A stretch of DNA of 64,000 nucleotides. It comes from Bacteroidales bacterium. GTDB lineage: Bacteria > Bacteroidota > Bacteroidia > Bacteroidales > UBA1402. Under the pieces are notes generated by a model. It did not search any database. It saw only the letters and a program-made list of their open reading frames with translations, and had not been told where the DNA came from. Of the stretch, positions 1 through 64,000 are shown piece after piece. The stretch is from assembly GCA_017468435.1 (NCBI GenBank), contig JAFUIP010000007.1, positions 33,762-97,761 on the forward strand, written 5' to 3'. Each line of letters starts with the position of its first letter. Within the stretch, counting starts at the first letter, position 1. The translations under genes were made by a program, and so were the position numbers.

Positions 1-1
1 G

Positions 2-664
2 CTCGATGCTATTTTGGATGAACTCCATCGTTTCGATGTGGTGGTGCTTATTCGTGGCGGCGGCGCGACGGCCGATTTGTCTTGCTTCGACAGCTATGAA
101 CTCTGTGCGGCTTTGGCGCAATTTCCCTTGCCCGTATTGACGGGAATCGGTCATGAAAGAGACGAGTCGGTGGCCGATCTGGTGGCATTCAAGGCGCTGA
201 AGACGCCCACGGCCGTGGCTGAATTTCTCAACAGAAAAATGACCGATCAGTGGGAACAGCTGTCGGATTACGCTTCTCGGCTCAAGTGGATGGCCGCCGA
301 GAGTGTTCATCGTCAGCAATTGGGTCTGCAAGATTGTTTGATGCGTGCTAAATTATTGACAAACAAATCTTTGCACGAGCAGCAACAATGGCTCTCCACG
401 CTACAGGAACGCTTGCATCATCGGAGTCTTTTGCCATTGCAGCAGGCCAAGCATCGTTTGGAATTGCTCAAGAGCGAGCTTCGTCTGTATAATGTTGAGG
501 AACAGCTGAAAAGAGGCTACAGTTTGACACTTCGTCAGGGCAAGATTGTCAAGTCGGTCACGGCGCTTACAGCGGGCGATTTGATTGAAACGCGTTTTCG
601 CGATGGCGTGCTGCGTTCGCAGGTAATCAATGAGGATGAAATCAATGAAGAAGTGATCCGTTAA
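2..664 (+). CDS. xseA: Exodeoxyribonuclease VII large subunit, C-terminal portion (5' end outside the window)
   Basis: The frame is open to the window edge. 'VVLIRGGGATADLSCFDSYELCAALAQFPLPVLTGIGHERDESVAD' is the conserved XseA core. The small-subunit gene follows. Confidence 0.85.
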   Translation, partial: LDAILDELHRFDVVVLIRGGGATADLSCFDSYELCAALAQFPLPVLTGIGHERDESVADLVAFKALKTPTAVAEFLNRKMTDQWEQLSDYASRLKWMAAESVHRQQLGLQDCLMRAKLLTNKSLHEQQQWLSTLQERLHHRSLLPLQQAKHRLELLKSELRLYNVEEQLKRGYSLTLRQGKIVKSVTALTAGDLIETRFRDGVLRSQVINEDEINEEVIR

Positions 665-694
665 GAAGATGTTAATTAATTGAAAGACAATATT

Positions 695-901
695 ATGGCA
701 AAGAAAGAAAATATGACCTACAAGGCTGCGATGGCAGAATTGGAGTCAATCATGAAGATATTGGAATCGGGTCAGCCCGATGTGGACGATATGGTGAAGC
801 ATGTGCAACGCGCCAGCGAACTGATTGCTTTCTGTCAGCAAAAACTCACCAAGACGGAAGAAGCTATCGACGCTATTTTCAAGGAAAAGGAAGAAAAATA
901 A
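695..901 (+). CDS. xseB: Exodeoxyribonuclease VII small subunit
   Basis: Small helical protein ('YKAAMAELESIMKILESGQPDVDDMVKHVQRASELIAFCQQKL') directly after xseA. The ATG at 695 is preferred over the TTG at 680. Confidence 0.8.
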   Translation: MAKKENMTYKAAMAELESIMKILESGQPDVDDMVKHVQRASELIAFCQQKLTKTEEAIDAIFKEKEEK

Positions 902-964
902 CTTCCGAACGGACCGAACGAGAATAGGCAATTCATCAATTTAGTAAATATCAAAGTTTTGAAG

Positions 965-2062
965 ATGAAAAAGATACAAGTAATCACATTGTGTATGTGG
1001 CTGTCGTTGACGATGATGGCGGCAAAGCCCGTGAAGAATGTTATTTTTATGATTGGCGACGGTATGGGTTTGAACCAAGCTTATGCGGCTGCGATGGTGA
1101 AGGGCGAACCTTTGGTGATGATGTCTCAGGCTGAGGCTATTGCCTTGCAGGAAACTTATTCGGCCAATAAAAAAGTTACCGATTCGGCGGCCAGCGGAAC
1201 GGCTTTGGCTTGCGGTGTCAAAACGAAAAACGGCATGATTGGCATGGATGCCGACAGCAGCCGCGTAGAATCCATACTTCGTTTGGCCGACAGAAACGGA
1301 AAATCAACCGGCATTGTGGTGACTTGTCATTTGTTTCACGCCACGCCTGCGGCCTTTTTCGCGCAAAATGTTGCCCGAGGCAATTACGAAGAAATTTCGA
1401 GAGATCTGCTCACTTTCTCGCCCGACGTTTTTATTGGAGGCGGAGCTAAGTTCTTGAAAGACAGAAAAGACGGATTTCCTTTGGCAGAAGAATTGCAGGC
1501 CAAACAACATCAGCTTTTTTATAACTGGGACGATATGAAACAGTCGCAAGCTTTTCTTGCCGGACATCCTGAAAAGCAGGGTTCTCTGATGGGCTTTTGC
1601 GCTGAAGAACATTTGCCCGATATGCTGGAAGGTCGCGGCGATTATTTGCCCCAGGCCGTGGCCATGTCTATCGATTACCTGAGTCGCGACAAAGACGGAT
1701 TCGTCCTGATGGTGGAAGGTTCTGCCATCGATTTTGCTTGTCATTCAAGCGATGTGTCCGGCTCTGTGGCTGAAACGCTCGATTTCGACAAGGCGGTGCA
1801 AGTGGCCATTGAGTTTGCCAAGAAAGATAAAAACACCTTGGTGGTGGTGACCGCAGATCACGAAACAGGCGGGCTTTCTGTATTGCAGAAAGAGGATTAT
1901 CAGGAAGGTAAAACATTGAAACATAAATTTACCACCACCGGACATACGGGCGTTCCTGTACCTGTTTATATATATGGTGCCGGTGCTGAGGCTTATCCTG
2001 CGTTTATGCAAAACTCAGATCATAAGGCTATTATGTCTCGTTTGATGAAATTGAAAAAATGA
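965..2062 (+). CDS. Alkaline phosphatase family protein, secreted
   Basis: Signal peptide, then 'IGDGMGLNQ' and 'TDSAASGTALACGVKT' (phosphoserine motif) and 'TADHETGG'. The ATG at 965 lies inside the ORF that opens with TTG at 959. Confidence 0.85.
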   Translation: MKKIQVITLCMWLSLTMMAAKPVKNVIFMIGDGMGLNQAYAAAMVKGEPLVMMSQAEAIALQETYSANKKVTDSAASGTALACGVKTKNGMIGMDADSSRVESILRLADRNGKSTGIVVTCHLFHATPAAFFAQNVARGNYEEISRDLLTFSPDVFIGGGAKFLKDRKDGFPLAEELQAKQHQLFYNWDDMKQSQAFLAGHPEKQGSLMGFCAEEHLPDMLEGRGDYLPQAVAMSIDYLSRDKDGFVLMVEGSAIDFACHSSDVSGSVAETLDFDKAVQVAIEFAKKDKNTLVVVTADHETGGLSVLQKEDYQEGKTLKHKFTTTGHTGVPVPVYIYGAGAEAYPAFMQNSDHKAIMSRLMKLKK

Positions 2063-2799
2063 AAAAGTTTGCCATCATCGTGGCCGGTGGTAGCGGAAAA
2101 CGAATGGCTGCCCAAGTGCCGAAACAGTTTTTGCCTTTGAACGGAAAGCCCATCCTCATGCATACATTGGAGGCTTTTCATGCTTACGATGCCGATTTGC
2201 AATTGGTCTTGGTCTTGCCCGAAGCGCAGCTCGATTATTGGATTGAACTCTGTGAACAACACGGCTTTACCTTGCCGCATGCCATCGCCTTTGGCGGAAA
2301 AGAACGTTACGATTCGGTGAAAAACGGCCTTTTGATGGTGCAGCAGCTTCGTGGCCCGCAACAGGCTTCGCAAGCGGAAAAGGCTTTGGTGGCAGTACAC
2401 GATGCCGTGCGTCCTTTCGTGGACAATGCGCTTTTGGAACGTTGTTATGCCAAGGCGGCCGAAGTGGTGGCCGTGGTGCCGGTGCAGCCCTTGGTGGAGA
2501 GTTTGCGTCGCTTGAAGCCGGATGGTGGAAGCCAAGCCGAAGACCGCAGCCAATTCTGTCATGTGCAGACGCCGCAAGTCTTCGATGCCGATGCCCTTTG
2601 GGAAGCTTACAAACGTCCTTACCGGGACGATTTTACCGACGATGCTTCTGTAATGGAGGCTGCCGGCTATACGATTTCTTTAGTGGATGGTTGGCGTAGA
2701 AATATTAAAATCACCACGCAAGAAGATTTGGATTTGGCCAACTTCTGGAAAAGTTGCGAGGCTCAAGAGAAGATTCGAGAAGCCCAAGAGAAAGGCTAA
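2059..2799 (+). CDS. ispD: 2-C-methyl-D-erythritol 4-phosphate cytidylyltransferase
   Basis: N-terminal 'AIIVAGGSGKRM...PKQFL' and 'VHDAVRPFV', 'QTPQVF', 'DDASVME' motifs. ATGA overlap with the upstream stop codon. Confidence 0.85.
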   Translation: MKKFAIIVAGGSGKRMAAQVPKQFLPLNGKPILMHTLEAFHAYDADLQLVLVLPEAQLDYWIELCEQHGFTLPHAIAFGGKERYDSVKNGLLMVQQLRGPQQASQAEKALVAVHDAVRPFVDNALLERCYAKAAEVVAVVPVQPLVESLRRLKPDGGSQAEDRSQFCHVQTPQVFDADALWEAYKRPYRDDFTDDASVMEAAGYTISLVDGWRRNIKITTQEDLDLANFWKSCEAQEKIREAQEKG

Positions 2800-2819
2800 A
2801 AATCCTAAGAAAACAAGCC

Positions 2820-4916
2820 ATGGATTTAAGGCAAGAGTTGACATATCTGAAAGGCGTGGGTCCGTCTCGCGCCGAGATTCTGGCAAAAGAGTTGAATATC
2901 TGTTGCCAGGAAGATTTGTTATACTATTTCCCGTATAAATACATAGATAGGAGCCGCATTTACAAGATTGCCGAGCTGCAATCGGGCATGCCCTACATTC
3001 AGGTGTGCGGACGAATTTTGGATTTTCGCATGGAAGGCGAGGGCCGTGGAAAGCGATTGGTGGCACGCCTGGCCGACGATACCGGCATTCTGGAACTGGT
3101 TTGGTTCAAAGGCGTCAAATATGTGGAAAGCCGTTACAATACGAAAGATCTTTATTTGGCATTCGGCAAGCCGGCGCAATTCGGCAATAAAATCAGTCTG
3201 GCGCATCCCGATCTGGACGTAGCCAACGAAGGTAATCTGCGCATTCTTACCGGCGGATTGCAAGCCTATTACAGCACGACCGAGAAGATGAAAAACAGCT
3301 ACCTGAACAGTCGTGCCATCCAAAAGATTATGGTGTCGCTCTTTCAGCAGATGAACGAACGTTTGCCGGAAACCTTGCCGCCTTATCTGATGGAACGTCT
3401 GCGCCTGCGTCCGCTGAACGAGGCTTTGCGATTGGTGCATTTTCCCACCGATTCTGCCTCTTTGAAAGAAGCTCGCTATCGTCTGAAGTTGGAGGAATTG
3501 CTTTATCTGCAACTGCAAATCTTGCGCTTCGCCAGACAAAGAAGCCAGAAACTGAAAGGATTTCCCTTCAAAACCATAGGCGAACATTTCAATCATTTTT
3601 ATCATCATTGTCTGCCATTCGAACTCACCGGCGCGCAAAAACGCGTGTTGAAGGAGATTCGTGCCAATGTGGCCGGCAATGTGCAAATGAACCGCCTGAT
3701 ACAAGGCGACGTGGGCAGCGGAAAAACTTTGGTGGCGCTGATGTCTATGCTGATGGCTATTGATAATGGTTTTCAGGCTTGTATGATGGCTCCCACCGAG
3801 ATTTTAGCGCAGCAACATTTTGCCAATATTTCCCGATTCCTGAAAGATATGCCCCTTAAAGTGGCATTGCTCACAGGCTCCACCAAAAAGAAAGAACGTG
3901 AGGCCTTGCACGAGGCATTGCGTAGCGGCGAGTTGAATATTCTTATCGGAACGCACGCGCTCATCGAAGATACGGTGCAGTTTCACAACCTGGGCTTGGT
4001 GGTGATAGACGAGCAACATCGTTTCGGCGTGGTGCAGCGCAGCAAGCTCTGGGCCAAGAACGTGACACCTCCGCATGTCTTGGTGATGACGGCAACGCCT
4101 ATTCCGCGCACCTTGGCCATGACGCTTTATGGCGATTTGGATGTGTCGGTCATCGATGAGTTGCCGCCCGGCAGAAAGCCCATTCAGACGGTGCATCGTT
4201 ACGAGAATCAGCTGGCCGATCTGTATCGTTTCATGCACGAGGAATTGCAGCGCGGACGGCAGATATACATTGTTTATCCGCTTATCGAAGAGTCGGAACG
4301 TTCTGACTATAAGAACCTGAAAGATGGTTTCGACCATATTTGCCAAGCATTTCCCGAGGTGAAAGTGGGCATGGTGCATGGCAAGATGAAGCCCGCCGAG
4401 AAAGATGAGCAAATGGCGCTGTTTTCTAAGGGCGAGACGCGTATTTTGGTGGCAACCACGGTGATAGAAGTGGGCGTTGATGTGCCGAATGCTTCCATTA
4501 TGGTGATACAGAATGCCGAAAGATTTGGACTATCACAGCTTCACCAGTTGCGTGGACGTGTGGGCCGTGGCGCCGACCAATCGTATTGCGTGCTGCTCAG
4601 TTCCTTCAAGCTGTCTGAAGACGGCCGCAAGCGCATTGAAATCATGACTTCCACCAACGATGGTTTCGAAATTTCCGAAGCCGACCTTAAACTGCGCGGC
4701 CCGGGCGACATCGAAGGCGTACAACAGAGCGGCATTCCCTTCGACATGAAGATTGCCGACCTGGCTCGCGACGGGCAACTCATTGAATACACGCGCAATT
4801 TGGCCAAGCAGATTTTGTCGGAAGACCCAGAATTGGAGAAGCCGGAAAACATCATTCTCCGAAGGGAACTTAAAAAACGTTATGCCCACAAAATCAATTG
4901 GGGAGTCATTAGCTGA
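2820..4916 (+). CDS. recG: ATP-dependent DNA helicase RecG
   Basis: 'GDVGSGKT' (Walker A), 'VIDEQHRFGV' (DEQH box) and 'LHQLRGRVGRG'. The start is taken at the internal ATG (MDLRQELTYLKGVG), downstream of the ispD stop. Confidence 0.9.
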   Translation: MDLRQELTYLKGVGPSRAEILAKELNICCQEDLLYYFPYKYIDRSRIYKIAELQSGMPYIQVCGRILDFRMEGEGRGKRLVARLADDTGILELVWFKGVKYVESRYNTKDLYLAFGKPAQFGNKISLAHPDLDVANEGNLRILTGGLQAYYSTTEKMKNSYLNSRAIQKIMVSLFQQMNERLPETLPPYLMERLRLRPLNEALRLVHFPTDSASLKEARYRLKLEELLYLQLQILRFARQRSQKLKGFPFKTIGEHFNHFYHHCLPFELTGAQKRVLKEIRANVAGNVQMNRLIQGDVGSGKTLVALMSMLMAIDNGFQACMMAPTEILAQQHFANISRFLKDMPLKVALLTGSTKKKEREALHEALRSGELNILIGTHALIEDTVQFHNLGLVVIDEQHRFGVVQRSKLWAKNVTPPHVLVMTATPIPRTLAMTLYGDLDVSVIDELPPGRKPIQTVHRYENQLADLYRFMHEELQRGRQIYIVYPLIEESERSDYKNLKDGFDHICQAFPEVKVGMVHGKMKPAEKDEQMALFSKGETRILVATTVIEVGVDVPNASIMVIQNAERFGLSQLHQLRGRVGRGADQSYCVLLSSFKLSEDGRKRIEIMTSTNDGFEISEADLKLRGPGDIEGVQQSGIPFDMKIADLARDGQLIEYTRNLAKQILSEDPELEKPENIILRRELKKRYAHKINWGVIS

Positions 4917-4932
4917 TAAAGGAAAAAAGCAG

Positions 4933-4940
4933 TACTTTTG
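4933..4940 (+). promoter_or_regulatory. Bacteroidota-type -7 promoter box (TACTTTTG) upstream of the DUF1599 gene
   Basis: Exact match to TAnnTTTG, 48 nt before the ATG at 4988. It is followed by a 7-bp inverted repeat, TGCCTGC...GCAGGCA (4941..4963). Confidence 0.45.
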
Positions 4941-4987
4941 TGCCTGCAAAAATGCCGCAGGCATGAAGCGGTAAAAATTGAATCATT

Positions 4988-5527
4988 ATGACAAAGACCA
5001 ACGAACAGTTCGATGCTGTGGTGGCATCATGCAGAAGTGTATTTGCCGACAAACTGAAAGACTACGGCGCATCGTGGCGTATTTTCCGTCCCAGTTCGCT
5101 CACCGATCAGTTGTTTACCAAGACCAAGCGTATCCGCACCCTCGAAACGACCGGCATCAGCAAGGTGGGCGAGGGCATCGTGCCCGAATTGATGGCATTG
5201 GTAAACTATGGCATCATCGGAATGATACAGCTCGAAAAGGGCTTTGTCGATAAGGTCGATATGACAGCGGCGCAGGCCTTGACGCTCTACGACGAAAAGA
5301 TGGCTTCCACCCGCGAATTGATGTTGGCCAAAAACCACGATTACGGCGAAGCATGGCGCGATATGCGCGTTACTTCGTACACCGATTTTATCTTGACGAA
5401 ACTCAACAGAATCAAGGAAATAGAAGACAACGAAGGCCAGACCTGCGTGTCGGAAGGCATTGATTCAAATTATCAGGACATCATTAATTACGCCATTTTC
5501 GGTCTGATCCGATATCAATTCAAATAA
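4988..5527 (+). CDS. DUF1599-like conserved Bacteroidota protein
   Basis: Recalled family resemblance ('KLKDYGASWRIFRPSSLTDQLFTKTKRIRTLE'), with an internally duplicated half ('HDYGEAWRDMRVTSYTDFILTKLNRIKEIE'). Confidence 0.55.
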   Translation: MTKTNEQFDAVVASCRSVFADKLKDYGASWRIFRPSSLTDQLFTKTKRIRTLETTGISKVGEGIVPELMALVNYGIIGMIQLEKGFVDKVDMTAAQALTLYDEKMASTRELMLAKNHDYGEAWRDMRVTSYTDFILTKLNRIKEIEDNEGQTCVSEGIDSNYQDIINYAIFGLIRYQFK

Positions 5528-6846
5528 TGAACAAATTTCACCGTTCCATAGCGCTCATTGCCCGCCTTGTATTGGGCTTGACATTCCTTTTCTCGGGCTT
5601 TGTCAAGGCTGTTGACCCCATGGGAACGGTGTATAAGATACAAGATTATTTAGAAGCCTTCTCTTGGCATTTCTTCGAAGAATACGCGACGGCTCTGGCG
5701 GTGTTGCTTTTCAGTTTTGAAATGCTTATCGGCTTCTCGCATCTTTTCGGTTTCCGCCAACGATTGACTGCCCGAGTTACCACGCTTTTCGTTGTGGCCA
5801 TGACGCTGCTCACGCTGGTTATTGCCATCACCAATCCGGTGAGCGATTGCGGCTGTTTTGGCGATGCGGTGAAACTGACCCATTGGCAGACTTTCGAAAA
5901 GAACATCATTTTGCTTTTGCTTGCACTGATATTGCTTCTGTACAAGGGCGAGCTTTATCACACTTTTGGCAAACGGACGGCGCCGGCGGCCTTTATTCTG
6001 AGTATGATTGTGCCTCTGTTTATTGCCACTTATAGTCATCATCAATTGCCTTTCATCGATTTTCGTCCATATAAAGTAGGTTCGCATTTGCCTTCGCAGA
6101 TGATGGTGCCCGAAGATGCGCCGCAAGATTCTTTTGCCGTGACCTTCATCATGGAAAAAGATGGCAGACGCAAACATTTCAGCGAAAACGAATATCCTAG
6201 CGATACGGCTTGGCATTATGTCGATAGAAAGGAAATTTTAGTGCGCAAGGGCTATCAGGCTCCCATTAAAGATTTTGTCATCATTCATTCGCAGGAGGGC
6301 GACATCACCATGCAGGTGCTGAGCGATACATCCTATGTTTTTTTGGTGTCCATGCCTTACTTAGAAGATGCCGATGCAGCCTATATGAACGATGTGTACG
6401 AACTGCAGGAATATGCCAAGCGGCATCATTATCCCTTGTATTTGCTCACGGCTTCTTTGCATCAAGAACAACAAAGATTCGCATACGAATACAACTTGGA
6501 TGCTCCATTTTGCCTCAGCGACGAAATTGCGCTCAAGACCATGGTTCGTTCCAATCCGGGCGTGGTGCTGCTGAAAGATGGCGTGGTGTATGCCAAGTGG
6601 TCGGCCGAGAATATTAATGGTTTTATTCATTATACCGATGGAGAAAGCCTTGCACAGAAATTTTTGTATCATCAGCCAAGGTATATGAAAAATACCATCG
6701 AGACGGTGTTGGTGCTCGGACTGATTGTCATGGCGTATTTCATTGTCTCTGTGTTCCGCGCCATCTCGCTCATAGTGACATTTTACAGAAAAAGAAGATT
6801 GAATCGTTTAACCCATGGAGCCGTAAAGGAAGGCTCTGATAATTAA
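5527..6846 (+). CDS. DoxX/MauE-like polytopic membrane protein with an extra C-terminal soluble domain and terminal TM
   Basis: N-terminal '[20 protein letters not shown]' and a 'SDCGCFGD' motif across four TM helices. TAATG overlap with the upstream gene. Confidence 0.5.
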
Positions 6847-6859
6847 ATTATTATTTAGA

Positions 6860-7615
6860 ATGAGAAAGAAAATTGTAGCAGGTAACTGGAAGATGAATAA
6901 AAACCTGCAGGAAGGCCTTGAACTGGCTAAGAATCTTGATGCCGTGCTGGCCAACGAAAAAGTGAATTGCGATGTGATTATCGGTACTCCTTTCATTCAT
7001 TTGGCAAGTGTTTGTGCTGCTGTCGATACCAATCGTCTTGGCGTGGCTGCTGAAAACTGTGCTGATCATGTATCGGGTGCTTATACCGGTGAAGTTTCTG
7101 CCGAAATGGTAAAATCTACCGGCGCTGAATATGTTATTCTGGGTCACAGCGAACGTCGTGCTTATTATGGCGAAACTCCCGAAATGTTGAAGACCAAGGT
7201 GGAACTGGCTTTGGCCAATGGTTTGACTCCTATTTTCTGCATCGGCGAAGTTTTAGAAGAACGCAAGGCCGGTGAGCATTTCAATGTGGTGAAGGCTCAG
7301 ATCGAAGAATCGCTTTTCTCTTTGAGCGCCGAAGATTTCGGTAAGATTATCTTGGCTTACGAACCTGTTTGGGCCATCGGTACCGGCGAAACGGCTACTC
7401 CCGAACAAGCCGAAGAAATTCATGCTTTCATCCGTGGCGTTTTGGCCGAAAAATACGGTCAGGAAGTGGCCGACAATTGCTCTATCCTTTATGGTGGCAG
7501 CTGCAAGCCCTCAAATGCCAAGGAATTGTTTGCCAATCCCAATGTTGATGGTGGCTTGATTGGTGGCGCTTCTTTGAAGGTAGAAGATTTTATGGGTATC
7601 GTTCGTGCTTGGTAA
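6860..7615 (+). CDS. tpiA: Triosephosphate isomerase
   Basis: 'VAGNWKMN', 'ILGHSERR', '[11 protein letters not shown]' and 'ILYGGS' motifs. Confidence 0.95.
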
Positions 7616-8579
7616 GGTGCTTGTAAAATTTAAAAGAATACTGAAAACCGCCACGCCGCGGGCATTTAAAACGATATGGTGGATCTTTAAGATAACGGCC
7701 ACCGTATCGTTTGCCATTTTTATGCTCAAATACACGGGCATACTTACTTGGATTTCTACTTTGGTCAGTCCTGTGTTCTCGTGGTTCGGCTTGCCGGGCG
7801 ATGCAGCCATGGCATACGTGAGCGGTTATTTCATCAATGTATATTCCTGCGTGGCTGTCATTTCTACCCTCGAACTGACGGCGCGCGAAATTACCATCTT
7901 AGGCACCATGTCATTGGCGGCCCATGCCATGGTGGTGGAATCGGCGGTGCAACAGAAAACCGGAACGGCCATGTGGTACAGTTTCCTGGTGCGTACCCTC
8001 GGTTCGGTGCTTTTGGGGTTGGGCTTGAACTGGGTGCTTCCCGGACGTCCCGACATGTTGCAGGCTTCGGCGCTGAGCTTGGCCGAAGTTCCTTTCTTCA
8101 ATTTGCAGGGCGCATTCTGGCCGCTCTTCTTGGATTGGGCCATCGGATTGATTAAACTCGGTCTTTGGATGACCTGCCTTATCTGGGCGCTGAACGTGAT
8201 ACAAAGGTCGCTCTACGAGTTCGGTGTGATGAAAGCCATTTCACGCTTTTTCAAACCATTGCTCATGCTTTTCGGCCTGCCGGAAAAATGCTCCTTCCTT
8301 TGGATCGTGGCCAATATCATCGGTTTGTCCTACGGCTCGGCAGCTATTTTCGACGAATTGTCGCGAGGCAATCTCAATAAACGTGAAACCCATTTGCTCA
8401 ACACGCATATCGGCATCTGTCACAGCAACTTGGAAGACTTGCTTCTCTTTGCGGCTTGCGGCGGTATGTGGTGGGTGATGCTTCTTGCGCGTTGGGTCAT
8501 CGTGACAATATTCGTTTGGATGCTTCGTCTTTATTTCCTGATATCCAGCAATTCTATTTCGAAGATCAAGGTAGAATAA
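7605..8579 (+). CDS. Polytopic membrane protein, possibly nucleoside-recognition (Gate) domain family
   Basis: Hydrophobic multi-TM sequence with a GTG start. The family assignment is from memory only. Its last 49 nt overlap the convergent FKBP gene. Confidence 0.4.
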
Positions 8580-8947
8580 GCTGGAATATCTTTGCCGCAA
8601 TCTTGTGCGCCGTAGCCAAGAGGATAAGGAATCCACACCATCCAGCGCGAACCAACGTTCATGGCTTTCAAGGCATCCTGAAATCCCTTAATCAACTGGT
8701 TGACACGGAAAGTTTCCGGTTTGCGGCGTTTGAATGAATTGTCGAATTCCTTGCCGTTGATCAACTTGCCGCAGTAGTGTACCAATACCTTGTCTTTTCC
8801 CGTTGGACGAGCGCCTTTGCCTTGTTTCAGTACCTGATATTGGACTCCCGAAGAGAGAATGCCTACGTCCGGATTCTCTGCGTTTTCTTCGAGAAAGGCC
8901 TCGTTCTTGGCCCTGTATGCCTGAATTTCCTGGAATGTCTTTGCCAT
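8531..8947 (-). CDS. FKBP-type peptidyl-prolyl cis-trans isomerase
   Basis: 'VLVHYCGKLINGKEFDNSF', 'VNQLIKGFQDAL', 'IPYPLGYG' and '[12 protein letters not shown]' are canonical FKBP motifs. Confidence 0.85.
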   Translation of the reverse strand: MAKTFQEIQAYRAKNEAFLEENAENPDVGILSSGVQYQVLKQGKGARPTGKDKVLVHYCGKLINGKEFDNSFKRRKPETFRVNQLIKGFQDALKAMNVGSRWMVWIPYPLGYGAQDCGKDIPAYSTLIFEIELLDIRK

Positions 8948-8996
8948 ATCTTGATAGTTTTGTGTCTGATAGCTTTACAAAAGTATAAAATTGTTG

Positions 8997-9004
8997 TACC
9001 TTTG
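8997..9004 (+). promoter_or_regulatory. -7 promoter box (TACCTTTG) for the POT transporter gene
   Basis: Exact TAnnTTTG match, 53 nt upstream of the ATG at 9057. Confidence 0.45.
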
Positions 9005-9056
9005 CTCACAAAAGATGTTCGATAAATCATTTATTTAACAATTAATTATAGTTCTT

Positions 9057-10724
9057 ATGTTTCAATTCGTTTCGAATCTGTGGGAAAACAATCGCCCGAT
9101 GGCTATTCTTATTGCCATTCTCATTGTGGTGATTCCCTTCATGATTTTCTACATCAACAAGGCTCGTAAAGAGCATCCTAAGGGATTGATTGCAGCCGCA
9201 TTGAGCAACATGGGAGAACGTTTCGGCTACTACATCATGAATGCCGTTCTCTTGCTCTTTATCTGCTCGAAGTTCGGTATCAGCGACGCAGCTGCCGGTT
9301 GGATTTATTCCGTATTCTATTTCTTGATTTATGTGCTCAGTCTGCCCGGCGGTATCATTGCCGACAGAACGCAGAATTACAAGGCTACCATTATTTCGGG
9401 TCTTTTGGTAATGGCTCTCGGTTATGGTATTTTGTCTATTCCTGTTTTCGCTGCCAACACCGGTTTCTCATGGGTACTCGTACTCACTTGCATCGCCCTG
9501 TTTATCATTGCTTTCGGTAATGGTTTGTTCAAGGGCAACTTGCAGGCTCTGGTGGGTCAGATGTACGACAATTTCGAAGCTGAGGCTGCCAAGAAAGGCC
9601 CCGAGGCTTTGGCTGCTGCCAAGGATAAACGTGATGCCGGTTTCCAGATTTTCTACGTGTTCATCAATATTGGTGGTGTGATTGCGCCTTTCATTGCGCC
9701 TTTGCTCAGAAGCTTCTGGTTGAAAGTGCACGATCTGGCGTACAATTCCGACCTGCCTCGTCTTTGCCACATGTATATCAAGGACAATGCTTCTATGGCT
9801 GCCACCGATGCCGAAAACCTTCAGAAATTGGCTCAGGAAGTGGGACATAGCGGCGCTGTAGATGCTGCTTTCTGCAATAGCTATCTTGAAATTTTCAACA
9901 CGGGTGTTCACTTCTCGTTCATCGCTTCTGTGGTGGCTATGCTCATTTCTTTGTTCATTTTCATTGCCATCAAGAAGAGATTGCCCAATCCTGCCAAGAA
10001 GGAAAAGAAGGCTGTGGCCGACTATACGCCCGAAGAAAGATTGGCTAACGCTAAGGAGATCAAGCAAAGATTGTATGCTTTGTTCGCTGTATTGGGCGTG
10101 GCTGTGTTCTTCTGGTTCTCATTCCATCAGAATGGTCAATCGCTCTCAATTTTCGCTCGCGACTTTGTGACGACGGCAGCTATTCCACCGGAAATCTGGC
10201 AATGTATCAACCCGCTGTTCGTGATTATCCTGACGCCTATCATCATGTGGATTTTCGGTGCACTCGCAAGCAAGGGAAAAGAAGTGTCAACGCCTCGTAA
10301 GATTGCCTTGGGTATGTTCATCGCCGCTTGCTCTTACATCTTGCTGATGATTGTGGCCATCGCTTACAACTATCCTTCAGGCGATGACTTCCGTGCGCTC
10401 AGCGATGCTGTGAAGATGGGCATGAAGTCGAGTCCGATGGTGCTGATTGCCACTTATTTCTTCTTGACCGTGGCCGAGCTTTTCATCTCTCCGCTGGGTC
10501 TGTCGTTTGTTTCGAAGATTGCGCCTCGTCACTTGCAGGGTATTTGCCAAGGTTTGTGGCTCACCGCTACGGCCATCGGTAACCTCTTCATTGCCTTGGG
10601 TGTGACCATGCTCAACTCTTTCCCTCAACAATGGATGTGCTGGGCCGTGTTCGCCGGTTTCTGCCTCATTTCTATGGGCGTGATGCTCGGAATGGTAAAA
10701 TGGCTCGAACGTGTAGCTAAGTAA
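9057..10724 (+). CDS. Proton-dependent oligopeptide transporter (POT/PTR2 family)
   Basis: PTR2 signature 'GERFGYYIMNAVLLLF', 'GGIIADR' and about 14 TM segments. Confidence 0.85.
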   Translation: MFQFVSNLWENNRPMAILIAILIVVIPFMIFYINKARKEHPKGLIAAALSNMGERFGYYIMNAVLLLFICSKFGISDAAAGWIYSVFYFLIYVLSLPGGIIADRTQNYKATIISGLLVMALGYGILSIPVFAANTGFSWVLVLTCIALFIIAFGNGLFKGNLQALVGQMYDNFEAEAAKKGPEALAAAKDKRDAGFQIFYVFINIGGVIAPFIAPLLRSFWLKVHDLAYNSDLPRLCHMYIKDNASMAATDAENLQKLAQEVGHSGAVDAAFCNSYLEIFNTGVHFSFIASVVAMLISLFIFIAIKKRLPNPAKKEKKAVADYTPEERLANAKEIKQRLYALFAVLGVAVFFWFSFHQNGQSLSIFARDFVTTAAIPPEIWQCINPLFVIILTPIIMWIFGALASKGKEVSTPRKIALGMFIAACSYILLMIVAIAYNYPSGDDFRALSDAVKMGMKSSPMVLIATYFFLTVAELFISPLGLSFVSKIAPRHLQGICQGLWLTATAIGNLFIALGVTMLNSFPQQWMCWAVFAGFCLISMGVMLGMVKWLERVAK

Positions 10725-10750
10725 TGTGAGCCTTTGCTCGTAAGAATATG

Positions 10751-10788
10751 AAAGAGGCCGGGTTAAACATATTTGACCCGGCCTCTTT
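10751..10788. terminator. Hairpin between convergent genes (candidate bidirectional terminator)
   Basis: Perfect 13-bp stem, AAAGAGGCCGGGT ... ACCCGGCCTCTTT, lying between the POT transporter stop and the pfkA stop. Confidence 0.6.
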
Positions 10789-10807
10789 CGTGCTACAAAG
10801 CATCATC

Positions 10808-11794
10808 TTAAATCGATAATACCTGCAAAACGTTGATCAACTCTTTGTCGATGGGCTTGTCCATCTTGATGGCCTTGTTGAAGGGCACATAGATTATTTC
10901 ATTGTCGTGGATGCCCACCATGACGTTGCGTTGTCCGTCTTTCAAGGCTTCGATGGCAGCTACCCCTAAGCGGCTGGCTAAAATTCGGTCGTAGGCAGTA
11001 GGGATGCCGCCGCGTTGCAAATGCCCTAAAATAGACACTCTCACGTCGAAATCGGGATATTCGTTTTTGACACGATCGGCATAGTACATGGCTCCGCCGC
11101 TTCCGTCCTTCTGGCTTTCCGACACTATGACGATGCTGCTGTTCTTGCTTTTGCGAATGCCTCTTTCGATGAAGGCTGCCAATTGGTCAACATTGGTTTT
11201 GTCTTCGGGAATGATGGCTGCTTCTGCTCCGGCGGCAATGGCGCTGTTTTGGGCCAAGAATCCGGCATCACGTCCCATCACTTCGATAAAGAAAATGCGG
11301 TTGTGCGAAGTGGCCGTGTCGCGAATTTTGTCCACGCAATCCAAGATGGTGTTTAGCGCGGTGTCGTAGCCTATGGTGGAATCGGTGCCAAACAGGTCGT
11401 TGTCGATGGTGCCGGGCAATCCGATGCAAGGAACGTCAAATTCCTGGGCGAAGGTCTGAGCGCCTGCCAAAGATCCGTTTCCTCCAATAACAATCAGAGC
11501 ATCAATGCCGTTGGCCTTCATGTTTTCGTAGGCTTTACTTCGGCCTTCCTTGGTCATGAACTCCTTGGAACGCGCTGTCTTCAAGATGGTTCCGCCCCTT
11601 TGAATGGTGCTGCTGACGCTTTCTGTACTCAGTTCTGTAATATCGTTGTGGATAAGGCCTTCGTAACCTCTGTAGATGCCTTTTACTTTCCATCCGTTAA
11701 AGATGGCAGCACGGGTGACGGCTCTGATAGCCGCGTTCATTCCGGGAGCATCGCCTCCGGAAGTGAGCAAACCGATGGTGGTAATAGATGACAT
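10808..11794 (-). CDS. pfkA: ATP-dependent 6-phosphofructokinase
   Basis: '[17 protein letters not shown]', 'VIGGNGS', 'GLPGTIDND', 'MGRDAG' and 'LGHLQRGG'. Confidence 0.95.
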
Positions 11795-11817
11795 AAAAAA
11801 GAGATGATTAAGGTTAT

Positions 11818-13605
11818 TTACTCCATTTCAAGATTGAGCGACTGGCACAACCTGACGAAGGATGGATTCTTGTCCAGCATGGACTTCAGTTGGTCTTGCG
11901 GGGTAAGCGCCTTTTTGTTCTCTTCGCCTTGACTGATGCGTACATGCATGCAAATGTGGCTGTTGTGCAGTTTCTCGCTCAAATATCTTTCTATGCTCGG
12001 TTTGAGTTCGAGCAGACTTTTCTCGGTGTACGATTGGAAAACGACAAACTCAAAATCGGTGGCGGTTTTCAACACGGGACGGTTGCTCGTCATAACCGTC
12101 ATGATTTGAGGATTGTCTTTCAGACTGTGGGCAAATTCATTCCAGTGTTTCAATAGCCCCTCTTCGCTGAAGGCTTCGTTCTCTTCGACTTTCTGTACGG
12201 CTTCTGCTGGTGTCTCTACCGTTTTGGTTTGTGCGCCTGCGTTGTTGAACGACAAGGTCTTGGGCCGGCTGCTGGGCTTGGGAGCCTCCTTTGCCGGAGT
12301 GCTGTTTCGAATGGGGCTTGCAGCCGGCATGGTGTTCGCAGTGGTCCTTGGTGTGGCGGCAGGCGATGTTGTCGTGGCGGCACTGGCGTTTACGGGAGAG
12401 GAAGTCGCAGCATGAGCGGCGTGCGGCGCCTGCGGCGCCGCACTCGTTGTCGTAGCCGGTCTGTCCGTCGGTGCGCTGTTCAGTGGAGCGGCAGGCGCAG
12501 TGTTCGCGGGCGCGTTGTTGCCCGTGCACAGGCGAATCAGGCAAAGCTCTACCAACAGTCGCTTATTGCGGCTTTGTCCGTATTGCAGGCAACATTCATT
12601 GCTCACTTGCAAGGCCCACACCAAATAATTGAAATCGCAGACCTGCGCCTGCTGTTGGTATTTAAGTTTGATATTGTCACTCACTTCGAGCAAGGCTATC
12701 GTGCGAGCATCTTTGCACACCATCAGGTCACGTAGATGCGAGGCGAGTCCGTTGATGAAATGCAAGCCTTCGAAGCCCAAGTTCAGAATTTCGTTGAACA
12801 GCAACAAGGCCTCCGTGGTCTGATGTTTCAAGAAAGCATCCACCAAGCGGAAATAATAATCGTAGTCGAGCACATTCAGGTTGTCGATAACACCTTTGTA
12901 GGTCACTTTCCCTTCGCCGAAACTGCTTACCTGATCGAAGATGGAGAGCGCATCGCGCATACCGCCGTCGGCCTTCATGGCAATGACATTGAGCGCTTCC
13001 GGCTCGTAAGAAATGCCTTCGCTTTGAGCTACGTATTGCAGATGCTCTTGAATATCATTGACGCCGATTCTATGGAAATCATATATCTGACAACGCGACA
13101 AAATGGTCGGGATAATCTTGTGCTTTTCGGTGGTGGCCAAAATGAAAATAGCGTATGCCGGCGGTTCTTCCAAGGTTTTAAGGAAGGCGTTGAAGGCGGC
13201 TTGCGACAGCATGTGGACCTCGTCGATGATATACACTTTGTACTTGCCCAATGCCGGAGGAATGCGCACCTGGTCGGTGAGTTGACGAATATCTTCTACC
13301 GAGTTGTTGGAGGCGGCGTCCAGTTCCATGATATTGAACGAGCGCTGTGTGTTGAAGGCCTGGCAAGATTCGCATTCGTTGCAGGCTTGGCCGTCTTCGC
13401 GCGGATGCAGGCAGTTGATGGTTTTGGCAAAAATACGTGCGCAAGTGGTTTTTCCCACGCCGCGAGGTCCGCAGAAAAGGTAGGCATGAGCCAGTTGCTT
13501 GTTCTTGACAGCATTTTGCAGCGTAGTGGTCAAAGCTCTCTGTCCCACCACGGAAGCAAAAGTATCAGGACGATATTTTCTAGCCGAAACAATATAATTT
13601 TCCAT
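11818..13605 (-). CDS. dnaX: DNA polymerase III subunit gamma/tau
   Basis: '[19 protein letters not shown]', a zinc module 'CNECESC' and 'IIDEVHMLS', plus a long Pro/Ala/Thr-rich linker. The start is taken at [13 protein letters not shown]. Confidence 0.9.
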
Positions 13606-13661
13606 AGCAATTAATTTGACGCGAAGATAGTTAGAAATGAAAAATAAATTGTTCCTTTGCA

Positions 13662-13979
13662 ATGAAAATTTTACCTATGGAAAAGCTGAAAGAATTATAC
13701 GCAAAAATCAAGCCTTTTTTGCCCAACAAATACATCACGGCTATTTTGGTTTTCGCCGTGTTGATGGTCTTTTTCGATAATAACAATCTGATAAAAAGGA
13801 TGCGGTACGAGCGTCAGGCCAGGGCATTGAAAAAGGAAATCAGAATGTACGAACAGCAACGCGAGGAAACCCTCCGTCAGCTGGAAGATTTGCGCGTGGG
13901 TACCAGCGAATTGGAAAAGATTGCCCGTGAGCAGTATCTGATGAAAAAAGAAAACGAAGACATTTTCATTCTTGAGTGA
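13662..13979 (+). CDS. Septum formation initiator (FtsB/DivIC-like) protein
   Basis: One N-terminal TM followed by a coiled coil, and 'IAREQYLMKKENEDIF', typical of the family. An alternative start lies at 13677. Confidence 0.6.
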   Translation: MKILPMEKLKELYAKIKPFLPNKYITAILVFAVLMVFFDNNNLIKRMRYERQARALKKEIRMYEQQREETLRQLEDLRVGTSELEKIAREQYLMKKENEDIFILE

Positions 13980-14329
13980 TGGCAAAACAAAAATTATCTG
14001 CCGCCGATGGGCTGTATATCTTGTCGGCTCTGCTCATGTTGATGGGCATTATTTTGAACAACGAGACCACTTTGTCGGTGGCTAAGTTTGTGTTCTGCGC
14101 CGGCGGGGTGGGTTATATTGTCTATCGCATCAAAATGGCTTACCGAGGCGAAGATTTCCGGCTGAAACGTCTCAATCGTCTGTATGCTTATTGCGGCGCG
14201 TTGGTGATACTTTCGGCTTATCTGATGTTTATCGGAAATAACGCTTTTCTTGTGTTGATGCTTATGGTGGCGCTGCTGGAATTTTATGTCAGCTACCGCG
14301 CGGAAAAATATAAAAAGGACGATGCCTAG
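13979..14329 (+). CDS. Small membrane protein, unknown function
   Basis: About four hydrophobic segments. It overlaps the upstream stop codon. No recognisable motif. Confidence 0.4.
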   Translation: MAKQKLSAADGLYILSALLMLMGIILNNETTLSVAKFVFCAGGVGYIVYRIKMAYRGEDFRLKRLNRLYAYCGALVILSAYLMFIGNNAFLVLMLMVALLEFYVSYRAEKYKKDDA

Positions 14330-15065
14330 TCCAAATTTCTGCTTCAAACAATTCGAAATCTATCACGACAAATGTGCGATGAAAGTCGGCATGGATGGCG
14401 TGACGCTGGGCGCGTGGGCTTCGCTTTCTGAAAGCCTGAAAAGTTCTGATGTCCAAATACTTGATGTTGGCACCGGCAGTGGACTCATTGCCCTGATGCT
14501 GGCGCAGAAATATCCCTCGGCTCACATAGATGCGATAGAACTGGATGCCTCGGCTGCCGAGCAGGCCCGCGAGAATGTGCGCCGCAGCCCTTGGCCCAAG
14601 CAAGTGTGCGTGTATGAGGCTTCCTTCCCCGAAATACTCGATGCGAAAGATTTCCCCAAGCCCGCAGCAGGCTATCATCTCATTGTGAGCAATCCGCCCT
14701 TTTTCAAGGGGGAGTTGCGCCCCTCTGACGAGGCGCGCAACCTTGCCCGCCACGTAGGCTCTCTCGATTTTCGCAGCCTCACGAAAGGCGCGGCCTCTTG
14801 TCTGCATCTTGAGGGGCTTTTCTCGGTGATTATTCCTTACGAAGCTTTCGATTTTTTCGACGAATGTGCCTATGAGGCAGGCTTATATCTTTGTCGTTCA
14901 TGTGCTTTGGTGCCGGTAGAAGGCCGCGCGCCCAAGCGTATTTTGCTCAGCTATGGCGCCCGACGTGGCCAAGTGGAAAAACAAAGCTTGGTTGTTAGAA
15001 ATCAAGATTCTTCGTATACGGCTGAATATCACCGTCTTACAAAAGATTTTTACCTCGAAAAATAA
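14322..15065 (+). CDS. tRNA (adenine-N6)-methyltransferase, YfiC/TrmN6-like
   Basis: 'FCFKQFEIYHDKCAMKVGMDGVTLGAW', SAM motif 'ILDVGTGSGLIALMLAQ' and catalytic 'SNPPFF'. Confidence 0.75.
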   Translation: MPSPNFCFKQFEIYHDKCAMKVGMDGVTLGAWASLSESLKSSDVQILDVGTGSGLIALMLAQKYPSAHIDAIELDASAAEQARENVRRSPWPKQVCVYEASFPEILDAKDFPKPAAGYHLIVSNPPFFKGELRPSDEARNLARHVGSLDFRSLTKGAASCLHLEGLFSVIIPYEAFDFFDECAYEAGLYLCRSCALVPVEGRAPKRILLSYGARRGQVEKQSLVVRNQDSSYTAEYHRLTKDFYLEK

Positions 15066-15123
15066 TCTTTGTTTTTCTTTCGAAAAAGTGCTACTTTCGC
15101 AGATTCAAATAAAGTATAGCACT

Positions 15124-18100
15124 ATGTCGAAAAAATTTGCTGAATATTCACAATTCAATCTTTCCGAAATCAACAAGGAAATGTTGCAGGAATGGGCAGA
15201 AAAAGACCTGTTCCACAAGAGTACGGCCTTGCGAGAAGGCTGTCCTTCTTTCGTGTTTTACGAAGGTCCTCCATCGGCCAACGGTATGCCGGGAATTCAC
15301 CATATGATTGCTCGTTCCATCAAGGATATTTTCTGTCGTTACAAAACCATGAAGGGCTATCAGGTAAACAGAAAGGCCGGATGGGATACGCACGGATTGC
15401 CCGTTGAATTGGGCGTAGAAAAGGCCTTGGGCATCACTAAGGAAGACATCGGCAAAAAGGTGACGGTGGACGAATACAACGCCGCTTGCCGCAAGGATGT
15501 GATGAAGTACACCAAGGAATGGGAAGACCTGACCCGCAAAATGGGTTATTGGGTAGATATGAACGATCCTTACATCACCTACGACAACAAATACATCGAA
15601 ACGCTTTGGTGGTTGCTCAAACAACTCTACAACAAGGGTTTGCTTTACAAGGGCTACACCATTCAGCCATATTCTCCCGCTGCAGGTACCGGCCTCAGCT
15701 CTCACGAATTGAACCAACCTGGTTGCTATCGCGACGTGAAAGATACCACGGCTACGGCTTTGTTCAAGATTCTCGATCCTAAGCCTGAAATGACGGCTTG
15801 GGGCGAAGCTTGTTTTGCTGCCTGGACCACAACGCCTTGGACACTTCCTTCGAACACGGCGCTTTGCGTGGGACCGAACATCGAGTACTTGGCCGTGCAG
15901 ACCTACAATCCTTATAACGCTCAGAAAATCACTTTGGTGGTGGCCGAAGCGCGCTTGAACGCTTATTTCAAGGCCGAAGGTGCCGATGCCGATATGGATG
16001 CTTTCCAGGCCGGCGACAAGATTGTTCCTTATCGCGTGGTGGGCCGTTACAAAGGCTCAGACTTGGTGGGCATGCATTATGCTCAGCTTATGCCTTGGGT
16101 GAAGCCGCTCGAAAAGCTCGATGACAATGCCGCAGATTTCGTGAAAGAAGCGGCCCAACGTCATCCTGAAACCGTATTTGCCGTGGGCAATGACAAGTTT
16201 GTGGAAATGTCTGCTGAGGCTTTCCGCGTGATCCCTGGCGATTACGTTACCACCGAAGACGGTACCGGTATCGTACACATTGCGCCTACTTTCGGTGCCG
16301 ATGATGCCAAGGTGGCCAAGGCTGCCAATATTCCTTCTTTGTTTATGATTAATCTTCTGGCCGAAACTCGTCCCATGGTGGATATGACCGGAAAGTATTA
16401 TCTGCTCGAAGAATGTGCGCCCGCTTTCGTGGAAGCCTGTGTCGATAAAGAAGCTTACGCCGTACATGAAGGCGCTTTCGTAAAGAATGCCTATGCGCCC
16501 GAATTCAATGTCGATGGTAAGTACGACGAAGCCGCTGCTGCCAAGGCCGAAGATTTGAACATCCAGATTGCTTTGGAAATGAAGCAGGCCGGTCAGGCAC
16601 TGAGGGTAGAAAAGCATGTACACAATTATCCTCACTGTTGGCGTACCGACAAGCCTGTCTTGTATTATCCGCTCGATAGCTGGTTCATTCGCTCCACTGC
16701 GTGTCGCGAACGCATGATGGAACTCAACAATACCATTCTTTGGAAGCCCGAATCTACCGGTACAGGCCGTTTCGGCAAATGGTTGGAAAACCTCAACGAC
16801 TGGAACCTGAGCCGCTCTCGCTATTGGGGAACGCCGCTGCCCATTTGGCGCAATCGCGACAGTCGCGAAGAAATCTGTATCGGTTCGCTCGAAGAACTGT
16901 ACAACGAAATCGAAAAGTCTGTGGCTGCCGGCATCATGTCCGAAAATCCCTACAAGAAACTGGGCTTCGTTCCCGGCGATATGAGCAAGGCCAACTACGA
17001 CAAGATCGATTTGCACCGTCCTTACGTGGACGATATCGTTTTGGTGAGCGAAAGCGGCCTGCCCATGAAGCGCGAAACCGACCTTATCGATGTTTGGTTC
17101 GACTCGGGTGCCATGCCTTATGCTCAGATTCACTATCCTTTTGAAAACAAGGAAGCTTTCGACAGCCGTCGCATTTATCCCGCCGACTTTATTGCAGAAG
17201 GCGTCGATCAGACCCGCGGTTGGTTCTTCACCTTGCACGCCTTGGGTACGATGATTTTCGATTCTGTGGCTTACAAGAGTGTGGTTTCCAATGGCTTGGT
17301 TCTCGATAAGAATGGCAACAAGATGTCTAAACGTTTGGGCAATGCCATCGATCCTTTCGGTGCCATCGAAAAATACGGTTCCGATCCTTTGCGCTGGTAC
17401 ATGATTACCAATGCTTCTCCTTGGGACAACCTTCGTTTCGACACCGACGGCGTGGAAGAAGTGCGTCGTAAGTTCTTCGGAACGCTTTACAATACCTATT
17501 CGTTTTTTGCTTTGTATTCCAATGTGGATGGTTTCACCGGACAAGAACCCGAAGTGCCCATGTCAGAGCGTCCTGAAATTGATCGTTGGATTATTTCTTT
17601 GCTGAACGACCTGGTGCGTCAGACCGACCATTTCTACGCTTCTTACGAAGCTACCAAGGCCGGCCGTGCTATTTCCGATTTCGTTGGAGAAAACCTCAGC
17701 AATTGGTACGTTCGTCTGAACCGTAAACGTTTCTGGGGCGGCGAAATGACCCAAGACAAACTCTCTGCTTATCAGACGCTTTACACTTGTCTCGATACCA
17801 TCGCCCGCCTCATGGCGCCCATCGCTCCTTTCTATGCCGACAAGTTGTTCCTCGATTTGAATGCCATGAGCGGACGTGACCAGAGCGAATCGGTTCACTT
17901 GGCTCTCTATCCCGTGGCTGACGAAGCGCTTATCGATGCCGATTTGAACCAGCGTATGCAGATGGCGCAGCAGATTACCTCTATGGTGTTGGCTTTGCGT
18001 CGTAAGGTGAATATCAAGGTGCGTCAGCCGATGCAAGCCATTATCATTCCGGCTTTGGATGCCAAACAACAGGCCGCCATCGAAGCGGTGAAAGACCTTG

Positions 18101-18681
18101 TCTTGGGCGAAGTGAACGTGAAGGAAATGCGTTTCGTGGAAAATGCTGCCGGTATTTTGGTAAAACGTATCAAGCCCAACTTCAAGCTTTTGGGTCCGAA
18201 ATGTGGCAAGCAGATGAAGCAGGTGGCCGCCATGTTGACCTCTCTCGATCAGGAAACCATCTTTGCTTTCGAAGCTGCCGGTTTCTACGATTTGAATGTG
18301 GAAGGCAATACGATTCATGTGGAAAGTAGCGATGTTGAATTCATCTCGGAAGATATTCCCGGATGGTTGGTGGCTTCCGAAGGCCGTCTGACGGTGGCGC
18401 TCGAAGTGGAAATTTCCGAAGAATTGCGCGCAGAAGGTATCGCCCGCGAATTGGTGAACCGCATCCAGAACATCCGTAAGGATCAACAGTTTGAGATTAC
18501 CGACCGCATCAATATCGAGCTTTCGCACAACGAGGCTACCGATGCTGCCGTGCAGGCCTACAGTTCGTACATTGCATCGCAGACCTTGGCCGACAGCCTG
18601 CAGCTTTGCGATAGCATCGTGGACGGTATCGAACTGAATCTCGACGAGGTGATTTTAACCATCAAGGTGAGCAAGCGTTGA
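15124..18681 (+). CDS. ileS: Isoleucine--tRNA ligase
   Basis: Class I signatures 'PPSANGMPGIHH' and 'KMSKRLGN', and a size of about 1185 aa. The start is taken at MSKKFAEYSQF. Confidence 0.95.
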   Translation: MSKKFAEYSQFNLSEINKEMLQEWAEKDLFHKSTALREGCPSFVFYEGPPSANGMPGIHHMIARSIKDIFCRYKTMKGYQVNRKAGWDTHGLPVELGVEKALGITKEDIGKKVTVDEYNAACRKDVMKYTKEWEDLTRKMGYWVDMNDPYITYDNKYIETLWWLLKQLYNKGLLYKGYTIQPYSPAAGTGLSSHELNQPGCYRDVKDTTATALFKILDPKPEMTAWGEACFAAWTTTPWTLPSNTALCVGPNIEYLAVQTYNPYNAQKITLVVAEARLNAYFKAEGADADMDAFQAGDKIVPYRVVGRYKGSDLVGMHYAQLMPWVKPLEKLDDNAADFVKEAAQRHPETVFAVGNDKFVEMSAEAFRVIPGDYVTTEDGTGIVHIAPTFGADDAKVAKAANIPSLFMINLLAETRPMVDMTGKYYLLEECAPAFVEACVDKEAYAVHEGAFVKNAYAPEFNVDGKYDEAAAAKAEDLNIQIALEMKQAGQALRVEKHVHNYPHCWRTDKPVLYYPLDSWFIRSTACRERMMELNNTILWKPESTGTGRFGKWLENLNDWNLSRSRYWGTPLPIWRNRDSREEICIGSLEELYNEIEKSVAAGIMSENPYKKLGFVPGDMSKANYDKIDLHRPYVDDIVLVSESGLPMKRETDLIDVWFDSGAMPYAQIHYPFENKEAFDSRRIYPADFIAEGVDQTRGWFFTLHALGTMIFDSVAYKSVVSNGLVLDKNGNKMSKRLGNAIDPFGAIEKYGSDPLRWYMITNASPWDNLRFDTDGVEEVRRKFFGTLYNTYSFFALYSNVDGFTGQEPEVPMSERPEIDRWIISLLNDLVRQTDHFYASYEATKAGRAISDFVGENLSNWYVRLNRKRFWGGEMTQDKLSAYQTLYTCLDTIARLMAPIAPFYADKLFLDLNAMSGRDQSESVHLALYPVADEALIDADLNQRMQMAQQITSMVLALRRKVNIKVRQPMQAIIIPALDAKQQAAIEAVKDLVLGEVNVKEMRFVENAAGILVKRIKPNFKLLGPKCGKQMKQVAAMLTSLDQETIFAFEAAGFYDLNVEGNTIHVESSDVEFISEDIPGWLVASEGRLTVALEVEISEELRAEGIARELVNRIQNIRKDQQFEITDRINIELSHNEATDAAVQAYSSYIASQTLADSLQLCDSIVDGIELNLDEVILTIKVSKR

Positions 18682-18736
18682 CGTATGGTCGGCGTTTGCC
18701 CATGCTTTTTTAGATAACTTTTTAATGATAGACATT

Positions 18737-19099
18737 ATGGCAGAAATTGTTCGCTACTCAGATGCTGAATTGGAAGAATTCAGAGTACTGATTCAAGGAA
18801 AGATTGACAAGGCTCGTGCCGAGTATGAACAGTTGCAACAAAGTATCATGGGAGATGAAACCTCCGACACTGCACCCACTTTGAAGGCTTTCGAAGATGG
18901 TGCCAGTTTCTTGCAGAGAGAAGAAATCTCGCGTCTTGCCCAGCGTCAGTTGAAATTCATTCAGAACTTGGAGGCTGCGCTCATCCGCATCGACAACAAG
19001 ACCTATGGTATTTGTCGCGAAACCGGTAAGCTCATTCCCAAGGAAAGACTGCGCGCAGTTCCTCATGCCACATTGAGCATTGAAGCAAAAGGTAAATAA
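18737..19099 (+). CDS. DksA/TraR-family protein
   Basis: Coiled-coil N-terminus and 'IDNKTYGICRETGKLIPKERLRAVPHATLSIEAK'. It sits in the conserved ileS-dksA-lspA position. Confidence 0.65.
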   Translation: MAEIVRYSDAELEEFRVLIQGKIDKARAEYEQLQQSIMGDETSDTAPTLKAFEDGASFLQREEISRLAQRQLKFIQNLEAALIRIDNKTYGICRETGKLIPKERLRAVPHATLSIEAKGK

Positions 19100-19100
19100 T

Positions 19101-19736
19101 ATGCCTAAATTGTCAAAGGCCTGGAAGTCGGCGCTGATCATTGTATTGGCCATTCTGATAGACCAGGCTGTCAAGATTTATATCAAAACCCATTTTCAGT
19201 TGCACGAGAGCGTTCGTGTGACTGATTGGTTTTACATTTTATTCGTCGAAAACAGCGGTATGGCATTCGGTTGGGAATTCTTCGACAAGATATTCCTGAC
19301 CATTTTCCGTATCGTGGCTTCCGGCGTCCTTATCTGGTATCTCGCGCGCCTTTGCAAACGCGGCGCTTCCATGGGCTACATTGCTTGTATCTCGCTCATA
19401 ACGGCCGGCGCCATGGGCAATATCATCGATTGCGTGTTTTACGGAGTCATCTTCGATCATAGTTTCGGTCAGGTGGCGCAGTTCTTCCCGCCCGATGGTG
19501 GTTACGCGCCTTTGTTCTACGGAAAAGTGGTGGATATGCTCTATTTCCCCATCATCGATACCACTTGGCCGGAATGGATGCCTTTCTGGGGCGGCGAGCA
19601 TTTCGTCTTTTTCAGTCCGGTCTTCAACATTGCCGATTCTTGTATCACCATCGGCGTGATTCTTTTGCTCATTTTCTACAGAAAAATGTTTGTGGAAGAA
19701 ATGGAAACCGACAAGAAGAAAAAGCCTGAAGCATGA
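19101..19736 (+). CDS. lspA: Lipoprotein signal peptidase (signal peptidase II)
   Basis: 'VENSGMAFG', 'GAMGNIIDCVFYG', 'VVDMLYF' and 'FNIADSCITIGV'. Confidence 0.9.
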   Translation: MPKLSKAWKSALIIVLAILIDQAVKIYIKTHFQLHESVRVTDWFYILFVENSGMAFGWEFFDKIFLTIFRIVASGVLIWYLARLCKRGASMGYIACISLITAGAMGNIIDCVFYGVIFDHSFGQVAQFFPPDGGYAPLFYGKVVDMLYFPIIDTTWPEWMPFWGGEHFVFFSPVFNIADSCITIGVILLLIFYRKMFVEEMETDKKKKPEA

Positions 19737-20620
19737 AAACACAAGGTAAATACATAGTTTGGCTTTGCCTGATTTCCTTTGCATTGTCTTTCTTGGGCGC
19801 TTGTCAGCATGATAAGCCGAAAATTCTGCCCAAAAAGGAAATGGCGCAGGTCTTGGCCGACGTGTACCTTACCGAAGCTATGCTGACGCAGCTCGACAGC
19901 AAAACCAAGCGCGAATGGTCTAAGGGCCTGAAAAACGAGTACTTCCAAGACATTTCCTATCATTGGATTTTAGACAAGCATCATATTACGGAAGACGATT
20001 TCTATGCCTCGGTGGCGCATTATTCGCGTCATGTGAATACCATGATAGATGTGCTCGACATGACGGCCGACAAGCTCAATGCGATGAAGCAGGATGTGCT
20101 TGAGCGTGAAAAACTTGAAGCCGAGGCTGAACGCATTCGCAAATTCAATCTGAAGTGGCAGCCGGTTTCCATAGACGAAGATTTCATCGAGCTTTGGGCC
20201 AAATCTGTGTACGTGGCTCCCGCCGATTCTTTGCCGACGGACACGCTTCGCGTAGATTCTCTGCTGCGCGCCGACTCGCTTAGTCGCATTGACACCTCGC
20301 TTCGCATTGATATGCTGGCCGATACCTTGCCGGAAACGAAACTTGTTCCTTTCGAAGACCAATATTATCGCTACTGGAGACAGTCGGATGAAGATTTGAT
20401 GGAGGTGCTGAATGTCACGCGTTATCGCTTGGCAGAAACGCAAGAATCAGATTCGCTTCAAGTAAAGACGGAGCCAGCATTGGAACCTAAGACGGATTTG
20501 GAGCGCAAGCCGAATTTGGATACCACGCAGATTCGTCGTTTGCGTAATCATAAATCGCTCAACGAATTGGAGATTGAGTCAAAGGGATTTGTCCTCCAAA
20601 AAGACGATTTTAAAAGATAA
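19733..20620 (+). CDS. Lipoprotein, DUF4296-like N-terminal domain
   Basis: Lipobox 'FLGAC', then 'ILPKKEMAQVLADVYLTEAML', recalled as DUF4296. The C-terminal half is low-complexity with 'D(S/T)LR(A/I/V)D' repeats. Confidence 0.45.
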   Translation: MKTQGKYIVWLCLISFALSFLGACQHDKPKILPKKEMAQVLADVYLTEAMLTQLDSKTKREWSKGLKNEYFQDISYHWILDKHHITEDDFYASVAHYSRHVNTMIDVLDMTADKLNAMKQDVLEREKLEAEAERIRKFNLKWQPVSIDEDFIELWAKSVYVAPADSLPTDTLRVDSLLRADSLSRIDTSLRIDMLADTLPETKLVPFEDQYYRYWRQSDEDLMEVLNVTRYRLAETQESDSLQVKTEPALEPKTDLERKPNLDTTQIRRLRNHKSLNELEIESKGFVLQKDDFKR

Positions 20621-20724
20621 TGGCGCCGGGCTCTGCGGCAAACAAGCGCGAATTGCGAGGCCGTCAAACTGGCGAGAACTTCAGATTTGGCAAGCGCGAA
20701 TTGCAGGGCCGGCAAGCGCAGACA

Positions 20725-21483
20725 TCAGAGCAAGCGACGGCGAAATTCCGAACAAGTAATGGCTGTGGCTACCGATACATTGAGCGATTCCGAGCCTTGT
20801 CGGTCGAGCGGGAAATTGGGAATGAAAAGTTTCTCATTGACCAAAGCGGCCACTTCTTCAGAAATACCTTTTCCTTCGTTGCCCATCACGATGATGCCAT
20901 TGGCAGACAAATCTTTACGATAAATATTTTCGCCTTCGAGGAAAGTTCCGTACACCGGCACCGATACCTTTTTCAGCAGTTCCGGCAAATCGCAGTAATG
21001 TACTTTCACGCGGCCAATGGCGCCCATACTGGCTTGAATGGTTTTCGGATTGTAAGCGTCGGCCGTGTCTTTCGAGCAGATAAGGTTCTCAATGCCAAAC
21101 CAATCGGCGATGCGGATAATGGTGCCCAGGTTGCCCGGATCCTGCACATTGTCGAGCGCGATAGACAGAGAACGGTTGAGTTCGTTCAAATCCATCTGAT
21201 GACAAGGGATTTCGAAAACGGCCAATACTTCTTGCGGATGTTGTTGTATGCTGGCCTTGCGCAGTTCTTCTTCGCTCACCACGATGATTTCATCGGCCTT
21301 TACTTTGGTGTTTCTATCCATCCAGTTTTGCGTGGCCGCTAAAAAACGACAAGGCAAAAGAGGCAGTAAATCTCCCACCAATTTATGTCCTTCGGCTAAA
21401 AACAGGCCGTATTCGTTACGAAATTTCTTAATTTCGAGGCTATGAATCCATTTTATCTTGGCTTTACTCAGCATATCGTTCAT
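20725..21483 (-). CDS. TrmH/SpoU-family RNA 2'-O-methyltransferase
   Basis: 'LDNVQDPGNLGTIIRIADWFG', 'IVMGNEGKGIS' and 'SLNVSVATAI'. The start is uncertain (21483 or 21474). Confidence 0.8.
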   Translation of the reverse strand: MNDMLSKAKIKWIHSLEIKKFRNEYGLFLAEGHKLVGDLLPLLPCRFLAATQNWMDRNTKVKADEIIVVSEEELRKASIQQHPQEVLAVFEIPCHQMDLNELNRSLSIALDNVQDPGNLGTIIRIADWFGIENLICSKDTADAYNPKTIQASMGAIGRVKVHYCDLPELLKKVSVPVYGTFLEGENIYRKDLSANGIIVMGNEGKGISEEVAALVNEKLFIPNFPLDRQGSESLNVSVATAITCSEFRRRLL

Positions 21484-21512
21484 TTTGGAAAGCGAAAGTA
21501 CAAAAGAAATTG

Positions 21513-21520
21513 TATTTTTG
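21513..21520 (+). promoter_or_regulatory. -7 promoter box (TATTTTTG) for the BamA/TamA-like gene
   Basis: Exact TAnnTTTG match, 19 nt before the ATG at 21539. Confidence 0.4.
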
Positions 21521-21538
21521 CGCAAACATTATCGACAA

Positions 21539-23827
21539 ATGAAACGACTGATGATCATTCTTATGGCGGCTTTGTTGCTACAGGCTTGTAGCAGCGTGAA
21601 GTACGTGCCCGAGGATGAGCATCTTCTTCGCAAAACCACCATCAAGGTAGACAATCCGCAAGTGTCGAAATCGAATTTGAGTACACAGTTGCGACAAACG
21701 CCCAATCATCGCTTCATGGGTCTGATAGCTTTGGAGTTGGGTTTGTACAATCTCTCCGGACAAGACACAAGCAAATGGGTCAATCGTATTTTGCGCAAGG
21801 TGGGCGAAGCTCCTGTCATCTACGACCAATCGCAATCGTATCGTTCTTTGCGTGCCATGGAGCAATCGCTTTTCAATCAGGGCTATTTCAACGCAGAAGT
21901 TTCTTTGAAAGAGGATTTTATGCCCGAACGAAAGGTGAAGACCCGCTACGACGTGAAAGCCGGCGATTTATATAAGGTAAAGTCGTATGAATTCAATTCG
22001 CAAGGTTCCTCGCTCGATTCTCTTTTGCAGGCTTCAATGAAGCAATCTTTGATAAAAAAGGGTAAGGCTTTCAGCAGTGAAGAATTGAACAACGAAAGAA
22101 GCCGCTTGGTGAGCGTGGCCCGGAATCAAGGATATTATGCCATCAACAGAGATCATTTGGGCTATTTGGTCGATAGTACCGTGGGTAATCATCAGGTGGA
22201 CATCGATTTGCAATTAAAGCCCTACACTCGCATCGTTACCGACGAAGTGCGTTACGAAGAGCATCATGTATATAGCATAGGCGATGTGTATTTCTTGCTT
22301 GATGTGCCCACTTCTGCTTTCTCGCGTACTGAGAACAAGTTTATGCTTTCCGACTACGACACCTTGCAAGTGGATGGTTATTACGTGGTTTACCGCAACA
22401 AGCCTTTCTTGAATCCGCGTGCGCTCATTCATGCTACCAATATCGAACCCCAGAGCATTTATTGTGCCAATGACGTGACCCGCACGTATGCCGGCCTGAA
22501 TAGAATAGAGTGTCTGAAATACGTGAATATCAGATTTGTAAACGATAAAGAAGATCCGCATTCTTTGGATACCTATATTGTTTTGTCGCCCAATAAAGAC
22601 AATATTTTTTCTCTCGATGTAGAAGGTACCAACACTGCCGGAGACCTTGGCGGTGCTTTGACGTTTTCTTATATCCAACAGAATATCTTTAAGGGAGGAG
22701 AAGTTTTCAATGCCAATGTCCGCGGGGCTTACGAGGCTTTGTCGGCCAGTCTGCAAAACGATTATTGGGAATATGGCGGCGAAGTTTCTCTGACGCTTCC
22801 TAAACTTGCCATGCCCTTTGTCGGTAAAAGCAAGAATCGTTCGGCTGCTACCACGGCTTTCAATTTGAGTTACGATAACCTTCAGCGTCCGGAGTTTCTG
22901 CGCACCACTATGTCGGCGGCCATGAGTTATTCTTGGCAGAATGCCTACGCGCGTCACACCTTCAATCCTTTGGATTTTGCGTACACCTACATGCCGCGCA
23001 TCGATTCTACTTTTGAGGCCAATTACATGAAGGAAGGTTCATACCTCAAATACAGCTACGAAGACCAGTTTATCGTGCATACGGCCTACAATTTTTCGTA
23101 TTCCAGTGTGCCTTCCGGTATAGATCAGAAGAATCGTCATTATTATACTTTGCGTGCCAATGCGGAAGCCGGCGGTAATTTGTTGTATTTGGCTTACAAA
23201 CAGTTCGGAACGCCCAACGAAGATGGTCAATATACTATCGGGAATATTCCATTCTCACAATATCTGAAAGGTGAATTCGAAGTGACGGAACATATTCCTT
23301 TCTCTGAAAACCTGCGTTTGGCATATCGTTTGGGTGTGGGTGTCGCTTATCCTTATGGCAATTCCAAGATTCTGCCTTTTGAAAAGCGTTTCTATTCCGG
23401 TGGTGCCAACTCTGTGCGCGGATGGTCGGTGAGAAAATTGGGTCCCGGTACTTTCAAAAGCGATTTGCGGGGTATAGATTTTATGAACCAGTCGGGCGAT
23501 GTGAAACTCGATATGAGCGTGGAACTGCGTCAGAAATGGTTCTGGCTGCTCGAGGGCGCATACTTTATCGATGCTGGTAATATTTGGACCCTGCACGAAT
23601 ACGACAACCAGCCGGGCGGACAATTCCGTTTCGATCGTTTCTACAAGGAAATAGCTTGCAGTGTCGGCATGGGCGTGCGCTTGAACTTCAATGTTATTCT
23701 GGTGCGCTTTGATATGGGTATGAAAGTGTACGACCCAAGCGGCCTTACAAATCAAGACCGTTGGCGCCTTCGTCAGATAGACAGCGACGACTTTGCTTGG
23801 CATTTTGCCATCGGCTATCCTTTCTGA
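21539..23827 (+). CDS. BamA/TamA-family (surface antigen D15) outer-membrane protein
   Basis: Lipoprotein-like signal 'LLLQACSS', 'RFYSGGANSVRGW' and a terminal beta-signal '...FAIGYPF'. Confidence 0.75.
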   Translation: MKRLMIILMAALLLQACSSVKYVPEDEHLLRKTTIKVDNPQVSKSNLSTQLRQTPNHRFMGLIALELGLYNLSGQDTSKWVNRILRKVGEAPVIYDQSQSYRSLRAMEQSLFNQGYFNAEVSLKEDFMPERKVKTRYDVKAGDLYKVKSYEFNSQGSSLDSLLQASMKQSLIKKGKAFSSEELNNERSRLVSVARNQGYYAINRDHLGYLVDSTVGNHQVDIDLQLKPYTRIVTDEVRYEEHHVYSIGDVYFLLDVPTSAFSRTENKFMLSDYDTLQVDGYYVVYRNKPFLNPRALIHATNIEPQSIYCANDVTRTYAGLNRIECLKYVNIRFVNDKEDPHSLDTYIVLSPNKDNIFSLDVEGTNTAGDLGGALTFSYIQQNIFKGGEVFNANVRGAYEALSASLQNDYWEYGGEVSLTLPKLAMPFVGKSKNRSAATTAFNLSYDNLQRPEFLRTTMSAAMSYSWQNAYARHTFNPLDFAYTYMPRIDSTFEANYMKEGSYLKYSYEDQFIVHTAYNFSYSSVPSGIDQKNRHYYTLRANAEAGGNLLYLAYKQFGTPNEDGQYTIGNIPFSQYLKGEFEVTEHIPFSENLRLAYRLGVGVAYPYGNSKILPFEKRFYSGGANSVRGWSVRKLGPGTFKSDLRGIDFMNQSGDVKLDMSVELRQKWFWLLEGAYFIDAGNIWTLHEYDNQPGGQFRFDRFYKEIACSVGMGVRLNFNVILVRFDMGMKVYDPSGLTNQDRWRLRQIDSDDFAWHFAIGYPF

Positions 23828-23839
23828 TGATGCTAAAGA

Positions 23840-25765
23840 TTATCCTTCGTATTCTTCGATGAGCTTCAACAAGGTAGGCAGAGCTTCTTCTTCCGGAATA
23901 TTCTTCTTGATACAGGTTTGAGCTTTGTACAGACTTACTTTGCCGCGTCCGGCGCCCACATAACCATAATCGGCATCAGCCATTTCGCCGGGCCCGTTCA
24001 CGATACATCCCATGATGGCGATTTTCAGGCCTTTCAGATGAGCCGTTCCGGCCTTCACATGTGCGATGGTTTTCTGTAAGTTGAACAGCGTGCGTCCGCA
24101 ACTGGGACAAGAAATGTACTCCGTGCGTGAGATTCTCAGTCGGGCCGCCTGCAAAATGGCCAACATGGTGCTGATATTTTCCTGAAGGCTTTGCTGTGGA
24201 GACGAAATGAAAAGACCGTCGCCAAAACCATCCAGAAGCAAGGCGCCTGCGTCGGCTGCCGCAAATAGCTGTAAGTCTTCCAATTGACTCACCTGATAAT
24301 CGGCTTTCAAAACCACAGGACAAAGGCAATCTTCTTGCATCAGACGATGGAAAGCGGCGCGCATTTCGCCCACCGGATTCTGATGATGGCTTTCCAGTAG
24401 CAACACGATGTTTGCCTTTGCTTTAAGGTAATCGATTAATTTTTCGTCGATGTCGCTGTATTGCGCTTGCAGGAAACAAACTTCGGCCCGGCATTGCAAG
24501 AGCTTTTGCCAATCTTCCTCGCTTTGGAGTTGACGAGCTTGGAACAGCGGGAAAATGTCTTTGTGAACTTCGTGATGGGCGGCTTGGGCCAAATAAGTCT
24601 GCGCATCGCAGATATAGCGCTTGACATTTGTCTGTTCGTTAGCCTCTTGTTGCTCGTTGACAGTCGTATCGGGCCACTGATTGCCAAGGTAGTAGAAATC
24701 GGCAGTCAAATCGTTTGGGAGAGTCGATTCCTGGAAAGTATTTGTGGTGCAACTGTTTGCTGCAAGTTCTTTGCGAAGGTCGGCAATGACGATAGGAACC
24801 TGTCCGCCGCCTATTAGGCCAGCTTTGTGGCTTTCGCGTCTTTGGAAACGAAATGGATTGAAATCCTGGAATGTTTGTGCCTGAATGAGAGGATGATCGG
24901 CTCTTTTTTCAACATAGTCGCGCAACTTGCGGGCCACGGGAATCTCTACTTGCGGATCTTCGCTCAGGCTCACGCGGATGGTGTCGCCAATGCCGTCGGC
25001 CAACAAGGCTCCTATGCCCACTGCCGATTTGATGCGGCCGTCTTCGCCGTCACCGGCTTCCGTCACGCCCAGGTGAAGCGGGAAATGCATGTCTTCCTTG
25101 TCCATTTCTTGCACCAAAAGGCGCACCGTCTGCACCATTACCAAAGTGTTGGAAGCCTTGATGGAAATGACCACGTTGAAAAATTGTTCTTCGATGCAGA
25201 TGCGCAGGTATTCCATGCACGATGCCACCATGCCTTCGGGAGTGTCGCCGTGACGGTCCATCATGCGGGCCGAGAGCGAGCCGTGGTTCACACCGATGCG
25301 GATGGCGGTCTGATGTGCTTTGCAAAGATTTAGGAAAGGCACGAAACGCGCACGGATGGCCGCTTGCACCTCTTCTTCGCTCTTGACGCCGGCAGGCATG
25401 GGGTCGGCAAAATTACCCGGATTGATGCGCACTTTTTCCACATAGTGTGCTGCTGCCTCGGCGGCCTTAGGGTTAAAATGAATGTCGGCCACCAAGGGCG
25501 TTTCAATACCTTTTTCGCGCAATCCGCAGCGGATGTTGGCCAAGTTTTCGGCTTCCTTCACACCTTGCGCAGTCAGACGAACCAGTTCGCCACCGGCCTG
25601 AATGATATCCTGCGATTGTCGGATGCTGGCCTCGGTGTCGAGCGTAGAAGTATTGGTCATCGATTGCAGGCGCACAGGACAATTTCCGCCCAAACGGAGC
25701 GAGCCGATGCGCACTTCATTGCTTTGGCGGCGTCGGTAATTGAAATAATCTTTGCAATAAGACAT
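23840..25765 (-). CDS. ispG: 4-hydroxy-3-methylbut-2-enyl diphosphate synthase, long form with inserted domain
   Basis: 'RINPGN', 'IRIGVNHGSL', 'LGVTEAGDG' and the C-terminal cluster 'SCPSCGRT...MGCIVNGPGE'. Confidence 0.9.
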   Translation of the reverse strand: MSYCKDYFNYRRRQSNEVRIGSLRLGGNCPVRLQSMTNTSTLDTEASIRQSQDIIQAGGELVRLTAQGVKEAENLANIRCGLREKGIETPLVADIHFNPKAAEAAAHYVEKVRINPGNFADPMPAGVKSEEEVQAAIRARFVPFLNLCKAHQTAIRIGVNHGSLSARMMDRHGDTPEGMVASCMEYLRICIEEQFFNVVISIKASNTLVMVQTVRLLVQEMDKEDMHFPLHLGVTEAGDGEDGRIKSAVGIGALLADGIGDTIRVSLSEDPQVEIPVARKLRDYVEKRADHPLIQAQTFQDFNPFRFQRRESHKAGLIGGGQVPIVIADLRKELAANSCTTNTFQESTLPNDLTADFYYLGNQWPDTTVNEQQEANEQTNVKRYICDAQTYLAQAAHHEVHKDIFPLFQARQLQSEEDWQKLLQCRAEVCFLQAQYSDIDEKLIDYLKAKANIVLLLESHHQNPVGEMRAAFHRLMQEDCLCPVVLKADYQVSQLEDLQLFAAADAGALLLDGFGDGLFISSPQQSLQENISTMLAILQAARLRISRTEYISCPSCGRTLFNLQKTIAHVKAGTAHLKGLKIAIMGCIVNGPGEMADADYGYVGAGRGKVSLYKAQTCIKKNIPEEEALPTLLKLIEEYEG

Positions 25766-25770
25766 GGGGT

Positions 25771-26274
25771 TCAGACTTTGTATTCGTAGTTGGCGGCCTG
25801 GAGTTCTTCGTCGGCCTTGACAATTTTGTTCTTCAAACCTTCTTTGTATGCGGCAAAGCGAGTTGCTAAATCTTCGTCGGCCAAAGCGAGCATTTCCACA
25901 GCCAGGATTCCGGCGTTCATGGCGCCGTTCACGGCCACGGTGGCAACGGGGATACCGGGAGGCATCTGCACGATGGCCAACAATGCGTCCATGCCGCTCA
26001 ATGTGGCAGAGATGGGCACACCGATAACAGGAAGTGTAGTATTGGCAGCAATGACACCGGGCAAGGCAGCAGCCATTCCGGCACCGGCAATAATCACCTT
26101 GATGCCACGGCCGGCAGCTTCTTTGGCAAATGTTTCCACTTCGGCCGGCGTGCGATGAGCCGATAAGGCATGCATTTCAAAAGGAATCTTGAATTCGTTG
26201 AGCAGCTTGGCTGCTTTTTCCATGATGGGCAAATCGGAGGTGCTGCCCATGATAATGCTGACGAGCGCTTTCAT
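25771..26274 (-). CDS. purE: 5-(carboxyamino)imidazole ribonucleotide mutase
   Basis: 'IIMGSTSDLPIM', 'SAHRTP', 'IIAGAGMAAALPGV' and 'PVIGVP'. Confidence 0.95.
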   Translation of the reverse strand: MKALVSIIMGSTSDLPIMEKAAKLLNEFKIPFEMHALSAHRTPAEVETFAKEAAGRGIKVIIAGAGMAAALPGVIAANTTLPVIGVPISATLSGMDALLAIVQMPPGIPVATVAVNGAMNAGILAVEMLALADEDLATRFAAYKEGLKNKIVKADEELQAANYEYKV

Positions 26275-26308
26275 TGTATAATGTCTTAATTTATAGAATC
26301 AAAGTAAT

Positions 26309-26689
26309 TTATTGAATCAGAGTGGCATAAGCCTGAGCGTCCATCAAACCTTCGGTGATGTTTTCTCTTTGGGTAAGCTTTATTTGTATCATCCACCCCT
26401 TGCCGTAAGGATCTTCGTTGACAAACTGCGGATTCTCTTCCAAATCTTCGTTTTTGGCAATGATTTCGCCTTCGAAGGGCATGAACAAGTCGGAAACAGC
26501 TTTCACGGCTTCTACCGAACCAAACACATCGTCCTTTTGCAAGGGCGTATTCATTTCGTTCACTTCGACAAACACAATTTCACCCAATTCGTCTTGGGCA
26601 AACTCCGTGATGCCGAGCCAGGCAATATCGCCTTCTATGCGGATCCATTCGTGGTCGCGGGTATAGAACAAATTACTTGGAATATTCAT
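26309..26689 (-). CDS. gcvH: Glycine cleavage system H protein
   Basis: 'YTRDHEWI', the lipoyl-lysine motif 'VEAVKAVSDL' and 'DPYGKGWM'. Confidence 0.95.
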   Translation of the reverse strand: MNIPSNLFYTRDHEWIRIEGDIAWLGITEFAQDELGEIVFVEVNEMNTPLQKDDVFGSVEAVKAVSDLFMPFEGEIIAKNEDLEENPQFVNEDPYGKGWMIQIKLTQRENITEGLMDAQAYATLIQ

Positions 26690-26694
26690 GATGT

Positions 26695-28185
26695 TTACTG
26701 ATTTGAACGTTGTCGAGCTGTGGGAATATGCAATTGTTCGCGGTATTTGGCCACCGTGCGTCGGGCAATTCTGTAGCCTTTTTCCTGCAAGAGTTTTACC
26801 AAGGCGTCGTCGGTGAGAGCATGGCTTTTATCTTCAGCTTCAATGAGTTCCTGCATGATACTTTTTATTTCGCGCACCGAAACTTCTTCGCCGTCGGTGG
26901 TTTGCATAGATTCTGAGAAAAAGAATTTCAGCGGGAATATGCCGAATTCGCTCTGTACATATTTGCTGTTGCTCACGCGCGAAATGGTAGAAATATCCAT
27001 GCCCGTGTCGGCCGCCACATCTTTCAGTCGCATGGGTCTCAGTTTTTTCTCTTCTCCGCTCAAAAAGAAGGCTTCCTGTCTGTATAGAATGGCCTGCATG
27101 GTGCTGAGCAAGGTGTTCTGTCGTTGTCTGATGGCATTAATGAACCAGGTGGCCGATTCCACTTTTTGCTTGGCAAAGGCAATGGCATCTTTTTGGTCGC
27201 GGCTGATGTTCTTCGACTGTTTCCCGCTGCGAATCAAATCCTTATAGTATCTGCTCACATGCAAATCCGGTAGGTTGGTATCGTTGAGGCTGACGCTGAG
27301 TTTGCCATCGCTGTTGTCTACCAAGAAGTCGGGAGTGATGGCTCGACCGGTTTCGTTCATCAAAGAGCTTTCCCAGTCGTTGCCCGGCTTGGGATTGAGT
27401 TTGCTGATGGTCTTTTTTACGGCATTCATTTCGCTTTCGCTGATGCCCCAGTCCTGGCAGATTTTCTGAATCTTCATGGCCGAGAAATCCTCGAAATAAT
27501 TCTCTAACAGATGAATAGCTTGTTGTACTTCCTTGGTGGGATTCTTGCGTTGCAATTGCAAAAGCAGACATTCTTTCAGGTTGCGCGCAGCAATGCCGGC
27601 CGGTTCAAAACCTTGAATCATTGTCAGCACTTCTTCCATCTGTTCTTCATCCACATCGAGCGAGCGGTGAAAAGACAATTGGTCGGCGATGGTTTCCAAC
27701 TGAATGCGCAGGTAGCCGTCGTCGTCGAGACAGCCTATGATGTACTCGCCAATCCAATTCTCTGTTTCTTCCAAATCGAGGTCGGAAAGTTGCTGACGCA
27801 GAAAGTCTTGCAGGCTGTCGGTCTGAACGCCCAAGAAAAACTGACCACGTTCGTTGTCGGCATTCGGATCTTTGGCTTGGGTCTCGGCATAGTCGGCGGC
27901 ACGGTCGTCGTAATCGTCCTCGTAGTCGCTGAGCGTGTTTTCCGAAGCCTTGTCGTTTTCCTCGTTTTCAGGATAATTTTCGGCCAAATCGAAATCGTCT
28001 TCTTCGTTCAGATTGTTGTCCGAAGGAATGTCTTCCCCCAGTTCCAAAGCCGGGTTGCTGTCTATTTCGCGCAAGATGCGCTCTTCCATTTCCAAAGCAG
28101 GTATTTCCAACAGTTTTATCTGCTGAATCTGCATCTGGGTGAGGCCTTGCTGTTGTTTTTGTACTTGTTGCTGTTTTAACGCCAT
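26695..28185 (-). CDS. rpoN: RNA polymerase sigma-54 factor
   Basis: Gln-rich N-terminus, an acidic region, and the C-terminal RpoN box 'ARRTVAKYREQLHIP'. Confidence 0.9.
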   Translation of the reverse strand: MALKQQQVQKQQQGLTQMQIQQIKLLEIPALEMEERILREIDSNPALELGEDIPSDNNLNEEDDFDLAENYPENEENDKASENTLSDYEDDYDDRAADYAETQAKDPNADNERGQFFLGVQTDSLQDFLRQQLSDLDLEETENWIGEYIIGCLDDDGYLRIQLETIADQLSFHRSLDVDEEQMEEVLTMIQGFEPAGIAARNLKECLLLQLQRKNPTKEVQQAIHLLENYFEDFSAMKIQKICQDWGISESEMNAVKKTISKLNPKPGNDWESSLMNETGRAITPDFLVDNSDGKLSVSLNDTNLPDLHVSRYYKDLIRSGKQSKNISRDQKDAIAFAKQKVESATWFINAIRQRQNTLLSTMQAILYRQEAFFLSGEEKKLRPMRLKDVAADTGMDISTISRVSNSKYVQSEFGIFPLKFFFSESMQTTDGEEVSVREIKSIMQELIEAEDKSHALTDDALVKLLQEKGYRIARRTVAKYREQLHIPTARQRSNQ

Positions 28186-28230
28186 TTCTGTCGCTTTTTG
28201 AGTAATACCGCTAAAATTCGGAGCGCAAAA

Positions 28231-29913
28231 TTAATAATTAAAAGAGCTACCGCCAACAAATTCTCTCAGCAGAGAAGTGGGTGGAATTTCGTTGTCGGCC
28301 ACCGTGGCAATGTAATCCAAGAAACGCAGCAGACGGTTGGCCTCGGCATATTCCGGGCAATTCTGTGGCACGCTGCGCAAAACCGGTTCGGCATAACGTT
28401 TCAGCACCAGCAGTTCGAAAGACAAGGCAGAGTTGAAGAAAACATCGGCATTTTCCTGATAGGGGAAAATCCATTTGTCTTCTCCGGCGCGCACGCTTTT
28501 CCATCGGGCAATGGTGCTTCGGGCAGGCGTTCCACGGTATTGGGCGTCGCGTATCATGCGGCGAATGAGTCGGTTGTCGGTGGTGGCGATGCGGTTGTGA
28601 TCGTCGAGCGAAATGGATGTCAAAGCCGATACATAAATCTTGAACAATACATCGGGCGAGACCTTGGGCAATAATTCCGGATTGAGAGCGTGGATGCCTT
28701 CCAGGATAAGTGCCTGATTATCTTCCAAATGAATCTTCCTCTCTTCTAAGAATTCCTTCTTTCCCAAACTGAAATCATATCGGGGCACAATGACTTCCTT
28801 CCCTTGCAATAAGTTGTTCAAATCCTGGTTGAATAAATCCAAATCGAGCGCATAGAGCGATTCGTAGTCGTAGTCTCCCTTGTCGTCGAGCGGAGTCTGT
28901 TCGCGTTCCAGGAAATAATCGTCGAGCGAGATGGCGATAGGCTTGATGCCCATCACGGCCAATTGTACCGACAGGCGCTTGCTGAAGGTGGTCTTTCCCG
29001 ACGACGAAGGCCCCGATACCAAAATGATGCGCTTGCGCTGTTTCTGCGCCAAGATCGTATCGACAATCTGAGCTACACGCTTTTCCTGCAAGGCTTCCGA
29101 TACCTTTATCAAGTTTTCGGCCTCGCCTCTGATGCAACTCTCGTTGATGTCGCCAATGGTGCTTTGTCCCAGCAATTCGTTCCATTGCACAAATTCCTTG
29201 AAAATGCCGAACATCTTGGGTTGAGGAATATATTCTTTCAGTTCCTGAGGATTATTCGGATCGGGAACCCTAAGTAAGAAACCCTCTTTTTCACCGGGAT
29301 ATGGCTCTATGTCGAAAGTCGTGATGCGCTTGGTGCTGTAAGCCAATGGGCCATAGAAATGGTCTATATGTTCGCCCATCCGCGTGTAATGCGTATATAA
29401 ATGTCCGTAGCTGTTTAGCAGTTTTACCAAGTCTTGGCGGCCTTTTTCGCGGAATAGTTCGATGACCGTCGTCGTTTCCTCTTCTACCTGCTGAATGGGG
29501 ATGTCTGCGGCAGCAAGTTCGTGAACCCTTTTTTTGATGGCTTCCAAATCGTCGGCAGAAACCTTTTTGTTCAAATGCAGGTGACAGAAAAAACCATTCG
29601 ATACGGAATGCTCTATGCAGAAGCGCCCTTGCGGATACAATTCGTTCACGGCAGCCCCAAGGAGAAAGGTTAAGGTTCTGGTGTACACGCGCATGCCTTC
29701 TTGTCGGTCTATATCGATGAATTCCACTTGCGATGGATGATAAATTTCTGTGCCGAGATTTTCTGCTTTGTAATTGACCAAGGCGGCGATAGGTTCGAAA
29801 GACAAAAGCCCTTCTTCTCTTAATATCTCACTCATTTCGAACAAAGAAACACCGACAGGAAATAAGCGGCTTTGTCCGATGTTGCTGCAATTGATTTTGA
29901 TGGTTTTAGACAT
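28231..29913 (-). CDS. Uridine/nucleoside kinase-like P-loop protein with an N-terminal extension
   Basis: 'ILVSGPSSSGKTTFSKRL' P-loop plus 'DYESLYALDLDLFN' and 'ILEGIHALNP', typical of the PRK/uridine kinase family. The start is taken at MSKTIKIN. Confidence 0.65.
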   Translation of the reverse strand: MSKTIKINCSNIGQSRLFPVGVSLFEMSEILREEGLLSFEPIAALVNYKAENLGTEIYHPSQVEFIDIDRQEGMRVYTRTLTFLLGAAVNELYPQGRFCIEHSVSNGFFCHLHLNKKVSADDLEAIKKRVHELAAADIPIQQVEEETTTVIELFREKGRQDLVKLLNSYGHLYTHYTRMGEHIDHFYGPLAYSTKRITTFDIEPYPGEKEGFLLRVPDPNNPQELKEYIPQPKMFGIFKEFVQWNELLGQSTIGDINESCIRGEAENLIKVSEALQEKRVAQIVDTILAQKQRKRIILVSGPSSSGKTTFSKRLSVQLAVMGIKPIAISLDDYFLEREQTPLDDKGDYDYESLYALDLDLFNQDLNNLLQGKEVIVPRYDFSLGKKEFLEERKIHLEDNQALILEGIHALNPELLPKVSPDVLFKIYVSALTSISLDDHNRIATTDNRLIRRMIRDAQYRGTPARSTIARWKSVRAGEDKWIFPYQENADVFFNSALSFELLVLKRYAEPVLRSVPQNCPEYAEANRLLRFLDYIATVADNEIPPTSLLREFVGGSSFNY

Positions 29914-29969
29914 GATTCTAATATTTGTTAACGAAGCCACTAAAATAGTACTAATTTCCATTCTTTTTG

Positions 29970-29977
29970 TACCTTTG
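29970..29977 (+). promoter_or_regulatory. -7 promoter box (TACCTTTG) for the FKBP lipoprotein gene
   Basis: Exact TAnnTTTG match, 47 nt upstream of the ATG at 30024. Confidence 0.45.
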
Positions 29978-30023
29978 CGAAGTTTTTACGACATAATTAA
30001 CGACATTTTAATATTTACACACA

Positions 30024-30776
30024 ATGAAAAAATCTCTTTTTACCGTAGTGGCCATCCTTGGTTTGGCCGTTTCCAGCTTGGTATTGACCTCTTGTGGCGC
30101 AAAGGCTACAGAAGGTGAAAACGCCGAAGCTCCCGCACAGAAAGTAGTTAAAGCAAAATCCATCGGCAGTCTCGAAGATTCTTTGAGCTATGCATACGGT
30201 GTAGGTTTGGGCGACAATCTTCGTCAGAATTTCGAACAAATGCCCGTAGATTTGAATCTCGACATGTTCTTGAAGGCTTTCGAACAGACTTTGAAAGGAC
30301 AGGATGGCAAGTTGCGTATCAAGCCCGAAGAAGCTTATCAGGTGTTCCAGCACTGCATGATGGCTATCATGGAACAAGAAGCCCAGAACAACAAGAAAAT
30401 GGGTGCCGAATACATGGCCGAAAATGCTAAGAAAGAAGGCGTTGTTACCACCGCTTCCGGTTTGCAATACGAAATCATCACGCCTGCCGAAGGTGCCAAG
30501 CCCGTGGCCAGCGACCGCGTAAAGGTTCATTATCATGGTACTTTGCTCGACGGTACTGTTTTCGATAGCTCTATCGATCGTGGTACTCCCGCAGAATTCG
30601 GTGTTACTCAGGTTATTGCCGGTTGGCAAGAAGGTTTGCAGCTGATGAACGTAGGTTCAAAGGTTCGCTTTGTGATTCCTTCTGATTTGGCTTACGGCGA
30701 CCAAGGTGCCGGCCAGATGATTGCTCCCGGTTCAACCTTGATTTTCGAAGTTGAATTGCTCGAAATCTTGAAATAA
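30024..30776 (+). CDS. FKBP-type peptidyl-prolyl isomerase, FkpA-like lipoprotein
   Basis: Lipobox 'LVLTSC', an N-terminal dimerisation-like helix region, and the FKBP domain 'VKVHYHGTLLDGTVFDSS...GSTLIFEVELLEI'. Confidence 0.85.
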   Translation: MKKSLFTVVAILGLAVSSLVLTSCGAKATEGENAEAPAQKVVKAKSIGSLEDSLSYAYGVGLGDNLRQNFEQMPVDLNLDMFLKAFEQTLKGQDGKLRIKPEEAYQVFQHCMMAIMEQEAQNNKKMGAEYMAENAKKEGVVTTASGLQYEIITPAEGAKPVASDRVKVHYHGTLLDGTVFDSSIDRGTPAEFGVTQVIAGWQEGLQLMNVGSKVRFVIPSDLAYGDQGAGQMIAPGSTLIFEVELLEILK

Positions 30777-30798
30777 TCTTTTGAGAGACAATATTTTG

Positions 30799-30834
30799 AT
30801 AAGGGTTCTCTTTGACGGGGACCCTTATTTTTTG
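30799..30834 (+). terminator. Rho-independent terminator after the FKBP gene
   Basis: 8-bp stem ATAAGGGT ... ACCCTTAT followed by a T-run (TTTTTT). Confidence 0.65.
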
Positions 30835-30842
30835 GGAAAACT

Positions 30843-31280
30843 ATGAAGAAATTTGCATTGGCTCTTGTTACCGTCTTGAGCATGACCATGTTCTGCTCTT
30901 GCGATGGCTTGCTCCTTGGCGCCATGTTGCTGGGAGAAAGCATTATGTACGAAGACGAACCGGACTTCTCGTTTTTTGAGTGCGACGTTGATATTCAATG
31001 TATAAGCGATTCTGTTGCGCCCGACGGACAAAGACAGCATATCATGCTTTGCAGCGGTTATCTGAGCGGTTACGAAGGCGAGGTGTCTCTTGAAATCGAC
31101 AACCACGGCCTCAAGAAAGACTTTACCATGACCGGTGCCAGAATGCCCTTCTCCTTCACCTTCTTGCAGGCTGACGAGCGCCCCGGCAATCCCATCACTT
31201 ACAACATCAATGTCGGTACCGACTACAAGGGCAAACATTACGATATCATCCAGACCAGCCTTGTGGTGCTGCCGCATTGA
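30843..31280 (+). CDS. Small lipoprotein, unknown function
   Basis: Signal peptide plus lipobox 'MFCSC'. No recognisable motif. Confidence 0.45.
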   Translation: MKKFALALVTVLSMTMFCSCDGLLLGAMLLGESIMYEDEPDFSFFECDVDIQCISDSVAPDGQRQHIMLCSGYLSGYEGEVSLEIDNHGLKKDFTMTGARMPFSFTFLQADERPGNPITYNINVGTDYKGKHYDIIQTSLVVLPH

Positions 31281-31346
31281 GAGGGTTTGAAAATTTGTTT
31301 TTGAAGAGGCATCTCCTTATCTTCGCGCACAAAATAAAGTTTCCCG

Positions 31347-33188
31347 ATGAAAGAGTTTTTCAAATTGCTTTGGCGATTGGTGCCACCTTATAAGAAGCAG
31401 GTGTTTTTCAACGTGTTGAACAACCTGCTCTCTACTATTTTCAGTTTGTTTTCTTTTGCGCTCATCATCCCCGTGCTGGAGATACTTTTCCAACTGAACG
31501 AGGGCGCAAGCTATACTTATCACGAAAATATCTGGTCATTGCCCTTGGCCGACATGGGCAATGCGCTCAAAGACAATTTCTATTGCTTCTTGCTCAACAT
31601 CGTGGAAACCAAGGGCGGAGGCTTCACGCTGCTCATTCTCGGAACCTTTTTGGTGGTGATGACTTTGATGAAAACCGGTTTCATGTACTTGGCTTCGGTC
31701 AATATGATCACCATTCGTACTTCGGTGCTTCGAGATTTGCGTAACACTATCTATGCCAAGATTTTAACCCTGCCTTTGGGCTTCTTCTCGGAAGAACGCA
31801 AGGGCGACATCATTGCGCGAATGTCGGGCGACGTGACCGAAGTGGAAGCCTCTATCATGAGTTCTTTGGATATGTTGTTCAAGAACCTGATAATGTTGGT
31901 GATATATTTTGCGACGATGGTGTTCCTGAGTTGGGAGTTGACCCTCTTCGTGCTTGTTTTGCTGCCTATTGCCGGATTTTTCTTGGGACGCGTGAGCAAG
32001 CAGCTCAAAAAACCTTCGCGCGAGGGTCAGCATAAATGGGGCGAAATTCTTTCGCAAATCGAGGAAACGCTTTCGGGATTGCGTATTGTAAAGGCTTTCA
32101 ATGCAGAAAACCGTATTTACGAGAACTTTGAGAAGCAAAACAATCAGTTGCGTCGTATCACGGGCCGCATTTTCCGTCGTCAGCAGTTGGCGCATCCCAT
32201 GAGCGAATTCTTGGGAACCTTCATCATTGCCGTGGTACTTTGGTTTGGCGGAACGCTCATTCTCGGCGCCAACACAGGTCTTTCGGCGCAGGTTTTCATT
32301 TATTACCTTATTATTTTCTATAGCATCATCAATCCGGCAAAATCCTTTTCGCAGGCTTGGTACAGCATAGAAAAGGGCTTGGCCTCGATGGAGCGTATCG
32401 ACAAGATTCTGCAAGCAGAAAATAAGATTCAGGATCCCGCGCAGCCTAAGTCTTTGAAGGAATTTACCTCGCAAATAGAGTACAAACATGTGGATTTTCG
32501 TTATCAGACGGAGCAAGTCTTGAAAGATATTAACTTAGTGATTCCCAAGGGAAAAACCGTGGCTTTGGTGGGGCAATCGGGCTCTGGAAAATCTACGCTT
32601 GTCGATTTGTTGCCACGCTTCTATGATGTTGAAAATGGCGGCATTAGCATTGACGGCGAGGATATTCGCAACTATCGCGTGAAGGATGTGCGTGCGCTCA
32701 TGGGAAATGTGAACCAAGAAGCCATTTTGTTTAACGATACTTTCTTCAACAACATTGCTTTCGGAGTGGAAAATGCCACCATGGAACAAGTGGTAGAGGC
32801 CGCCAAAATTGCCAATGCGCACGACTTTATCATGGCCAGCGAAAATGGATACGACACCTACATCGGCGACCGCGGCGGCAAGCTCTCAGGCGGTCAGCGT
32901 CAGCGACTTAGCATTGCTCGTGCCATTTTAAAGAATCCGCCCATTCTCATTCTGGACGAAGCTACTTCTGCCCTCGATACCGAATCGGAACGCTTGGTGC
33001 AGGAGGCTTTGGAAAATCTGATGAAAAACCGCACTACCATTGTCATTGCGCATCGTTTGTCTACCATTCGCAATGCCGACCTTATCTGCGTGATGCGCGA
33101 CGGCAGAATTGTGGAACGTGGCACGCACGAGGAACTGATGCAGCAAGACGGCGCCTTCAAGCGTCTGTACGACTTGCAATTGACATAA
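31347..33188 (+). CDS. ABC transporter, fused permease/ATPase (MsbA-like exporter)
   Basis: Six-TM N-terminal half, 'GQSGSGKST' Walker A, 'LSGGQRQRLSIARA' signature and 'LILDEATSALD' Walker B. Confidence 0.85.
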   Translation: MKEFFKLLWRLVPPYKKQVFFNVLNNLLSTIFSLFSFALIIPVLEILFQLNEGASYTYHENIWSLPLADMGNALKDNFYCFLLNIVETKGGGFTLLILGTFLVVMTLMKTGFMYLASVNMITIRTSVLRDLRNTIYAKILTLPLGFFSEERKGDIIARMSGDVTEVEASIMSSLDMLFKNLIMLVIYFATMVFLSWELTLFVLVLLPIAGFFLGRVSKQLKKPSREGQHKWGEILSQIEETLSGLRIVKAFNAENRIYENFEKQNNQLRRITGRIFRRQQLAHPMSEFLGTFIIAVVLWFGGTLILGANTGLSAQVFIYYLIIFYSIINPAKSFSQAWYSIEKGLASMERIDKILQAENKIQDPAQPKSLKEFTSQIEYKHVDFRYQTEQVLKDINLVIPKGKTVALVGQSGSGKSTLVDLLPRFYDVENGGISIDGEDIRNYRVKDVRALMGNVNQEAILFNDTFFNNIAFGVENATMEQVVEAAKIANAHDFIMASENGYDTYIGDRGGKLSGGQRQRLSIARAILKNPPILILDEATSALDTESERLVQEALENLMKNRTTIVIAHRLSTIRNADLICVMRDGRIVERGTHEELMQQDGAFKRLYDLQLT

Positions 33189-33226
33189 GATTTTCGGCAA
33201 CATCACCCAAGTAATTATGCCGGCGT

Positions 33227-33910
33227 TCAAAACAAGGATAGTTGCTGATCTTCTTCGAGCAGTTTGAAACTCATTCTGTGATAGGGACTTACTCCATTTT
33301 CTGCAATGGCTCGACGATGGGCCGGGGTGGGGTAGCCTTTGTTTTCATTCCATTGATAATGAGGATATTTTTCGTGTAATGCCAACATGGCATCGTCGCG
33401 GTATGTCTTGGCTAAAACGGAGGCAGCTGCGATAGACAAATATTTGCCATCGCCTTTTACCACCATGGTGGCCGGAAATTCCGGATAATCGTCGGGCAAT
33501 CCGCTCTGGGAGGTCTCTGCTTTCGATTTGCCATCTTCGCTTAAACGATGCAGTTGCAGTTGCGAGGGCTGACGGAAGCGGTTGCCATCTATGAGCAGGT
33601 GCTCGGGACGCAGCCTCAACTGGGCTACCGCGCGATGCATGGCCAGCAGCGAGGCATTCAGAATATTCAGCTTGTCGATTTCCTGCGCGCTCACTTCGCC
33701 CACGGCCCAGGCCAAGGCTTCTCTTTCAATGATGGGGCGCAGTTGATAACGCTGTTTCTCAGTGAGTTGCTTCGAGTCGTTGAGCAGTTCGTTGTGGAAA
33801 TCTTCGGGCAGTATGACGGCTGCCGCAAATACAGATCCGGCCAAACATCCCCTTCCGGCTTCATCGCAACCGGCTTCGATTCTTCCTTTCTCCAAATAGG
33901 GTAAGAGCAT
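33227..33910 (-). CDS. rnhB: Ribonuclease HII
   Basis: '[20 protein letters not shown]', 'DSKQLT', 'LIDGN' and 'VKGD...IAAASVLAK'. The true start is MLLPYLEKG; the longer ORF extension overlaps the neighbouring gene. Confidence 0.85.
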
Positions 33911-33927
33911 AATTTCCAAACGATTGT

Positions 33928-34908
33928 CTATTCTGAATAAATAATGTGCATCAAGGTGTTTCCCACCGCCTGCAAGGTCAATTTGTCGATGTTGCTCATG
34001 TCGTCGTGCTGTGTGTGCCAACCTTCGAAAAATCCGCCGCGGTCGTTGTCGAAATCTATGATGTCTATGCTGGGAATTCCTGCCAATGTGTTGATATACA
34101 GGTGGTCGTCGGTAAGTATGCCGCCATCGGCCTGGATGAAAAATTGTCCGTAACCCAGTTCTTGAGCTTTGTTCCAAACCTTTTGAACGACATCGGGCGC
34201 ATAGCGTTTCGAAATATATTCCCACATGAAGCAGGCATTTCGCGTGCCCACCATATCCAAAAGAATGCCGTAATTGGCTGTGTATCCGGCTTTATGCGGA
34301 TGCTTTGCCCAATATTGCGAGCCTAAACACCAAGAATCTTTCACGTCTTTTCCCCAATCGGGCACGCCGTAATCTTCCAGGTCGAAAAAGATGATATCGA
34401 CGCCTACGGGCAGTGTCTGCGCTTTTCCTAATTGACGGGCCACTTCCATGAGAACGCCCACGCCGCTGGCCCCATCGTTGGCTCCGAGAACGGCTTTCAT
34501 TTGCAGATTCTTAGTCTTTTCCATATCGCTCCAAGGTCGGCAATCCCAGTGGGCAAACAGTAAAATGCGTTGTGCGTTTTCGGGCTGGAACGAAGCAATG
34601 ATGTTGCGCATGGGTAAGGTTTTGCCGTCCCAGGCGCGGATGTCTGCCTTTTGTTCCTGCACCTCGGCTCCGAAACTTTTCATCTTGTTTACCAAATAGT
34701 TGCCGCAAGCTTCGTGAGCCTTTGAGGCGGGAGTTCTTGGGCCGAATGCCACTTGTTCGGCTATGTAACGATAGGCGCTGTCGGCCGAAAATTCAATGCT
34801 GGTTTGCGGTGCATTGTCTCTTTGTGTCGAGTTGTTTTTCTTCTTTCCCTGACAAGCGCTGAAAAGCAACAGAGAAATGAGGCTGTATAGGATGATTCTT
34901 TTAGTCAT
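33928..34908 (-). CDS. M28-fold glutaminyl-peptide cyclotransferase-like lipoprotein
   Basis: Lipobox 'LLFSAC', 'FGPRTPAS', '[12 protein letters not shown]', '[17 protein letters not shown]' and '[10 protein letters not shown]', resembling the animal-type QC known in Bacteroidota. Confidence 0.6.
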
Positions 34909-36793
34909 GCTGATGTGTTTTGGCAAATGATTTTACTTCGTTTAATACGCGCAAGAAGTTGCCTCCCAATATTTTATCGAGATCTTCCTGGCTATAACCT
35001 TCGCGCAATAATTCGCGCACCAAATTGAGAAATTCTCCGCAATGATTGCAGCCGACAATGCCACCGCCACCGTCAAAATCACTGCCTATGCCCACGTAGT
35101 CTATGCCCACCAAATCGCGTACATAATTGATATGGGCAAGGGCATCTTTCACTGTGGCTTCGCTCTCTTTGGCTAAAAATCCACCGTAAAGACAGATGCC
35201 CATCATGCCACCTTTTGCGGCCAAGGCCTTTATTTGCTCGTCTTTCAGGTTGCGTCGATGTTGGCAAAGCGCCCAAGCGGAAGAGTGCGAACAGATAATG
35301 GGCGCTTCGGACATTTCGATGGCGTCGTAGAAGGATTTTTCGCTTGCGTGCGACAGGTCGATGATGATGCCGGCACGATTCATGCGCTTCACGGCTTCCT
35401 GTCCGAAACAGCCGATACCATCGTGTTCAGGATGGGTGGCCTGCGAGGCAGAGTCGCAGACGTCGTTGTGTCCGTTGTGGCAAAGCGTGATGTAACAAAC
35501 GCCCATTTGGGCAAATGCGTCGATGAGCTGTAAGTCTTTTCCTATGGCGTATGCATTCTCGATGCCTAAGAATATGGCCCGGCGGCCGCTCGCCTTGCAG
35601 GCTCGCAGCCCGCCCTCGTCGCACACCAACTCGCAATCGTCGGGCAGAGCCTTGGCGCGGGCCATCGTTTCTTCGAGCAGACGTTTTGCCTTGTCGGTGG
35701 CCGCTTGTAAAGCCTCCTCATCGCGTCCGAGTTGCTTGATGTAAGCCGCCATGACGATGCTGTCCAGACCTCCGTCTTGCATTTTGTCGAGATCCACGCG
35801 GTTGTCTACCAGTTCCAGCGCCTCTTCGCCCTGCGCATCAAAGTCGATTTTTCCGCGGGCAATGTTGCCCCCTTTTTTCAAATGATAATCGCCTTCGAAA
35901 AACATGGGCGCGTCGCAATGCAAATCTATGCTGATAGCTTTTTCCAAGCATTTCCGGCTTTGACGATAGAGTAGGGCTTCGTTGTGCAACCAAGCAAAAA
36001 GGGCTTGCATTTCCGGCTGACTATCGACCAAACATTCCGGATGCCATTGCACACCGATAATAGGCTTGTATTCAGTAGATTCCACGGCTTCGACCACGCC
36101 ATCCGGACTCCATGCCGACACACGCAATCCTTTTCCGATGCTCCTCACTGCCTGATGATGAAAACTGTTTACTCTCAGGTTTTTATTCTTTGAAAATGTA
36201 TTGATATCTTCCTCGGGATGCGCAGCATAATACGCATTAAAAATTGAAAAAAGCAAGCTGTCTTCGGCCAGTTCTGCCTTGTGCGTGCTCTGCTCGCGCG
36301 CCTCGCTCTGACTGTGCTGCAGCAAGCCTACCGCCGTGCGTTCCTTATCGAACTCCGATGTCGCGCAAACCTCCGTCTCGTTGCCCTTGAATTCGCTGGG
36401 CAAATCCTGATAAATGCGTCCGCCCAAGGCTAAGTTGAGCAATTGCTCGCCGCGGCAGATGCCGAGAATGGGGAGTTGCATGGCTAAGGCCCTGCGAATC
36501 AACGGAAATTCGTACTGGTCGCGCAAGGGGTTGATGCTGCCCAAAGCCTCGATGCCTTGTTCGCCAATCAGTTCGGGCGTGAAATCGCCGCCGCCGCTGA
36601 AAATGATTCCGTCGAGTCGAGCCAACACCGCATCCAGCAGTTCATTACTCGCACTCGAAATTGCAGGTAAAATCACAGGGCAGGCACCGGCCTTTAGCAC
36701 AGCGTTCACGTATGTCTTGGCCAAAAGATGCTGGCCGTTTTCCTCGCTGAAGTTGCCACTGATGCCTATATAAGGAATGTCGTTTTTTTGCAT
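34901..36793 (-). CDS. Fusion protein: class-I glutamine amidotransferase/peptidase C26 (PuuD-like) plus membrane-dipeptidase family M19
   Basis: N-terminal half has 'GIIFSGGGD', 'PILGICRGEQLLN', 'VNSFHHQAV' and 'GVQWHPE'. C-terminal half has 'IDLHCD', 'DLSHASEKSF', 'PIICSHSS' and 'GIGSDFDGGGG'. The start is taken at MQKNDIPYIG. Confidence 0.7.
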   Translation of the reverse strand: MQKNDIPYIGISGNFSEENGQHLLAKTYVNAVLKAGACPVILPAISSASNELLDAVLARLDGIIFSGGGDFTPELIGEQGIEALGSINPLRDQYEFPLIRRALAMQLPILGICRGEQLLNLALGGRIYQDLPSEFKGNETEVCATSEFDKERTAVGLLQHSQSEAREQSTHKAELAEDSLLFSIFNAYYAAHPEEDINTFSKNKNLRVNSFHHQAVRSIGKGLRVSAWSPDGVVEAVESTEYKPIIGVQWHPECLVDSQPEMQALFAWLHNEALLYRQSRKCLEKAISIDLHCDAPMFFEGDYHLKKGGNIARGKIDFDAQGEEALELVDNRVDLDKMQDGGLDSIVMAAYIKQLGRDEEALQAATDKAKRLLEETMARAKALPDDCELVCDEGGLRACKASGRRAIFLGIENAYAIGKDLQLIDAFAQMGVCYITLCHNGHNDVCDSASQATHPEHDGIGCFGQEAVKRMNRAGIIIDLSHASEKSFYDAIEMSEAPIICSHSSAWALCQHRRNLKDEQIKALAAKGGMMGICLYGGFLAKESEATVKDALAHINYVRDLVGIDYVGIGSDFDGGGGIVGCNHCGEFLNLVRELLREGYSQEDLDKILGGNFLRVLNEVKSFAKTHQHD

Positions 36794-36886
36794 GATTAGT
36801 CTCTTTTTGCAATATCCGCAGGATAGGGCGGGGAGATTGCACATAAAATCCGCTGTAAAGATATTGCATTTCGAGAAAAAATGTAC

Positions 36887-36894
36887 TACTTTTG
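36887..36894 (+). promoter_or_regulatory. -7 promoter box (TACTTTTG) for tRNA(CAT)
   Basis: Exact TAnnTTTG match, 30 nt before the mature tRNA 5' end. It lies within a 16-mer, ACTACTTTTGCCTGCG, that recurs at 58387..58402. Confidence 0.5.
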
Positions 36895-36923
36895 CCTGCG
36901 ATTTCACTAAATAAAGTGTCATC

Positions 36924-37001
36924 GGGCCTATAGCTCAGTTGGTTAGTAGCACCTGACTCATAATCAGGGGGTCACAGGTTCAAGCCCTGTTGGGCCCACC
37001 A
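36924..37001 (+). tRNA. tRNA with anticodon CAT, most likely tRNA-Ile2 (lysidine-modified) rather than Met; CCA encoded
   Basis: Cloverleaf readable by eye: acceptor GGGCCTA/TGGGCCC, anticodon arm CCTGA-CTCATAA-TCAGG, T-arm CAGGTTCAAGCCCTG. C4-G69 and C5-G68 and the overall similarity to E. coli tRNA-Ile2 support Ile2. Confidence 0.85.
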
Positions 37002-37033
37002 AGCACTCGGAGTCTTTCTGGAGTGCTTTTTTT
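37002..37033 (+). terminator. Rho-independent terminator immediately after the tRNA
   Basis: Stem AGCACTC ... GAGTGCT followed by T7. Confidence 0.65.
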
Positions 37034-37044
37034 AATTATTCGAG

Positions 37045-38586
37045 ATGGATTTGAGCGGTATTAAAAACATTGTTTTCGATTTTGGCGGCGTTCTGGTAAA
37101 CCTCAATCAGCAAGCCTGCATGGACGAACTCACACGCCTGGGCGTTCCCAATATCGAGGATTATCTCACGGCTTACGGCCACGTGGGTATTTTTGGCGCA
37201 TTCGAAAACGGCGATGTGGATCTGCCCACTTTCTGCCGCGGCGTGCGCGAACAATTTCATCTCGATTGCGAAGATATCGACGTAGAGAATGCTTGGGCAA
37301 AGTTTCTGGAAAACATTCCATACAAAAAACTGAAATTGGTGTACGCCTTGTCGAAGAAATATCGCATTTTCATTTTGAGCAACACCAATCCCATTCATAT
37401 CAAGAGTTTTGCGCTCTTCGATCAGGCTGGATTTCCCTATAAGGAATGTGTGGAAAAGCCCTATTATTCTTTCCAGATTCATCATTCTAAGCCGAGTTTG
37501 GAGATTTTCCGTTATGTTACCGACGATGCCGGCATCTTGCCGGAAGAAACGCTTTTGGTAGATGATAGCCCCAAGAATTGTGCCGCAGCGGCCAGTTTGG
37601 GATGGAAAACCTATTGTCCCGGCACTTCCGAAGATTTTTGTGAAGATCTTTTCCCCGAAGAAACCGCCTACATTATGAGTCGCGATTTCCAAGCGCCTCC
37701 TTTTCAGGCTTGTGTGGCTACCATGGGCTTTTTCGATGGCGTACACAAAGGACATCAATTCCTGATAAACGAGTTGCAGACCTTGGCCGACAAAAAACGA
37801 ATGCCTTCTCTGTTGCTGAGTTTCTGGCCACATCCACGCAAGGTTTTGCAGAGCGATTATTGTCCCAGTCTGCTTTCCTCTTGCGAAGAAAAGAGCGAAC
37901 GCTTGCATCATAGCCTGGCCGACAAGGTGGAAATGCTGCCCTTTACCACGGAAATGGCCGATATGACGGCCCGCGAATTCATGGAAAAAATCTTGCGAGA
38001 TCGTTATCATGTGCGTTGTCTGCTTATGGGTCACGATCATCATTTTGGCAAGAATGGCAAGAGTGAATCTTTCGAAGATTATCAGCGTTACGGCGCCGAA
38101 TTGGGCATAGAAGTCTTGCGCGCGGAGCCTTATTGTCAGGATGATGTCTTGCTCAGTTCTTCCTATATCCGTCGTTGTTTGCAGGAAGGTCGCATCAAGC
38201 AGGCCAATGAGGCTTTAGGTTATGCGTATTCTTTGGAAGGCGTTGTGTCAGAGGGTTATGGCAATGGTAAAAAGATGGGTTTTCCTACGGCTAATCTGTG
38301 CCTTTCAGACGATAAACTTGTTCCGGCTCGCGGGGTGTATGCAACTCGCGTTCAACTTGACGGACAGACATATCGCGCCATGCTCAACATAGGTACGCGT
38401 CCCACTTTTTGCCAGGACGACACATGCAGCATCGAAGTGCATATTCTTGATTTCGAAGGTGATATTTATCAGAAGAAACTTCGTGTGGAATTCTTGCAAT
38501 ATTTGCGTGAAGAAAAAGCTTTTGCCTCGGTAAGTGATTTGCAGGCGCAATTGGCCGAAGATCGCAAACAAATCAGTTCGATGTAA
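37045..38586 (+). CDS. ribF: Fusion protein: HAD-superfamily phosphatase plus bifunctional riboflavin kinase/FMN adenylyltransferase
   Basis: N-terminal ~200 aa: 'IVFDFGGVLV' (motif I), 'LSNTN' (motif II), 'VDDSPKNCAAA' (motif IV). The remainder is RibF: 'ATMGFFDGVHKGHQFL', 'FWPHPR', 'GFPTANL', 'MLNIGTRPTF', 'VHILDFEGDIY'. Confidence 0.8.
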   Translation: MDLSGIKNIVFDFGGVLVNLNQQACMDELTRLGVPNIEDYLTAYGHVGIFGAFENGDVDLPTFCRGVREQFHLDCEDIDVENAWAKFLENIPYKKLKLVYALSKKYRIFILSNTNPIHIKSFALFDQAGFPYKECVEKPYYSFQIHHSKPSLEIFRYVTDDAGILPEETLLVDDSPKNCAAAASLGWKTYCPGTSEDFCEDLFPEETAYIMSRDFQAPPFQACVATMGFFDGVHKGHQFLINELQTLADKKRMPSLLLSFWPHPRKVLQSDYCPSLLSSCEEKSERLHHSLADKVEMLPFTTEMADMTAREFMEKILRDRYHVRCLLMGHDHHFGKNGKSESFEDYQRYGAELGIEVLRAEPYCQDDVLLSSSYIRRCLQEGRIKQANEALGYAYSLEGVVSEGYGNGKKMGFPTANLCLSDDKLVPARGVYATRVQLDGQTYRAMLNIGTRPTFCQDDTCSIEVHILDFEGDIYQKKLRVEFLQYLREEKAFASVSDLQAQLAEDRKQISSM

Positions 38587-39457
38587 TATCCACTTGTTCT
38601 TCCAATGCTTCGATTTCCTCTTGCATCGACTTCAGGTAGTGCTGTTGGATGAAAATTGTGGCGATCAGGACGAAAATGACCAAAGCTAGTGTAAAACCGG
38701 AAATGCAGAGGAATAAATTTCTTCTGAATCTGATGTCGCGCAGGGCCTCGTCGGCGTTGAGATATCGGTTTTCAGGAAGTTCTTGTGTGCATTTTTCCAG
38801 GATTTTCCGAAGGTAATGCGGTTGTCTTCCCTGACATTTTTCCTGAATGTACAACATAATTTTTCCAACGGCATAGATATCGCTACGCGCATCGAATTTC
38901 TCTCTGTTCTTGCTTTGCAATTCGGGAGCGGCAAATTGCGAATTGGTGCCGGCGGTATATCCGTAATGGTCTTCAAAGCAGAATCCTAAGTCGATAATCT
39001 TGACGTCGTTGTTTATCTGGGTGATAAGAATGTTGTCGGGCTTCAAATCGAGGTATGCCACGTGTTTATCGTGCAAGGCTTTCAGTCCCTTCATCAATTG
39101 GATGAAGAATTTTCTAAGGTGTTTTGTCTTGCGGAAATATTTCGGGTCCTTGGCGATTTTCTCTTCCAACGTGAGTCCGTTGATATGCTCCAGCAGCAGG
39201 TAAATGCCTTTCTCGTTCTCGTTGAGCGATACATATTTGACGATGTAGTCGCTTTCGATGCGATTTCCTACTTCGAATTCCTTGTGGAACATTACCCGAT
39301 AGCGCCAGTTGTCTTTGTGTTCGGGGCGGAGTTGCTTCATGAAGTAGTCTTTGCCTTTAAGACGCACCCGATACGACAAGGATGTCGAGCCTTGTCTTTG
39401 CAGCAATTCTACTTTTTCGAACTGTTCCGAAGTGTGGATGAAGTCGGATGCCAGCAT
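38573..39457 (-). CDS. Ser/Thr protein kinase-like protein, non-RD type, C-terminal TM anchor
   Basis: 'FMKQL' (beta3 Lys), 'YLDLKPDNILI' (catalytic loop with YLD in place of HRD), 'DLGFCF' (DFG-like) and 'AAPE'. TM 'LFLCISGFTLALVIFVLIATIFI' near the C-terminus. Confidence 0.7.
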   Translation of the reverse strand: MLASDFIHTSEQFEKVELLQRQGSTSLSYRVRLKGKDYFMKQLRPEHKDNWRYRVMFHKEFEVGNRIESDYIVKYVSLNENEKGIYLLLEHINGLTLEEKIAKDPKYFRKTKHLRKFFIQLMKGLKALHDKHVAYLDLKPDNILITQINNDVKIIDLGFCFEDHYGYTAGTNSQFAAPELQSKNREKFDARSDIYAVGKIMLYIQEKCQGRQPHYLRKILEKCTQELPENRYLNADEALRDIRFRRNLFLCISGFTLALVIFVLIATIFIQQHYLKSMQEEIEALEEQVDITSN

Positions 39458-39466
39458 GCTAAAAAT

Positions 39467-39476
39467 CCCCCCCCCC
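39467..39476 (-). repeat. Homopolymeric G10 tract (C10 on the + strand) in the 24-nt spacer upstream of the kinase start codon
   Basis: Read directly from the sequence. Coordinates were anchored with the ORF-track frames and carry a +/-1 nt uncertainty. Confidence 0.85.
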
Positions 39477-39481
39477 GTTCA

Positions 39482-40060
39482 TTATTGCTTGGTTATCAGG
39501 TATTTAATTCCGTTTTCTTTACCGCAGACATAGTTACATGGCGCGCCTCCTTTGTGAATGAGGCAAGACAGGAACAGCGGCTCGTTCTCGATGAATTGTC
39601 CGCAACGGAAGGTGTCTTTCTTGCAAAGTTTGCTATTGATGGATTCAAGTACGGTGAAGAGCTCGTGGCCTTCGTAGCGTATCAGTATGCTGCGGTCGGG
39701 ATTCCACTTAATGCGTATTTCTGTGCCGACTCTGAGTGAATTGGCATACAATTGGTTGTTGAGGATGAAATCGCTCTCGATGGAATTGGTCTGGCTCGAA
39801 TATTGAAGGAAACTTTCCCAACCGGTGTATCCGATTAACTGAGAAAGAATATTGAGCGTGTCCAAACGAGGTTGTCTGATATTCTTTTTACCCAGATAAC
39901 CCCAGAATCTTTTCAGCGTCATGGCGCTGATGGTGTCTTTTGTTTTATCGTAAATGCACATGGAGAGATAATCGAAATCTCGCGGCGTGTGCATATTTCT
40001 TCCTACGGTCATCTCTACGGAAGGCCGTAGAGATTCAAACACAATTTCAGTATTATCCAT
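39482..40060 (-). CDS. Hypothetical 192-aa protein, first gene of the kinase operon
   Basis: Intact ORF with its own promoter box. The N-terminal segment 'MTLKRFWGYLGKKNIRQPRLDTLNILSQLIGYTGWESF' resembles a small helical module seen at the N-termini of diverse Bacteroidota proteins. The C-terminal domain is unrecognised. Confidence 0.5.
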   Translation of the reverse strand: MDNTEIVFESLRPSVEMTVGRNMHTPRDFDYLSMCIYDKTKDTISAMTLKRFWGYLGKKNIRQPRLDTLNILSQLIGYTGWESFLQYSSQTNSIESDFILNNQLYANSLRVGTEIRIKWNPDRSILIRYEGHELFTVLESINSKLCKKDTFRCGQFIENEPLFLSCLIHKGGAPCNYVCGKENGIKYLITKQ

Positions 40061-40127
40061 CCTTTTTTTGTTATCGTTCTTGTTATTGAATGGTCTCTTT
40101 GTTAAAGAGGCAAAGGCGATGAAGTTG

Positions 40128-40135
40128 CAAAAATA
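40128..40135 (-). promoter_or_regulatory. -7 promoter box (TATTTTTG on the minus strand) for the 192-aa/kinase operon
   Basis: Exact TAnnTTTG match, about 68 nt upstream of the ATG at 40060. The leader contains a CTCTTT/AAAGAG hairpin. Confidence 0.4.
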
Positions 40136-40189
40136 GTTAATGGAATGGAAAAATCTGTAGAAAAATGTTAAAGTGTACCAAAATGTACC

Positions 40190-40234
40190 AATTTAAAAAT
40201 AAAATAAGCAGCTACAACATCGTTGTAACTGCTT
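40190..40234 (-). terminator. Rho-independent terminator of tRNA-Val
   Basis: 13-bp stem (AAGCAGUUACAAC / GUUGUAGCUGCUU, one G-U pair) followed by a U-rich tract on the minus strand. Confidence 0.7.
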
Positions 40235-40241
40235 GATTGTG

Positions 40242-40316
40242 TGGGCGCTGACGGATTCGAACCGCCGACCCTCTGCTTGTAAGGCAGATGCTCTGAACCA
40301 GCTGAGCTAAGCGCCC
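40242..40316 (-). tRNA. tRNA-Val (anticodon TAC)
   Basis: The reverse complement folds as a cloverleaf: acceptor GGGCGCT/AGCGCCC, anticodon arm TCTGC-CTTACAA-GCAGA, T-arm GGCGGTTCGAATCCGTC. CCA is not encoded. Confidence 0.9.
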
Positions 40317-40343
40317 TAAGTGTTTTTCTTTCGAAAAGCGGTG

Positions 40344-40351
40344 CAAAGATA
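40344..40351 (-). promoter_or_regulatory. -7 promoter box (TATCTTTG on the minus strand) for tRNA-Val
   Basis: Exact TAnnTTTG match, 28 nt before the tRNA 5' end. This is the same spacing as at the other tRNA. Confidence 0.5.
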
Positions 40352-40433
40352 CGGCTAATTTTTATATCTGCAAATTATTTGATGATTTTTTTGAAAAAAA
40401 TTCCGTTTTTGGGGTTGGAAGAAGTCGTTTTTG

Positions 40434-40654
40434 AGGTTTGCACTAATTTTCTCAGCCCTTTGGGCCTCGCAATCAAACCTTGCTATTAGGTTTGCACTAA
40501 TTTTCTCGTCGCTCCGCGCCTCGCAATCAAACCTTGCTCTTATTAGGTTTGCACTAATTTTCTCAGCCCTTTGGGCCTCGCAAACAAATCTTCTTTCGAA
40601 GTTTGCACCAATTTTCTCGGTACTTCGTACCTCGCAAATTAGGCTGCACCTCGG
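40434..40654 (+). repeat. Tandem repeat family A: four units of 54-57 bp (GGTTTGCACTAATTTTCTC + short GC hairpin + CTCGCAA...)
   Basis: Direct reading. Units start at about 40434, 40488, 40545 and 40599. A fifth partial copy forms the purB promoter at 41026..41046. Confidence 0.85.
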
Positions 40655-40708
40655 AAAAACAAAATCGACAACTTGCTTTTATTTCTCCATCTTCTCGCTT
40701 CGATAAAG

Positions 40709-40982
40709 TTTGAAGCAAGAAGCTTCCTTCTATATTTCAGCCTCTGTAAAAACTTGAAGCAAGAGGCTTTTTGCTATATTTCAGCCTCTATAAAAAGCCT
40801 GAGGCAGGCTTTTCGCTATATTTCGCCTCAATAAAGCCGATAGCAAGCTATCTGCTTTATCTTCGGCTTCAATATAGCAAGCTATCCGCTTTACCTCGGC
40901 TTCAATGTAGCAAGCTATCGCTTTATATTCGGCTTCAATATATCCTGATAGCGACTATCGCTTTATATTCGCTCGAATCTGG
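40709..40982 (+). repeat. Tandem repeat family B: about seven degenerate units of 33-46 bp (hairpin + GCT(A/T)TAT(A/T)TTC(A/G)GCCTC(A/T)ATA-like tail)
   Basis: Direct reading. Units start at about 40709, 40754, 40800, 40839, 40877, 40910 and 40947. Confidence 0.8.
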
Positions 40983-41034
40983 AAAATAAAACTTGTTTTA
41001 TTTTGTTCTCCGCTCGGTTTGCACTAATTTTGTA

Positions 41035-41042
41035 CCCCTATT
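41035..41042 (+). promoter_or_regulatory. -7 promoter box (TAATTTTG) for purB
   Basis: Exact TAnnTTTG match, 28 nt upstream of the ATG at 41070, embedded in a family-A repeat head. Confidence 0.5.
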
Positions 41043-41069
41043 TATACAAGGTATATTAATAAGCTTATT

Positions 41070-42416
41070 ATGATGAATTTGAATTCTTTGACTGCCATTA
41101 CTCCCGTTGATGGAAGATATCGCAGTAAAACCGAGGCTCTGGGTAATTATTTTTCTGAATACGCCCTGATTCGTTATCGCGTCCGCGTCGAAGTGGAATA
41201 TTTTATTGCATTGTGCGAAATGCCTCTGCCTCAACTAAAAACCGTTCCCGTAGATCAGTTGGAATCTTTGCGCGACATTTATCGTCATTTCAGTTTGGAC
41301 GATGCTCAGCGCGTGAAGACCATCGAAGCTACCACCAATCACGATGTGAAGGCCGTGGAATATTTTATCAAAGAAGCTTTCGATCGTTTGGGCCTGGCTG
41401 AATACAAGGAATTCATTCATTTCGGATTGACTTCGCAAGATATCAACAATACTTCTGTGCCTTTGTCTATCAAGGAGGCTTTGGAAGATGTGTATTATCC
41501 TGCTTTGCAAGAACTTATCGATTGCTTGGATGCTTATGCGAATGATTGGTCGGATGTGGCTATGTTGGCAAAAACCCATGGTCAGCCGGCTTCTCCCACG
41601 CGTTTGGGTAAGGAAATCAAGGTGTTCGTGTATCGTCTGAACGAGCAGTTGGTTTTGCTCAAACAATTGCCATTCTCTGCCAAGTTCGGTGGTGCTACCG
41701 GAAATTTCAATGCGCATCATGTGGCTTATCCCAACGAAAATTGGCCTGAATTCGGTGCAAAGTTCTTGTCGGAAAAATTAGGCTTGAAGCGCGAAATGTA
41801 CACTACGCAGATTTCTAACTACGATAATCTGGCTGCCATTTTCGACGGCATGAAGCGTATCAACACCATCGTGAAGGACATGAACCGCGACTTCTGGATG
41901 TATATTTCCATGGAGTATTTCAAGCAGAAGATCAAAGCTGGCGAAGTGGGTTCGTCGGCCATGCCTCATAAGGTGAATCCCATCGACTTTGAAAATTCGG
42001 AAGGTAACATCGGCGTAGCCAACGCTTTGCTCGATTATCTGGCTTCGAAATTGCCCGTTTCTCGTTTGCAACGCGACCTTACCGACTCTACCGTGCTTCG
42101 TACCATCGGTATGCCTTTTGCGCATTCGCTCATTGCTTTCACCAGCAGCTTGAAGGGCTTGAAGAAGCTCTTGCTCAACGAAAAAGCATTGCAGGCCGAC
42201 TTGGAAAATCACTGGGCAGTGGTGGCCGAAGGTATCCAAACCATTTTGCGTCGCGAAGCTTATCCCAATCCTTACGAAACCTTGAAGGCTTTGACCCGTA
42301 CCAACGAGGCTATTACGGAAGAATCAATTGCTGCATTTATCGAAACTTTGGATGTTTCAGAGTCTGTGAAGGCCGAGTTGCGCAATATCAAGCCCGATAC
42401 TTATACCGGAATGTAA
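41070..42416 (+). CDS. purB: Adenylosuccinate lyase
   Basis: 'LTAITPVDGRY', 'TSQDINN', 'HGQPASPT' and the fumarate-lyase signature 'GSSAMPHKVNP'. Confidence 0.95.
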   Translation: MMNLNSLTAITPVDGRYRSKTEALGNYFSEYALIRYRVRVEVEYFIALCEMPLPQLKTVPVDQLESLRDIYRHFSLDDAQRVKTIEATTNHDVKAVEYFIKEAFDRLGLAEYKEFIHFGLTSQDINNTSVPLSIKEALEDVYYPALQELIDCLDAYANDWSDVAMLAKTHGQPASPTRLGKEIKVFVYRLNEQLVLLKQLPFSAKFGGATGNFNAHHVAYPNENWPEFGAKFLSEKLGLKREMYTTQISNYDNLAAIFDGMKRINTIVKDMNRDFWMYISMEYFKQKIKAGEVGSSAMPHKVNPIDFENSEGNIGVANALLDYLASKLPVSRLQRDLTDSTVLRTIGMPFAHSLIAFTSSLKGLKKLLLNEKALQADLENHWAVVAEGIQTILRREAYPNPYETLKALTRTNEAITEESIAAFIETLDVSESVKAELRNIKPDTYTGM

Positions 42417-42457
42417 TTTATACTAACCAATATTTTGAAAACTAATTAATTAGAACA

Positions 42458-43840
42458 ATGACAACAGACAACGAAAAATGGCAGGGAAAGCCTGAGGAAG
42501 GTGCCTACAATGCCGGCCGTGAAGGTAATGATTTCCGTAGCAGCTACGGTAGAGAAAGAAGTTTTGATCGTCCCAGACGTAATTTCCGAGAAGGTGGAGA
42601 ACGCTCTTTCGGCGAACGTTCATTTGGTGGTGAACGTCGTCAGCACAATGGAGAACGCTCTTTCGGAGAACGCAGAAGTTTCAACAACGACCGTCCGCGT
42701 CGTAATTTCAATAATGAAGGTGGCGAACGCTCCTTCGGAGGCGAACGTTCTTTCAACAAGGAACGCTCTTTTGGTGGTGAACGTCGTCAGCACAATGGCG
42801 AACGCTCATTTGGAGGTGAACGCTCTTTTGGAGAACGCAGAAGTTTCAACAACGATCGTCCTCGTCGCAGCTTCAACAACGAAGGTGGTGAGCGCTCATT
42901 CGGCGGTGAACGTTCTTTCAACAGAGAACGCTCTTTTAATGGCGAACGCTCATTTGGTGGTGAACGTCGTCAATACAATGGTGAACGCTCATTTGGTGGA
43001 GAACGCAGAAGTTTCAACGGCGATCGCCCTCGTCGTCCCAGAATCGGTGGCAAGAAAGAGAATCCCGAATGGCTGGCCGAAAACAATTTCAAGGCTCCTA
43101 AATATGCGCCCAACCTCGATCCGACAACGCCTATCCGCTTGAACAAATTCTTGTCGAATGCAGGTATTTGCTCACGCCGCGAAGCCGACGAATATATCCA
43201 GGCCGGTGTGGTAAAAGTGAATGGCGAAATCGCTACTGAATTGGGTGTTAAGGTAATGCCTACCGACGAAGTGATGTTCCACGATCAGCCCGTGCGCATC
43301 GAACGCAAAGTGTATGTGTTGCTGAACAAGCCCAAGGATTGCGTGACTACTTCCGAAGATCCTCAAGAACGTCTTACCGTAATGGATTTGGTGAAGAATG
43401 CTTGCTACGAACGTATTTATCCCGTAGGTCGTCTCGACCGCAATACCACCGGCGTGCTGCTCCTTACCAACGATGGTGACTTGGCATCGAAACTGGCTCA
43501 TCCCAAGTACGAAAAGCGTAAAATTTACCAAGCTACCCTCGACAAGGATCTGCCTCAGGAAGTGATGGACGAAATTGCCAAGGGCGTGGATTTGGAAGGT
43601 GAAATGATTGCCATCGACGAAATCAGCTATGTGAACGAAAAGCCCAATGTGATTGGTTTGGAAATTCACTCAGGACAGAATCGTGTGGTTCGTCGTATTT
43701 TCGAAAAATTCGGTTACAAAGTGTATAAACTCGATCGCGTCTATTTTGCAGGTCTGACCAAGAAGAATCTTCCCCGCGGAAAATGGAGACATTTGACAGA
43801 AAGAGAAGTTGGTTTGCTTAAAATGGGCGTATTTGCATAA
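42458..43840 (+). CDS. rluB: RluB/RsuA-family pseudouridine synthase with a ~195-aa repetitive Arg-rich N-terminal extension
   Basis: S4 domain 'IRLNKFLSNAGICSRREADEYIQAGVVKVNG', catalytic 'VGRLDRNTTGVLLLTNDG' and 'KIYQATL'. Confidence 0.85.
   Translation: MTTDNEKWQGKPEEGAYNAGREGNDFRSSYGRERSFDRPRRNFREGGERSFGERSFGGERRQHNGERSFGERRSFNNDRPRRNFNNEGGERSFGGERSFNKERSFGGERRQHNGERSFGGERSFGERRSFNNDRPRRSFNNEGGERSFGGERSFNRERSFNGERSFGGERRQYNGERSFGGERRSFNGDRPRRPRIGGKKENPEWLAENNFKAPKYAPNLDPTTPIRLNKFLSNAGICSRREADEYIQAGVVKVNGEIATELGVKVMPTDEVMFHDQPVRIERKVYVLLNKPKDCVTTSEDPQERLTVMDLVKNACYERIYPVGRLDRNTTGVLLLTNDGDLASKLAHPKYEKRKIYQATLDKDLPQEVMDEIAKGVDLEGEMIAIDEISYVNEKPNVIGLEIHSGQNRVVRRIFEKFGYKVYKLDRVYFAGLTKKNLPRGKWRHLTEREVGLLKMGVFA
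42548..43042 (+). repeat. In-frame coding repeats inside rluB: 14 'ERSF' and 3 'RRSF' micro-units arranged in three larger blocks, each ending in NDRPRR/GDRPRR
   Basis: Counted in the translation. DRPRR occurs at residues 37, 78, 133 and 189. Confidence 0.85.
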
Positions 43841-43852
43841 AATCAGATAATT

Positions 43853-45256
43853 ATGGAAAAAATAAAAAGAACCAAAGTGGTCGATTTGCTGCAACGCAAC
43901 GACTACGGAAGCATGGTAAACGCCAAGGGTTGGGTGCGTACCCGCCGTGGCAACAAGCAAGTGAGTTTCATTGCGCTCAACGACGGTTCTACCATTAATA
44001 ATGTTCAGATTGTAGTGGATTTGGCCATCTTTCCCGAAGAATCCTTGAAAGATATCACCACGGGTGCCTGTATCAGCGTGAACGGCGAATTGACAGCTTC
44101 TCCCGGTAGTGGCCAGGCTGTTGAAATTCAGGCTCGTGAAATCGAAGTGTTGGGTACTTGCGACAATACTTATCCTCTTCAGAAGAAAGGCTGTAGCATG
44201 GAATATCTGCGTAGCATCGCGCATTTGCGTCCGCGTACCAATACTTTCGGTGCTGTGTTGCGTATCCGTCACAATATGGCCATCGCTATTCATCAGTATT
44301 TCCACGAAAGAGGCTTTTTCTATTTCCATACGCCTCTTATCACGGCTTCCGATTGCGAAGGTGCCGGCCAAATGTTCCAGGTGACCACGATGAATCTTTA
44401 CGATTTGAAAAAAGACGAAAATGGTTCTATCATTTACGATAGCGACTTCTTTGGAAAGCAGGCAAGTTTGACGGTTTCAGGACAGTTGGAAGGCGAATTG
44501 GCCGCCACGGCTTTGGGTCAGATTTATACTTTTGGTCCGACTTTCCGTGCTGAAAATTCCAATACGCCTCGTCACTTGGCCGAATTCTGGATGGTTGAAC
44601 CCGAAGTGGCTTTCGCCGACAAAGACGATCTGATGGATTTGGAAGAAGACTTCATTAAATATTGTGTTCGTTGGGCTTTGGACAATTGCAAAGACGATTT
44701 GGAATTCCTCAACAAGATGATTGACAAAGGATTGCTGGAACGTCTTCACAGTGTGGTCGATACCGAATTTGTGCGTTTGCCTTATACCGAAGGTATCGCC
44801 ATTCTGGAAAAAGCCATTGCCAATGGTCAGAAATTTGAATTCCCTGTATATTGGGGTTGCGATCTGGCTTCTGAACACGAACGTTATTTGGTGGAAGAAC
44901 ACTTCAAGAAACCCGTTATCATGACCGATTATCCCAATGAAATCAAGGCTTTCTACATGAAGCAGAATGAAGATGGAAAGACGGTTCAAGGTACCGACGT
45001 TTTGTTCCCGCAAATTGGCGAAATTATTGGTGGAAGCGTGCGTGAAGAAAGCTACGACAAGTTGATGACCCGTATCGAAGAAATGAACATTCCTATGAAG
45101 GATATGTGGTGGTATCTCGACACGCGTCGTTACGGTACATGCCCTCATGCCGGTTTCGGCCTTGGTTTTGAGCGTCTTCTGTTGTTCGTGACGGGTATGT
45201 CGAATATCCGCGACGTGATTCCTTTCCCCAGAACACCGCGCAACGCAGAATTCTAA
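43853..45256 (+). CDS. asnS: Asparagine--tRNA ligase
   Basis: OB-fold N-terminus and class II motifs '[21 protein letters not shown]' and '[15 protein letters not shown]'. Confidence 0.95.
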
Positions 45257-45259
45257 TAG

Positions 45260-46174
45260 GTGAGCAAAATCAAACTCCATATATTGGGTTGTGGTTCGGC
45301 TCTCCCGACCAGCAAACATCACTTATCCTCGCAGGTTCTCGACTTGCGAGGTAAGTTGTTTATGATAGATTGTGGCGAAGGGACGCAGCTTCAGTTTCGC
45401 AAAACGCGGCTCAATTACAACCAGATAAGCGATGTCTTTATTTCGCATTTGCATGGCGACCATTGTTTTGGGCTTATCGGGCTTATTTCTACTTTGAGCC
45501 TTTTGGGCAGAACGGCGCCGCTTCGCGTTCATTCGCATCCCGATTTGGAGGCTTTGCTTCGTCCGCAGATGGATTATTTCTGTCGGGAAAATAAATTCGA
45601 GGTTCAGTTTTTCCCTTTCAATCCGCGTGAGCACGCGCTCATTTACGAAGATCGCAACTGGGAAGTTTATACCTTGCCGCTCATTCATCGCGTGGCTTCG
45701 ACGGGTTTTCTGTTTAAGGAAAAGCCTCGTTTGCCGCACATTATCAAGGATAAAGCCGATTTTTATCAGATTCCGCTCGCGCAATATCCGGCCATCAAAG
45801 CGGGTGCCGATTTCGTCACTTCCGATGGTGAGGTGGTCCCGAATCGTTTTCTTGTGCGCGAGGCTGAGGCGCCCAAATCGTATGCTTATTGTTCCGATAC
45901 GGCTTATAATGAGCAACTTATTCCTTTGTTGAAGGGTGTCCAATATTTGTATCACGAAGCAACCTTCTCTGACGAACATTCTTCTTTGGCGGAATACACG
46001 CAGCATTCAACGGCTTTGCAAGCGGCTAAAATCGCGCAAGCTGCGGGCGTGGAGAATTTGATTCTTGGTCATTACTCGGCGCGTTATCCCGACGAACGTG
46101 TTTTGTTGGATGAGGCTCGTGCTGTGTTTCCTTCTACTTTTGCCGCGCAGGAGGGCGATTGTTATGAGTGGTAA
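45260..46174 (+). CDS. rnz: Ribonuclease Z
   Basis: 'ILGCGSALPT', 'IDCGEGTQ' and 'ISHLHGDHCFGL' (metallo-beta-lactamase HxHxDH). GTG start. Confidence 0.9.
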   Translation: MSKIKLHILGCGSALPTSKHHLSSQVLDLRGKLFMIDCGEGTQLQFRKTRLNYNQISDVFISHLHGDHCFGLIGLISTLSLLGRTAPLRVHSHPDLEALLRPQMDYFCRENKFEVQFFPFNPREHALIYEDRNWEVYTLPLIHRVASTGFLFKEKPRLPHIIKDKADFYQIPLAQYPAIKAGADFVTSDGEVVPNRFLVREAEAPKSYAYCSDTAYNEQLIPLLKGVQYLYHEATFSDEHSSLAEYTQHSTALQAAKIAQAAGVENLILGHYSARYPDERVLLDEARAVFPSTFAAQEGDCYEW

Positions 46175-47837
46175 ACGCCTTGTTTTCATGCTATTGGCCT
46201 TGCTGATGCTTGGATTGGTTTCTTGTGCCGGCAGCCGGAATGTGGCTTCTTCGAAATCTGCGGCTCCTGCAGCTCCTGCGAGTTCGGTTTCGAGTTCTGC
46301 GAGTTCGGTTTCGAGTTCTGCGTCGGCCACTTCTTCAGCGTCGCTTGCTGCTTCAGCGTCTTCTTCGCTTGCTTCTGCGAATTTTGCAGAGCATCTTCTT
46401 CCGAAAACGGAGTTTCTTCCTCCGAAAACGGAGTTCCGCGGCGCGTGGATTAGCACCATCAACCAGACTAAGTACGCTCAAATGAGCGACTTCCAGATGA
46501 TGCTTTACTTCGAGAATTTATTAGATTCTTTGCAGTCGGCCGGCATCAATGTGGTCTTGTTTCAAGTGCGTCCGCAATGCGATGCCTGGTATAAATCGTC
46601 CTACGAGCCTTGGAGTTGTTTCATTACCGGAAAACAAGGCAAGAATCCGGGTTGGGATCCGCTGTTTTATCTTACGGAGGCTTGCCATCGACGCAACATG
46701 GATATTCATGCTTGGATCAATCCTTATCGCGTGAAGCTGACGGTGAAAGAATCCGATTACAAAGAGCCTTTCGTGCGCAAGTATCGTCATCTGATGGTAA
46801 AGTATGGACGCAGCCTTTGGTTGGATCCCGGATTGCCTGAGTCTCAACGACATATCTTGAGGGTGGTGCGTGAAATCGTGCGCAATTACGACATAGATGG
46901 CATTCACATGGACGATTATTTCTATCCTTATCCGCTGGCCGGCCAGGCTTTTCCTGATGATAAAAGTTTTGCAAAATATGCTGCATCTCAGGGGTTTACC
47001 TCTTCTCAGAAAGCCGATTGGCGTCGTCACAATGTCAATACTTTGGTGCGCGATTTGCATAAAGTCATTCGCGAAGAAAAGCCTTGGGTTCGTTTCGGCA
47101 TCAGTCCTTTCGGCATTCATCGCAATCTGAAGCAAGATCCCGATGGCAGCAAAACCAATGGTTTGAGCAACTACGACGACCTCTATGCCGATGCGCTCAC
47201 TTGGATGCGCGAAGGTTGGATTGATTATTGTATTCCGCAGATTTACTGGGAAATAGGTCATCCGGCAGCCGATTATACCACGCTTTTGGAATGGTGGGCC
47301 AATCATACTTTTGGCGCGGCTTTGTATATAGGTCAGGATGTGGCTCGAACTATGAAACCGCATCAGCTCAGTGAAAAAATGTCGCAGGCGCGTGCGCAGT
47401 CTAATGTCTTGGGCAACTGCTTCTTTCCGGCTTATGAATTAGAAGCGAACGCTGGCGGCGTGGTCGATAGCTTACGGCGTGATTGGCATACTTATCCGGC
47501 CTTGGTTCCCGCCGACAACAGAGATTTTCATGTTCAGCCCGAACCTGTTTATTCGCTTGATGTTCATTCTGATTATCAGAAGGGTACGCATCTTGCATGG
47601 AAAACGGTTCGTAGTAAAAACGAAATGAAGAAGCCCTCGTATTTTGTGGTGTATCGTTTTCAGCAAGGCAAAGCGGAGAATCTTCAAGATCCGCGAGCCA
47701 TTGTCGGAATTTGTCGGCAGCCTTTTTTTAGTTTTCCACCGCATCCTCACAAGGGCAATTGGGTCTATCATGTGACTGCTTTCAATCGTCTTCACCAGGA
47801 AAGTGCCAGCGAGCGAATCGTTATCAGTGTGCAATAA
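46164..47837 (+). CDS. Lipoprotein of the GH10-like/UPF0748 (YddW/DigH-like) glycosyl-hydrolase family
   Basis: Lipobox 'GLVSCAG', a Ser/Ala-rich linker, then 'FRGAWISTI', 'NVVLFQVRPQCDAWY', 'HAWINPYR' and 'DGIHMDDYFYP'. The start overlaps the rnz stop by 11 nt. Confidence 0.7.
   Translation: MSGKRLVFMLLALLMLGLVSCAGSRNVASSKSAAPAAPASSVSSSASSVSSSASATSSASLAASASSSLASANFAEHLLPKTEFLPPKTEFRGAWISTINQTKYAQMSDFQMMLYFENLLDSLQSAGINVVLFQVRPQCDAWYKSSYEPWSCFITGKQGKNPGWDPLFYLTEACHRRNMDIHAWINPYRVKLTVKESDYKEPFVRKYRHLMVKYGRSLWLDPGLPESQRHILRVVREIVRNYDIDGIHMDDYFYPYPLAGQAFPDDKSFAKYAASQGFTSSQKADWRRHNVNTLVRDLHKVIREEKPWVRFGISPFGIHRNLKQDPDGSKTNGLSNYDDLYADALTWMREGWIDYCIPQIYWEIGHPAADYTTLLEWWANHTFGAALYIGQDVARTMKPHQLSEKMSQARAQSNVLGNCFFPAYELEANAGGVVDSLRRDWHTYPALVPADNRDFHVQPEPVYSLDVHSDYQKGTHLAWKTVRSKNEMKKPSYFVVYRFQQGKAENLQDPRAIVGICRQPFFSFPPHPHKGNWVYHVTAFNRLHQESASERIVISVQ
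46278..46435 (+). repeat. Two in-frame 21-bp tandem duplications within the lipoprotein linker
   Basis: GCGAGTTCGGTTTCGAGTTCT x2 (46278..46319) and TCTTC(T/C)TCCGAAAACGGAGTT x2 (46394..46435). Confidence 0.85.
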
Positions 47838-47846
47838 TCCTTGTAT

Positions 47847-48767
47847 TTATAAGGTAAAGGTGCTCAGACAGAAGTAGATACCGCAAGCCAAGGAAAGATA
47901 GGCGAGGATTTTTTCAAAAATACTTTGCACGTCGTTGAAGAAAATGCCTGTCATAATGGCGAAAGGTGCGGCAAGCAAAATCAGGAACTGGTAGCGCGAT
48001 GGCCAGAAAAGCATCATCATCAACATACAGAGTAAAGCGGTCACTATCAGCGCGGTATTGAACAAACGCAGGCTGTTGCGGCGGCTCTTGACCCCGACAC
48101 CCAGAAAATGGAAAATGCTGATGAGCGATAGGACGGCGATGCCAGCGAACAATACCCATTCATTGATAGCGGGTCGGATGGGCGAGTAGAATCCCTCAAT
48201 GCTTTGCCTGAGAACTTCGTCGAAAATATCTTGTCGGTCGAAGACAAAAGTGAGTGCCCAAAACGCGCCGATGACGGTGCCCATGCCAAACAATGATGCT
48301 ATCCATCTCTTGAAATTCAAGGTGTTGACTATATTGAAGATGATCCAAAAAACTGGTATCAGCAACAAGAATCTGGGCAGGAAAATGCCGGCTATGCTCA
48401 AGAAAAAGAAAGCATTAAACAGTCTGACCCGGCATTCATTCTGTCGGTAACATTCAAAGAAATTAAGGCAAGTAGCCAACAGGCAAGCAGAGGCGAGAAA
48501 ACTCTGAGGTTCAAACAACAGGGATGGGCAGGCGGCGTTAAGCAGAAAATAGATGGTGGCAGGGAAAATGCTCAGATTTCCAAGCAGTTCGTAATGCCTA
48601 ACCAGCAGCTGGATAAGGAATGCATTGCCGCTTACCAGCACCACATGAACAATGGCCGTCCACCAAGGCCAACCACTGCAAAGAACAACAAACAGCCCGG
48701 TGCTCACTATAAAGAGCAGACAGGCTATTTGCCATAACCAATTTGCGCGGGTCAGCCGGTGAGCCAT
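47847..48767 (-). CDS. Polytopic membrane protein, unknown function
   Basis: About 9 hydrophobic segments. No recognisable motif. Confidence 0.45.
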   Translation of the reverse strand: MAHRLTRANWLWQIACLLFIVSTGLFVVLCSGWPWWTAIVHVVLVSGNAFLIQLLVRHYELLGNLSIFPATIYFLLNAACPSLLFEPQSFLASACLLATCLNFFECYRQNECRVRLFNAFFFLSIAGIFLPRFLLLIPVFWIIFNIVNTLNFKRWIASLFGMGTVIGAFWALTFVFDRQDIFDEVLRQSIEGFYSPIRPAINEWVLFAGIAVLSLISIFHFLGVGVKSRRNSLRLFNTALIVTALLCMLMMMLFWPSRYQFLILLAAPFAIMTGIFFNDVQSIFEKILAYLSLACGIYFCLSTFTL

Positions 48768-48774
48768 TGTCGAA

Positions 48775-48815
48775 TGTTTTTACAGGTCGAAACCTTGTTT
48801 TTACAAGTCGAAACC
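48775..48815. repeat. 21-bp tandem duplication of the purD 3' end
   Basis: TGTTTTTACA(G/A)GTCGAAACC occurs twice with one mismatch. The second copy contains the last purD codons (GFDL) and the stop codon. Confidence 0.85.
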
Positions 48816-50069
48816 GATGTCGTGGCGGTAGTAAGCTCCTTCGAAGCTGATCTTCTTCACGTTTTCGTAAGACTGTGCCAATGCGGCTTCCTTGTCTTTT
48901 CCGTAAGAGCTGACTGCCAAAACGCGTCCGCCGGCGCTCACGATGGAATTTTCCTTCAAGGCAGTGCCTGCATGGAAAATCACACTGTTTTCTACTTGGT
49001 CCAATCCGCTGATAACTTTGCCTTTTTCGTAGGCTTCGGGATAACCTCCTGAAACCATCATCACCGTTACGGCAGCTCTTTCGTCGAATTCCACTTGCTT
49101 GCTGTCGAGATTTCCTTGGGCAATTCCCTCGAACAAATCCACGATGTCAGATTTCAGACGAAGCATCACCACTTCTGTTTCCGGGTCGCCCATACGCGCG
49201 TTGTATTCAATCACGTAAGGTTCCATGCCCACTTCGATCAATCCGAAGAAAATGAAACCCTTATAATCGATGTTTTCGCTGGCCAAACCTTCCACCGTCG
49301 GACGAATGATGCGGTCTTCCACCTTTTTCATAAACACTTCGTCTGCAAAAGGAACAGGCGATACGGCGCCCATGCCTCCGGTATTCAGTCCCACATTGCC
49401 TTCGCCGATGCGTTTGTAATCTTTTGCTTCAGGAAGAATCTGATAATGACGACCATCCGTCACAACGAAAACCGAGCATTCAATACCAGACAAAAATTCT
49501 TCTATGACCACGGTCTTGCTGGCATCACCAAACTTTCCTTCCAGCATGGTCTTGAGTTCGCCGATGGCTTCGTCCAAGCTTTCCAGAATCAAAACGCCCT
49601 TGCCGGCTGCCAATCCGTCTGCCTTCAGTACATAAGGAGCTTTCAAACTCTTCAGGAAATCTATGCCTTCTTCCAAGTTCTCAGCGCTGACACTCAAGTA
49701 TTTTGCTGTAGGAATATGGTGTCGCATCATGAAAGCCTTGGAGAAATCCTTGCTTCCTTCCAATCGGGCACCGCTTTTCGACGGACCGATAACGGGAATC
49801 TGCTTCAACGCTTCGTCCTGTGCAAAAAAATCGGCAACGCCTTTTACCAGAGGATCTTCCGGACCCACCACAACCATGTTGACGTCATTTGCCAATACAA
49901 AATCTTTGATGGCGCAGAAATCATCCGCCTTGATGTTGACATTTTTTCCTACTCCGCAAGTGCCCGCGTTACCGGGTGCAATGTACAGATTTTCAACTTT
50001 TTGGCTTTGAGCAATTTTCCATGCCAAGGCGTGTTCGCGGCCGCCGGAACCGAGCAGAAGAATATTCAT
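48801..50069 (-). CDS. purD: Phosphoribosylamine--glycine ligase
   Basis: '[18 protein letters not shown]', 'VVVGPEDPL', '[11 protein letters not shown]' and '[10 protein letters not shown]'. Confidence 0.95.
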
Positions 50070-50116
50070 ATAAATACTGTTTTTTTTGATGGTTCAACTC
50101 GTTTTTAACAATGATG

Positions 50117-50135
50117 CAAAAGTATAACAAAAGTA
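50117..50135 (-). promoter_or_regulatory. Two tandem -7 boxes (TACTTTTG x2 on the minus strand) upstream of purD
   Basis: Minus-strand sequence GGATACTTTTGTTATACTTTTGCATC. The proximal box is 48 nt from the ATG at 50069. Confidence 0.45.
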
Positions 50136-50142
50136 TCCAAAC

Positions 50143-52122
50143 TCAAAACTTAAATGTCAGAACACTCCCAATGCTGGTTCGTGCGCTTTCCCCTTGATAA
50201 AGAACGCTTTTCGCTCTTAAATGAATCTGAAGCCACTGCGAATGGCGATAGTTAACCAGCAGGTTGATGCCTTGACCTTTTCCGTAGAAACTCGAAAACG
50301 GCATACTCCCCGCAAGATCAGGCGTATAAAGGTAAGCGGCCATTCCCTGATCGCTATCGAACAAGGCATATTGCAAACTGATACCGACCGGCTCTTTCTC
50401 CGGCTTGTACGCAAGGTCCTGTGCAAAACAGAAAGACTGCTTACGGCCGTTGCTATTTCCGAGAAATCTTCGTTTGGCAATCTGTACCGATGTCTTGAAA
50501 CGCCACGAAGCCTGTTCCAATACCATTTGCACTTTTGCCTGTCTTTCTATTCTGTCTTGAAGCTCACGCACACCTGGCGCAGCCTCGGCAGCCGGCAGGT
50601 TCTCGCTCAGGAACTTTTCTTTGTAACGTACTCCAAGCGAAAAGATGTCATTCGGTCTCCAGTCGGCTTCAAGTTGTGCGTTCCATCCGTTCGAAGGTGC
50701 ATTCACTCCATAGCGCAGCCACTCAAATCGGTAAACGTCCACAAAACAGCGGAAGTCGCACCCTTTCATCAGTCGGAAAATTCCAGCCAAGAAAATGCCT
50801 TCTTCGTTGTTCACACCGCTTTTTTCGCTAAATGCTGAGGCAAAAGGCGCCTGATATTTCGGCTGAAATTTCCGAAGTGATAAGCTCAATTGCACGTCTT
50901 GGCTCAGTCTTCCGTTCAAGTGGCCTATCGCCGCCCAATGACCCTGATGGTCGATGGCCGATTCTCCGCCACAAAACCAATCTCCCAGTCGCCATCGCCA
51001 ATCGAGAGAGAAATTGCCACCTTGCAGACCTCTGAAATAGAACTGGTTGTATGCCTGCCATTCAGGTTGCCATTCCGCTCCGAAACGATAGTGCAAAGCA
51101 TTGGCTGCCCACTGAAACTGTCCGTGACGACTTTGGAATCGAAGTCCACCGACCCATCTGTCCGCATTCTTTCGTTTGGCTGCTTCCTTTTCCGTTCGAT
51201 GCAATCCGTCGGTCTTTAGCGAAGTGAAAACGCTGTCTTTTAGGTTGACATCAATCTTTTGAAACGAGGCAAACACAGCCAATGAAGCCTGAGGAAGTAC
51301 TTGCAATTTCGCAGCAGCACCTCGGTAAAAACCGCTCTCTGCGCAAGATTTATGCACTTTGAACGTCTGGTTTCCGCTCAACCATTGCTGCAGCGCTTGC
51401 GATTTGCCACCGAAAGCTCCCGAAGAGATTAGCAATCCTTGTCCGAAGTTTACCCGGTAATCGCCCAACAACAAGTGTTGCAGGCATTTGTTTCCTTTAT
51501 GCTCAAAATGCACACCCACATGATCCATCCATGCTTCGCCCTCGTCTTTGTCTATACTGAGGCCCATTTGCCACTGAGGTTTGCTTCGAAAACTCAATTG
51601 GTAGGCGTTCGACAATCTAGGCCCTAAATAAGCCGAGTCGCCATCTATTTTCCCCAAGCGTAAGTTGTTCTTTTGCTTTACTTGCCAACGGCCAAAGGAA
51701 AGCGAGTGCGGCTTGTCTTGTTCCGATGCTGGATCCGATGTCTGTCCGACATACACGAAAGATCTCACTTTCTGTAAGGTTAGCGGCGTCCATCCTTTCA
51801 CGAGCAACAATTCCGAGACAGCGTGCAATGGTCTGTACCTCTGTAGGTAAGCAATCAAAGATTCCTTCTCGTACAGATTCAGCATAGGCAGGGCACGGAT
51901 GCTTTCTTCGTCGATGGTATTGAGATTCAATGGCTGCTCCCAATACTCCAACAACTCATCGTACCAATCGCTCAGCTGTTCGTCGCCATACAGTTCGCCG
52001 TAGTCCTCTATGAAACTTTCGAAATCTTGTGTCCGGAGGAAATCTTGCGCCTTGAGAGATGCGACCCTTACCACAAGAAACAAACACACGATACCATGAA
52101 TAACAAAAGGGTTACATCTCAT
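50143..52122 (-). CDS. Outer-membrane-type protein with an N-terminal ComEA-like helix-hairpin-helix module and a large beta-rich C-terminal region
   Basis: 'LNTIDEESIRALPMLNLYEKESLIAYLQRYRPLHAVSELLLVKGWTPLTLQKVRSF' fits the ComEA HhH pattern. The remainder is rich in alternating aromatic/Gly strands and ends '...GSVLTFKF'. The start is uncertain (52122 or 52158). Confidence 0.55.
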   Translation of the reverse strand: MRCNPFVIHGIVCLFLVVRVASLKAQDFLRTQDFESFIEDYGELYGDEQLSDWYDELLEYWEQPLNLNTIDEESIRALPMLNLYEKESLIAYLQRYRPLHAVSELLLVKGWTPLTLQKVRSFVYVGQTSDPASEQDKPHSLSFGRWQVKQKNNLRLGKIDGDSAYLGPRLSNAYQLSFRSKPQWQMGLSIDKDEGEAWMDHVGVHFEHKGNKCLQHLLLGDYRVNFGQGLLISSGAFGGKSQALQQWLSGNQTFKVHKSCAESGFYRGAAAKLQVLPQASLAVFASFQKIDVNLKDSVFTSLKTDGLHRTEKEAAKRKNADRWVGGLRFQSRHGQFQWAANALHYRFGAEWQPEWQAYNQFYFRGLQGGNFSLDWRWRLGDWFCGGESAIDHQGHWAAIGHLNGRLSQDVQLSLSLRKFQPKYQAPFASAFSEKSGVNNEEGIFLAGIFRLMKGCDFRCFVDVYRFEWLRYGVNAPSNGWNAQLEADWRPNDIFSLGVRYKEKFLSENLPAAEAAPGVRELQDRIERQAKVQMVLEQASWRFKTSVQIAKRRFLGNSNGRKQSFCFAQDLAYKPEKEPVGISLQYALFDSDQGMAAYLYTPDLAGSMPFSSFYGKGQGINLLVNYRHSQWLQIHLRAKSVLYQGESARTSIGSVLTFKF

Positions 52123-52873
52123 AAGAAGCACACATAGACGGACCAAGACGGAAATCATAAGACAAAGCCGTACTCACACAAAACTTTCCTTGACTCCAAG
52201 CTACTCCGACAGAAGGTCGGGCAGCGGGCAACCTACATCCCAAACGAACCAGACATTTCCCCAACGCAAATTCCATGGCATAATGGCTCGTCAAGCTACG
52301 CCCGTTGTAGGCCAGTTCGCCCAGCAGGACCATGTCTTCCTGCGGTTCGTATGCGGCCGACAAATGGCAAGTATGCAGCCGCGCAAAATGCCCATCATGC
52401 CAACACAGCAAGTGCCAAAGCAGTACATGAATCTGCCAACGATCATCCGGAAAAAAACACAAGGATTGATCCGCTAAACAGTCAGCGCCCGTTCCCCTGA
52501 GACTCTGATGATAATGCACAGCGGCTCCGGCTTGCCAAGAAGATGCAAAGCGTTTCATGGCGCGCAATCCTATACCGATGTTTCCTGTCGAAACATAATC
52601 CAATGCGGCTCCATATCGCCAATCGCTCTTTTGTGCGTAGGCGGATACACTTGTTAGTAATAAATCGGGCATCAGGTACGGCAATGTTACCTTGGCATCG
52701 AAGTATCGAAGCGGGTTTGAACTTTTGATGGGTGCATACTTATTGGTTGCGGTCAAAGCTTCGCCCATGGCCATACTGCGTGCATCGGACAAAAGCACGT
52801 TCGAATTCGTTGCCTGCGGCATGGCTAAAGCGCACCACAAGCCATATAGGAATATGGTAATGAGGTTTTTCAT
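52112..52873 (-). CDS. Putative outer-membrane beta-barrel protein, unknown family
   Basis: Signal peptide 'LYGLWCALAMPQA' and 'ARSMAMGEALTA', reminiscent of porin/FadL-like N-termini. Overlaps the downstream gene. Confidence 0.4.
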   Translation of the reverse strand: MKNLITIFLYGLWCALAMPQATNSNVLLSDARSMAMGEALTATNKYAPIKSSNPLRYFDAKVTLPYLMPDLLLTSVSAYAQKSDWRYGAALDYVSTGNIGIGLRAMKRFASSWQAGAAVHYHQSLRGTGADCLADQSLCFFPDDRWQIHVLLWHLLCWHDGHFARLHTCHLSAAYEPQEDMVLLGELAYNGRSLTSHYAMEFALGKCLVRLGCRLPAARPSVGVAWSQGKFCVSTALSYDFRLGPSMCASYEM

Positions 52874-52998
52874 GGTTGTTTTTTATAAGGATATTGGTCG
52901 CAACAAAGATAAACGCCCGGTACGCCCAAACGCAAACACTTTCAGTTCATAATATTTCCTTAAAAGAAATATTTTCAACTTAAAAGAAAGAGTATTAG

Positions 52999-53030
52999 TT
53001 TGTTATCTTTATAAAACTTGTGTACCTTTG
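52999..53030 (+). promoter_or_regulatory. Canonical Bacteroidota promoter (-33 TTTG at 52999..53002, -7 TACCTTTG at 53023..53030) for the Abi gene
   Basis: Both elements are present, separated by a 20-nt spacer. Confidence 0.55.
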
Positions 53031-53039
53031 CGGCAACAT

Positions 53040-53095
53040 GTTCACCCCGCTTCTCATAAGAACAGCGCGCTCAGGGTGAACTTTTTATTTTATTT
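53040..53095 (+). terminator. Intrinsic-terminator-like hairpin occupying the Abi gene leader
   Basis: Outer stem GTTCACCC (53040..53047) / GGGTGAAC (53074..53081), an inner TTCT/AGAA stem, then CTTTTTATTTTATTT. There is no upstream + strand gene for it to terminate. Confidence 0.55.
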
Positions 53096-53102
53096 ATATA
53101 CC

Positions 53103-53999
53103 ATGATTAAAACAGTTTTCGATGCCAACTTTTTATCGTCTGGCGACCAAATCCGTTTACTTAAAACTAGAGGCCTGTCTTTTAAAGACGAGTCCAAGGC
53201 GCTACACTTGCTCGATAATATCAGCTATTTTAGGCTGAAGAGTTATCTTTTGCCATTTATAAGTAATAAACAGACAGGATTGTTTAAAATAAATTCAAGA
53301 TTTGAGGTTACATACCTGCTATATAAGTTTGACTCAGCTCTGAGAAAGCTTATTTACGTTGAGTTAGAAAAGATTGAAATATCATTGAGAACACAAGTAT
53401 CTCAGAATTTTGCCATGGCGCATGGTTTATACTGGTTCTCAGATGCTTCATTATTTAGTGATGCGTGTAAGCATTCAAATATTCTTGGAAATGTTGAAAG
53501 CGAATTAAATCGCTCAGATGATGATCAAATTTTATCATTCAAGAAAATACATAACGAACCGTTTCCTCCTAGCTGGATGACCATGGAAGTGACTTCATTC
53601 GGTACGCTTTCATTGTTATTTAAGTATATGAATAAAGGAAGAACAAAGAGAAGAGTTGCAAAGTACTACGGTATCGCAGATTCTATCTTGGAGTCCTGGA
53701 TTCATAGTTTTGTATATGTCAGAAATATCTGTGCTCATCATAGTAGGTTATGGAATAAAACATTGAGAGTGATAGCTTGTATTCCTAAAAAGACGGCTTT
53801 GCCATTTATTAAAGAAAAGGTTCAGAACGATAAGGTGTATTATATTTTGTGTATGATACGATACATGTTGCAAATAATCAGTCCAAATAGCTCATTTACA
53901 GATAGATTAAAAAGATTGTTACAGGATTATCCAAGTGTGGATATCAAAGCAATGGGCTTTCCTATACAATGGGAGTCGGAACCTCTATGGTCGTTATGA
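53103..53999 (+). CDS. Abi_2-family (AbiD/AbiF-like) abortive-infection protein
   Basis: 'ISYFRLKSYLLPF' near the N-terminus and the hallmark 'VRNICAHHSRLWN'. Visibly AT-richer than both flanks. The start is taken at MIKTVFDANF. Confidence 0.7.
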   Translation: MIKTVFDANFLSSGDQIRLLKTRGLSFKDESKALHLLDNISYFRLKSYLLPFISNKQTGLFKINSRFEVTYLLYKFDSALRKLIYVELEKIEISLRTQVSQNFAMAHGLYWFSDASLFSDACKHSNILGNVESELNRSDDDQILSFKKIHNEPFPPSWMTMEVTSFGTLSLLFKYMNKGRTKRRVAKYYGIADSILESWIHSFVYVRNICAHHSRLWNKTLRVIACIPKKTALPFIKEKVQNDKVYYILCMIRYMLQIISPNSSFTDRLKRLLQDYPSVDIKAMGFPIQWESEPLWSL

Positions 54000-54114
54000 G
54001 ATATTTACTTTTTGTGAGGTTCTTAATTTACATCTTTTGCTTTATCTTCGCCTTTCGAAAAGATTGGTGCGCGCACAGTGAGTATTGTGCCGTGGATTTT
54101 GCCCGAATACAAAG

Positions 54115-54771
54115 ATGAAAAAGACGATGATTATACTGTGTATGGGGCTGCTGATGCTGTCGGCAGGCAATCTTCGTGCAGGTGAAAAATCGCAGCCAAC
54201 AAGCGAAAAATCGCGGCCGGCAAGCTCAATATCGCAGCCAATCTCGCAAGTGCCGCTGCAGACGGTACCCGCATATATAGATGCGCAGGGCGATACCATT
54301 CCCACCATTTTGTTGCGACCTTTTGTAAAGTACGGGCCCGAAACAGTTATGACAGCCAAGCAGGAAAAGTACTATTGGCGCTTGGTGCGAGATGTGCGTA
54401 AGTGTCTGCCATTGGCCAAGTTGGCTGCGAATACCATGATTGAAACCACCGAGTATATTCGCACGTTGCCCACGCAGGAAGAGCGCGAAAAACACCTGCG
54501 GAAAATGGAGCGAGACCTTATTAAAGAATACGAACCTGTGCTACGAAAAATGTCGTACAGCCAAGGAAAAGTGCTGTTGAAACTGATTGTACGCGAATGT
54601 AATTCAACACCTTACGAAATACTACAGGCTTATCTGGGCAATTTTGCCGCCGATTTTTGGCAGACCGTTGCCCGCCTTTTCACCGCCGACCTCAAAATGG
54701 ACTACCATCCTGACGGCAAAGACGCTCTCATCGAAAAAATCGCCACAAAAATAGAGCAAGGCGAGTTGTAA
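54115..54771 (+). CDS. DUF4294-like secreted protein
   Basis: Signal peptide, then 'KQEKYYWRLVRDVRKCLPLAK...MSYSQGKVLLKLIVRECNSTPYEILQAYLG', recalled as DUF4294. Confidence 0.5.
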   Translation: MKKTMIILCMGLLMLSAGNLRAGEKSQPTSEKSRPASSISQPISQVPLQTVPAYIDAQGDTIPTILLRPFVKYGPETVMTAKQEKYYWRLVRDVRKCLPLAKLAANTMIETTEYIRTLPTQEEREKHLRKMERDLIKEYEPVLRKMSYSQGKVLLKLIVRECNSTPYEILQAYLGNFAADFWQTVARLFTADLKMDYHPDGKDALIEKIATKIEQGEL

Positions 54772-54832
54772 AAAAGCCCCGGAACGAAATGATAGATGTT
54801 CGTCCGAGGCTTATTAGTTGAAATTCTTTTTT

Positions 54833-56095
54833 TTACAACCCGAAAGCGGTTTTTACTTTGTCGATGTAATCGAGTTTTTCCCAGGTGAAGAGTTCAACCT
54901 CGATGTCGAGATTGCCTTCGTAGCGCGAGCGGAAATGCTTGGTGATTTTCTGCGGTTCGCGTCCGAAGTGGCCGTAGGCAGCCGTTTCCGTGTAGATGGG
55001 CTTGCGCAATTGCAGACGCTCTTCGATAGCCTTGGGACGAAGGTCGAAAATTTCGGCCACTTTTTGGGCAATTTCACCGTCGCTCAGGGCAACATTCGAC
55101 TTGCCGTAAGTGTTCACGTAAATATTCACAGGCTCGGCCACGCCGATGGCATACGACACTTGGATAAGCATTTCGTCGGCCACGCCGGCAGCCACCATGT
55201 TCTTGGCAATATGACGGGCAGCGTAAGCAGCAGAGCGGTCCACTTTTGAAGGATCTTTTCCGGAGAATGCGCCACCACCGTGAGCACCTTTTCCACCATA
55301 AGTATCGACGATGATTTTGCGTCCGGTGAGGCCGCTATCGCCGTGAGGGCCGCCAATGACGAATTTGCCCGTGGGGTTTACCCATAAAATAAGGTTTTCG
55401 TCGAGCAAGGCTTTGAGGCGAGCATCGGCATTGAAAACGCGAGGCAGCAGAATATTCTTCACGTCGGCGTAAATTTGGTCGAGCATGGCCTTGTCGTCGG
55501 GCAGGAATTCGTCGTGCTGGGTAGAGATAACGATGGTATGAATGCGCAAAGGATTGCCATTATCGTCGTATTCCACAGTTACTTGCGACTTTGAGTCGGG
55601 ACGCAGGTAGGTCATTTCCTTGCCTTCGCGACGAATCTCGGCCAAGGCCAGCAACAGACGATGTGACAAATCGAGCGGCAGAGGCATATAGCTGTCGGTG
55701 TCTTTGCAAGCGTAGCCAAACATCATGCCTTGGTCGCCGGCGCCTTGGTTCATGGGGTCTTCCTGAGCAGCTCCGTCCACACCGCGGTTGATGTCTTCAG
55801 ATTGTTCGTGCAAGGCCGACAGAATGCCGCAAGACGAAGCATCGAACTGATATTCGCTTTTGGTGTAACCGATTTTGTTAATGATCTGACGTGCCACTTC
55901 TTGCACATCTACATAGGCCTTGGATTTCACTTCGCCCACTACCACCACTTGGCCGGTGGTGACCATGGTTTCGCAGGCGGTTTTAGATTGAGGATCGTAT
56001 GCCAGAAAACGATCGACGAGCGCGTCCGAGATCTGGTCTGCCACTTTGTCGGGATGTCCTTCCGACACTGATTCTGAGGTAAATAAATATCCCAT
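54833..56095 (-). CDS. metK: S-adenosylmethionine synthase
   Basis: '[13 protein letters not shown]', '[12 protein letters not shown]', '[17 protein letters not shown]' and 'SAAYAARH'. Confidence 0.95.
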
Positions 56096-56221
56096 AACAA
56101 CATTTAATAATGGCCCGAAAGCCGGTAAAACATACGTTATAGGGAAGGGGAAAGTTTGCGTGAGTCTTTAGCATTTTTTTCACGTGGTTGCAAGCGTTCA
56201 AATCCTTCCACAAAAACGCGG

Positions 56222-56229
56222 CAAAATTA
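56222..56229 (-). promoter_or_regulatory. -7 promoter box (TAATTTTG on the minus strand) for metK
   Basis: Exact TAnnTTTG match. It implies a leader of about 115 nt before the ATG at 56095. Confidence 0.4.
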
Positions 56230-56242
56230 CAATAAAATTGTG

Positions 56243-56250
56243 TAACTTTG
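56243..56250 (+). promoter_or_regulatory. -7 promoter box (TAACTTTG) for the divergent methyltransferase gene
   Basis: Exact TAnnTTTG match, 26 nt before the ATG at 56276. Confidence 0.45.
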
Positions 56251-56275
56251 CGGCTTTCATGAAAAATTTTGGACG

Positions 56276-57157
56276 ATGGTAGTAGATTTCGGAAAAGATT
56301 ACGAATTGATTGACACCGGCGACTTCGAGAAATTGGAGCGTTTCGGGCCCTATGTGCTACGTCGTCCGGAGCCTCAGGCCGTGTGGAAAAAGGCTTTGCC
56401 CGAGCATCGTTGGCAAGCGGCAGATGCGTATTTCAAGCGCAGTTCGGCCAATGCAGCCGGCGAGGAACGTGGCCAATGGCAAAAGCGTGCTTCCATGCCC
56501 GACCAATGGTGGATCTCGTATCGTCCGCAAGATATGAATTTGCGTTTTCGCTTGGGAATGACTTCTTTCAAGCACGTGGGCATCTTTCCCGAACAGGCTT
56601 ACAACTGGGACTTTATCTACGAGAATCTGAAACAATATAAGGGAGCAGAGACGCCTAAGGTGCTGAATCTCTTTGCCTACACGGGCGGTGCTTCGCTCGC
56701 GGCTAAGGCTGCCGGCGCCGATGTGACCCATCTCGATGCCGTGAAACAAGTACTCAATTGGGCGCACGAAAACATGGAAGCTTCGTCTTTGGACAATATC
56801 CGCTGGATGCTCGAAGATGCTTTGCAATATGTGCGTCGTGAGGCCAAGCGCGGCAAACGTTATCAGGGTATTATCATGGATCCGCCTGCTTACGGACGTG
56901 GTCCCAAAGGCGAAAAGTGGATTTTGGAAGAAGGCATCGCGCCGCTCATGGAGGCTTGTTCGCAAATACTCGATCCGGAGCATGGTTTCCTTATTTTGAA
57001 TCTTTATTCCATGGGCTTTTCGCACTGGGTGGCCGACAATCTGATACGTTGTTATTTCCCGAATGCACAGGCACTTGAAAATGGCGATTTGAGTTTTGTC
57101 GATGCGGCCGGCCGGCGTCTTCCCCTGAGTGTCTATGCTCGTTTTGTCAATAAATAA
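56276..57157 (+). CDS. Class I SAM-dependent methyltransferase (RlmI/RlmK-like C-terminal domain architecture)
   Basis: 'VLNLFAYTGGASLAAKAAGA.VTHLDA' and 'IIMDPPAYGRGPKGEKW'. Confidence 0.65.
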   Translation: MVVDFGKDYELIDTGDFEKLERFGPYVLRRPEPQAVWKKALPEHRWQAADAYFKRSSANAAGEERGQWQKRASMPDQWWISYRPQDMNLRFRLGMTSFKHVGIFPEQAYNWDFIYENLKQYKGAETPKVLNLFAYTGGASLAAKAAGADVTHLDAVKQVLNWAHENMEASSLDNIRWMLEDALQYVRREAKRGKRYQGIIMDPPAYGRGPKGEKWILEEGIAPLMEACSQILDPEHGFLILNLYSMGFSHWVADNLIRCYFPNAQALENGDLSFVDAAGRRLPLSVYARFVNK

Positions 57158-57169
57158 ACATCGAATAAT

Positions 57170-58327
57170 ATGAAAAAATTACTTTTTGCTTGCTCTTTGT
57201 TGGTGATGCTGACGGCTTGTCAGGAACGTTTCAGCGTGGAAGGCCGCGTGGACAATGCAGAGAAACAGACCCTCTATTTTGAATGGCAATCTTTGGAAGG
57301 CAATCAGTTGCTCGATTCTGCTGTGTTGAAGGCCGATGGCAAGTTTTCGTTCAAGGAAAAAATGCCCGCCAATCCTGAGTTTTATCGCCTGCGAATGGGC
57401 ACGCAGTCTATTCCATTGGCAGTGGATTCGCTCTGTCATATCGTGGTGACCACCGATTCGGCCACTTTCAATACCGGCTATGGCGTGGAAGGTTCTGTGC
57501 AGAGCCAATATCTGCGCGAGCTCTCTCTTTTGCAAAAGCAAACTTTGGCCGCTTTCGATTCTATCGATGCTATGTGGGTTTCCGGTAAACTGAAAAGAGA
57601 CGATTACATGGACAAAATGCTTGCCTGCGTGCGCTCATACAAGGATAAGGCTACCGATTATATTTATCGCGATCCCAAGTCTCCTTCCGCTTATTTCGCT
57701 TTGTATCAGCGTCTTCATCGTTATCTTATTTTCAATCCGAATGATAAGGACGATAGTAAGTTGTTTGCCGCCGTGGCCACTTCTTGGGAAATGTTCTATC
57801 CGGAGTCTAAACGTACGCAAAACCTTAAGCAACTGACACTTTCTGGCATCAACGAAGTGCGCAGACAACGCGAAGCTGAACAGACTTCCGTGGAAGACAT
57901 CAAGGTGACGGAAATCGAATTTATGCCGTATTTCAACATTAAATTGCCCAATATTTTTGGTGAGCAACAAGAACTTTCTTCATTGGAAGGCAAGGTGATA
58001 TTGCTCGATTTTACGGCCTATCAGACTGAGTATTCAGCCGAAAGAACCTTGGCCATGCGCGAACTCTACAGACAATTCGAAGGTCGTGGTTTCGAGATTT
58101 TCCAAGTCTCGCTCGATACCGATGAGCATTTCTGGAAAACTTCTGCGCTGAATTTGCCCTGGGTTTGTGTGCGCGATGCCAAGAGCCTGACTTCGCCGTA
58201 TTTGCGTATGTACAACGTAACGAATATTCCCACTTTCTTCCTTATCGACAAGGATGGCCACTTGGTGGCTCGCGACGAAACCATCGAGGATTTGGGAAAA
58301 GAAATTGTACGATTGTTGAAAAAGTAA
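57170..58327 (+). CDS. TlpA/AhpC-TSA-like thioredoxin-fold lipoprotein with an N-terminal beta-domain
   Basis: Lipobox 'LTAC' and a C-terminal thioredoxin-like region, 'GKVILLDFTAY....FEIFQVSLD...W' and 'YNVTNIPTFFLIDKDGHL'. No CxxC is visible, so it may be redox-inactive. Confidence 0.6.
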   Translation: MKKLLFACSLLVMLTACQERFSVEGRVDNAEKQTLYFEWQSLEGNQLLDSAVLKADGKFSFKEKMPANPEFYRLRMGTQSIPLAVDSLCHIVVTTDSATFNTGYGVEGSVQSQYLRELSLLQKQTLAAFDSIDAMWVSGKLKRDDYMDKMLACVRSYKDKATDYIYRDPKSPSAYFALYQRLHRYLIFNPNDKDDSKLFAAVATSWEMFYPESKRTQNLKQLTLSGINEVRRQREAEQTSVEDIKVTEIEFMPYFNIKLPNIFGEQQELSSLEGKVILLDFTAYQTEYSAERTLAMRELYRQFEGRGFEIFQVSLDTDEHFWKTSALNLPWVCVRDAKSLTSPYLRMYNVTNIPTFFLIDKDGHLVARDETIEDLGKEIVRLLKK

Positions 58328-58388
58328 ATTCTTCGCGGCTCGAGCTAAAAAATTTCGTTTGAAAGTTTTTTATACTCAAAAGTTTAAC

Positions 58389-58396
58389 TACTTTTG
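58389..58396 (+). promoter_or_regulatory. -7 promoter box (TACTTTTG) in the greA upstream region
   Basis: Exact TAnnTTTG match within the 16-mer ACTACTTTTGCCTGCG, shared with the tRNA(CAT) promoter. Confidence 0.45.
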
Positions 58397-58419
58397 CCTG
58401 CGTATGACAAATAATTGTT

Positions 58420-58457
58420 CCGACCGGTGCTCGCCGGCCGGGATTCTTTTTCTGTTT
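58420..58457 (+). terminator. Terminator-like hairpin between that promoter and greA
   Basis: CCGACCGG-TGCTCG-CCGGCCGG (one mismatch) followed by GATTCTTTTTCTGTTTG. Confidence 0.5.
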
Positions 58458-58497
58458 GTTATAAAATTGCATTAACATTATTTAAAAGATTAATAAT

Positions 58498-58971
58498 ATG
58501 GCTATCAATTACATGACCGAAGCTGGTTACAAAAAATTGCAAGAGGAAATCGAATTCCTCGAAACGGTAAAACGTCCGGAAGTGGCGCATCAGATTTCGG
58601 AAGCTCGCGAAAAGGGCGACTTGTCTGAAAATGCTGAATATGACGCTGCTAAGGAAGCTCAAGGTATGCTCGAACTGAAAATTGCTCAACTGAAAGAATT
58701 GGTGATAAATGCCCGCATTCTCGATCCTAGTAAGGTGGATACCAGCACGGTACAGATTCTTACCAAGGTACATTTGCTCAATGTGAAGAACAATCAGGAA
58801 ATCGCTTATACCATCGTTCCCGAAACCGAAGCCAATTTGCGCGAAAAGAAAATTTCTGTGGGCTCTCCTATTGCCAAAGGTCTTTTGGGCCACAAGGTGG
58901 GCGAAACGGTTGACGTAACGGTGCCCGCAGGCGTGCTTACTTTCACTATCAAGAATATCACCATCGACTAA
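58498..58971 (+). CDS. greA: Transcription elongation factor GreA
   Basis: 'MTEAGYKKLQEEIEFLE...RPEVAHQISEAREKGDLSENAEYDAAKE' and 'ISVGSPIAKGLLGHKVGE'. Confidence 0.95.
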   Translation: MAINYMTEAGYKKLQEEIEFLETVKRPEVAHQISEAREKGDLSENAEYDAAKEAQGMLELKIAQLKELVINARILDPSKVDTSTVQILTKVHLLNVKNNQEIAYTIVPETEANLREKKISVGSPIAKGLLGHKVGETVDVTVPAGVLTFTIKNITID

Positions 58972-58982
58972 TCAGCATTACT

Positions 58983-59375
58983 ATGGCAAGCATTTTTTCA
59001 CGTATTATCGCAGGCGAAATTCCCTGTTACAAGATTGCAGAAAACGATCGTTTCTTTGCCTTTTTGGATATCAATCCCTTGCAGGAAGGTCATACTTTGG
59101 TCATTCCCAAGGAAGAACAAGATTATCTTTTCGACTACGATGACAAGACGATAGCCGATATTATGGTGTTTGCCAAGCAGATTGCTAAAGCCTTGAAAAG
59201 CAGTATCGATTGTCAGCGCGTGGCTGTGGCTGTTCTGGGTATGGAAGTGCCTCATGCTCACATTCATCTGGTGCCGATCAATACGGAAAAAGATATTCTG
59301 ATGGGTAATCCGAGAAAGCAGTTTACGCCCGAACAGATGCAGGCAATTGCCGAGAAAATCAGAAAGGCTTTGTAA
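58983..59375 (+). CDS. HIT-family (histidine triad) protein
   Basis: 'IFSRIIAGEIP', 'FLDINPLQEGHTLVIPK' and the triad 'HAHIHLVP'. Confidence 0.9.
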   Translation: MASIFSRIIAGEIPCYKIAENDRFFAFLDINPLQEGHTLVIPKEEQDYLFDYDDKTIADIMVFAKQIAKALKSSIDCQRVAVAVLGMEVPHAHIHLVPINTEKDILMGNPRKQFTPEQMQAIAEKIRKAL

Positions 59376-59419
59376 GATGTCCGTATCATTTGGCGGGCGC
59401 CCGAGTTTTTAGAAAGATT

Positions 59420-60238
59420 TCAGGAAAGTTTCTGCAAGCCGTTTCGGCAAACGAGTCGTCCGGCTTTTCTTTCTTGTTCAAAGATATTGGCATTGACACT
59501 TTGGTCGTGCCAATTTTCTTTATGCCATAAGTGGTACTGAATGGCCAAACTTCTGAGCGAGCGAAGTTTGTAGCCCATGCCTTGTAAGCGCCATTGTAAG
59601 TCGATGTCTTCGCCTATGGCCGGCAACTGATAGTCTTCGTTGAATCCATTGATGGCTTCCAAGGCCTTTTTCGACATGGACATATTGGCGCCCACCAAGT
59701 GATGAACCTTCCTTATTTTGGGAATCCATGCCCATAATCCTTTGGGCGACAAGAAGAAAGCTTCCTCCAAGAATCGCTCCTGACGGTTGTTGTGAAACAG
59801 GGCCAAGCCAAATATCTTTTTGGATAATTTTGGCAACACATCTTTGGGGTTTGCCATGAGTTCTTCGCTCTGTTTCTGACAGAGTTTCACGCGCTTACCT
59901 CCCAAAAATACGCCTTCCTTTGCGTAACGGCGATGCATTTCCACAAATCTTGGATGCGGCACGCTGTCGCCATCGATAAAGATAAGCCAATCGCCTTTGG
60001 CTGCGCGGATGGCCGCATTCAAAGCTCTGTTTTTTCGCCAACCAAGATCAGGCTGCGTCAGGTGTTGGTAGGCTTGTTCGAAAGGGTAGGACGCAATGAA
60101 ATCGGCCATGGCAGGGTCTTCTCCGTCTTCCGAAATGACGATGTCAAAATTCCGGTAACTTTGCAGTTTGAGCGCATCCAGTATGGTTTTCAAGGCCGGA
60201 ATATTCTTATAGACAGATATGATGAGTGAGATTTTCAT
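59420..60238 (-). CDS. Family-2 glycosyltransferase
   Basis: 'ISLIISVYKN', 'FDIVISEDGED', 'WLIFIDGDSVP'. The start at MKISLII forms an ATGA overlap with the upstream stop codon. Confidence 0.75.
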   Translation of the reverse strand: MKISLIISVYKNIPALKTILDALKLQSYRNFDIVISEDGEDPAMADFIASYPFEQAYQHLTQPDLGWRKNRALNAAIRAAKGDWLIFIDGDSVPHPRFVEMHRRYAKEGVFLGGKRVKLCQKQSEELMANPKDVLPKLSKKIFGLALFHNNRQERFLEEAFFLSPKGLWAWIPKIRKVHHLVGANMSMSKKALEAINGFNEDYQLPAIGEDIDLQWRLQGMGYKLRSLRSLAIQYHLWHKENWHDQSVNANIFEQERKAGRLVCRNGLQKLS

Positions 60239-61866
60239 TTGCGCGAGTGGCTCAAGTGATTGTAGTGCAAGATCTTTTCGGTGCAAATGCCAGTGTCGAG
60301 GCCGCGTGCTTGCGCATAAGCCTGAGCCATGATGCGCAATTTGTCGTCGCTCACGTGGAAGCGGTCGAAGTTGGCGCAGGCCTGCTCGAGCGAAACTTTG
60401 CCGAAGCGCATGCGGTTCAAATCGAGCAATTCTAATTCGCAAGTCGCTTCTTCGCTTATGCGAGTTTCCATTTCCGAGAATCGGCTTTCGTTCGTGAAAC
60501 TCACTAAAATATTGCCACCGGAATAATCTTTGTGGTAAATACCTGCTTCGTGCAGTCGTGCCGTCAAAGCGCCGACAGCCTTCAGAAAGATTTCTTGTTG
60601 CTTGGCATCGAGTTTGTCAATGTCTTTGAAATGAATCGTTTTTTGCGAAGCTTCGCAGACATAATAACTCTTGTCGAAACAAAGTCCGCAGCGTTCTTGG
60701 TAAAACGCCACCGGACGAGGCGTCAGAATGCCGAGACGAAGCAATTTGTCGGCGTATTCGTATGAGCGTTCAGCCTTAGATTTGCGCAGGAATCCGTAGA
60801 TGATGCGGTTCACCCAATTGGGCTTTCGGAAAGATTTTACCACGTAGCTGTTTCCGTCTATCTCGAAGCTTCTCAGTTCGTTACGACCTTTGTAAATGAC
60901 ATTGCCTTTGTTGTATTTGAATTGCCGGGGCAAGCTTTTGACGAAAAATGCCAAGTGCTCTGCCTTCTCTTTGTTGAGCGAATCAGCGGGCGAGGCATCG
61001 GAAACGGTGGCAGGCGCGGCATCGGAAACGACAGCAGTTGCGGCATCGGAAACGGCGGTAGGCACGGCATCGGGATGTATGCGCCACTTGCGCGGATGCA
61101 GGCAACGATGACAAATATTCAGGAACTTCGACCACGAACGATGATAATGAAGCGGGCCGCCCAATTGGGCTTCGTAAAATTCGGGATGAAGTTCGTTCAG
61201 TTCTTCAATGAGTTTGTGTTTGCGGCTTTGTGTAGCCCTGCGCTTGGAATTGGCATGCACACGATAATAGAAACCCAGCATTGGCAGACGATAAAAGCCT
61301 CCTTTTCCGTTTTTGAACATGGAAATCCAGAAGGCCCAATCCTCGCGACCTTTGATATGTTCGGCATATCCACCGCAAGCTTCCCAATCGCTTTTGCGAT
61401 ACATGGCACAGTTGTCGATCATGTTCTTACGCGCCAGCATGGGCAGGCTGAAAGGCGCAAAATGCATGGGACCCGATTTGTCGCCGCAGTATTCCACCTC
61501 GCAACTCACCACTTTCACTTCGGGATGCGCGTCTAAGTACTCGGCCGCCGCTCTGATATAGCCCAGCGTGATATTATTGTCGGCATCTACAGGCAGGATG
61601 TAAGGGCCTTGCGCCAAACGAATGGCGTGGTTGCGTGCAGCAGAGGCTCCGGCATTGGCTTGCGAAAACACTTTGATTCGTTCGTCCTTTTCGGCAAATG
61701 TGCGGGCAATGTGTAAAGACTCATCTTTCGAACCATCGTCCATCAAGATGATGTCGAAGTTTTCGTAGTCGGAGGCCAAAACGGAAGTGATGGTCTCGGC
61801 TAAGTAGCGTTCCATATTGTAAATGGGCACCACCACGGAAACATGTGTAGGATAAGTCTTTGCCAT
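60235..61866 (-). CDS. Fusion protein: family-2 glycosyltransferase plus lipopolysaccharide-kinase (Kdo/WaaP-like) domain
   Basis: N-terminal part: 'VSVVVPIYNMERYL', 'FDIILMDDGSKD', 'ILPVDADN'. C-terminal part: 'VVKSFRKPNWVNRIIYGFLRKSKAERSYEYADKLLRLGILTPRPVAF' and 'GIYHKDYSGGNILV', 'LLDLNRMRF'. A repetitive linker joins the two. Confidence 0.65.
   Translation of the reverse strand: MAKTYPTHVSVVVPIYNMERYLAETITSVLASDYENFDIILMDDGSKDESLHIARTFAEKDERIKVFSQANAGASAARNHAIRLAQGPYILPVDADNNITLGYIRAAAEYLDAHPEVKVVSCEVEYCGDKSGPMHFAPFSLPMLARKNMIDNCAMYRKSDWEACGGYAEHIKGREDWAFWISMFKNGKGGFYRLPMLGFYYRVHANSKRRATQSRKHKLIEELNELHPEFYEAQLGGPLHYHRSWSKFLNICHRCLHPRKWRIHPDAVPTAVSDAATAVVSDAAPATVSDASPADSLNKEKAEHLAFFVKSLPRQFKYNKGNVIYKGRNELRSFEIDGNSYVVKSFRKPNWVNRIIYGFLRKSKAERSYEYADKLLRLGILTPRPVAFYQERCGLCFDKSYYVCEASQKTIHFKDIDKLDAKQQEIFLKAVGALTARLHEAGIYHKDYSGGNILVSFTNESRFSEMETRISEEATCELELLDLNRMRFGKVSLEQACANFDRFHVSDDKLRIMAQAYAQARGLDTGICTEKILHYNHLSHSRK
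60994..61074 (-). repeat. 24-bp in-frame tandem repeat (about 3.4 copies) encoding the inter-domain linker (..AVSDAA..)
   Basis: GGCATCGGAAACG... recurs at 60994, 61018, 61042 and 61066 on the + strand. Confidence 0.85.
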
Positions 61867-61869
61867 GAT

Positions 61870-62586
61870 TTAAATTTTATCGAGACCTTTGGTGAATTTC
61901 AACCAATAATATTTGATAGGATTCGTGTATTTCAACTGCTTCCAGGGACGGCTTCCGTGAGGCGTGTGCAGCACGGCATTGTCGCTCATCAGGTAGTTTT
62001 TGAAGCCCATGGCGCAAGATTGATGCGAAATGAAAACGTCGTACCAATTCTTTTCCGGATTCAGTTGATGAAAATCGTAAGCCGAAAGGAATTCGTTGGT
62101 AATGAGCGTGCAGCAGAAACTCAGTCGCTTGTTGGTGGGCTGAGAAATCAGCGGCAATTTTTGTGCGTATAGGTAGGGGAAATTGATCGCCCCTTCTTTA
62201 TCGACGGTGACGGCGGCCACCATGCCGGCTTTGTCGTGAGCCTTGGCATAATCGTACATTTTTTGCAGGGTATCGCTTTTCACTTCAACGTCCGACTCAA
62301 TGAGTATCAGCACGGCTCCTTCGGCCAAGGCCTGTTGCTGTGCGGTTTGCAAAGTGAGCAGGTAGTTGGGCGAAGGTTTGTCGGTAAGATCTTTGATATG
62401 AATGAGTTGGAATCCGTATTCAGTGGAAAGTTCGCTCAATATGGCGCTGTTCTCTTCGCTACTGTTGTCGTTGAAGATGGTGTAACGGAAAGGAACGTCC
62501 AACTGCGATTGCATCACCGAAGCAATGGTGCGACGCGTGGTCTCGATGGAATCTTTCACCGGTGTGACAATGTGGATGGCTGCCAT
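61870..62586 (-). CDS. Probable glycosyltransferase (GT2-like fold)
   Basis: 'IHIVTPVKDS', 'YTIFNDNSSEEN' and 'LILIESDVEV' fit a Rossmann-type GT-A with a DxD-like motif. The assignment is weak. Confidence 0.45.
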   Translation of the reverse strand: MAAIHIVTPVKDSIETTRRTIASVMQSQLDVPFRYTIFNDNSSEENSAILSELSTEYGFQLIHIKDLTDKPSPNYLLTLQTAQQQALAEGAVLILIESDVEVKSDTLQKMYDYAKAHDKAGMVAAVTVDKEGAINFPYLYAQKLPLISQPTNKRLSFCCTLITNEFLSAYDFHQLNPEKNWYDVFISHQSCAMGFKNYLMSDNAVLHTPHGSRPWKQLKYTNPIKYYWLKFTKGLDKI

Positions 62587-62588
62587 GA

Positions 62589-63158
62589 TTATAATGTTTT
62601 GAAGCTGTAACCTTCAGATAAACAATGTTCTATATATTTCGGAAGTGCGTATTGCATATTCCTTTGCGCTTTCAGAGAGTCGTGGAAAACGATGATGCTT
62701 CCCCCGCGGGTATATCGGATGGCCGTCTTCAGCACTTTCTCCGGACTACGTTTGCGATTGTAATCGTGCGGCACCACGTCCCAAAGTACAATGCGGTATC
62801 GTTGGCGAAGTTTTCTCAGTTGCGCGCAACGCATGATGCCGTGCGGCGGACGAAACAAATCGCTCTTGATGAGCCGGGCTGCCTTTTCCACGTTTTCCAC
62901 ATACGAATCGCTATGGGTGTGAATGCCTTGCAGATGGTTGTAGGAATGATTGCCCGTTTTGTGTCCGCGACGCAAAAGCTCTTGATAAATGTCGGGATGC
63001 TTATAGACATTCTCGCCCACACAGAAAAAAGTTGCCTTAATCTGGTACTTATCGAGGAGGTCCAACACCCAAGGCGTAACCTCAGGTATCGGACCATCGT
63101 CGAATGTAAGATAAATCGTCTTCTCTTTGTGTGTAAAACGCCATCTGATGCCTAACAT
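62589..63158 (-). CDS. Polysaccharide deacetylase (NodB/CE4 family)
   Basis: 'YLTFDDGP', 'KATFFCVGENV', 'GHKTGNHSYNH' and 'LFRPPHG'. Confidence 0.85.
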   Translation of the reverse strand: MLGIRWRFTHKEKTIYLTFDDGPIPEVTPWVLDLLDKYQIKATFFCVGENVYKHPDIYQELLRRGHKTGNHSYNHLQGIHTHSDSYVENVEKAARLIKSDLFRPPHGIMRCAQLRKLRQRYRIVLWDVVPHDYNRKRSPEKVLKTAIRYTRGGSIIVFHDSLKAQRNMQYALPKYIEHCLSEGYSFKTL

Positions 63159-63165
63159 AGCGCTC

Positions 63166-64000
63166 TTATCTGATTGCTTGATAAAGTCTTGCGTATTGTT
63201 GGAACAAATCTCCGTACAACTTGATGATTTCCGGATCCTTGGCGCCCATCTTGCTCAGCAAGTCTTGCAAGGTGTACAATTGATTGTTGGCCAGACGAAG
63301 TCCGGAAGTCCATTTGCTTTGAGGCTGGCTGAACACCCAGTTGAGACATTCTTCGCTGATGGCAACGGCCTCGGCAATCAGAGCGCGGGCTTCTTCGGTC
63401 TTGCCCATCGTGTAGTACGCTTCGATGATTTCCTGATAGCCGGCCAAACCTGCATCAATATAATTGACGGGGAAGATTTCTCTGGGGAAGATTTCTTCGC
63501 AACGTTTGATGGCAGCTTCAGCTTTTTCGAAATTGCCTTCTTGGCAAAGGGCCTTGATAAGCGTACCGAACATCTGACGCTGCGTGCGACACATTCTCAG
63601 GTTGTTTTCGTCCAGATAAACGTTCGGATCCTGGATATTGCCCCAACGGAAATTGTTGCAAAGATTGTCGTACATCTTTTCCGTATCGACAAAGCGAGAA
63701 ACGGGCGCAATCTTATACACCAAACCTTCGTGGATGAAATAACGCTGATAGCTTTGCATCAATGCAGGATCGACGGTGACGGCAAAGTAGAGCGGGCGGT
63801 TCCATTCGCATTCTTCTATGAGTTTGAGCAACATCAGTTCGTGCTTGCCCAAGTAAGATTTTCCGCTAAAGTTGAAGTCCATCTTGTTGACGATGCGATG
63901 GGCATGCTTGCTATCTACGTAGTGGTTGTCGAGCACTTGCTGTTTGTCTATGTCTAAATACAGACGGTTGGCGGGAATGTAGTCGATGTCTTCCTGATAA
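63166..64000 (-). CDS. C-terminal part of a large membrane glycosyltransferase-like protein (DUF2723/PMT_2-like); 5' end outside the window
   Basis: The frame stays open from 63936 to the window edge. 'NRPLYFAVTVDP' and the TPR-like tail were recalled from DUF2723 proteins. The ORF-track start at 63936 is an internal GTG. Confidence 0.45.
   Translation of the reverse strand, partial: YQEDIDYIPANRLYLDIDKQQVLDNHYVDSKHAHRIVNKMDFNFSGKSYLGKHELMLLKLIEECEWNRPLYFAVTVDPALMQSYQRYFIHEGLVYKIAPVSRFVDTEKMYDNLCNNFRWGNIQDPNVYLDENNLRMCRTQRQMFGTLIKALCQEGNFEKAEAAIKRCEEIFPREIFPVNYIDAGLAGYQEIIEAYYTMGKTEEARALIAEAVAISEECLNWVFSQPQSKWTSGLRLANNQLYTLQDLLSKMGAKDPEIIKLYGDLFQQYARLYQAIR

Follow-up and report, generated by a model that had tools for sequence, protein, structure and literature searches.

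Among described bacterial kinases, the PASTA kinases PknB/StkP and the Mycobacterium kinases PknD and PknH, which combine an N-terminal, cytoplasmic Pkinase domain and a single transmembrane (TM) helix with an extracytoplasmic sensor at the C terminus, come closest to the family that we analyse here. In M. tuberculosis, the gene of the receptor kinase PknH adjoins that of EmbR, the regulator that it phosphorylates, which has winged-HTH/BTAD and FHA domains. In plants, non-RD kinases with an LRR ectodomain act as receptors (FLS2, EFR, and XA21). Homopolymer phase variation is found at contingency loci of Neisseria, Haemophilus, and Campylobacter; in Bacteroidales, invertible promoters are the better-known mechanism. 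A further point of comparison is MADS, the methylation-associated defence system (Maestri et al. 2024, as cited in PMC11842806), for which PADLOC has the models mad2/5/6/7/8 and Pfam the family MAD7.

The window, by which we mean the whole 64-kb stretch of DNA analysed, carries two adjacent genes for a partner protein and a Hanks-type kinase. We read them, with a probability of roughly 0.55, as a phase-variable partner-kinase signalling cassette of a two-gene type conserved in Bacteroidales, present here in a variant without the sensor. In such a cassette, the kinase would bind and phosphorylate the partner, which may thus be its substrate and a dedicated cytoplasmic output or adaptor.

Both genes lie on the minus strand, the partner gene at positions 39482..40060 (192 aa) and the kinase gene at 38573..39457 (294 aa). 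The 3' end of the kinase gene overlaps by 14 nt (38573..38586) that of the convergent ribF on the plus strand (37045..38586), whose product is a fusion of HAD, FAD_syn, and Flavokinase; the same overlap is also called at the related loci L089 and L101-L103. On its other side, the cassette is bordered by a minus-strand tRNA-Val(TAC) gene (40241..40316), followed by a 13-bp hairpin plus T-run (40234..40206), and this terminator, which together with the tRNA spans 40206..40316, shields the cassette from transcription upstream. The arrangement agrees with an earlier note on this DNA, in which the two genes had been described as an independent operon with a promoter of their own. Indeed, the box TATTTTTG (40128..40135, minus strand, read 40135..40128), located 68 nt 5' of the partner ATG, fits TAnnTTTG, which we take to be the Bacteroides -7 promoter consensus. 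In 58 of 80 related loci, a match to TAnnTTTG lies no more than 150 nt 5' of the partner start, with a mode of 26-31 nt, compared with a background frequency of 0.071 per 150 nt.

The same note had called the cassette visibly more AT-rich than its neighbours and had taken composition and tRNA placement as signs of an accessory module, a view that the data do not favour. The difference in GC content is marginal (0.448 for the cassette versus 0.478 for the window; 10th percentile, about 1 SD low), and GC3 of the two genes (0.58 and 0.54) is not below that of ribF and purB (0.50 and 0.53). The order purB - tRNA-Val - partner - short kinase - ribF - tRNA-Met is found in a diverged species as well (L009). 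Because L009 shares the gene order and GC is only about 1 SD low, neither tRNA placement nor base composition marks a recent acquisition. The window annotation gives ribF, purB, a pseudouridine synthase, and a peptidase as flanks of the cassette, which are housekeeping genes and not a defence island.

The pairing of the two genes is conserved. Throughout our sample of 80 loci from GTDB Bacteroidales species genomes, plus metagenome loci, the partner gene is directly followed by a Pkinase gene wherever downstream sequence continues, L071 being set aside, and the neighbourhood check proposed in the earlier note thus found the pair adjacent in essentially every related locus. The kinase starts 0-35 nt after the partner in most of the more than 80 loci (24 nt in the window). 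LRR-less kinases of 397-404 aa, too, have a protein of the partner family encoded upstream (hhalign, 99.7%). The gene upstream of the pair is divergent in 57/63 related loci and encodes a large LRR_5 protein in 17/63, versus 10/335 other genes, which fits a regulator located beside its target gene; besides this enriched neighbour, no gene family recurs next to the pair. The window copy has neither a divergent neighbour gene nor a sensor domain. It is one copy of a widespread, undescribed gene pair of gut Bacteroidales.

The kinase matches Pfam Pkinase (PF00069) over aa 22-204 with 102.3 bits (cut-off 31.7; E = 3.8e-29), its domain spanning aa ~14-245. K41, E60, D137/N142, the DLG motif at 156-158, APE at 177-179, D193, and R231 are the same in all 71 family members, 67 of which have an activation-loop Thr or Ser. 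Across the same 71 members the Gly-loop is degenerate, reading G23-[A/S]-T-S with a single Gly and without the canonical GxGxxG, and position 136, the site of the HRD arginine, holds L, M, A, C, V, or S and never R. By these motifs, which the earlier note had described correctly, the kinase classifies as a non-RD variant that is still a member of the Hanks family; with all catalytic residues intact, it is predicted to be active. The note had also described it as tail-anchored, and a single TM helix is indeed found at aa 248-266 (38660..38716, minus strand; hydropathy of 2.82 over 19 aa), which would hold the enzyme at the membrane by its C terminus. Because this helix is flanked by basic residues (RFRRN) on its N-side and by an acidic segment on its C-side, we infer from the positive-inside rule an N-in, C-out topology with a cytoplasmic catalytic domain. 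The acidic tail of 28 aa (38576..38659, minus strand) would then be periplasmic, and it sits where in the relatives a juxtamembrane linker precedes the LRR_5 ectodomain.

These relatives normally are proteins of 520-628 aa composed of the kinase, one TM helix (in most of them at the same position as in the window kinase), and a periplasmic BspA-type LRR domain of 260-360 aa (LRR_5, E = 1e-35 to 2e-47). Alignments of the window kinase to the kinases of L021, L024, and L074 extend to query residue 290. A folded extracytoplasmic sensor is absent, with 28 aa following the TM helix in the window kinase and 2 aa in the syntenic L009 kinase, which has 269 aa and no LRR part. The kinase of the window descends, without the sensor, from an LRR receptor kinase whose ectodomain its lineage has lost, an origin that the earlier note had missed. 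In the full-length relatives, a ligand on the LRR domain would control the kinase; the sensor-less form, in turn, might be constitutive or controlled by other proteins through its TM helix and tail.

Could the window kinase instead be a decaying remnant, that is, a functionless truncated pseudogene of an LRR receptor kinase? The ectodomain of nearly all relatives is missing, and other short or split kinases of the family look like frameshift products, such as the 273-aa kinase with a separate 269-aa LRR ORF in L092 or the truncated kinases of L017, L035, L063, and L081. We nevertheless consider decay highly improbable, given that the catalytic residues are all intact, that the ORF ends cleanly with a conserved overlap with ribF, and that the comparison with L089 yields a dN/dS of 0.085, with 25 synonymous versus 9 non-synonymous changes. 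The dN/dS of the partner is 0.14 relative to a 96%-identical relative, and both values point to purifying selection on the two genes. Moreover, the form consisting of kinase plus TM helix has been kept at the same locus in a species whose cassette proteins are only 53-59% identical. Given the L009 copy at the same locus and the low dN/dS, the short form is maintained.

The relatives thus share their overall architecture and conserved catalytic residues with PknB/StkP, PknD, and PknH, but carry as their sensor a BspA-type LRR_5 domain in place of a PASTA, beta-propeller, or PknH sensor. All members of the family are non-RD kinases with a degenerate Gly-loop, and in every case a dedicated partner from a new family is encoded upstream of the kinase; the window copy has in addition no sensor. 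LRR ectodomain, single TM helix, and non-RD kinase are likewise united in one polypeptide in FLS2, EFR, and XA21. This likeness is limited to the relatives, as the window copy has no LRR domain; their polarity is inverted, with an N-terminal kinase and a C-terminal LRR domain of the BspA/LRR_5 type, and their origin is independent.

The partner belongs to a large undescribed family without a Pfam model. As the earlier note had supposed, it falls outside any described family, with no match in Pfam, NCBIfam, PADLOC, or PDB sequences, and the homologues that the note had asked for exist in the thousands (3617 clusters at 50% identity). At least 171 of them are 45-90% identical across 95-100% of the length. 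Full-length profile homology is accompanied by the motifs PRDFDYL, TLKRFWGY, and ES-NSKL--GD, and the family invariants D28, T48, K50, R51, T68, S96, R123, N142, S143, and D149 are all present in the window partner. Its AF2 model (pLDDT 91) bears out the helical N-half and beta-rich C-half noted earlier: an N-domain of five helices (aa 3-89; net charge of +4 in the window copy and +3.3 on average across the family), an interdomain linker that carries the invariant S96, and a C-domain of nine beta strands (aa 103-191), which is modelled as a small, beta-barrel-like fold. The protein is predicted to be cytoplasmic. If it is phosphorylated by the kinase, S96 would be our best guess for the site.

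We considered two identities for the partner. An FHA-type, EmbR-like protein found no support, as there was no FHA hit in Pfam and none among the best Foldseek matches of the C-domain, which were MoaF and Sm-like barrels with E >= 0.06. An XRE/HTH DNA-binding protein gave no sequence-profile signal: no HTH family appeared among the Pfam hits of 45 partner members at E <= 10, and hhalign of the partner against an XRE alignment (6 sequences, five of them entered by hand) returned a probability of 0.5%. When the AF2 model of the five-helix N-domain (pLDDT 86.5) was searched against the PDB with Foldseek for a lambda-repressor-like fold, about 15 of the top 50 matches were XRE, cI, Cro, or POU domains, all with E > 1 and thus below significance (TMq 0.41-0.49, TMt up to 0.56).

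This weak XRE-like structure, together with a gene order of small helical protein followed by kinase that we take to parallel HipB-HipA, might recall a HipBA-like toxin-antitoxin system, in which a small HTH antitoxin is encoded upstream of a growth-arresting kinase toxin. Such a system is very unlikely here. The kinase is a Pkinase (PF00069) and not of the HipA fold, its Pfam matches being Pkinase and PK_Tyr_Ser-Thr with no HipA family; it is membrane-anchored, and its relatives are receptors whose LRR domain is periplasmic, while the partner, at 190 aa, has an extra beta domain and no HTH_3 signal. For the signalling cassette that we favour, PknH-EmbR can serve as a model of how the two proteins may work, by analogy only. 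There as here, the gene of a Hanks kinase in the membrane is linked to that of a small cytoplasmic protein made up of a helical and a beta-rich domain, but the partner has neither winged-HTH/BTAD nor FHA domains, and the two systems are not homologous.

Another observation concerns the wider distribution of the partner family. A distant clade (hhalign, 98.7%; 26% identity, and only about 25% shared between the clades) forms the last gene of MADS-like operons at four independent loci, where it follows a PP2C phosphatase gene either immediately or with one gene in between and where the same operon has a kinase of 1370-1383 aa. Taken together with the window-type pairs, the partner family thus accompanies Ser/Thr phospho-signalling enzymes in two contexts that are unrelated. 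Being found with a kinase in one and right after PP2C in the other is adaptor-like, and the partner could accordingly be a regulator or scaffold, that is, an inhibitor or activator gating the kinase, whose substrates would be encoded elsewhere. Tight, often overlapping junctions between the two genes, which imply co-production in set ratios, and the high conservation of both partner domains without a recognisable output domain would suit this role. However, a divergent gene for a surface protein is often found upstream, a hint of a transcriptional output that a pure scaffold would not supply, and we regard this explanation as quite doubtful.

The MADS-like operons also bear on the defence-type module suggested by the earlier note. 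Here, the pair would be a minimal kinase and adaptor unit against phages or other mobile genetic elements, kin to that arm of MADS which comprises kinase, phosphatase, and adaptor. The kinase would respond either at the envelope or to infection and would abort the infection by phosphorylating its partner or host targets. In addition to the regular terminal position of partner homologues in MADS-like operons, which likewise hold a Hanks-type kinase, the pair evolves far faster than its flanks (partner 59% and kinase 53% identical at the syntenic L009 locus, versus 97% for purB and 82% for ribF), several genomes hold multiple paralogous pairs in variable contexts, and AbiEii genes lie close by in some loci. 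LRR-linked non-RD kinases parallel plant immune receptors, which we counted in favour of defence as well.

A defence role is thus possible, yet on balance we judge it unlikely. In the window, the pair occupies a housekeeping locus that is syntenic between species and lacks an MTase (mad2), a specificity subunit (mad5), MAD7, the Mad8 ATPase, PP2C, and any effector domain; a tblastn search of the 64-kb window with a set of Bacteroidales MADS proteins recovered the kinase and the partner and nothing else. Mad6 is a NERD plus double kinase protein of ~1380 aa, in contrast to the small, membrane-bound kinase of the window; the two share 29% identity over 118 aa (Mad6 of the Bacteroidales species P. 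massiliensis), and the match to NCBIfam MADS6 reaches 56.6 bits against a cut-off of 460. The best PADLOC match of the kinase, PD-T4-6 (E = 2.3e-28), scores 97 bits, compared with 102 bits for Pfam Pkinase, and the LRR-bearing relatives match the PD-T4-6 and mad6 models equally well, which suggests that these are generic kinase-domain hits. For the partner, no PADLOC model matched, no homologues were found in phages, and plasmids gave two marginal hits only. Finally, a periplasm-facing sensor is better suited to sensing the envelope or environment than to detecting phages inside the cell. The distant clade at the end of MADS-like operons partly bears out the defence suggestion, to which the flanks and the PADLOC hits lend no support.

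The last feature of the cassette, missed in the earlier note, is a poly-G10 simple-sequence repeat (39467..39476, minus strand) within the 24 nt that separate the two genes. The window holds no other G/C run of at least 8. In otherwise near-identical assemblies the length of the repeat is polymorphic: L101 has G10 like the window, L102 has G11, L103 has G12, and L089 has G9, although homopolymer sequencing error could explain part of these differences in metagenome assemblies. For L102 and L103, the tract is the only difference from the window over ~1975 nt (one gap). An upstream ATG that overlaps the partner stop as TAATG (39480..39482, minus strand) is a possible translationally coupled start of the kinase if the number of G in the tract is divisible by 3. 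From this ATG, computed translation gives an in-frame kinase of 302 aa with G9 and of 303 aa with G12; with the G10 of the window, it gives a 7-codon uORF that stops 1 nt before the kinase ATG, and with G11 a 24-codon out-of-frame uORF across the kinase start. We propose that slippage between G9 and G12 would toggle the in-frame coupling of kinase translation to the partner gene, and that kinase dosage would consequently vary between cells. Phase variation of this kind would be reminiscent of contingency loci, where a G/C tract of 8-12 nt at a gene start or junction is similarly length-polymorphic and alters the frame relation. A simple-sequence repeat typical of such loci would suit the defence reading, too. 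There are differences from the described cases: the tract lies between two co-transcribed genes and not within one ORF, and the window's ATG 3' of the tract could start the kinase at any tract length and so bypass it. In other lineages, G/C runs of at least 8 recur at the same junction, which holds 7 of the 11 such tracts in 798 kb (binomial P = 1.3e-10).

Two minus-strand ORFs were claimed for this locus in the earlier note, and both were found exactly in place: the gene of the 192-aa partner protein (39482..40060, minus strand) and that of a 294-aa Hanks-type Ser/Thr kinase (38573..39457, minus strand), the 3' end of which overlaps ribF (37045..38586, plus strand) by 14 nt. A promoter-like box, TATTTTTG (40135..40128 on the coding, minus strand), lies 68 nt ahead of the partner ATG, and we take it to be a match to the Bacteroides promoter consensus TAnnTTTG. 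The flanking genes are housekeeping ones, namely a Peptidase_C26-M19 fusion, tRNA-Met, ribF, tRNA-Val, purB, and an S4/pseudouridine synthase gene. The AT-richness that had been read into the cassette turned out to be weak: its GC content is 0.448, compared to 0.478 for the window, which puts it about 1 SD low, at the 10th percentile among windows of equal size, and its GC3 is not below that of the neighbouring genes. Horizontal acquisition, as deduced from composition, was therefore rejected, given this small deviation and the synteny of the locus in a diverged species (L009).

As for the neighbours themselves, ribF encodes a 513-aa fusion of an N-terminal HAD-family hydrolase with FAD_syn and Flavokinase domains, and this HAD-ribF fusion is kept in L009 and in the identical assembly L101. 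The fusion of Peptidase_C26/GATase and Peptidase_M19 membrane dipeptidase is a single 673-aa ORF (34901-36922, minus strand). Behind the tRNA-Val(TAC) gene (40241..40316, minus strand) come a 13-bp hairpin and a T-run. The intergenic region between tRNA-Val and purB (40429-40942) holds three adjoining tandem-repeat arrays, with 3.8 copies of a 54/111-nt period, three copies of a 44-nt period, and three of a 33-nt period; the 96%-identical relative L089 shares part of this region. The S4 and pseudouridine synthase protein (42458-43840, plus strand) is extended at its N-terminus by about 200 residues made up of degenerate GERSF/RRNF-type repeats.

The partner and the kinase are linked far beyond this window. 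Scanning one genome per GTDB species, we found 198 loci with a partner-family gene and retrieved 80 of them, all from uncultured metagenome-assembled genomes (MAGs), mostly of ruminant hindgut origin and nearly all labelled Bacteroidales, with two contigs in bins labelled as class Clostridia. In the retrieved loci, as in metagenome contigs, a Pkinase gene follows the partner gene, usually after a gap of 1 to 35 nt or with an overlap, and several genomes carry at least two copies of the cassette. Seven loci are without the kinase; six of them end at the contig or locus edge right after the partner gene, and in the seventh (L071) BLAST finds no kinase within about 6 kb downstream of the partner. 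Neighbour clustering, which merged LRR_5 neighbours into the kinase cluster, returned no other recurring gene family beside the pair. The usual kinase of the relatives has 520 to 628 aa and consists of a kinase domain, a transmembrane (TM) helix at about residues 250 to 270, and 260 to 360 aa of BspA-type LRR_5 repeats, a periplasmic sensor domain that the window kinase is missing. A second class of kinases, with 397 to 404 aa and no LRR, is preceded by a 183-aa member of the partner family (hhalign probability, 99.7%). From this constant pairing we infer that the partner is phosphorylated by the kinase and serves as the output. The pair is best read as a dedicated partner-kinase signalling cassette, receptor-type in most relatives and sensor-less in the window; a toxin-antitoxin pair is poorly supported.

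In one clade (L006-8, L078, and L082), the kinase gene is convergent to the partner gene, and the upstream regions of the two genes, including the TATTTTTGCAAAAA box, are inverted copies of each other (4901-4993 versus 7685-7741 in L006 and 4390-4487 versus 7166-7237 in L078). They may represent either promoter duplication or a past inversion. Invertible DNA as the explanation of the convergent arrangement in L006 and L078 was set aside, since the inverted repeats would be copies of the promoter region ahead of either gene rather than a demonstrated switch. The inverted upstream region of L078 also holds a G10 run.

The kinase itself is of a known kind, with 102 bits against Pfam Pkinase. When the window kinase was aligned with 70 relatives from partner-linked loci (n = 71), K41, E60, D137, N142, D156-L-G, A177-P-E, D193, and R231 were invariant, and an activation-loop Thr/Ser (T168) was present in 67 of the 71 sequences. 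An Arg never precedes the catalytic Asp in this alignment, and therefore the whole kinase family is non-RD; its Gly-loop is shrunk to G-[A/S]-T-S. The matches of the kinase in PADLOC and NCBIfam (PD-T4-6, mad6, PglW, and PknB) cover the kinase fold alone, with scores no higher than that of Pfam Pkinase. A single hydrophobic helix (residues 248 to 266) is preceded by a basic RFRRN stretch and followed by a 28-aa acidic tail, which, by the positive-inside rule, would place the kinase domain on the cytoplasmic side. To our knowledge, Hanks-type kinases of Bacteroidales are almost unstudied.

The short form of the kinase is shared with the closest species-level relative, L009 (MAG RGIG371), in which the gene order (purB, tRNA-Val, partner, kinase, ribF, and tRNA-Met) is that of the window and the 269-aa kinase ends 2 aa past the TM helix. 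Since both kinases are short, the LRR domain was lost before the two lineages split. Identity to L009 is 59% for the partner and 53% for the kinase, versus 97% for purB and 82% for ribF, while dN/dS relative to L089 amounts to 0.085 (kinase), 0.14 (partner), and 0.027 (purB). Low identity over long distances together with low dN/dS indicates that the pair evolves fast over long spans and is constrained over short ones. The short form is thus maintained, and a pseudogene, which the truncated architecture of the window kinase might suggest, is a poorly supported reading.

Where upstream sequence sufficed (63 loci), the nearest gene upstream of the cassette is divergent in 57, compared to a background fraction of opposite-strand neighbours of 0.31 in the same loci. 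A large LRR_5 protein is encoded there in 17 of 63 loci, versus 10 of 335 other genes in them (Fisher P = 8e-9; loci L011, L020, L023, L030, L031, L033, L036, L040, L045-L047, L052, L061, L071, L072, L079, and L084). These divergent BspA-type proteins range from about 260 to 1800 aa, all but one exceeding 500 aa; elsewhere, this upstream position is taken by genes for Sel1, Big_2, or zinc-ribbon proteins or for housekeeping enzymes. TAnnTTTG is found ahead of the partner in 58 of the 80 loci. The window cassette lies behind a co-directional tRNA gene and terminator, so that the divergent arrangement is absent there. There was no sign of gene conversion or recent duplication between the LRR ectodomain of the kinase and the giant LRR protein next to it, as the cassette's own neighbour ranked top for the ectodomain in just 1 of 16 loci.

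Turning to the partner, searches of Pfam, NCBIfam, and PADLOC gave no match, and the family profile finds no PDB sequence. Its homologues nevertheless define a very large uncharacterised family: a word search gave 171 or more clusters (90% identity), and the family comprises 3617 representatives at 50% identity with E <= 1e-3, 388 of them with E <= 1e-30, for which there is no Pfam model. Nearly all of the best 150 representatives are about 190 aa long. A confident AF2 model from 45 sequences (pLDDT 91) predicts five helices (residues 3 to 89), then a linker of lower confidence, and nine beta strands (residues 103 to 191). With the full model, Foldseek against PDB and BFVD returned nothing significant (best PDB E = 0.058); the C-terminal domain bears a weak likeness to small barrels, among them MoaF and Sm proteins. 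When the N-terminal domain was modelled alone (pLDDT 86.5), about 15 of the top 50 Foldseek matches were XRE, cI, Cro, or POU domains, all with E > 1 and TM scores of 0.41 to 0.56. Because these matches are sub-threshold and hhalign against a small XRE alignment gave a profile-profile probability of 0.5%, a DNA-binding helix-turn-helix (HTH) in the modelled domain would be a weak lead; the partner family has no HTH signal in Pfam. The N-terminal domain is positive in mean charge (+3.3) and the C-terminal domain slightly negative. Conserved across all three contexts of the partner are D28, L32, T48, K50, R51, T68, L69, S96, R123, N142, S143, L145, D149, and G180. Fusion proteins were dropped as a clue to function, the two candidates being uninformative: P0366, a 429-aa match combining the partner with CutC, is probably a gene-calling fusion, and P0251 is a tandem duplication of the N-terminal domain.

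The partner had no matches in phage collections and two marginal ones in a plasmid collection, one of which led to a methylation-associated defence system (MADS) locus. This match, in Phocaeicola massiliensis, is a true distant member of the partner family (hhalign probability, 98.7%) and the last gene of a long MADS-like operon (L095/L097; OY726016.1, record 19045-35492), in which PADLOC recognises mad2 (methyltransferase), mad5 (specificity subunit), mad6 (1383-aa kinase), mad7, and mad8; behind these come a PP2C phosphatase gene, a gene for an unknown protein of 210 aa, and the partner-like gene. Three further MADS-type loci (L098, L099, and L100) have one gene order in common: Mad6 kinase (NERD and two kinase domains), MAD7, a protein of about 1820 aa, PP2C, and a partner-like protein 48 to 61% identical to that of P. 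massiliensis; the extra protein of about 210 aa between PP2C and the partner-like gene is present in L097 and L098. The partner-like gene matches none of the PADLOC mad models, and it may be an unrecognised MADS component. Given its presence both in the cassettes and in MADS operons, the family occurs alongside Ser/Thr kinases and phosphatases in two unrelated contexts, which is the strongest evidence in this analysis that it is a phospho-signalling component.

A defence role is the main rival reading, and the MADS link, the fast divergence of the pair, its several copies per genome, and the poly-G repeat between its genes would suit such a role. However, effector and methylase genes are missing, the partner has no PADLOC or phage signal, the window locus is housekeeping and syntenic, and the sensor would face the periplasm; no MADS genes were found in the 64-kb window.

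The repeat lies in the 24-nt spacer between partner and kinase, which reads TAATGAAC-G10-ATTTTTAGC-ATG; this poly-G10 tract (39467-39476, minus strand) is the sole G/C run of 8 nt or longer in the window. Alleles were taken from assembled contigs encoding the protein, and they place an upstream ATG, which overlaps the partner stop codon, in different frames. In L089 (G9), this ATG is in frame and extends the kinase to 302 aa; in the window and the identical L101 (G10), it opens a 7-codon uORF that ends 1 nt before the kinase ATG; in L102 (G11), it opens a 24-codon out-of-frame uORF across the kinase start; and in L103 (G12), it is again in frame, giving a 303-aa kinase. L102 and L103 differ from the window in the tract only over about 1975 nt. 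Metagenome pattern scans for further tract alleles found none. Among the 80 species loci (798 kb), 7 of 11 G/C runs of at least 8 nt fall at the partner-kinase junction (binomial P = 1.3e-10), spread over at least four or five lineages, and two more lie just upstream of the partner or of the inverted kinase (loci with such homopolymers of 8 to 12 nt, besides those of the window species: L017, L021, L027, L028, L043, L051, L066, L034, and L078). A G9 tract puts the kinase start of L017 out of frame, which G8 would restore; in the Alloprevotella clade, a poly-C run at the 3' end of the partner gene sets the presence or absence of a C-terminal extension. Contingency loci show patterns of this kind, and kinase dosage would probably be varied by the repeat. 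Homopolymer assembly error could contribute to the differences in length, yet it does not explain the positional enrichment. Bacteroidales are well known for invertible promoters, and the tracts suggest that some of them use homopolymer slippage for phase variation as well.

It is tempting to go further and regard the pair as the core of an unrecognised, phase-variable envelope-surveillance system of gut Bacteroidales, although we consider this unlikely. The LRR non-RD receptor kinase would act like a pattern-recognition receptor, an adaptor of the family that closes the kinase/PP2C arm of MADS operons would turn Ser/Thr phosphorylation into defence or surface remodelling, and the window copy would be constitutive or a decoy, its dosage set by poly-G slippage. 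Literature searches returned no description of the pair or of Bacteroidales LRR kinases. New, as far as can be told, are an obligatory partner family that also occurs in MADS-like operons, a lineage without the LRR domain, and a repeat at the gene junction. The family is strictly tied to membrane receptor kinases in a dominant gut order, and a sister clade is linked to the kinase/phosphatase arm of a phage-defence system based on methylation. It thus offers a testable handle both on the role of bacterial LRR receptor kinases and on what the kinase and PP2C genes add to MADS-type systems. With a size of about 1.5 kb, the sensor-less window copy is a natural minimal version, apt for biochemistry.

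Several cassettes have a gene for a radical-SAM/SPASM enzyme (about 520 aa) as a neighbour, with ORFs of 37 to 57 aa on its flanks. It lies about 0.6 to 1.5 kb downstream of the 397/404-aa kinase in L090, L091, and L094 and upstream in L032, and it may be RiPP-like or reflect simple synteny. In L092/L093 (4001-5607), a frameshift has apparently split the kinase (273 aa) from the LRR_5 part (269 aa), leaving two ORFs that overlap. L080 (3773-9871) has a second partner copy, and L059 (5992-11056) carries two cassettes in tandem.

Follow-up and report, generated by a model that had tools for sequence, protein, structure and literature searches.

Promoters of the Bacteroidetes sigma-A factor follow the consensus TTTG at -33 and TAnnTTTG at -7, and an alternative class, SM5, carrying a TAnnTTGY box has been described in Flavobacterium psychrophilum (PMC9723704). 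Intergenic sequence near bacterial promoters may also carry repeats of several described kinds. Variable-number tandem repeats (minisatellites) of promoter regions are made of head-to-tail copies whose number differs among close relatives, while REP/BIME and REPIN mosaics are strain-variable intergenic mixtures of imperfect palindromic units in direct and inverted orientation. Families of promoter reuse, also called putative mobile promoters, place near-identical upstream sequence, as far as the core promoter, before non-homologous genes (Matus-Garcia, Nijveen and van Passel 2012; PMC3575422). Finally, hairpins can be created and maintained by replication template switching, one event of which may introduce compensatory changes at several bases at once (PMC8794818), and in E. 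coli mutations concentrate at imperfect inverted repeats (PMC7202029). The locus analysed here is best read as a combination of three of these known kinds: a variable tandem repeat of a promoter region, a mosaic of palindromes and a product of template switching.

The window, by which we mean the whole 64,000-nucleotide stretch of a Bacteroidales genome that was analysed (part of ENA contig ERZ28018926 k141_331463), contains a gap of 753 bp between tRNA-Val(TAC) and purB, and repeats fill everything between the divergent promoters of these two genes (Table 1). An earlier note on this DNA had described four tandem units that open with the head of the purB promoter, and this description holds. 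Family A comprises four units of 54, 57, 54 and 55 bp at 40435-40654, each opening with the 16-nt core of the purB promoter, GGTTTGCACTAATTTT, of which the copy in the fourth unit is degenerate and a fifth copy lies in the promoter itself. Tandem Repeats Finder reports 40429-40638 with a period of 54 and 3.8 copies (79% matches, score 248), or alternatively with a period of 111 and 1.8 copies. The head GTTTGCACTAATTTT occurs five times in 64 kb, four times in the array and once at 41017-41031, against 0.36 occurrences expected by chance, and the array unit plainly copies the core of the purB promoter. In the linker of unit 1, CAAACC is complementary to the next head; at the other end of the array the tail of unit 4 is an inverted copy of the head, so that this unit folds as a two-tier hairpin, with a covariance model match of 55 bits. 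The feature is real and more elaborate than first described, and it is not a fixed regulatory array.

Table 1. Features between tRNA-Val and purB and in the surrounding sequence, with positions in the 64-kb window
Feature	Position	Strand	Evidence or remark
Ser/Thr kinase-like gene	38573-39457	-	294 aa; called 255 aa in strain L089
192-aa gene adjoining the kinase-like gene	39482-40060	-	no Pfam domain
tRNA-Val(TAC)	40241-40316	-	ARAGORN; Rfam tRNA, 72 bits; transcribed away from the array
tRNA-Val promoter, TTTG-N19-TATCTTTG	40344-40374	-	pattern match
91-codon TTG-initiated ORF across the array	40431-40706	+	judged non-coding
Family A unit 1	40435-40488	+	head GGTTTGCAC+TAATTTTC (box 40444-40451), mini-hairpin GCCC-TTT-GGGC 40455-40465, linker
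Family A unit 2	40489-40545	+	box TAATTTTC 40498-40505; core GTCGCTCCGCGC 40508-40519, the same as that of the single unit of L089; mini-hairpin G.CGC-TCC-GCG.C 40508-40520
Family A unit 3	40546-40599	+	box TAATTTTC 40555-40562; core AGCCCTTTGGGC 40565-40576, identical to the unit 1 core; mini-hairpin GCCC-TTT-GGGC 40566-40576
Family A unit 4 (terminal)	40600-40654	+	degenerate head AGTTTGCACCAATTTTC, box CAATTTTC 40609-40616; core GGTACTTCGTACC 40619-40631, mini-hairpin GGTAC-TTC-GTACC 40619-40631; tail AAATTAGGCTGCACCTCGG 40636-40654
A/T-rich hairpin after the tail (GGAAAAAC...TTTCTCC)	40653-40692	+	in every lineage, with differing inner stems
Family B hairpin repeats, 44 bp x3	40705-40835	+	repeat finding; terminator-like matches
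Family C hairpin repeats, 33 bp x4 (GATAGCAAGCTATC palindromes)	40829-40971	+	repeat finding; inverted relative to family B
A/T palindrome AAAATAAAAC-TT-GTTTTATTTT	40981-41012	+	right arm holds the purB -33 TTTG
purB promoter, TTTG-N19-TAATTTTG (box 41025-41032)	41002-41032	+	includes the original head, 41016-41031; pairs with the tail in the large palindrome
Perfect 12-nt palindrome AATAAGCTTATT	41055-41066		separated from the purB ATG by 3 nt; conserved in L089, L100 and L209
purB (adenylosuccinate lyase)	41070-42416	+	Pfam Lyase_1, ASL_C
RluB-like pseudouridine synthase gene	42458-43840		S4 and PseudoU_synth_2; N-terminal GERSFGGERSFN-type tandem repeat
Repeat within the RluB-like gene	42628-43035		165-bp period, 2.5 copies
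Short tandem repeats, 21-bp units (46258-46435)	46276-46322 and 46394-46435
Tandem repeat, 20 bp x2.1 (AATATTTYC..TTAAAAGA)	52951-52989		setting akin to that of the purB array
Divergent promoter-consensus matches flanking the 20-bp repeat	52904-52936 (-) and 52999-53030 (+)
Tandem repeat, 24 bp x3.5	60989-61073

Comparison with the sigma-A consensus separates the purB-proximal head from its copies. This head has the full consensus and the array heads copy its -7 region, but they fail the consensus in two respects: as the note had observed, their boxes end in C and not in G (TAATTTTC three times and CAATTTTC once, against TAATTTTG at purB), and no TTTG lies 18-21 nt upstream of the -7 box of any array head in 40300-41100. 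In the same interval the pattern TTTG-N18-21-TAnnTTTG matches only the promoters of tRNA-Val and purB. With neither the terminal G nor a spaced -33 element, the proposal that the array is a set of regulated promoters is unsupported. The distance from the end of the purB box to the ATG is 37 nt and not 28 nt as had been stated. On the minus strand, the reverse complement of the tail (40636-40660) reads TTTG-N18-TAATTTGC, in this clade only; it fits the SM5 TAnnTTGY box and could act as a minus-strand promoter towards tRNA-Val.

Directly repeated units with an internal hairpin are the second element of the description, and here the earlier account needs some revision. The mini-hairpins of units 1, 3 and 4 are as reported, but the stem of unit 2 is weak, with only three contiguous pairs. 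Seven distinct cores were collected from the window and its relatives (AGCCCTTTGGGC, GTCGCTCCGCGC, GGTACTTCGTAC, GGCACTTCGTGC, GCCCCTGCGGGC, GTCCCTGCGGGGC and AGTCGCTTCGCTCC), and six of them form a stem of 4-5 bp, the core of L100 being poor. Among eight distinct unit sequences from the window and four relatives, 77% of cells in the mini-helix are paired against 64% in shuffles (1 of 500 shuffles was as high), and three of its five pairs show change on both sides. The claim that pairing is preserved is borne out, and the pairing extends to an outer helix between head and tail. The mini-hairpin makes up the inner tier of a larger hairpin, in whose outer tier the head CACTAATTT pairs with its inverted copy AAATTAGGCTGCA, that is, TGCA-CTAATTT of the head with AAATTAG-GC-TGCA of the tail (40636-40649). 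Three double changes distinguish the outer helix in L100, where TAATTT/AAATTA has become TATCTT/AAGATA (two pairs) and a T-A pair C-G (one). For both helices together (16 pairs, ten sequences), 92% of cells are paired and 6 of the 16 pairs show change on both sides, a figure reached in none of 500 shuffles. With so small a sample of related sequences, these figures are an indication and not proof. When the register is slid, only 23-46% of cells pair.

Symmetric changes of this kind are also found in the neighbouring repeats and in the A/T hairpin that follows the tail. In the stem of family B, GCTTG/CAAGC has changed to GCCTG/CAGGC between strains that are 97-98% identical, and in the family C palindrome GATAGC/GCTATC has changed to GACAGC/GCTGTC. 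G-U and A-C mismatches show no strand preference. The earlier note had reasoned that plain decay of a minisatellite cannot explain preserved pairing; this overlooks template switching, by which compensatory changes arise in one event (PMC8794818). Products of template switching at quasipalindromes share with the present region the inverted copy of a neighbouring sequence, symmetric arm changes that include adjacent bases, and the expansion of palindromes (PMC8794818, PMC7202029). The purB region differs in that it involves tens of bases and several nested layers, and in that the process is deduced from comparison of sequences.

That no standard feature type accounts for the array, as had been said, is supported by searches with Rfam and Pfam, which return nothing for it, and by the ORF, which matches only other array ORFs. 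In a permissive Rfam scan of 39500-41500 only the tRNA passes, all other matches having E > 0.1 and lying far below the gathering threshold. A covariance model built for the two-tier hairpin (R1) was run over the 64-kb window and 408 kb of other Bacteroidales loci and recovered no site beyond those on which it had been trained. The mini-hairpins are unlike intrinsic terminators, since they are followed by CTCGCAA with no T run; terminator-like flags fall only on the unit-junction hairpin and on the B and C hairpins. The region shows neither the DnaA boxes nor the switch in GC skew that would mark a chromosomal replication origin. When compared by eye, the ATTAGGC of the repeat lacks the essential G of the GTTRRRY core of integron attC sites, and the core stems are unrelated to their flanks, unlike the footprints of transposon excision. 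CTnDOT-type elements have GTAnnTTTGC as target; again by eye, the variable core is not adjacent to it. All three of these candidates were set aside.

The pairing does not end with family A. Family B is an inverted version of family C, and the single-strand fold of 40630-41036 joins the tail with 41019-41030, the left with the right arm of the A/T hairpins, and B units with C units. With the tail pairing to the purB promoter across families B and C, this whole interval is one large imperfect palindrome (z = -5.4; none of 100 shuffles was as stable). A local alignment of the tail with the reverse complement of the promoter region scored 26, while shuffled sequences scored 15.1 +/- 2.5 and at most 26; taken without the fold of the whole region, it is only suggestive. 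The purB box reads TATCTTTG in both L100 and the 97% relative L094, and so in L100 the promoter box, the upstream heads and the tail have changed together.

These observations bear on the possibility that the array acts through the structure of its DNA. Hairpins or cruciforms extruded by supercoiling might control access to the purB -7 box, hiding or exposing it, or serve to buffer supercoiling, or the crippled boxes might act as decoys for RNA polymerase holoenzyme, with unit number tuning the effect. Negative supercoiling accumulates between divergent promoters, and the array lies between two such promoters, while the related cassette of contig L087, described below, adjoins a divergent gene; the purB promoter forms one arm of the large palindrome, the tail can pair with the upstream head as well as with the promoter, all three having changed together in L100, and the lack of strand bias between G-U and A-C mismatches is as expected for a constraint at the level of DNA. 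Nevertheless the proposal is purely inferential, copy number and B/C content vary freely, and relatives do without the element, and we therefore consider such a role quite unlikely. In the form of a protein operator it is further opposed by a variable loop of 5-21 nt and by covarying half-sites; an operator was judged unlikely with the same half-site spacing and the joint change of both half-sites in L100 in mind. An invertible segment (inverton) was also rejected. The tail and the purB head make an imperfect inverted repeat; all five lineages have the same B-then-C orientation, with no inverted variant seen, and no recombinase gene is adjacent.

Comparison among relatives proved informative on how the array changes. 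Relatives were gathered through purB homologues and their contigs, and a protein search with the array ORF added two more arrays; the neighbouring 192-aa gene, used as a query, brought no new array alleles. The window has four family A units with hairpin cores in the order a-b-a-c, together with three B and four C units. Five independent assemblies of the same species (L089-L093, 97-98% DNA identity in flanking genes) have a single unit with core b, which consists of the head, the unit-2 core and the unit-4 tail and follows upstream sequence identical to that of the window; they have three C units against four, and their family B changes are clustered. All these single-unit alleles were assembled from short metagenomic reads, a procedure in which repeats may be collapsed, but two different assemblers agree on them. 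Another strain of the species, L208, has two units with cores c-a, the first of which equals unit 2 of the window apart from its core. At least three units of 96 bp, with three new cores, are present in L209 (GCA_017628325.1; purB 96.9% identical), and at least two in L100 (purB 96% identical), where the contig ends inside the array and there is no B unit and one C unit. In relatives whose purB is 91% identical or less the array is absent; tRNA-Val still adjoins purB there and the promoter sequences are unrelated. When purB was compared with a genome collection, the best among the matches listed were 71-75% identical and came from several Bacteroidales families, and the head was found in none of the purB loci among the matches listed; the Prevotellaceae kinship assumed in the earlier note is accordingly only presumptive. 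Among the sequences compared, then, the array is confined to a narrow clade, within which its length varies freely. Many short-read contigs (L002, L003, L094-L099 and L205-L207) break in or beside the array, for example at the unit-3 head or 56-59 bp upstream of purB. The region is thus an assembly breakpoint in the species and its relatives, and such copy numbers are provisional pending long reads.

The earlier note had held that its view would be weakened if the array were absent or freely variable in close relatives and the hairpin were not conserved. The first part is what we find, with one, two or four copies within the species and no array at 91% purB identity or less, whereas the second is not, hairpin pairing being kept. 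Head-to-tail units of 54-57 bp, a copy number that differs among conspecific strains and neighbouring families B and C that vary too are all characteristic of promoter-region variable-number tandem repeats. The purB units are set apart from these by being copies of the gene's own promoter core and by a hypervariable palindromic core of 12-14 nt between homogenised flanks, three such cores recurring in different orders (a-b-a-c in the window, c-a in L208 and b in L089). Elsewhere in the window, orthologues of the RluB-like gene among relatives are 424, 427, 460, 466, 470, 472, 474, 486 and 502 aa long, and this variation in length marks its repeat as an in-frame variable repeat.

The same comparisons bear on the 91-codon ORF. 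It is open, as had been reported, the unit lengths in the window as noted there are multiples of 3, and ORFs were called over arrays in two other assemblies, all of which might suggest a repeat peptide. However, the ORF has no Pfam match or other protein family, databases of 5.8 and 1.8 billion proteins return array ORFs only, and one of those returned runs antisense through the tRNA gene. Moreover a 13-nt core in L209 shifts one unit to another frame, the ORF has only 37 codons in the one-unit strain, and it is missing from the genes called on the source contig. The chance that a peptide is encoded is vanishingly small.

Although the array itself is restricted in distribution, a related cassette was found at other Bacteroidales loci by a metagenome scan for two heads 30-55 nt apart, which returned five contigs, all pre-selected by that pattern. 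In four of the five, a head, tail, hairpin and head lie directly upstream of other genes; in L086 there is the head only. The cassette precedes an LptF/G-like permease gene in L084 and L085, with four and two identical 66-bp units respectively, a GT2 glycosyltransferase gene in L088, and another gene, beside a divergent gene, in L087. The best named relatives of the glycosyltransferase gene are from Muribaculaceae, and one cassette-bearing contig is probably of that family. Identities between L088 and the window are 43/53 (81%), 31/36 and 30/34, comparisons made between different genomes and on pattern-selected contigs; the yardstick for putative mobile promoters is an identity of at least 80% over at least 50 nt before non-homologous genes. 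The most conserved segment across genomes is GGCTGCACCTCGG, and the peculiarities of the tail (the GC bulge and CCTCGG) are common to the window and the other cassettes. The final base of the upstream box is A or C in L087 and L088 and G in L084. Scans of viral contigs with tail and head gave 82 loci, all of them chance matches with no extended similarity.

Such a distribution recalls putative mobile promoters, in that highly similar upstream sequence, reaching to the core promoter, stands before non-homologous genes, and a small propagated promoter element, of that type or resembling a MITE, could have landed upstream of purB and been amplified locally. The cassettes end at the -7 box before purB and before each of the other genes named above, and the difference in the number of identical 66-bp copies between L084 and L085 is in keeping with this. 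In contrast to putative mobile promoters, however, the matches to the purB cassette are between metagenomic genomes and not within one, and the shared stretches are of 35-55 nt. The 64-kb window holds a single locus and some 400 kb (408 kb) of purB loci from other Bacteroidales hold none, no target-site duplications, transposon-type terminal inverted repeats or nearby transposase are seen, and all five contigs were chosen by a pattern demanding two heads. We regard an origin by such movement as quite unlikely, while noting that a propagated cassette is compatible with any of the other readings, whether neutral repeat, short transcript or DNA structure. REP/BIME and REPIN mosaics likewise share with the region its intergenic mixture of palindromic units, direct and inverted and variable among strains, but the purB array is a single locus in 64 kb, is not abundantly dispersed in the available data, and lies upstream of promoters and not at the 3' ends of genes.

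The position of the tail in these cassettes also raises the possibility of a transcript. Each head might be the weak promoter of a short non-coding RNA, with the mini-hairpin as 5' stabiliser, that runs through the conserved AAAUUAGGCUGCACCUCGG and ends at the A/U-rich or family B hairpins; the array would then multiply the 5' module of a small RNA gene co-regulated with purB. In L084, L085, L087 and L088 the tail begins 4-6 nt past the -7 box, roughly where transcription would start, and in L084 it forms the start of the downstream gene's 5' UTR. In every lineage the tail is followed by a hairpin with a U-rich 3' side whose differing inner stems covary, terminator-like sites on the plus strand are enriched in the region (8 found, 1.6 expected), and GGCTGCACCTCGG is the part best conserved across genomes. 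Against this, the boxes of the heads terminate in C without a spaced -33 upstream, Rfam offers no matching family, and covariation is seen in an outer helix that includes the head, a part that an RNA of this kind would lack. Both the window and L089 have weak A/T hairpins (-4 kcal/mol, z = -0.7 to -1.4), values taken from single-sequence folds because RNAalifold was uninformative on the tail and A/T hairpin, where indels misalign the hairpins. On balance a short RNA is unlikely, but it deserves to be kept in mind.

The explanation that we favour, with about an even chance of being correct, is that the array is a promoter-derived, hairpin-prone and copy-number-variable repeat produced by slippage and template switching, which at most modulates expression. 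It would represent a copy-number-variable derivative of the purB promoter, set among the nested palindromes that separate the divergent promoters of tRNA-Val and purB. The basic cassette appears to have the order head, small hairpin, tail, A/T hairpin and head. Given that the head is the -7 region of a promoter and the tail its inverted copy, this layout is direct-inverted-direct. The order resembles that of tandem inversion duplications in Salmonella. Slipped or unequal pairing of short homologies between the end of the tail, ATTAGGCTGCAC, and the start of the head, GGTTTGCAC, could add or remove units of 54-57 bp, and exchange between units could shuffle the cores, as the shared cores in differing orders suggest. 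Complementarity of the stems would come mainly from replication template switching, a known mechanism by which a change in one arm is copied onto the other, and selection on a structured product need not be invoked for it. The homologies at unit junctions, the free gain and loss of units, the shuffling of cores and the frequency of symmetric changes at very low divergence seem to fit best with a process at the level of DNA. As the upstream heads are crippled copies of the promoter, ending in C and without a spaced -33, the array is probably dispensable and at most tunes DNA structure or promoter output.

Several observations nonetheless sit less easily with a purely neutral repeat. At least one unit with a paired core is present in all five lineages whose purB is 96% identical or more, and the C-ended box is found throughout, which hints at some constraint. 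At least three core alleles persist across strains despite the homogenised flanks, where simple concerted evolution predicts otherwise. The cassette with the same tail features before unrelated genes suggests an element that may be conserved or propagated. In view of the persisting paired unit, the maintained core alleles and the conservation of the tail across genomes, the transcript and DNA-structure explanations remain alongside the one preferred here. These same features would be accommodated if the cassette were a functional, propagating, promoter-associated element of Bacteroidales, in which the inverted copy of the -7 box must stay complementary and its pairing, as a supercoil-driven DNA hairpin or a short upstream RNA, gates the promoter. 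Amplification, to between one and four copies at purB and between two and four at another gene, would then be a heritable and reversible tuner of expression. We think this improbable.

If slippage and template switching are indeed responsible, the purB locus would be a clean natural example of how these processes build nested palindromes from a promoter. Covariation, commonly accepted as proof of a functional RNA, would in that case have arisen without a structured product, and this calls for caution in scans for structured RNAs. A functional cassette, on the other hand, would amount to a hitherto undescribed element, linked to promoters and present in several gut or rumen Bacteroidales, in which changes of copy number could tune housekeeping genes such as purB.
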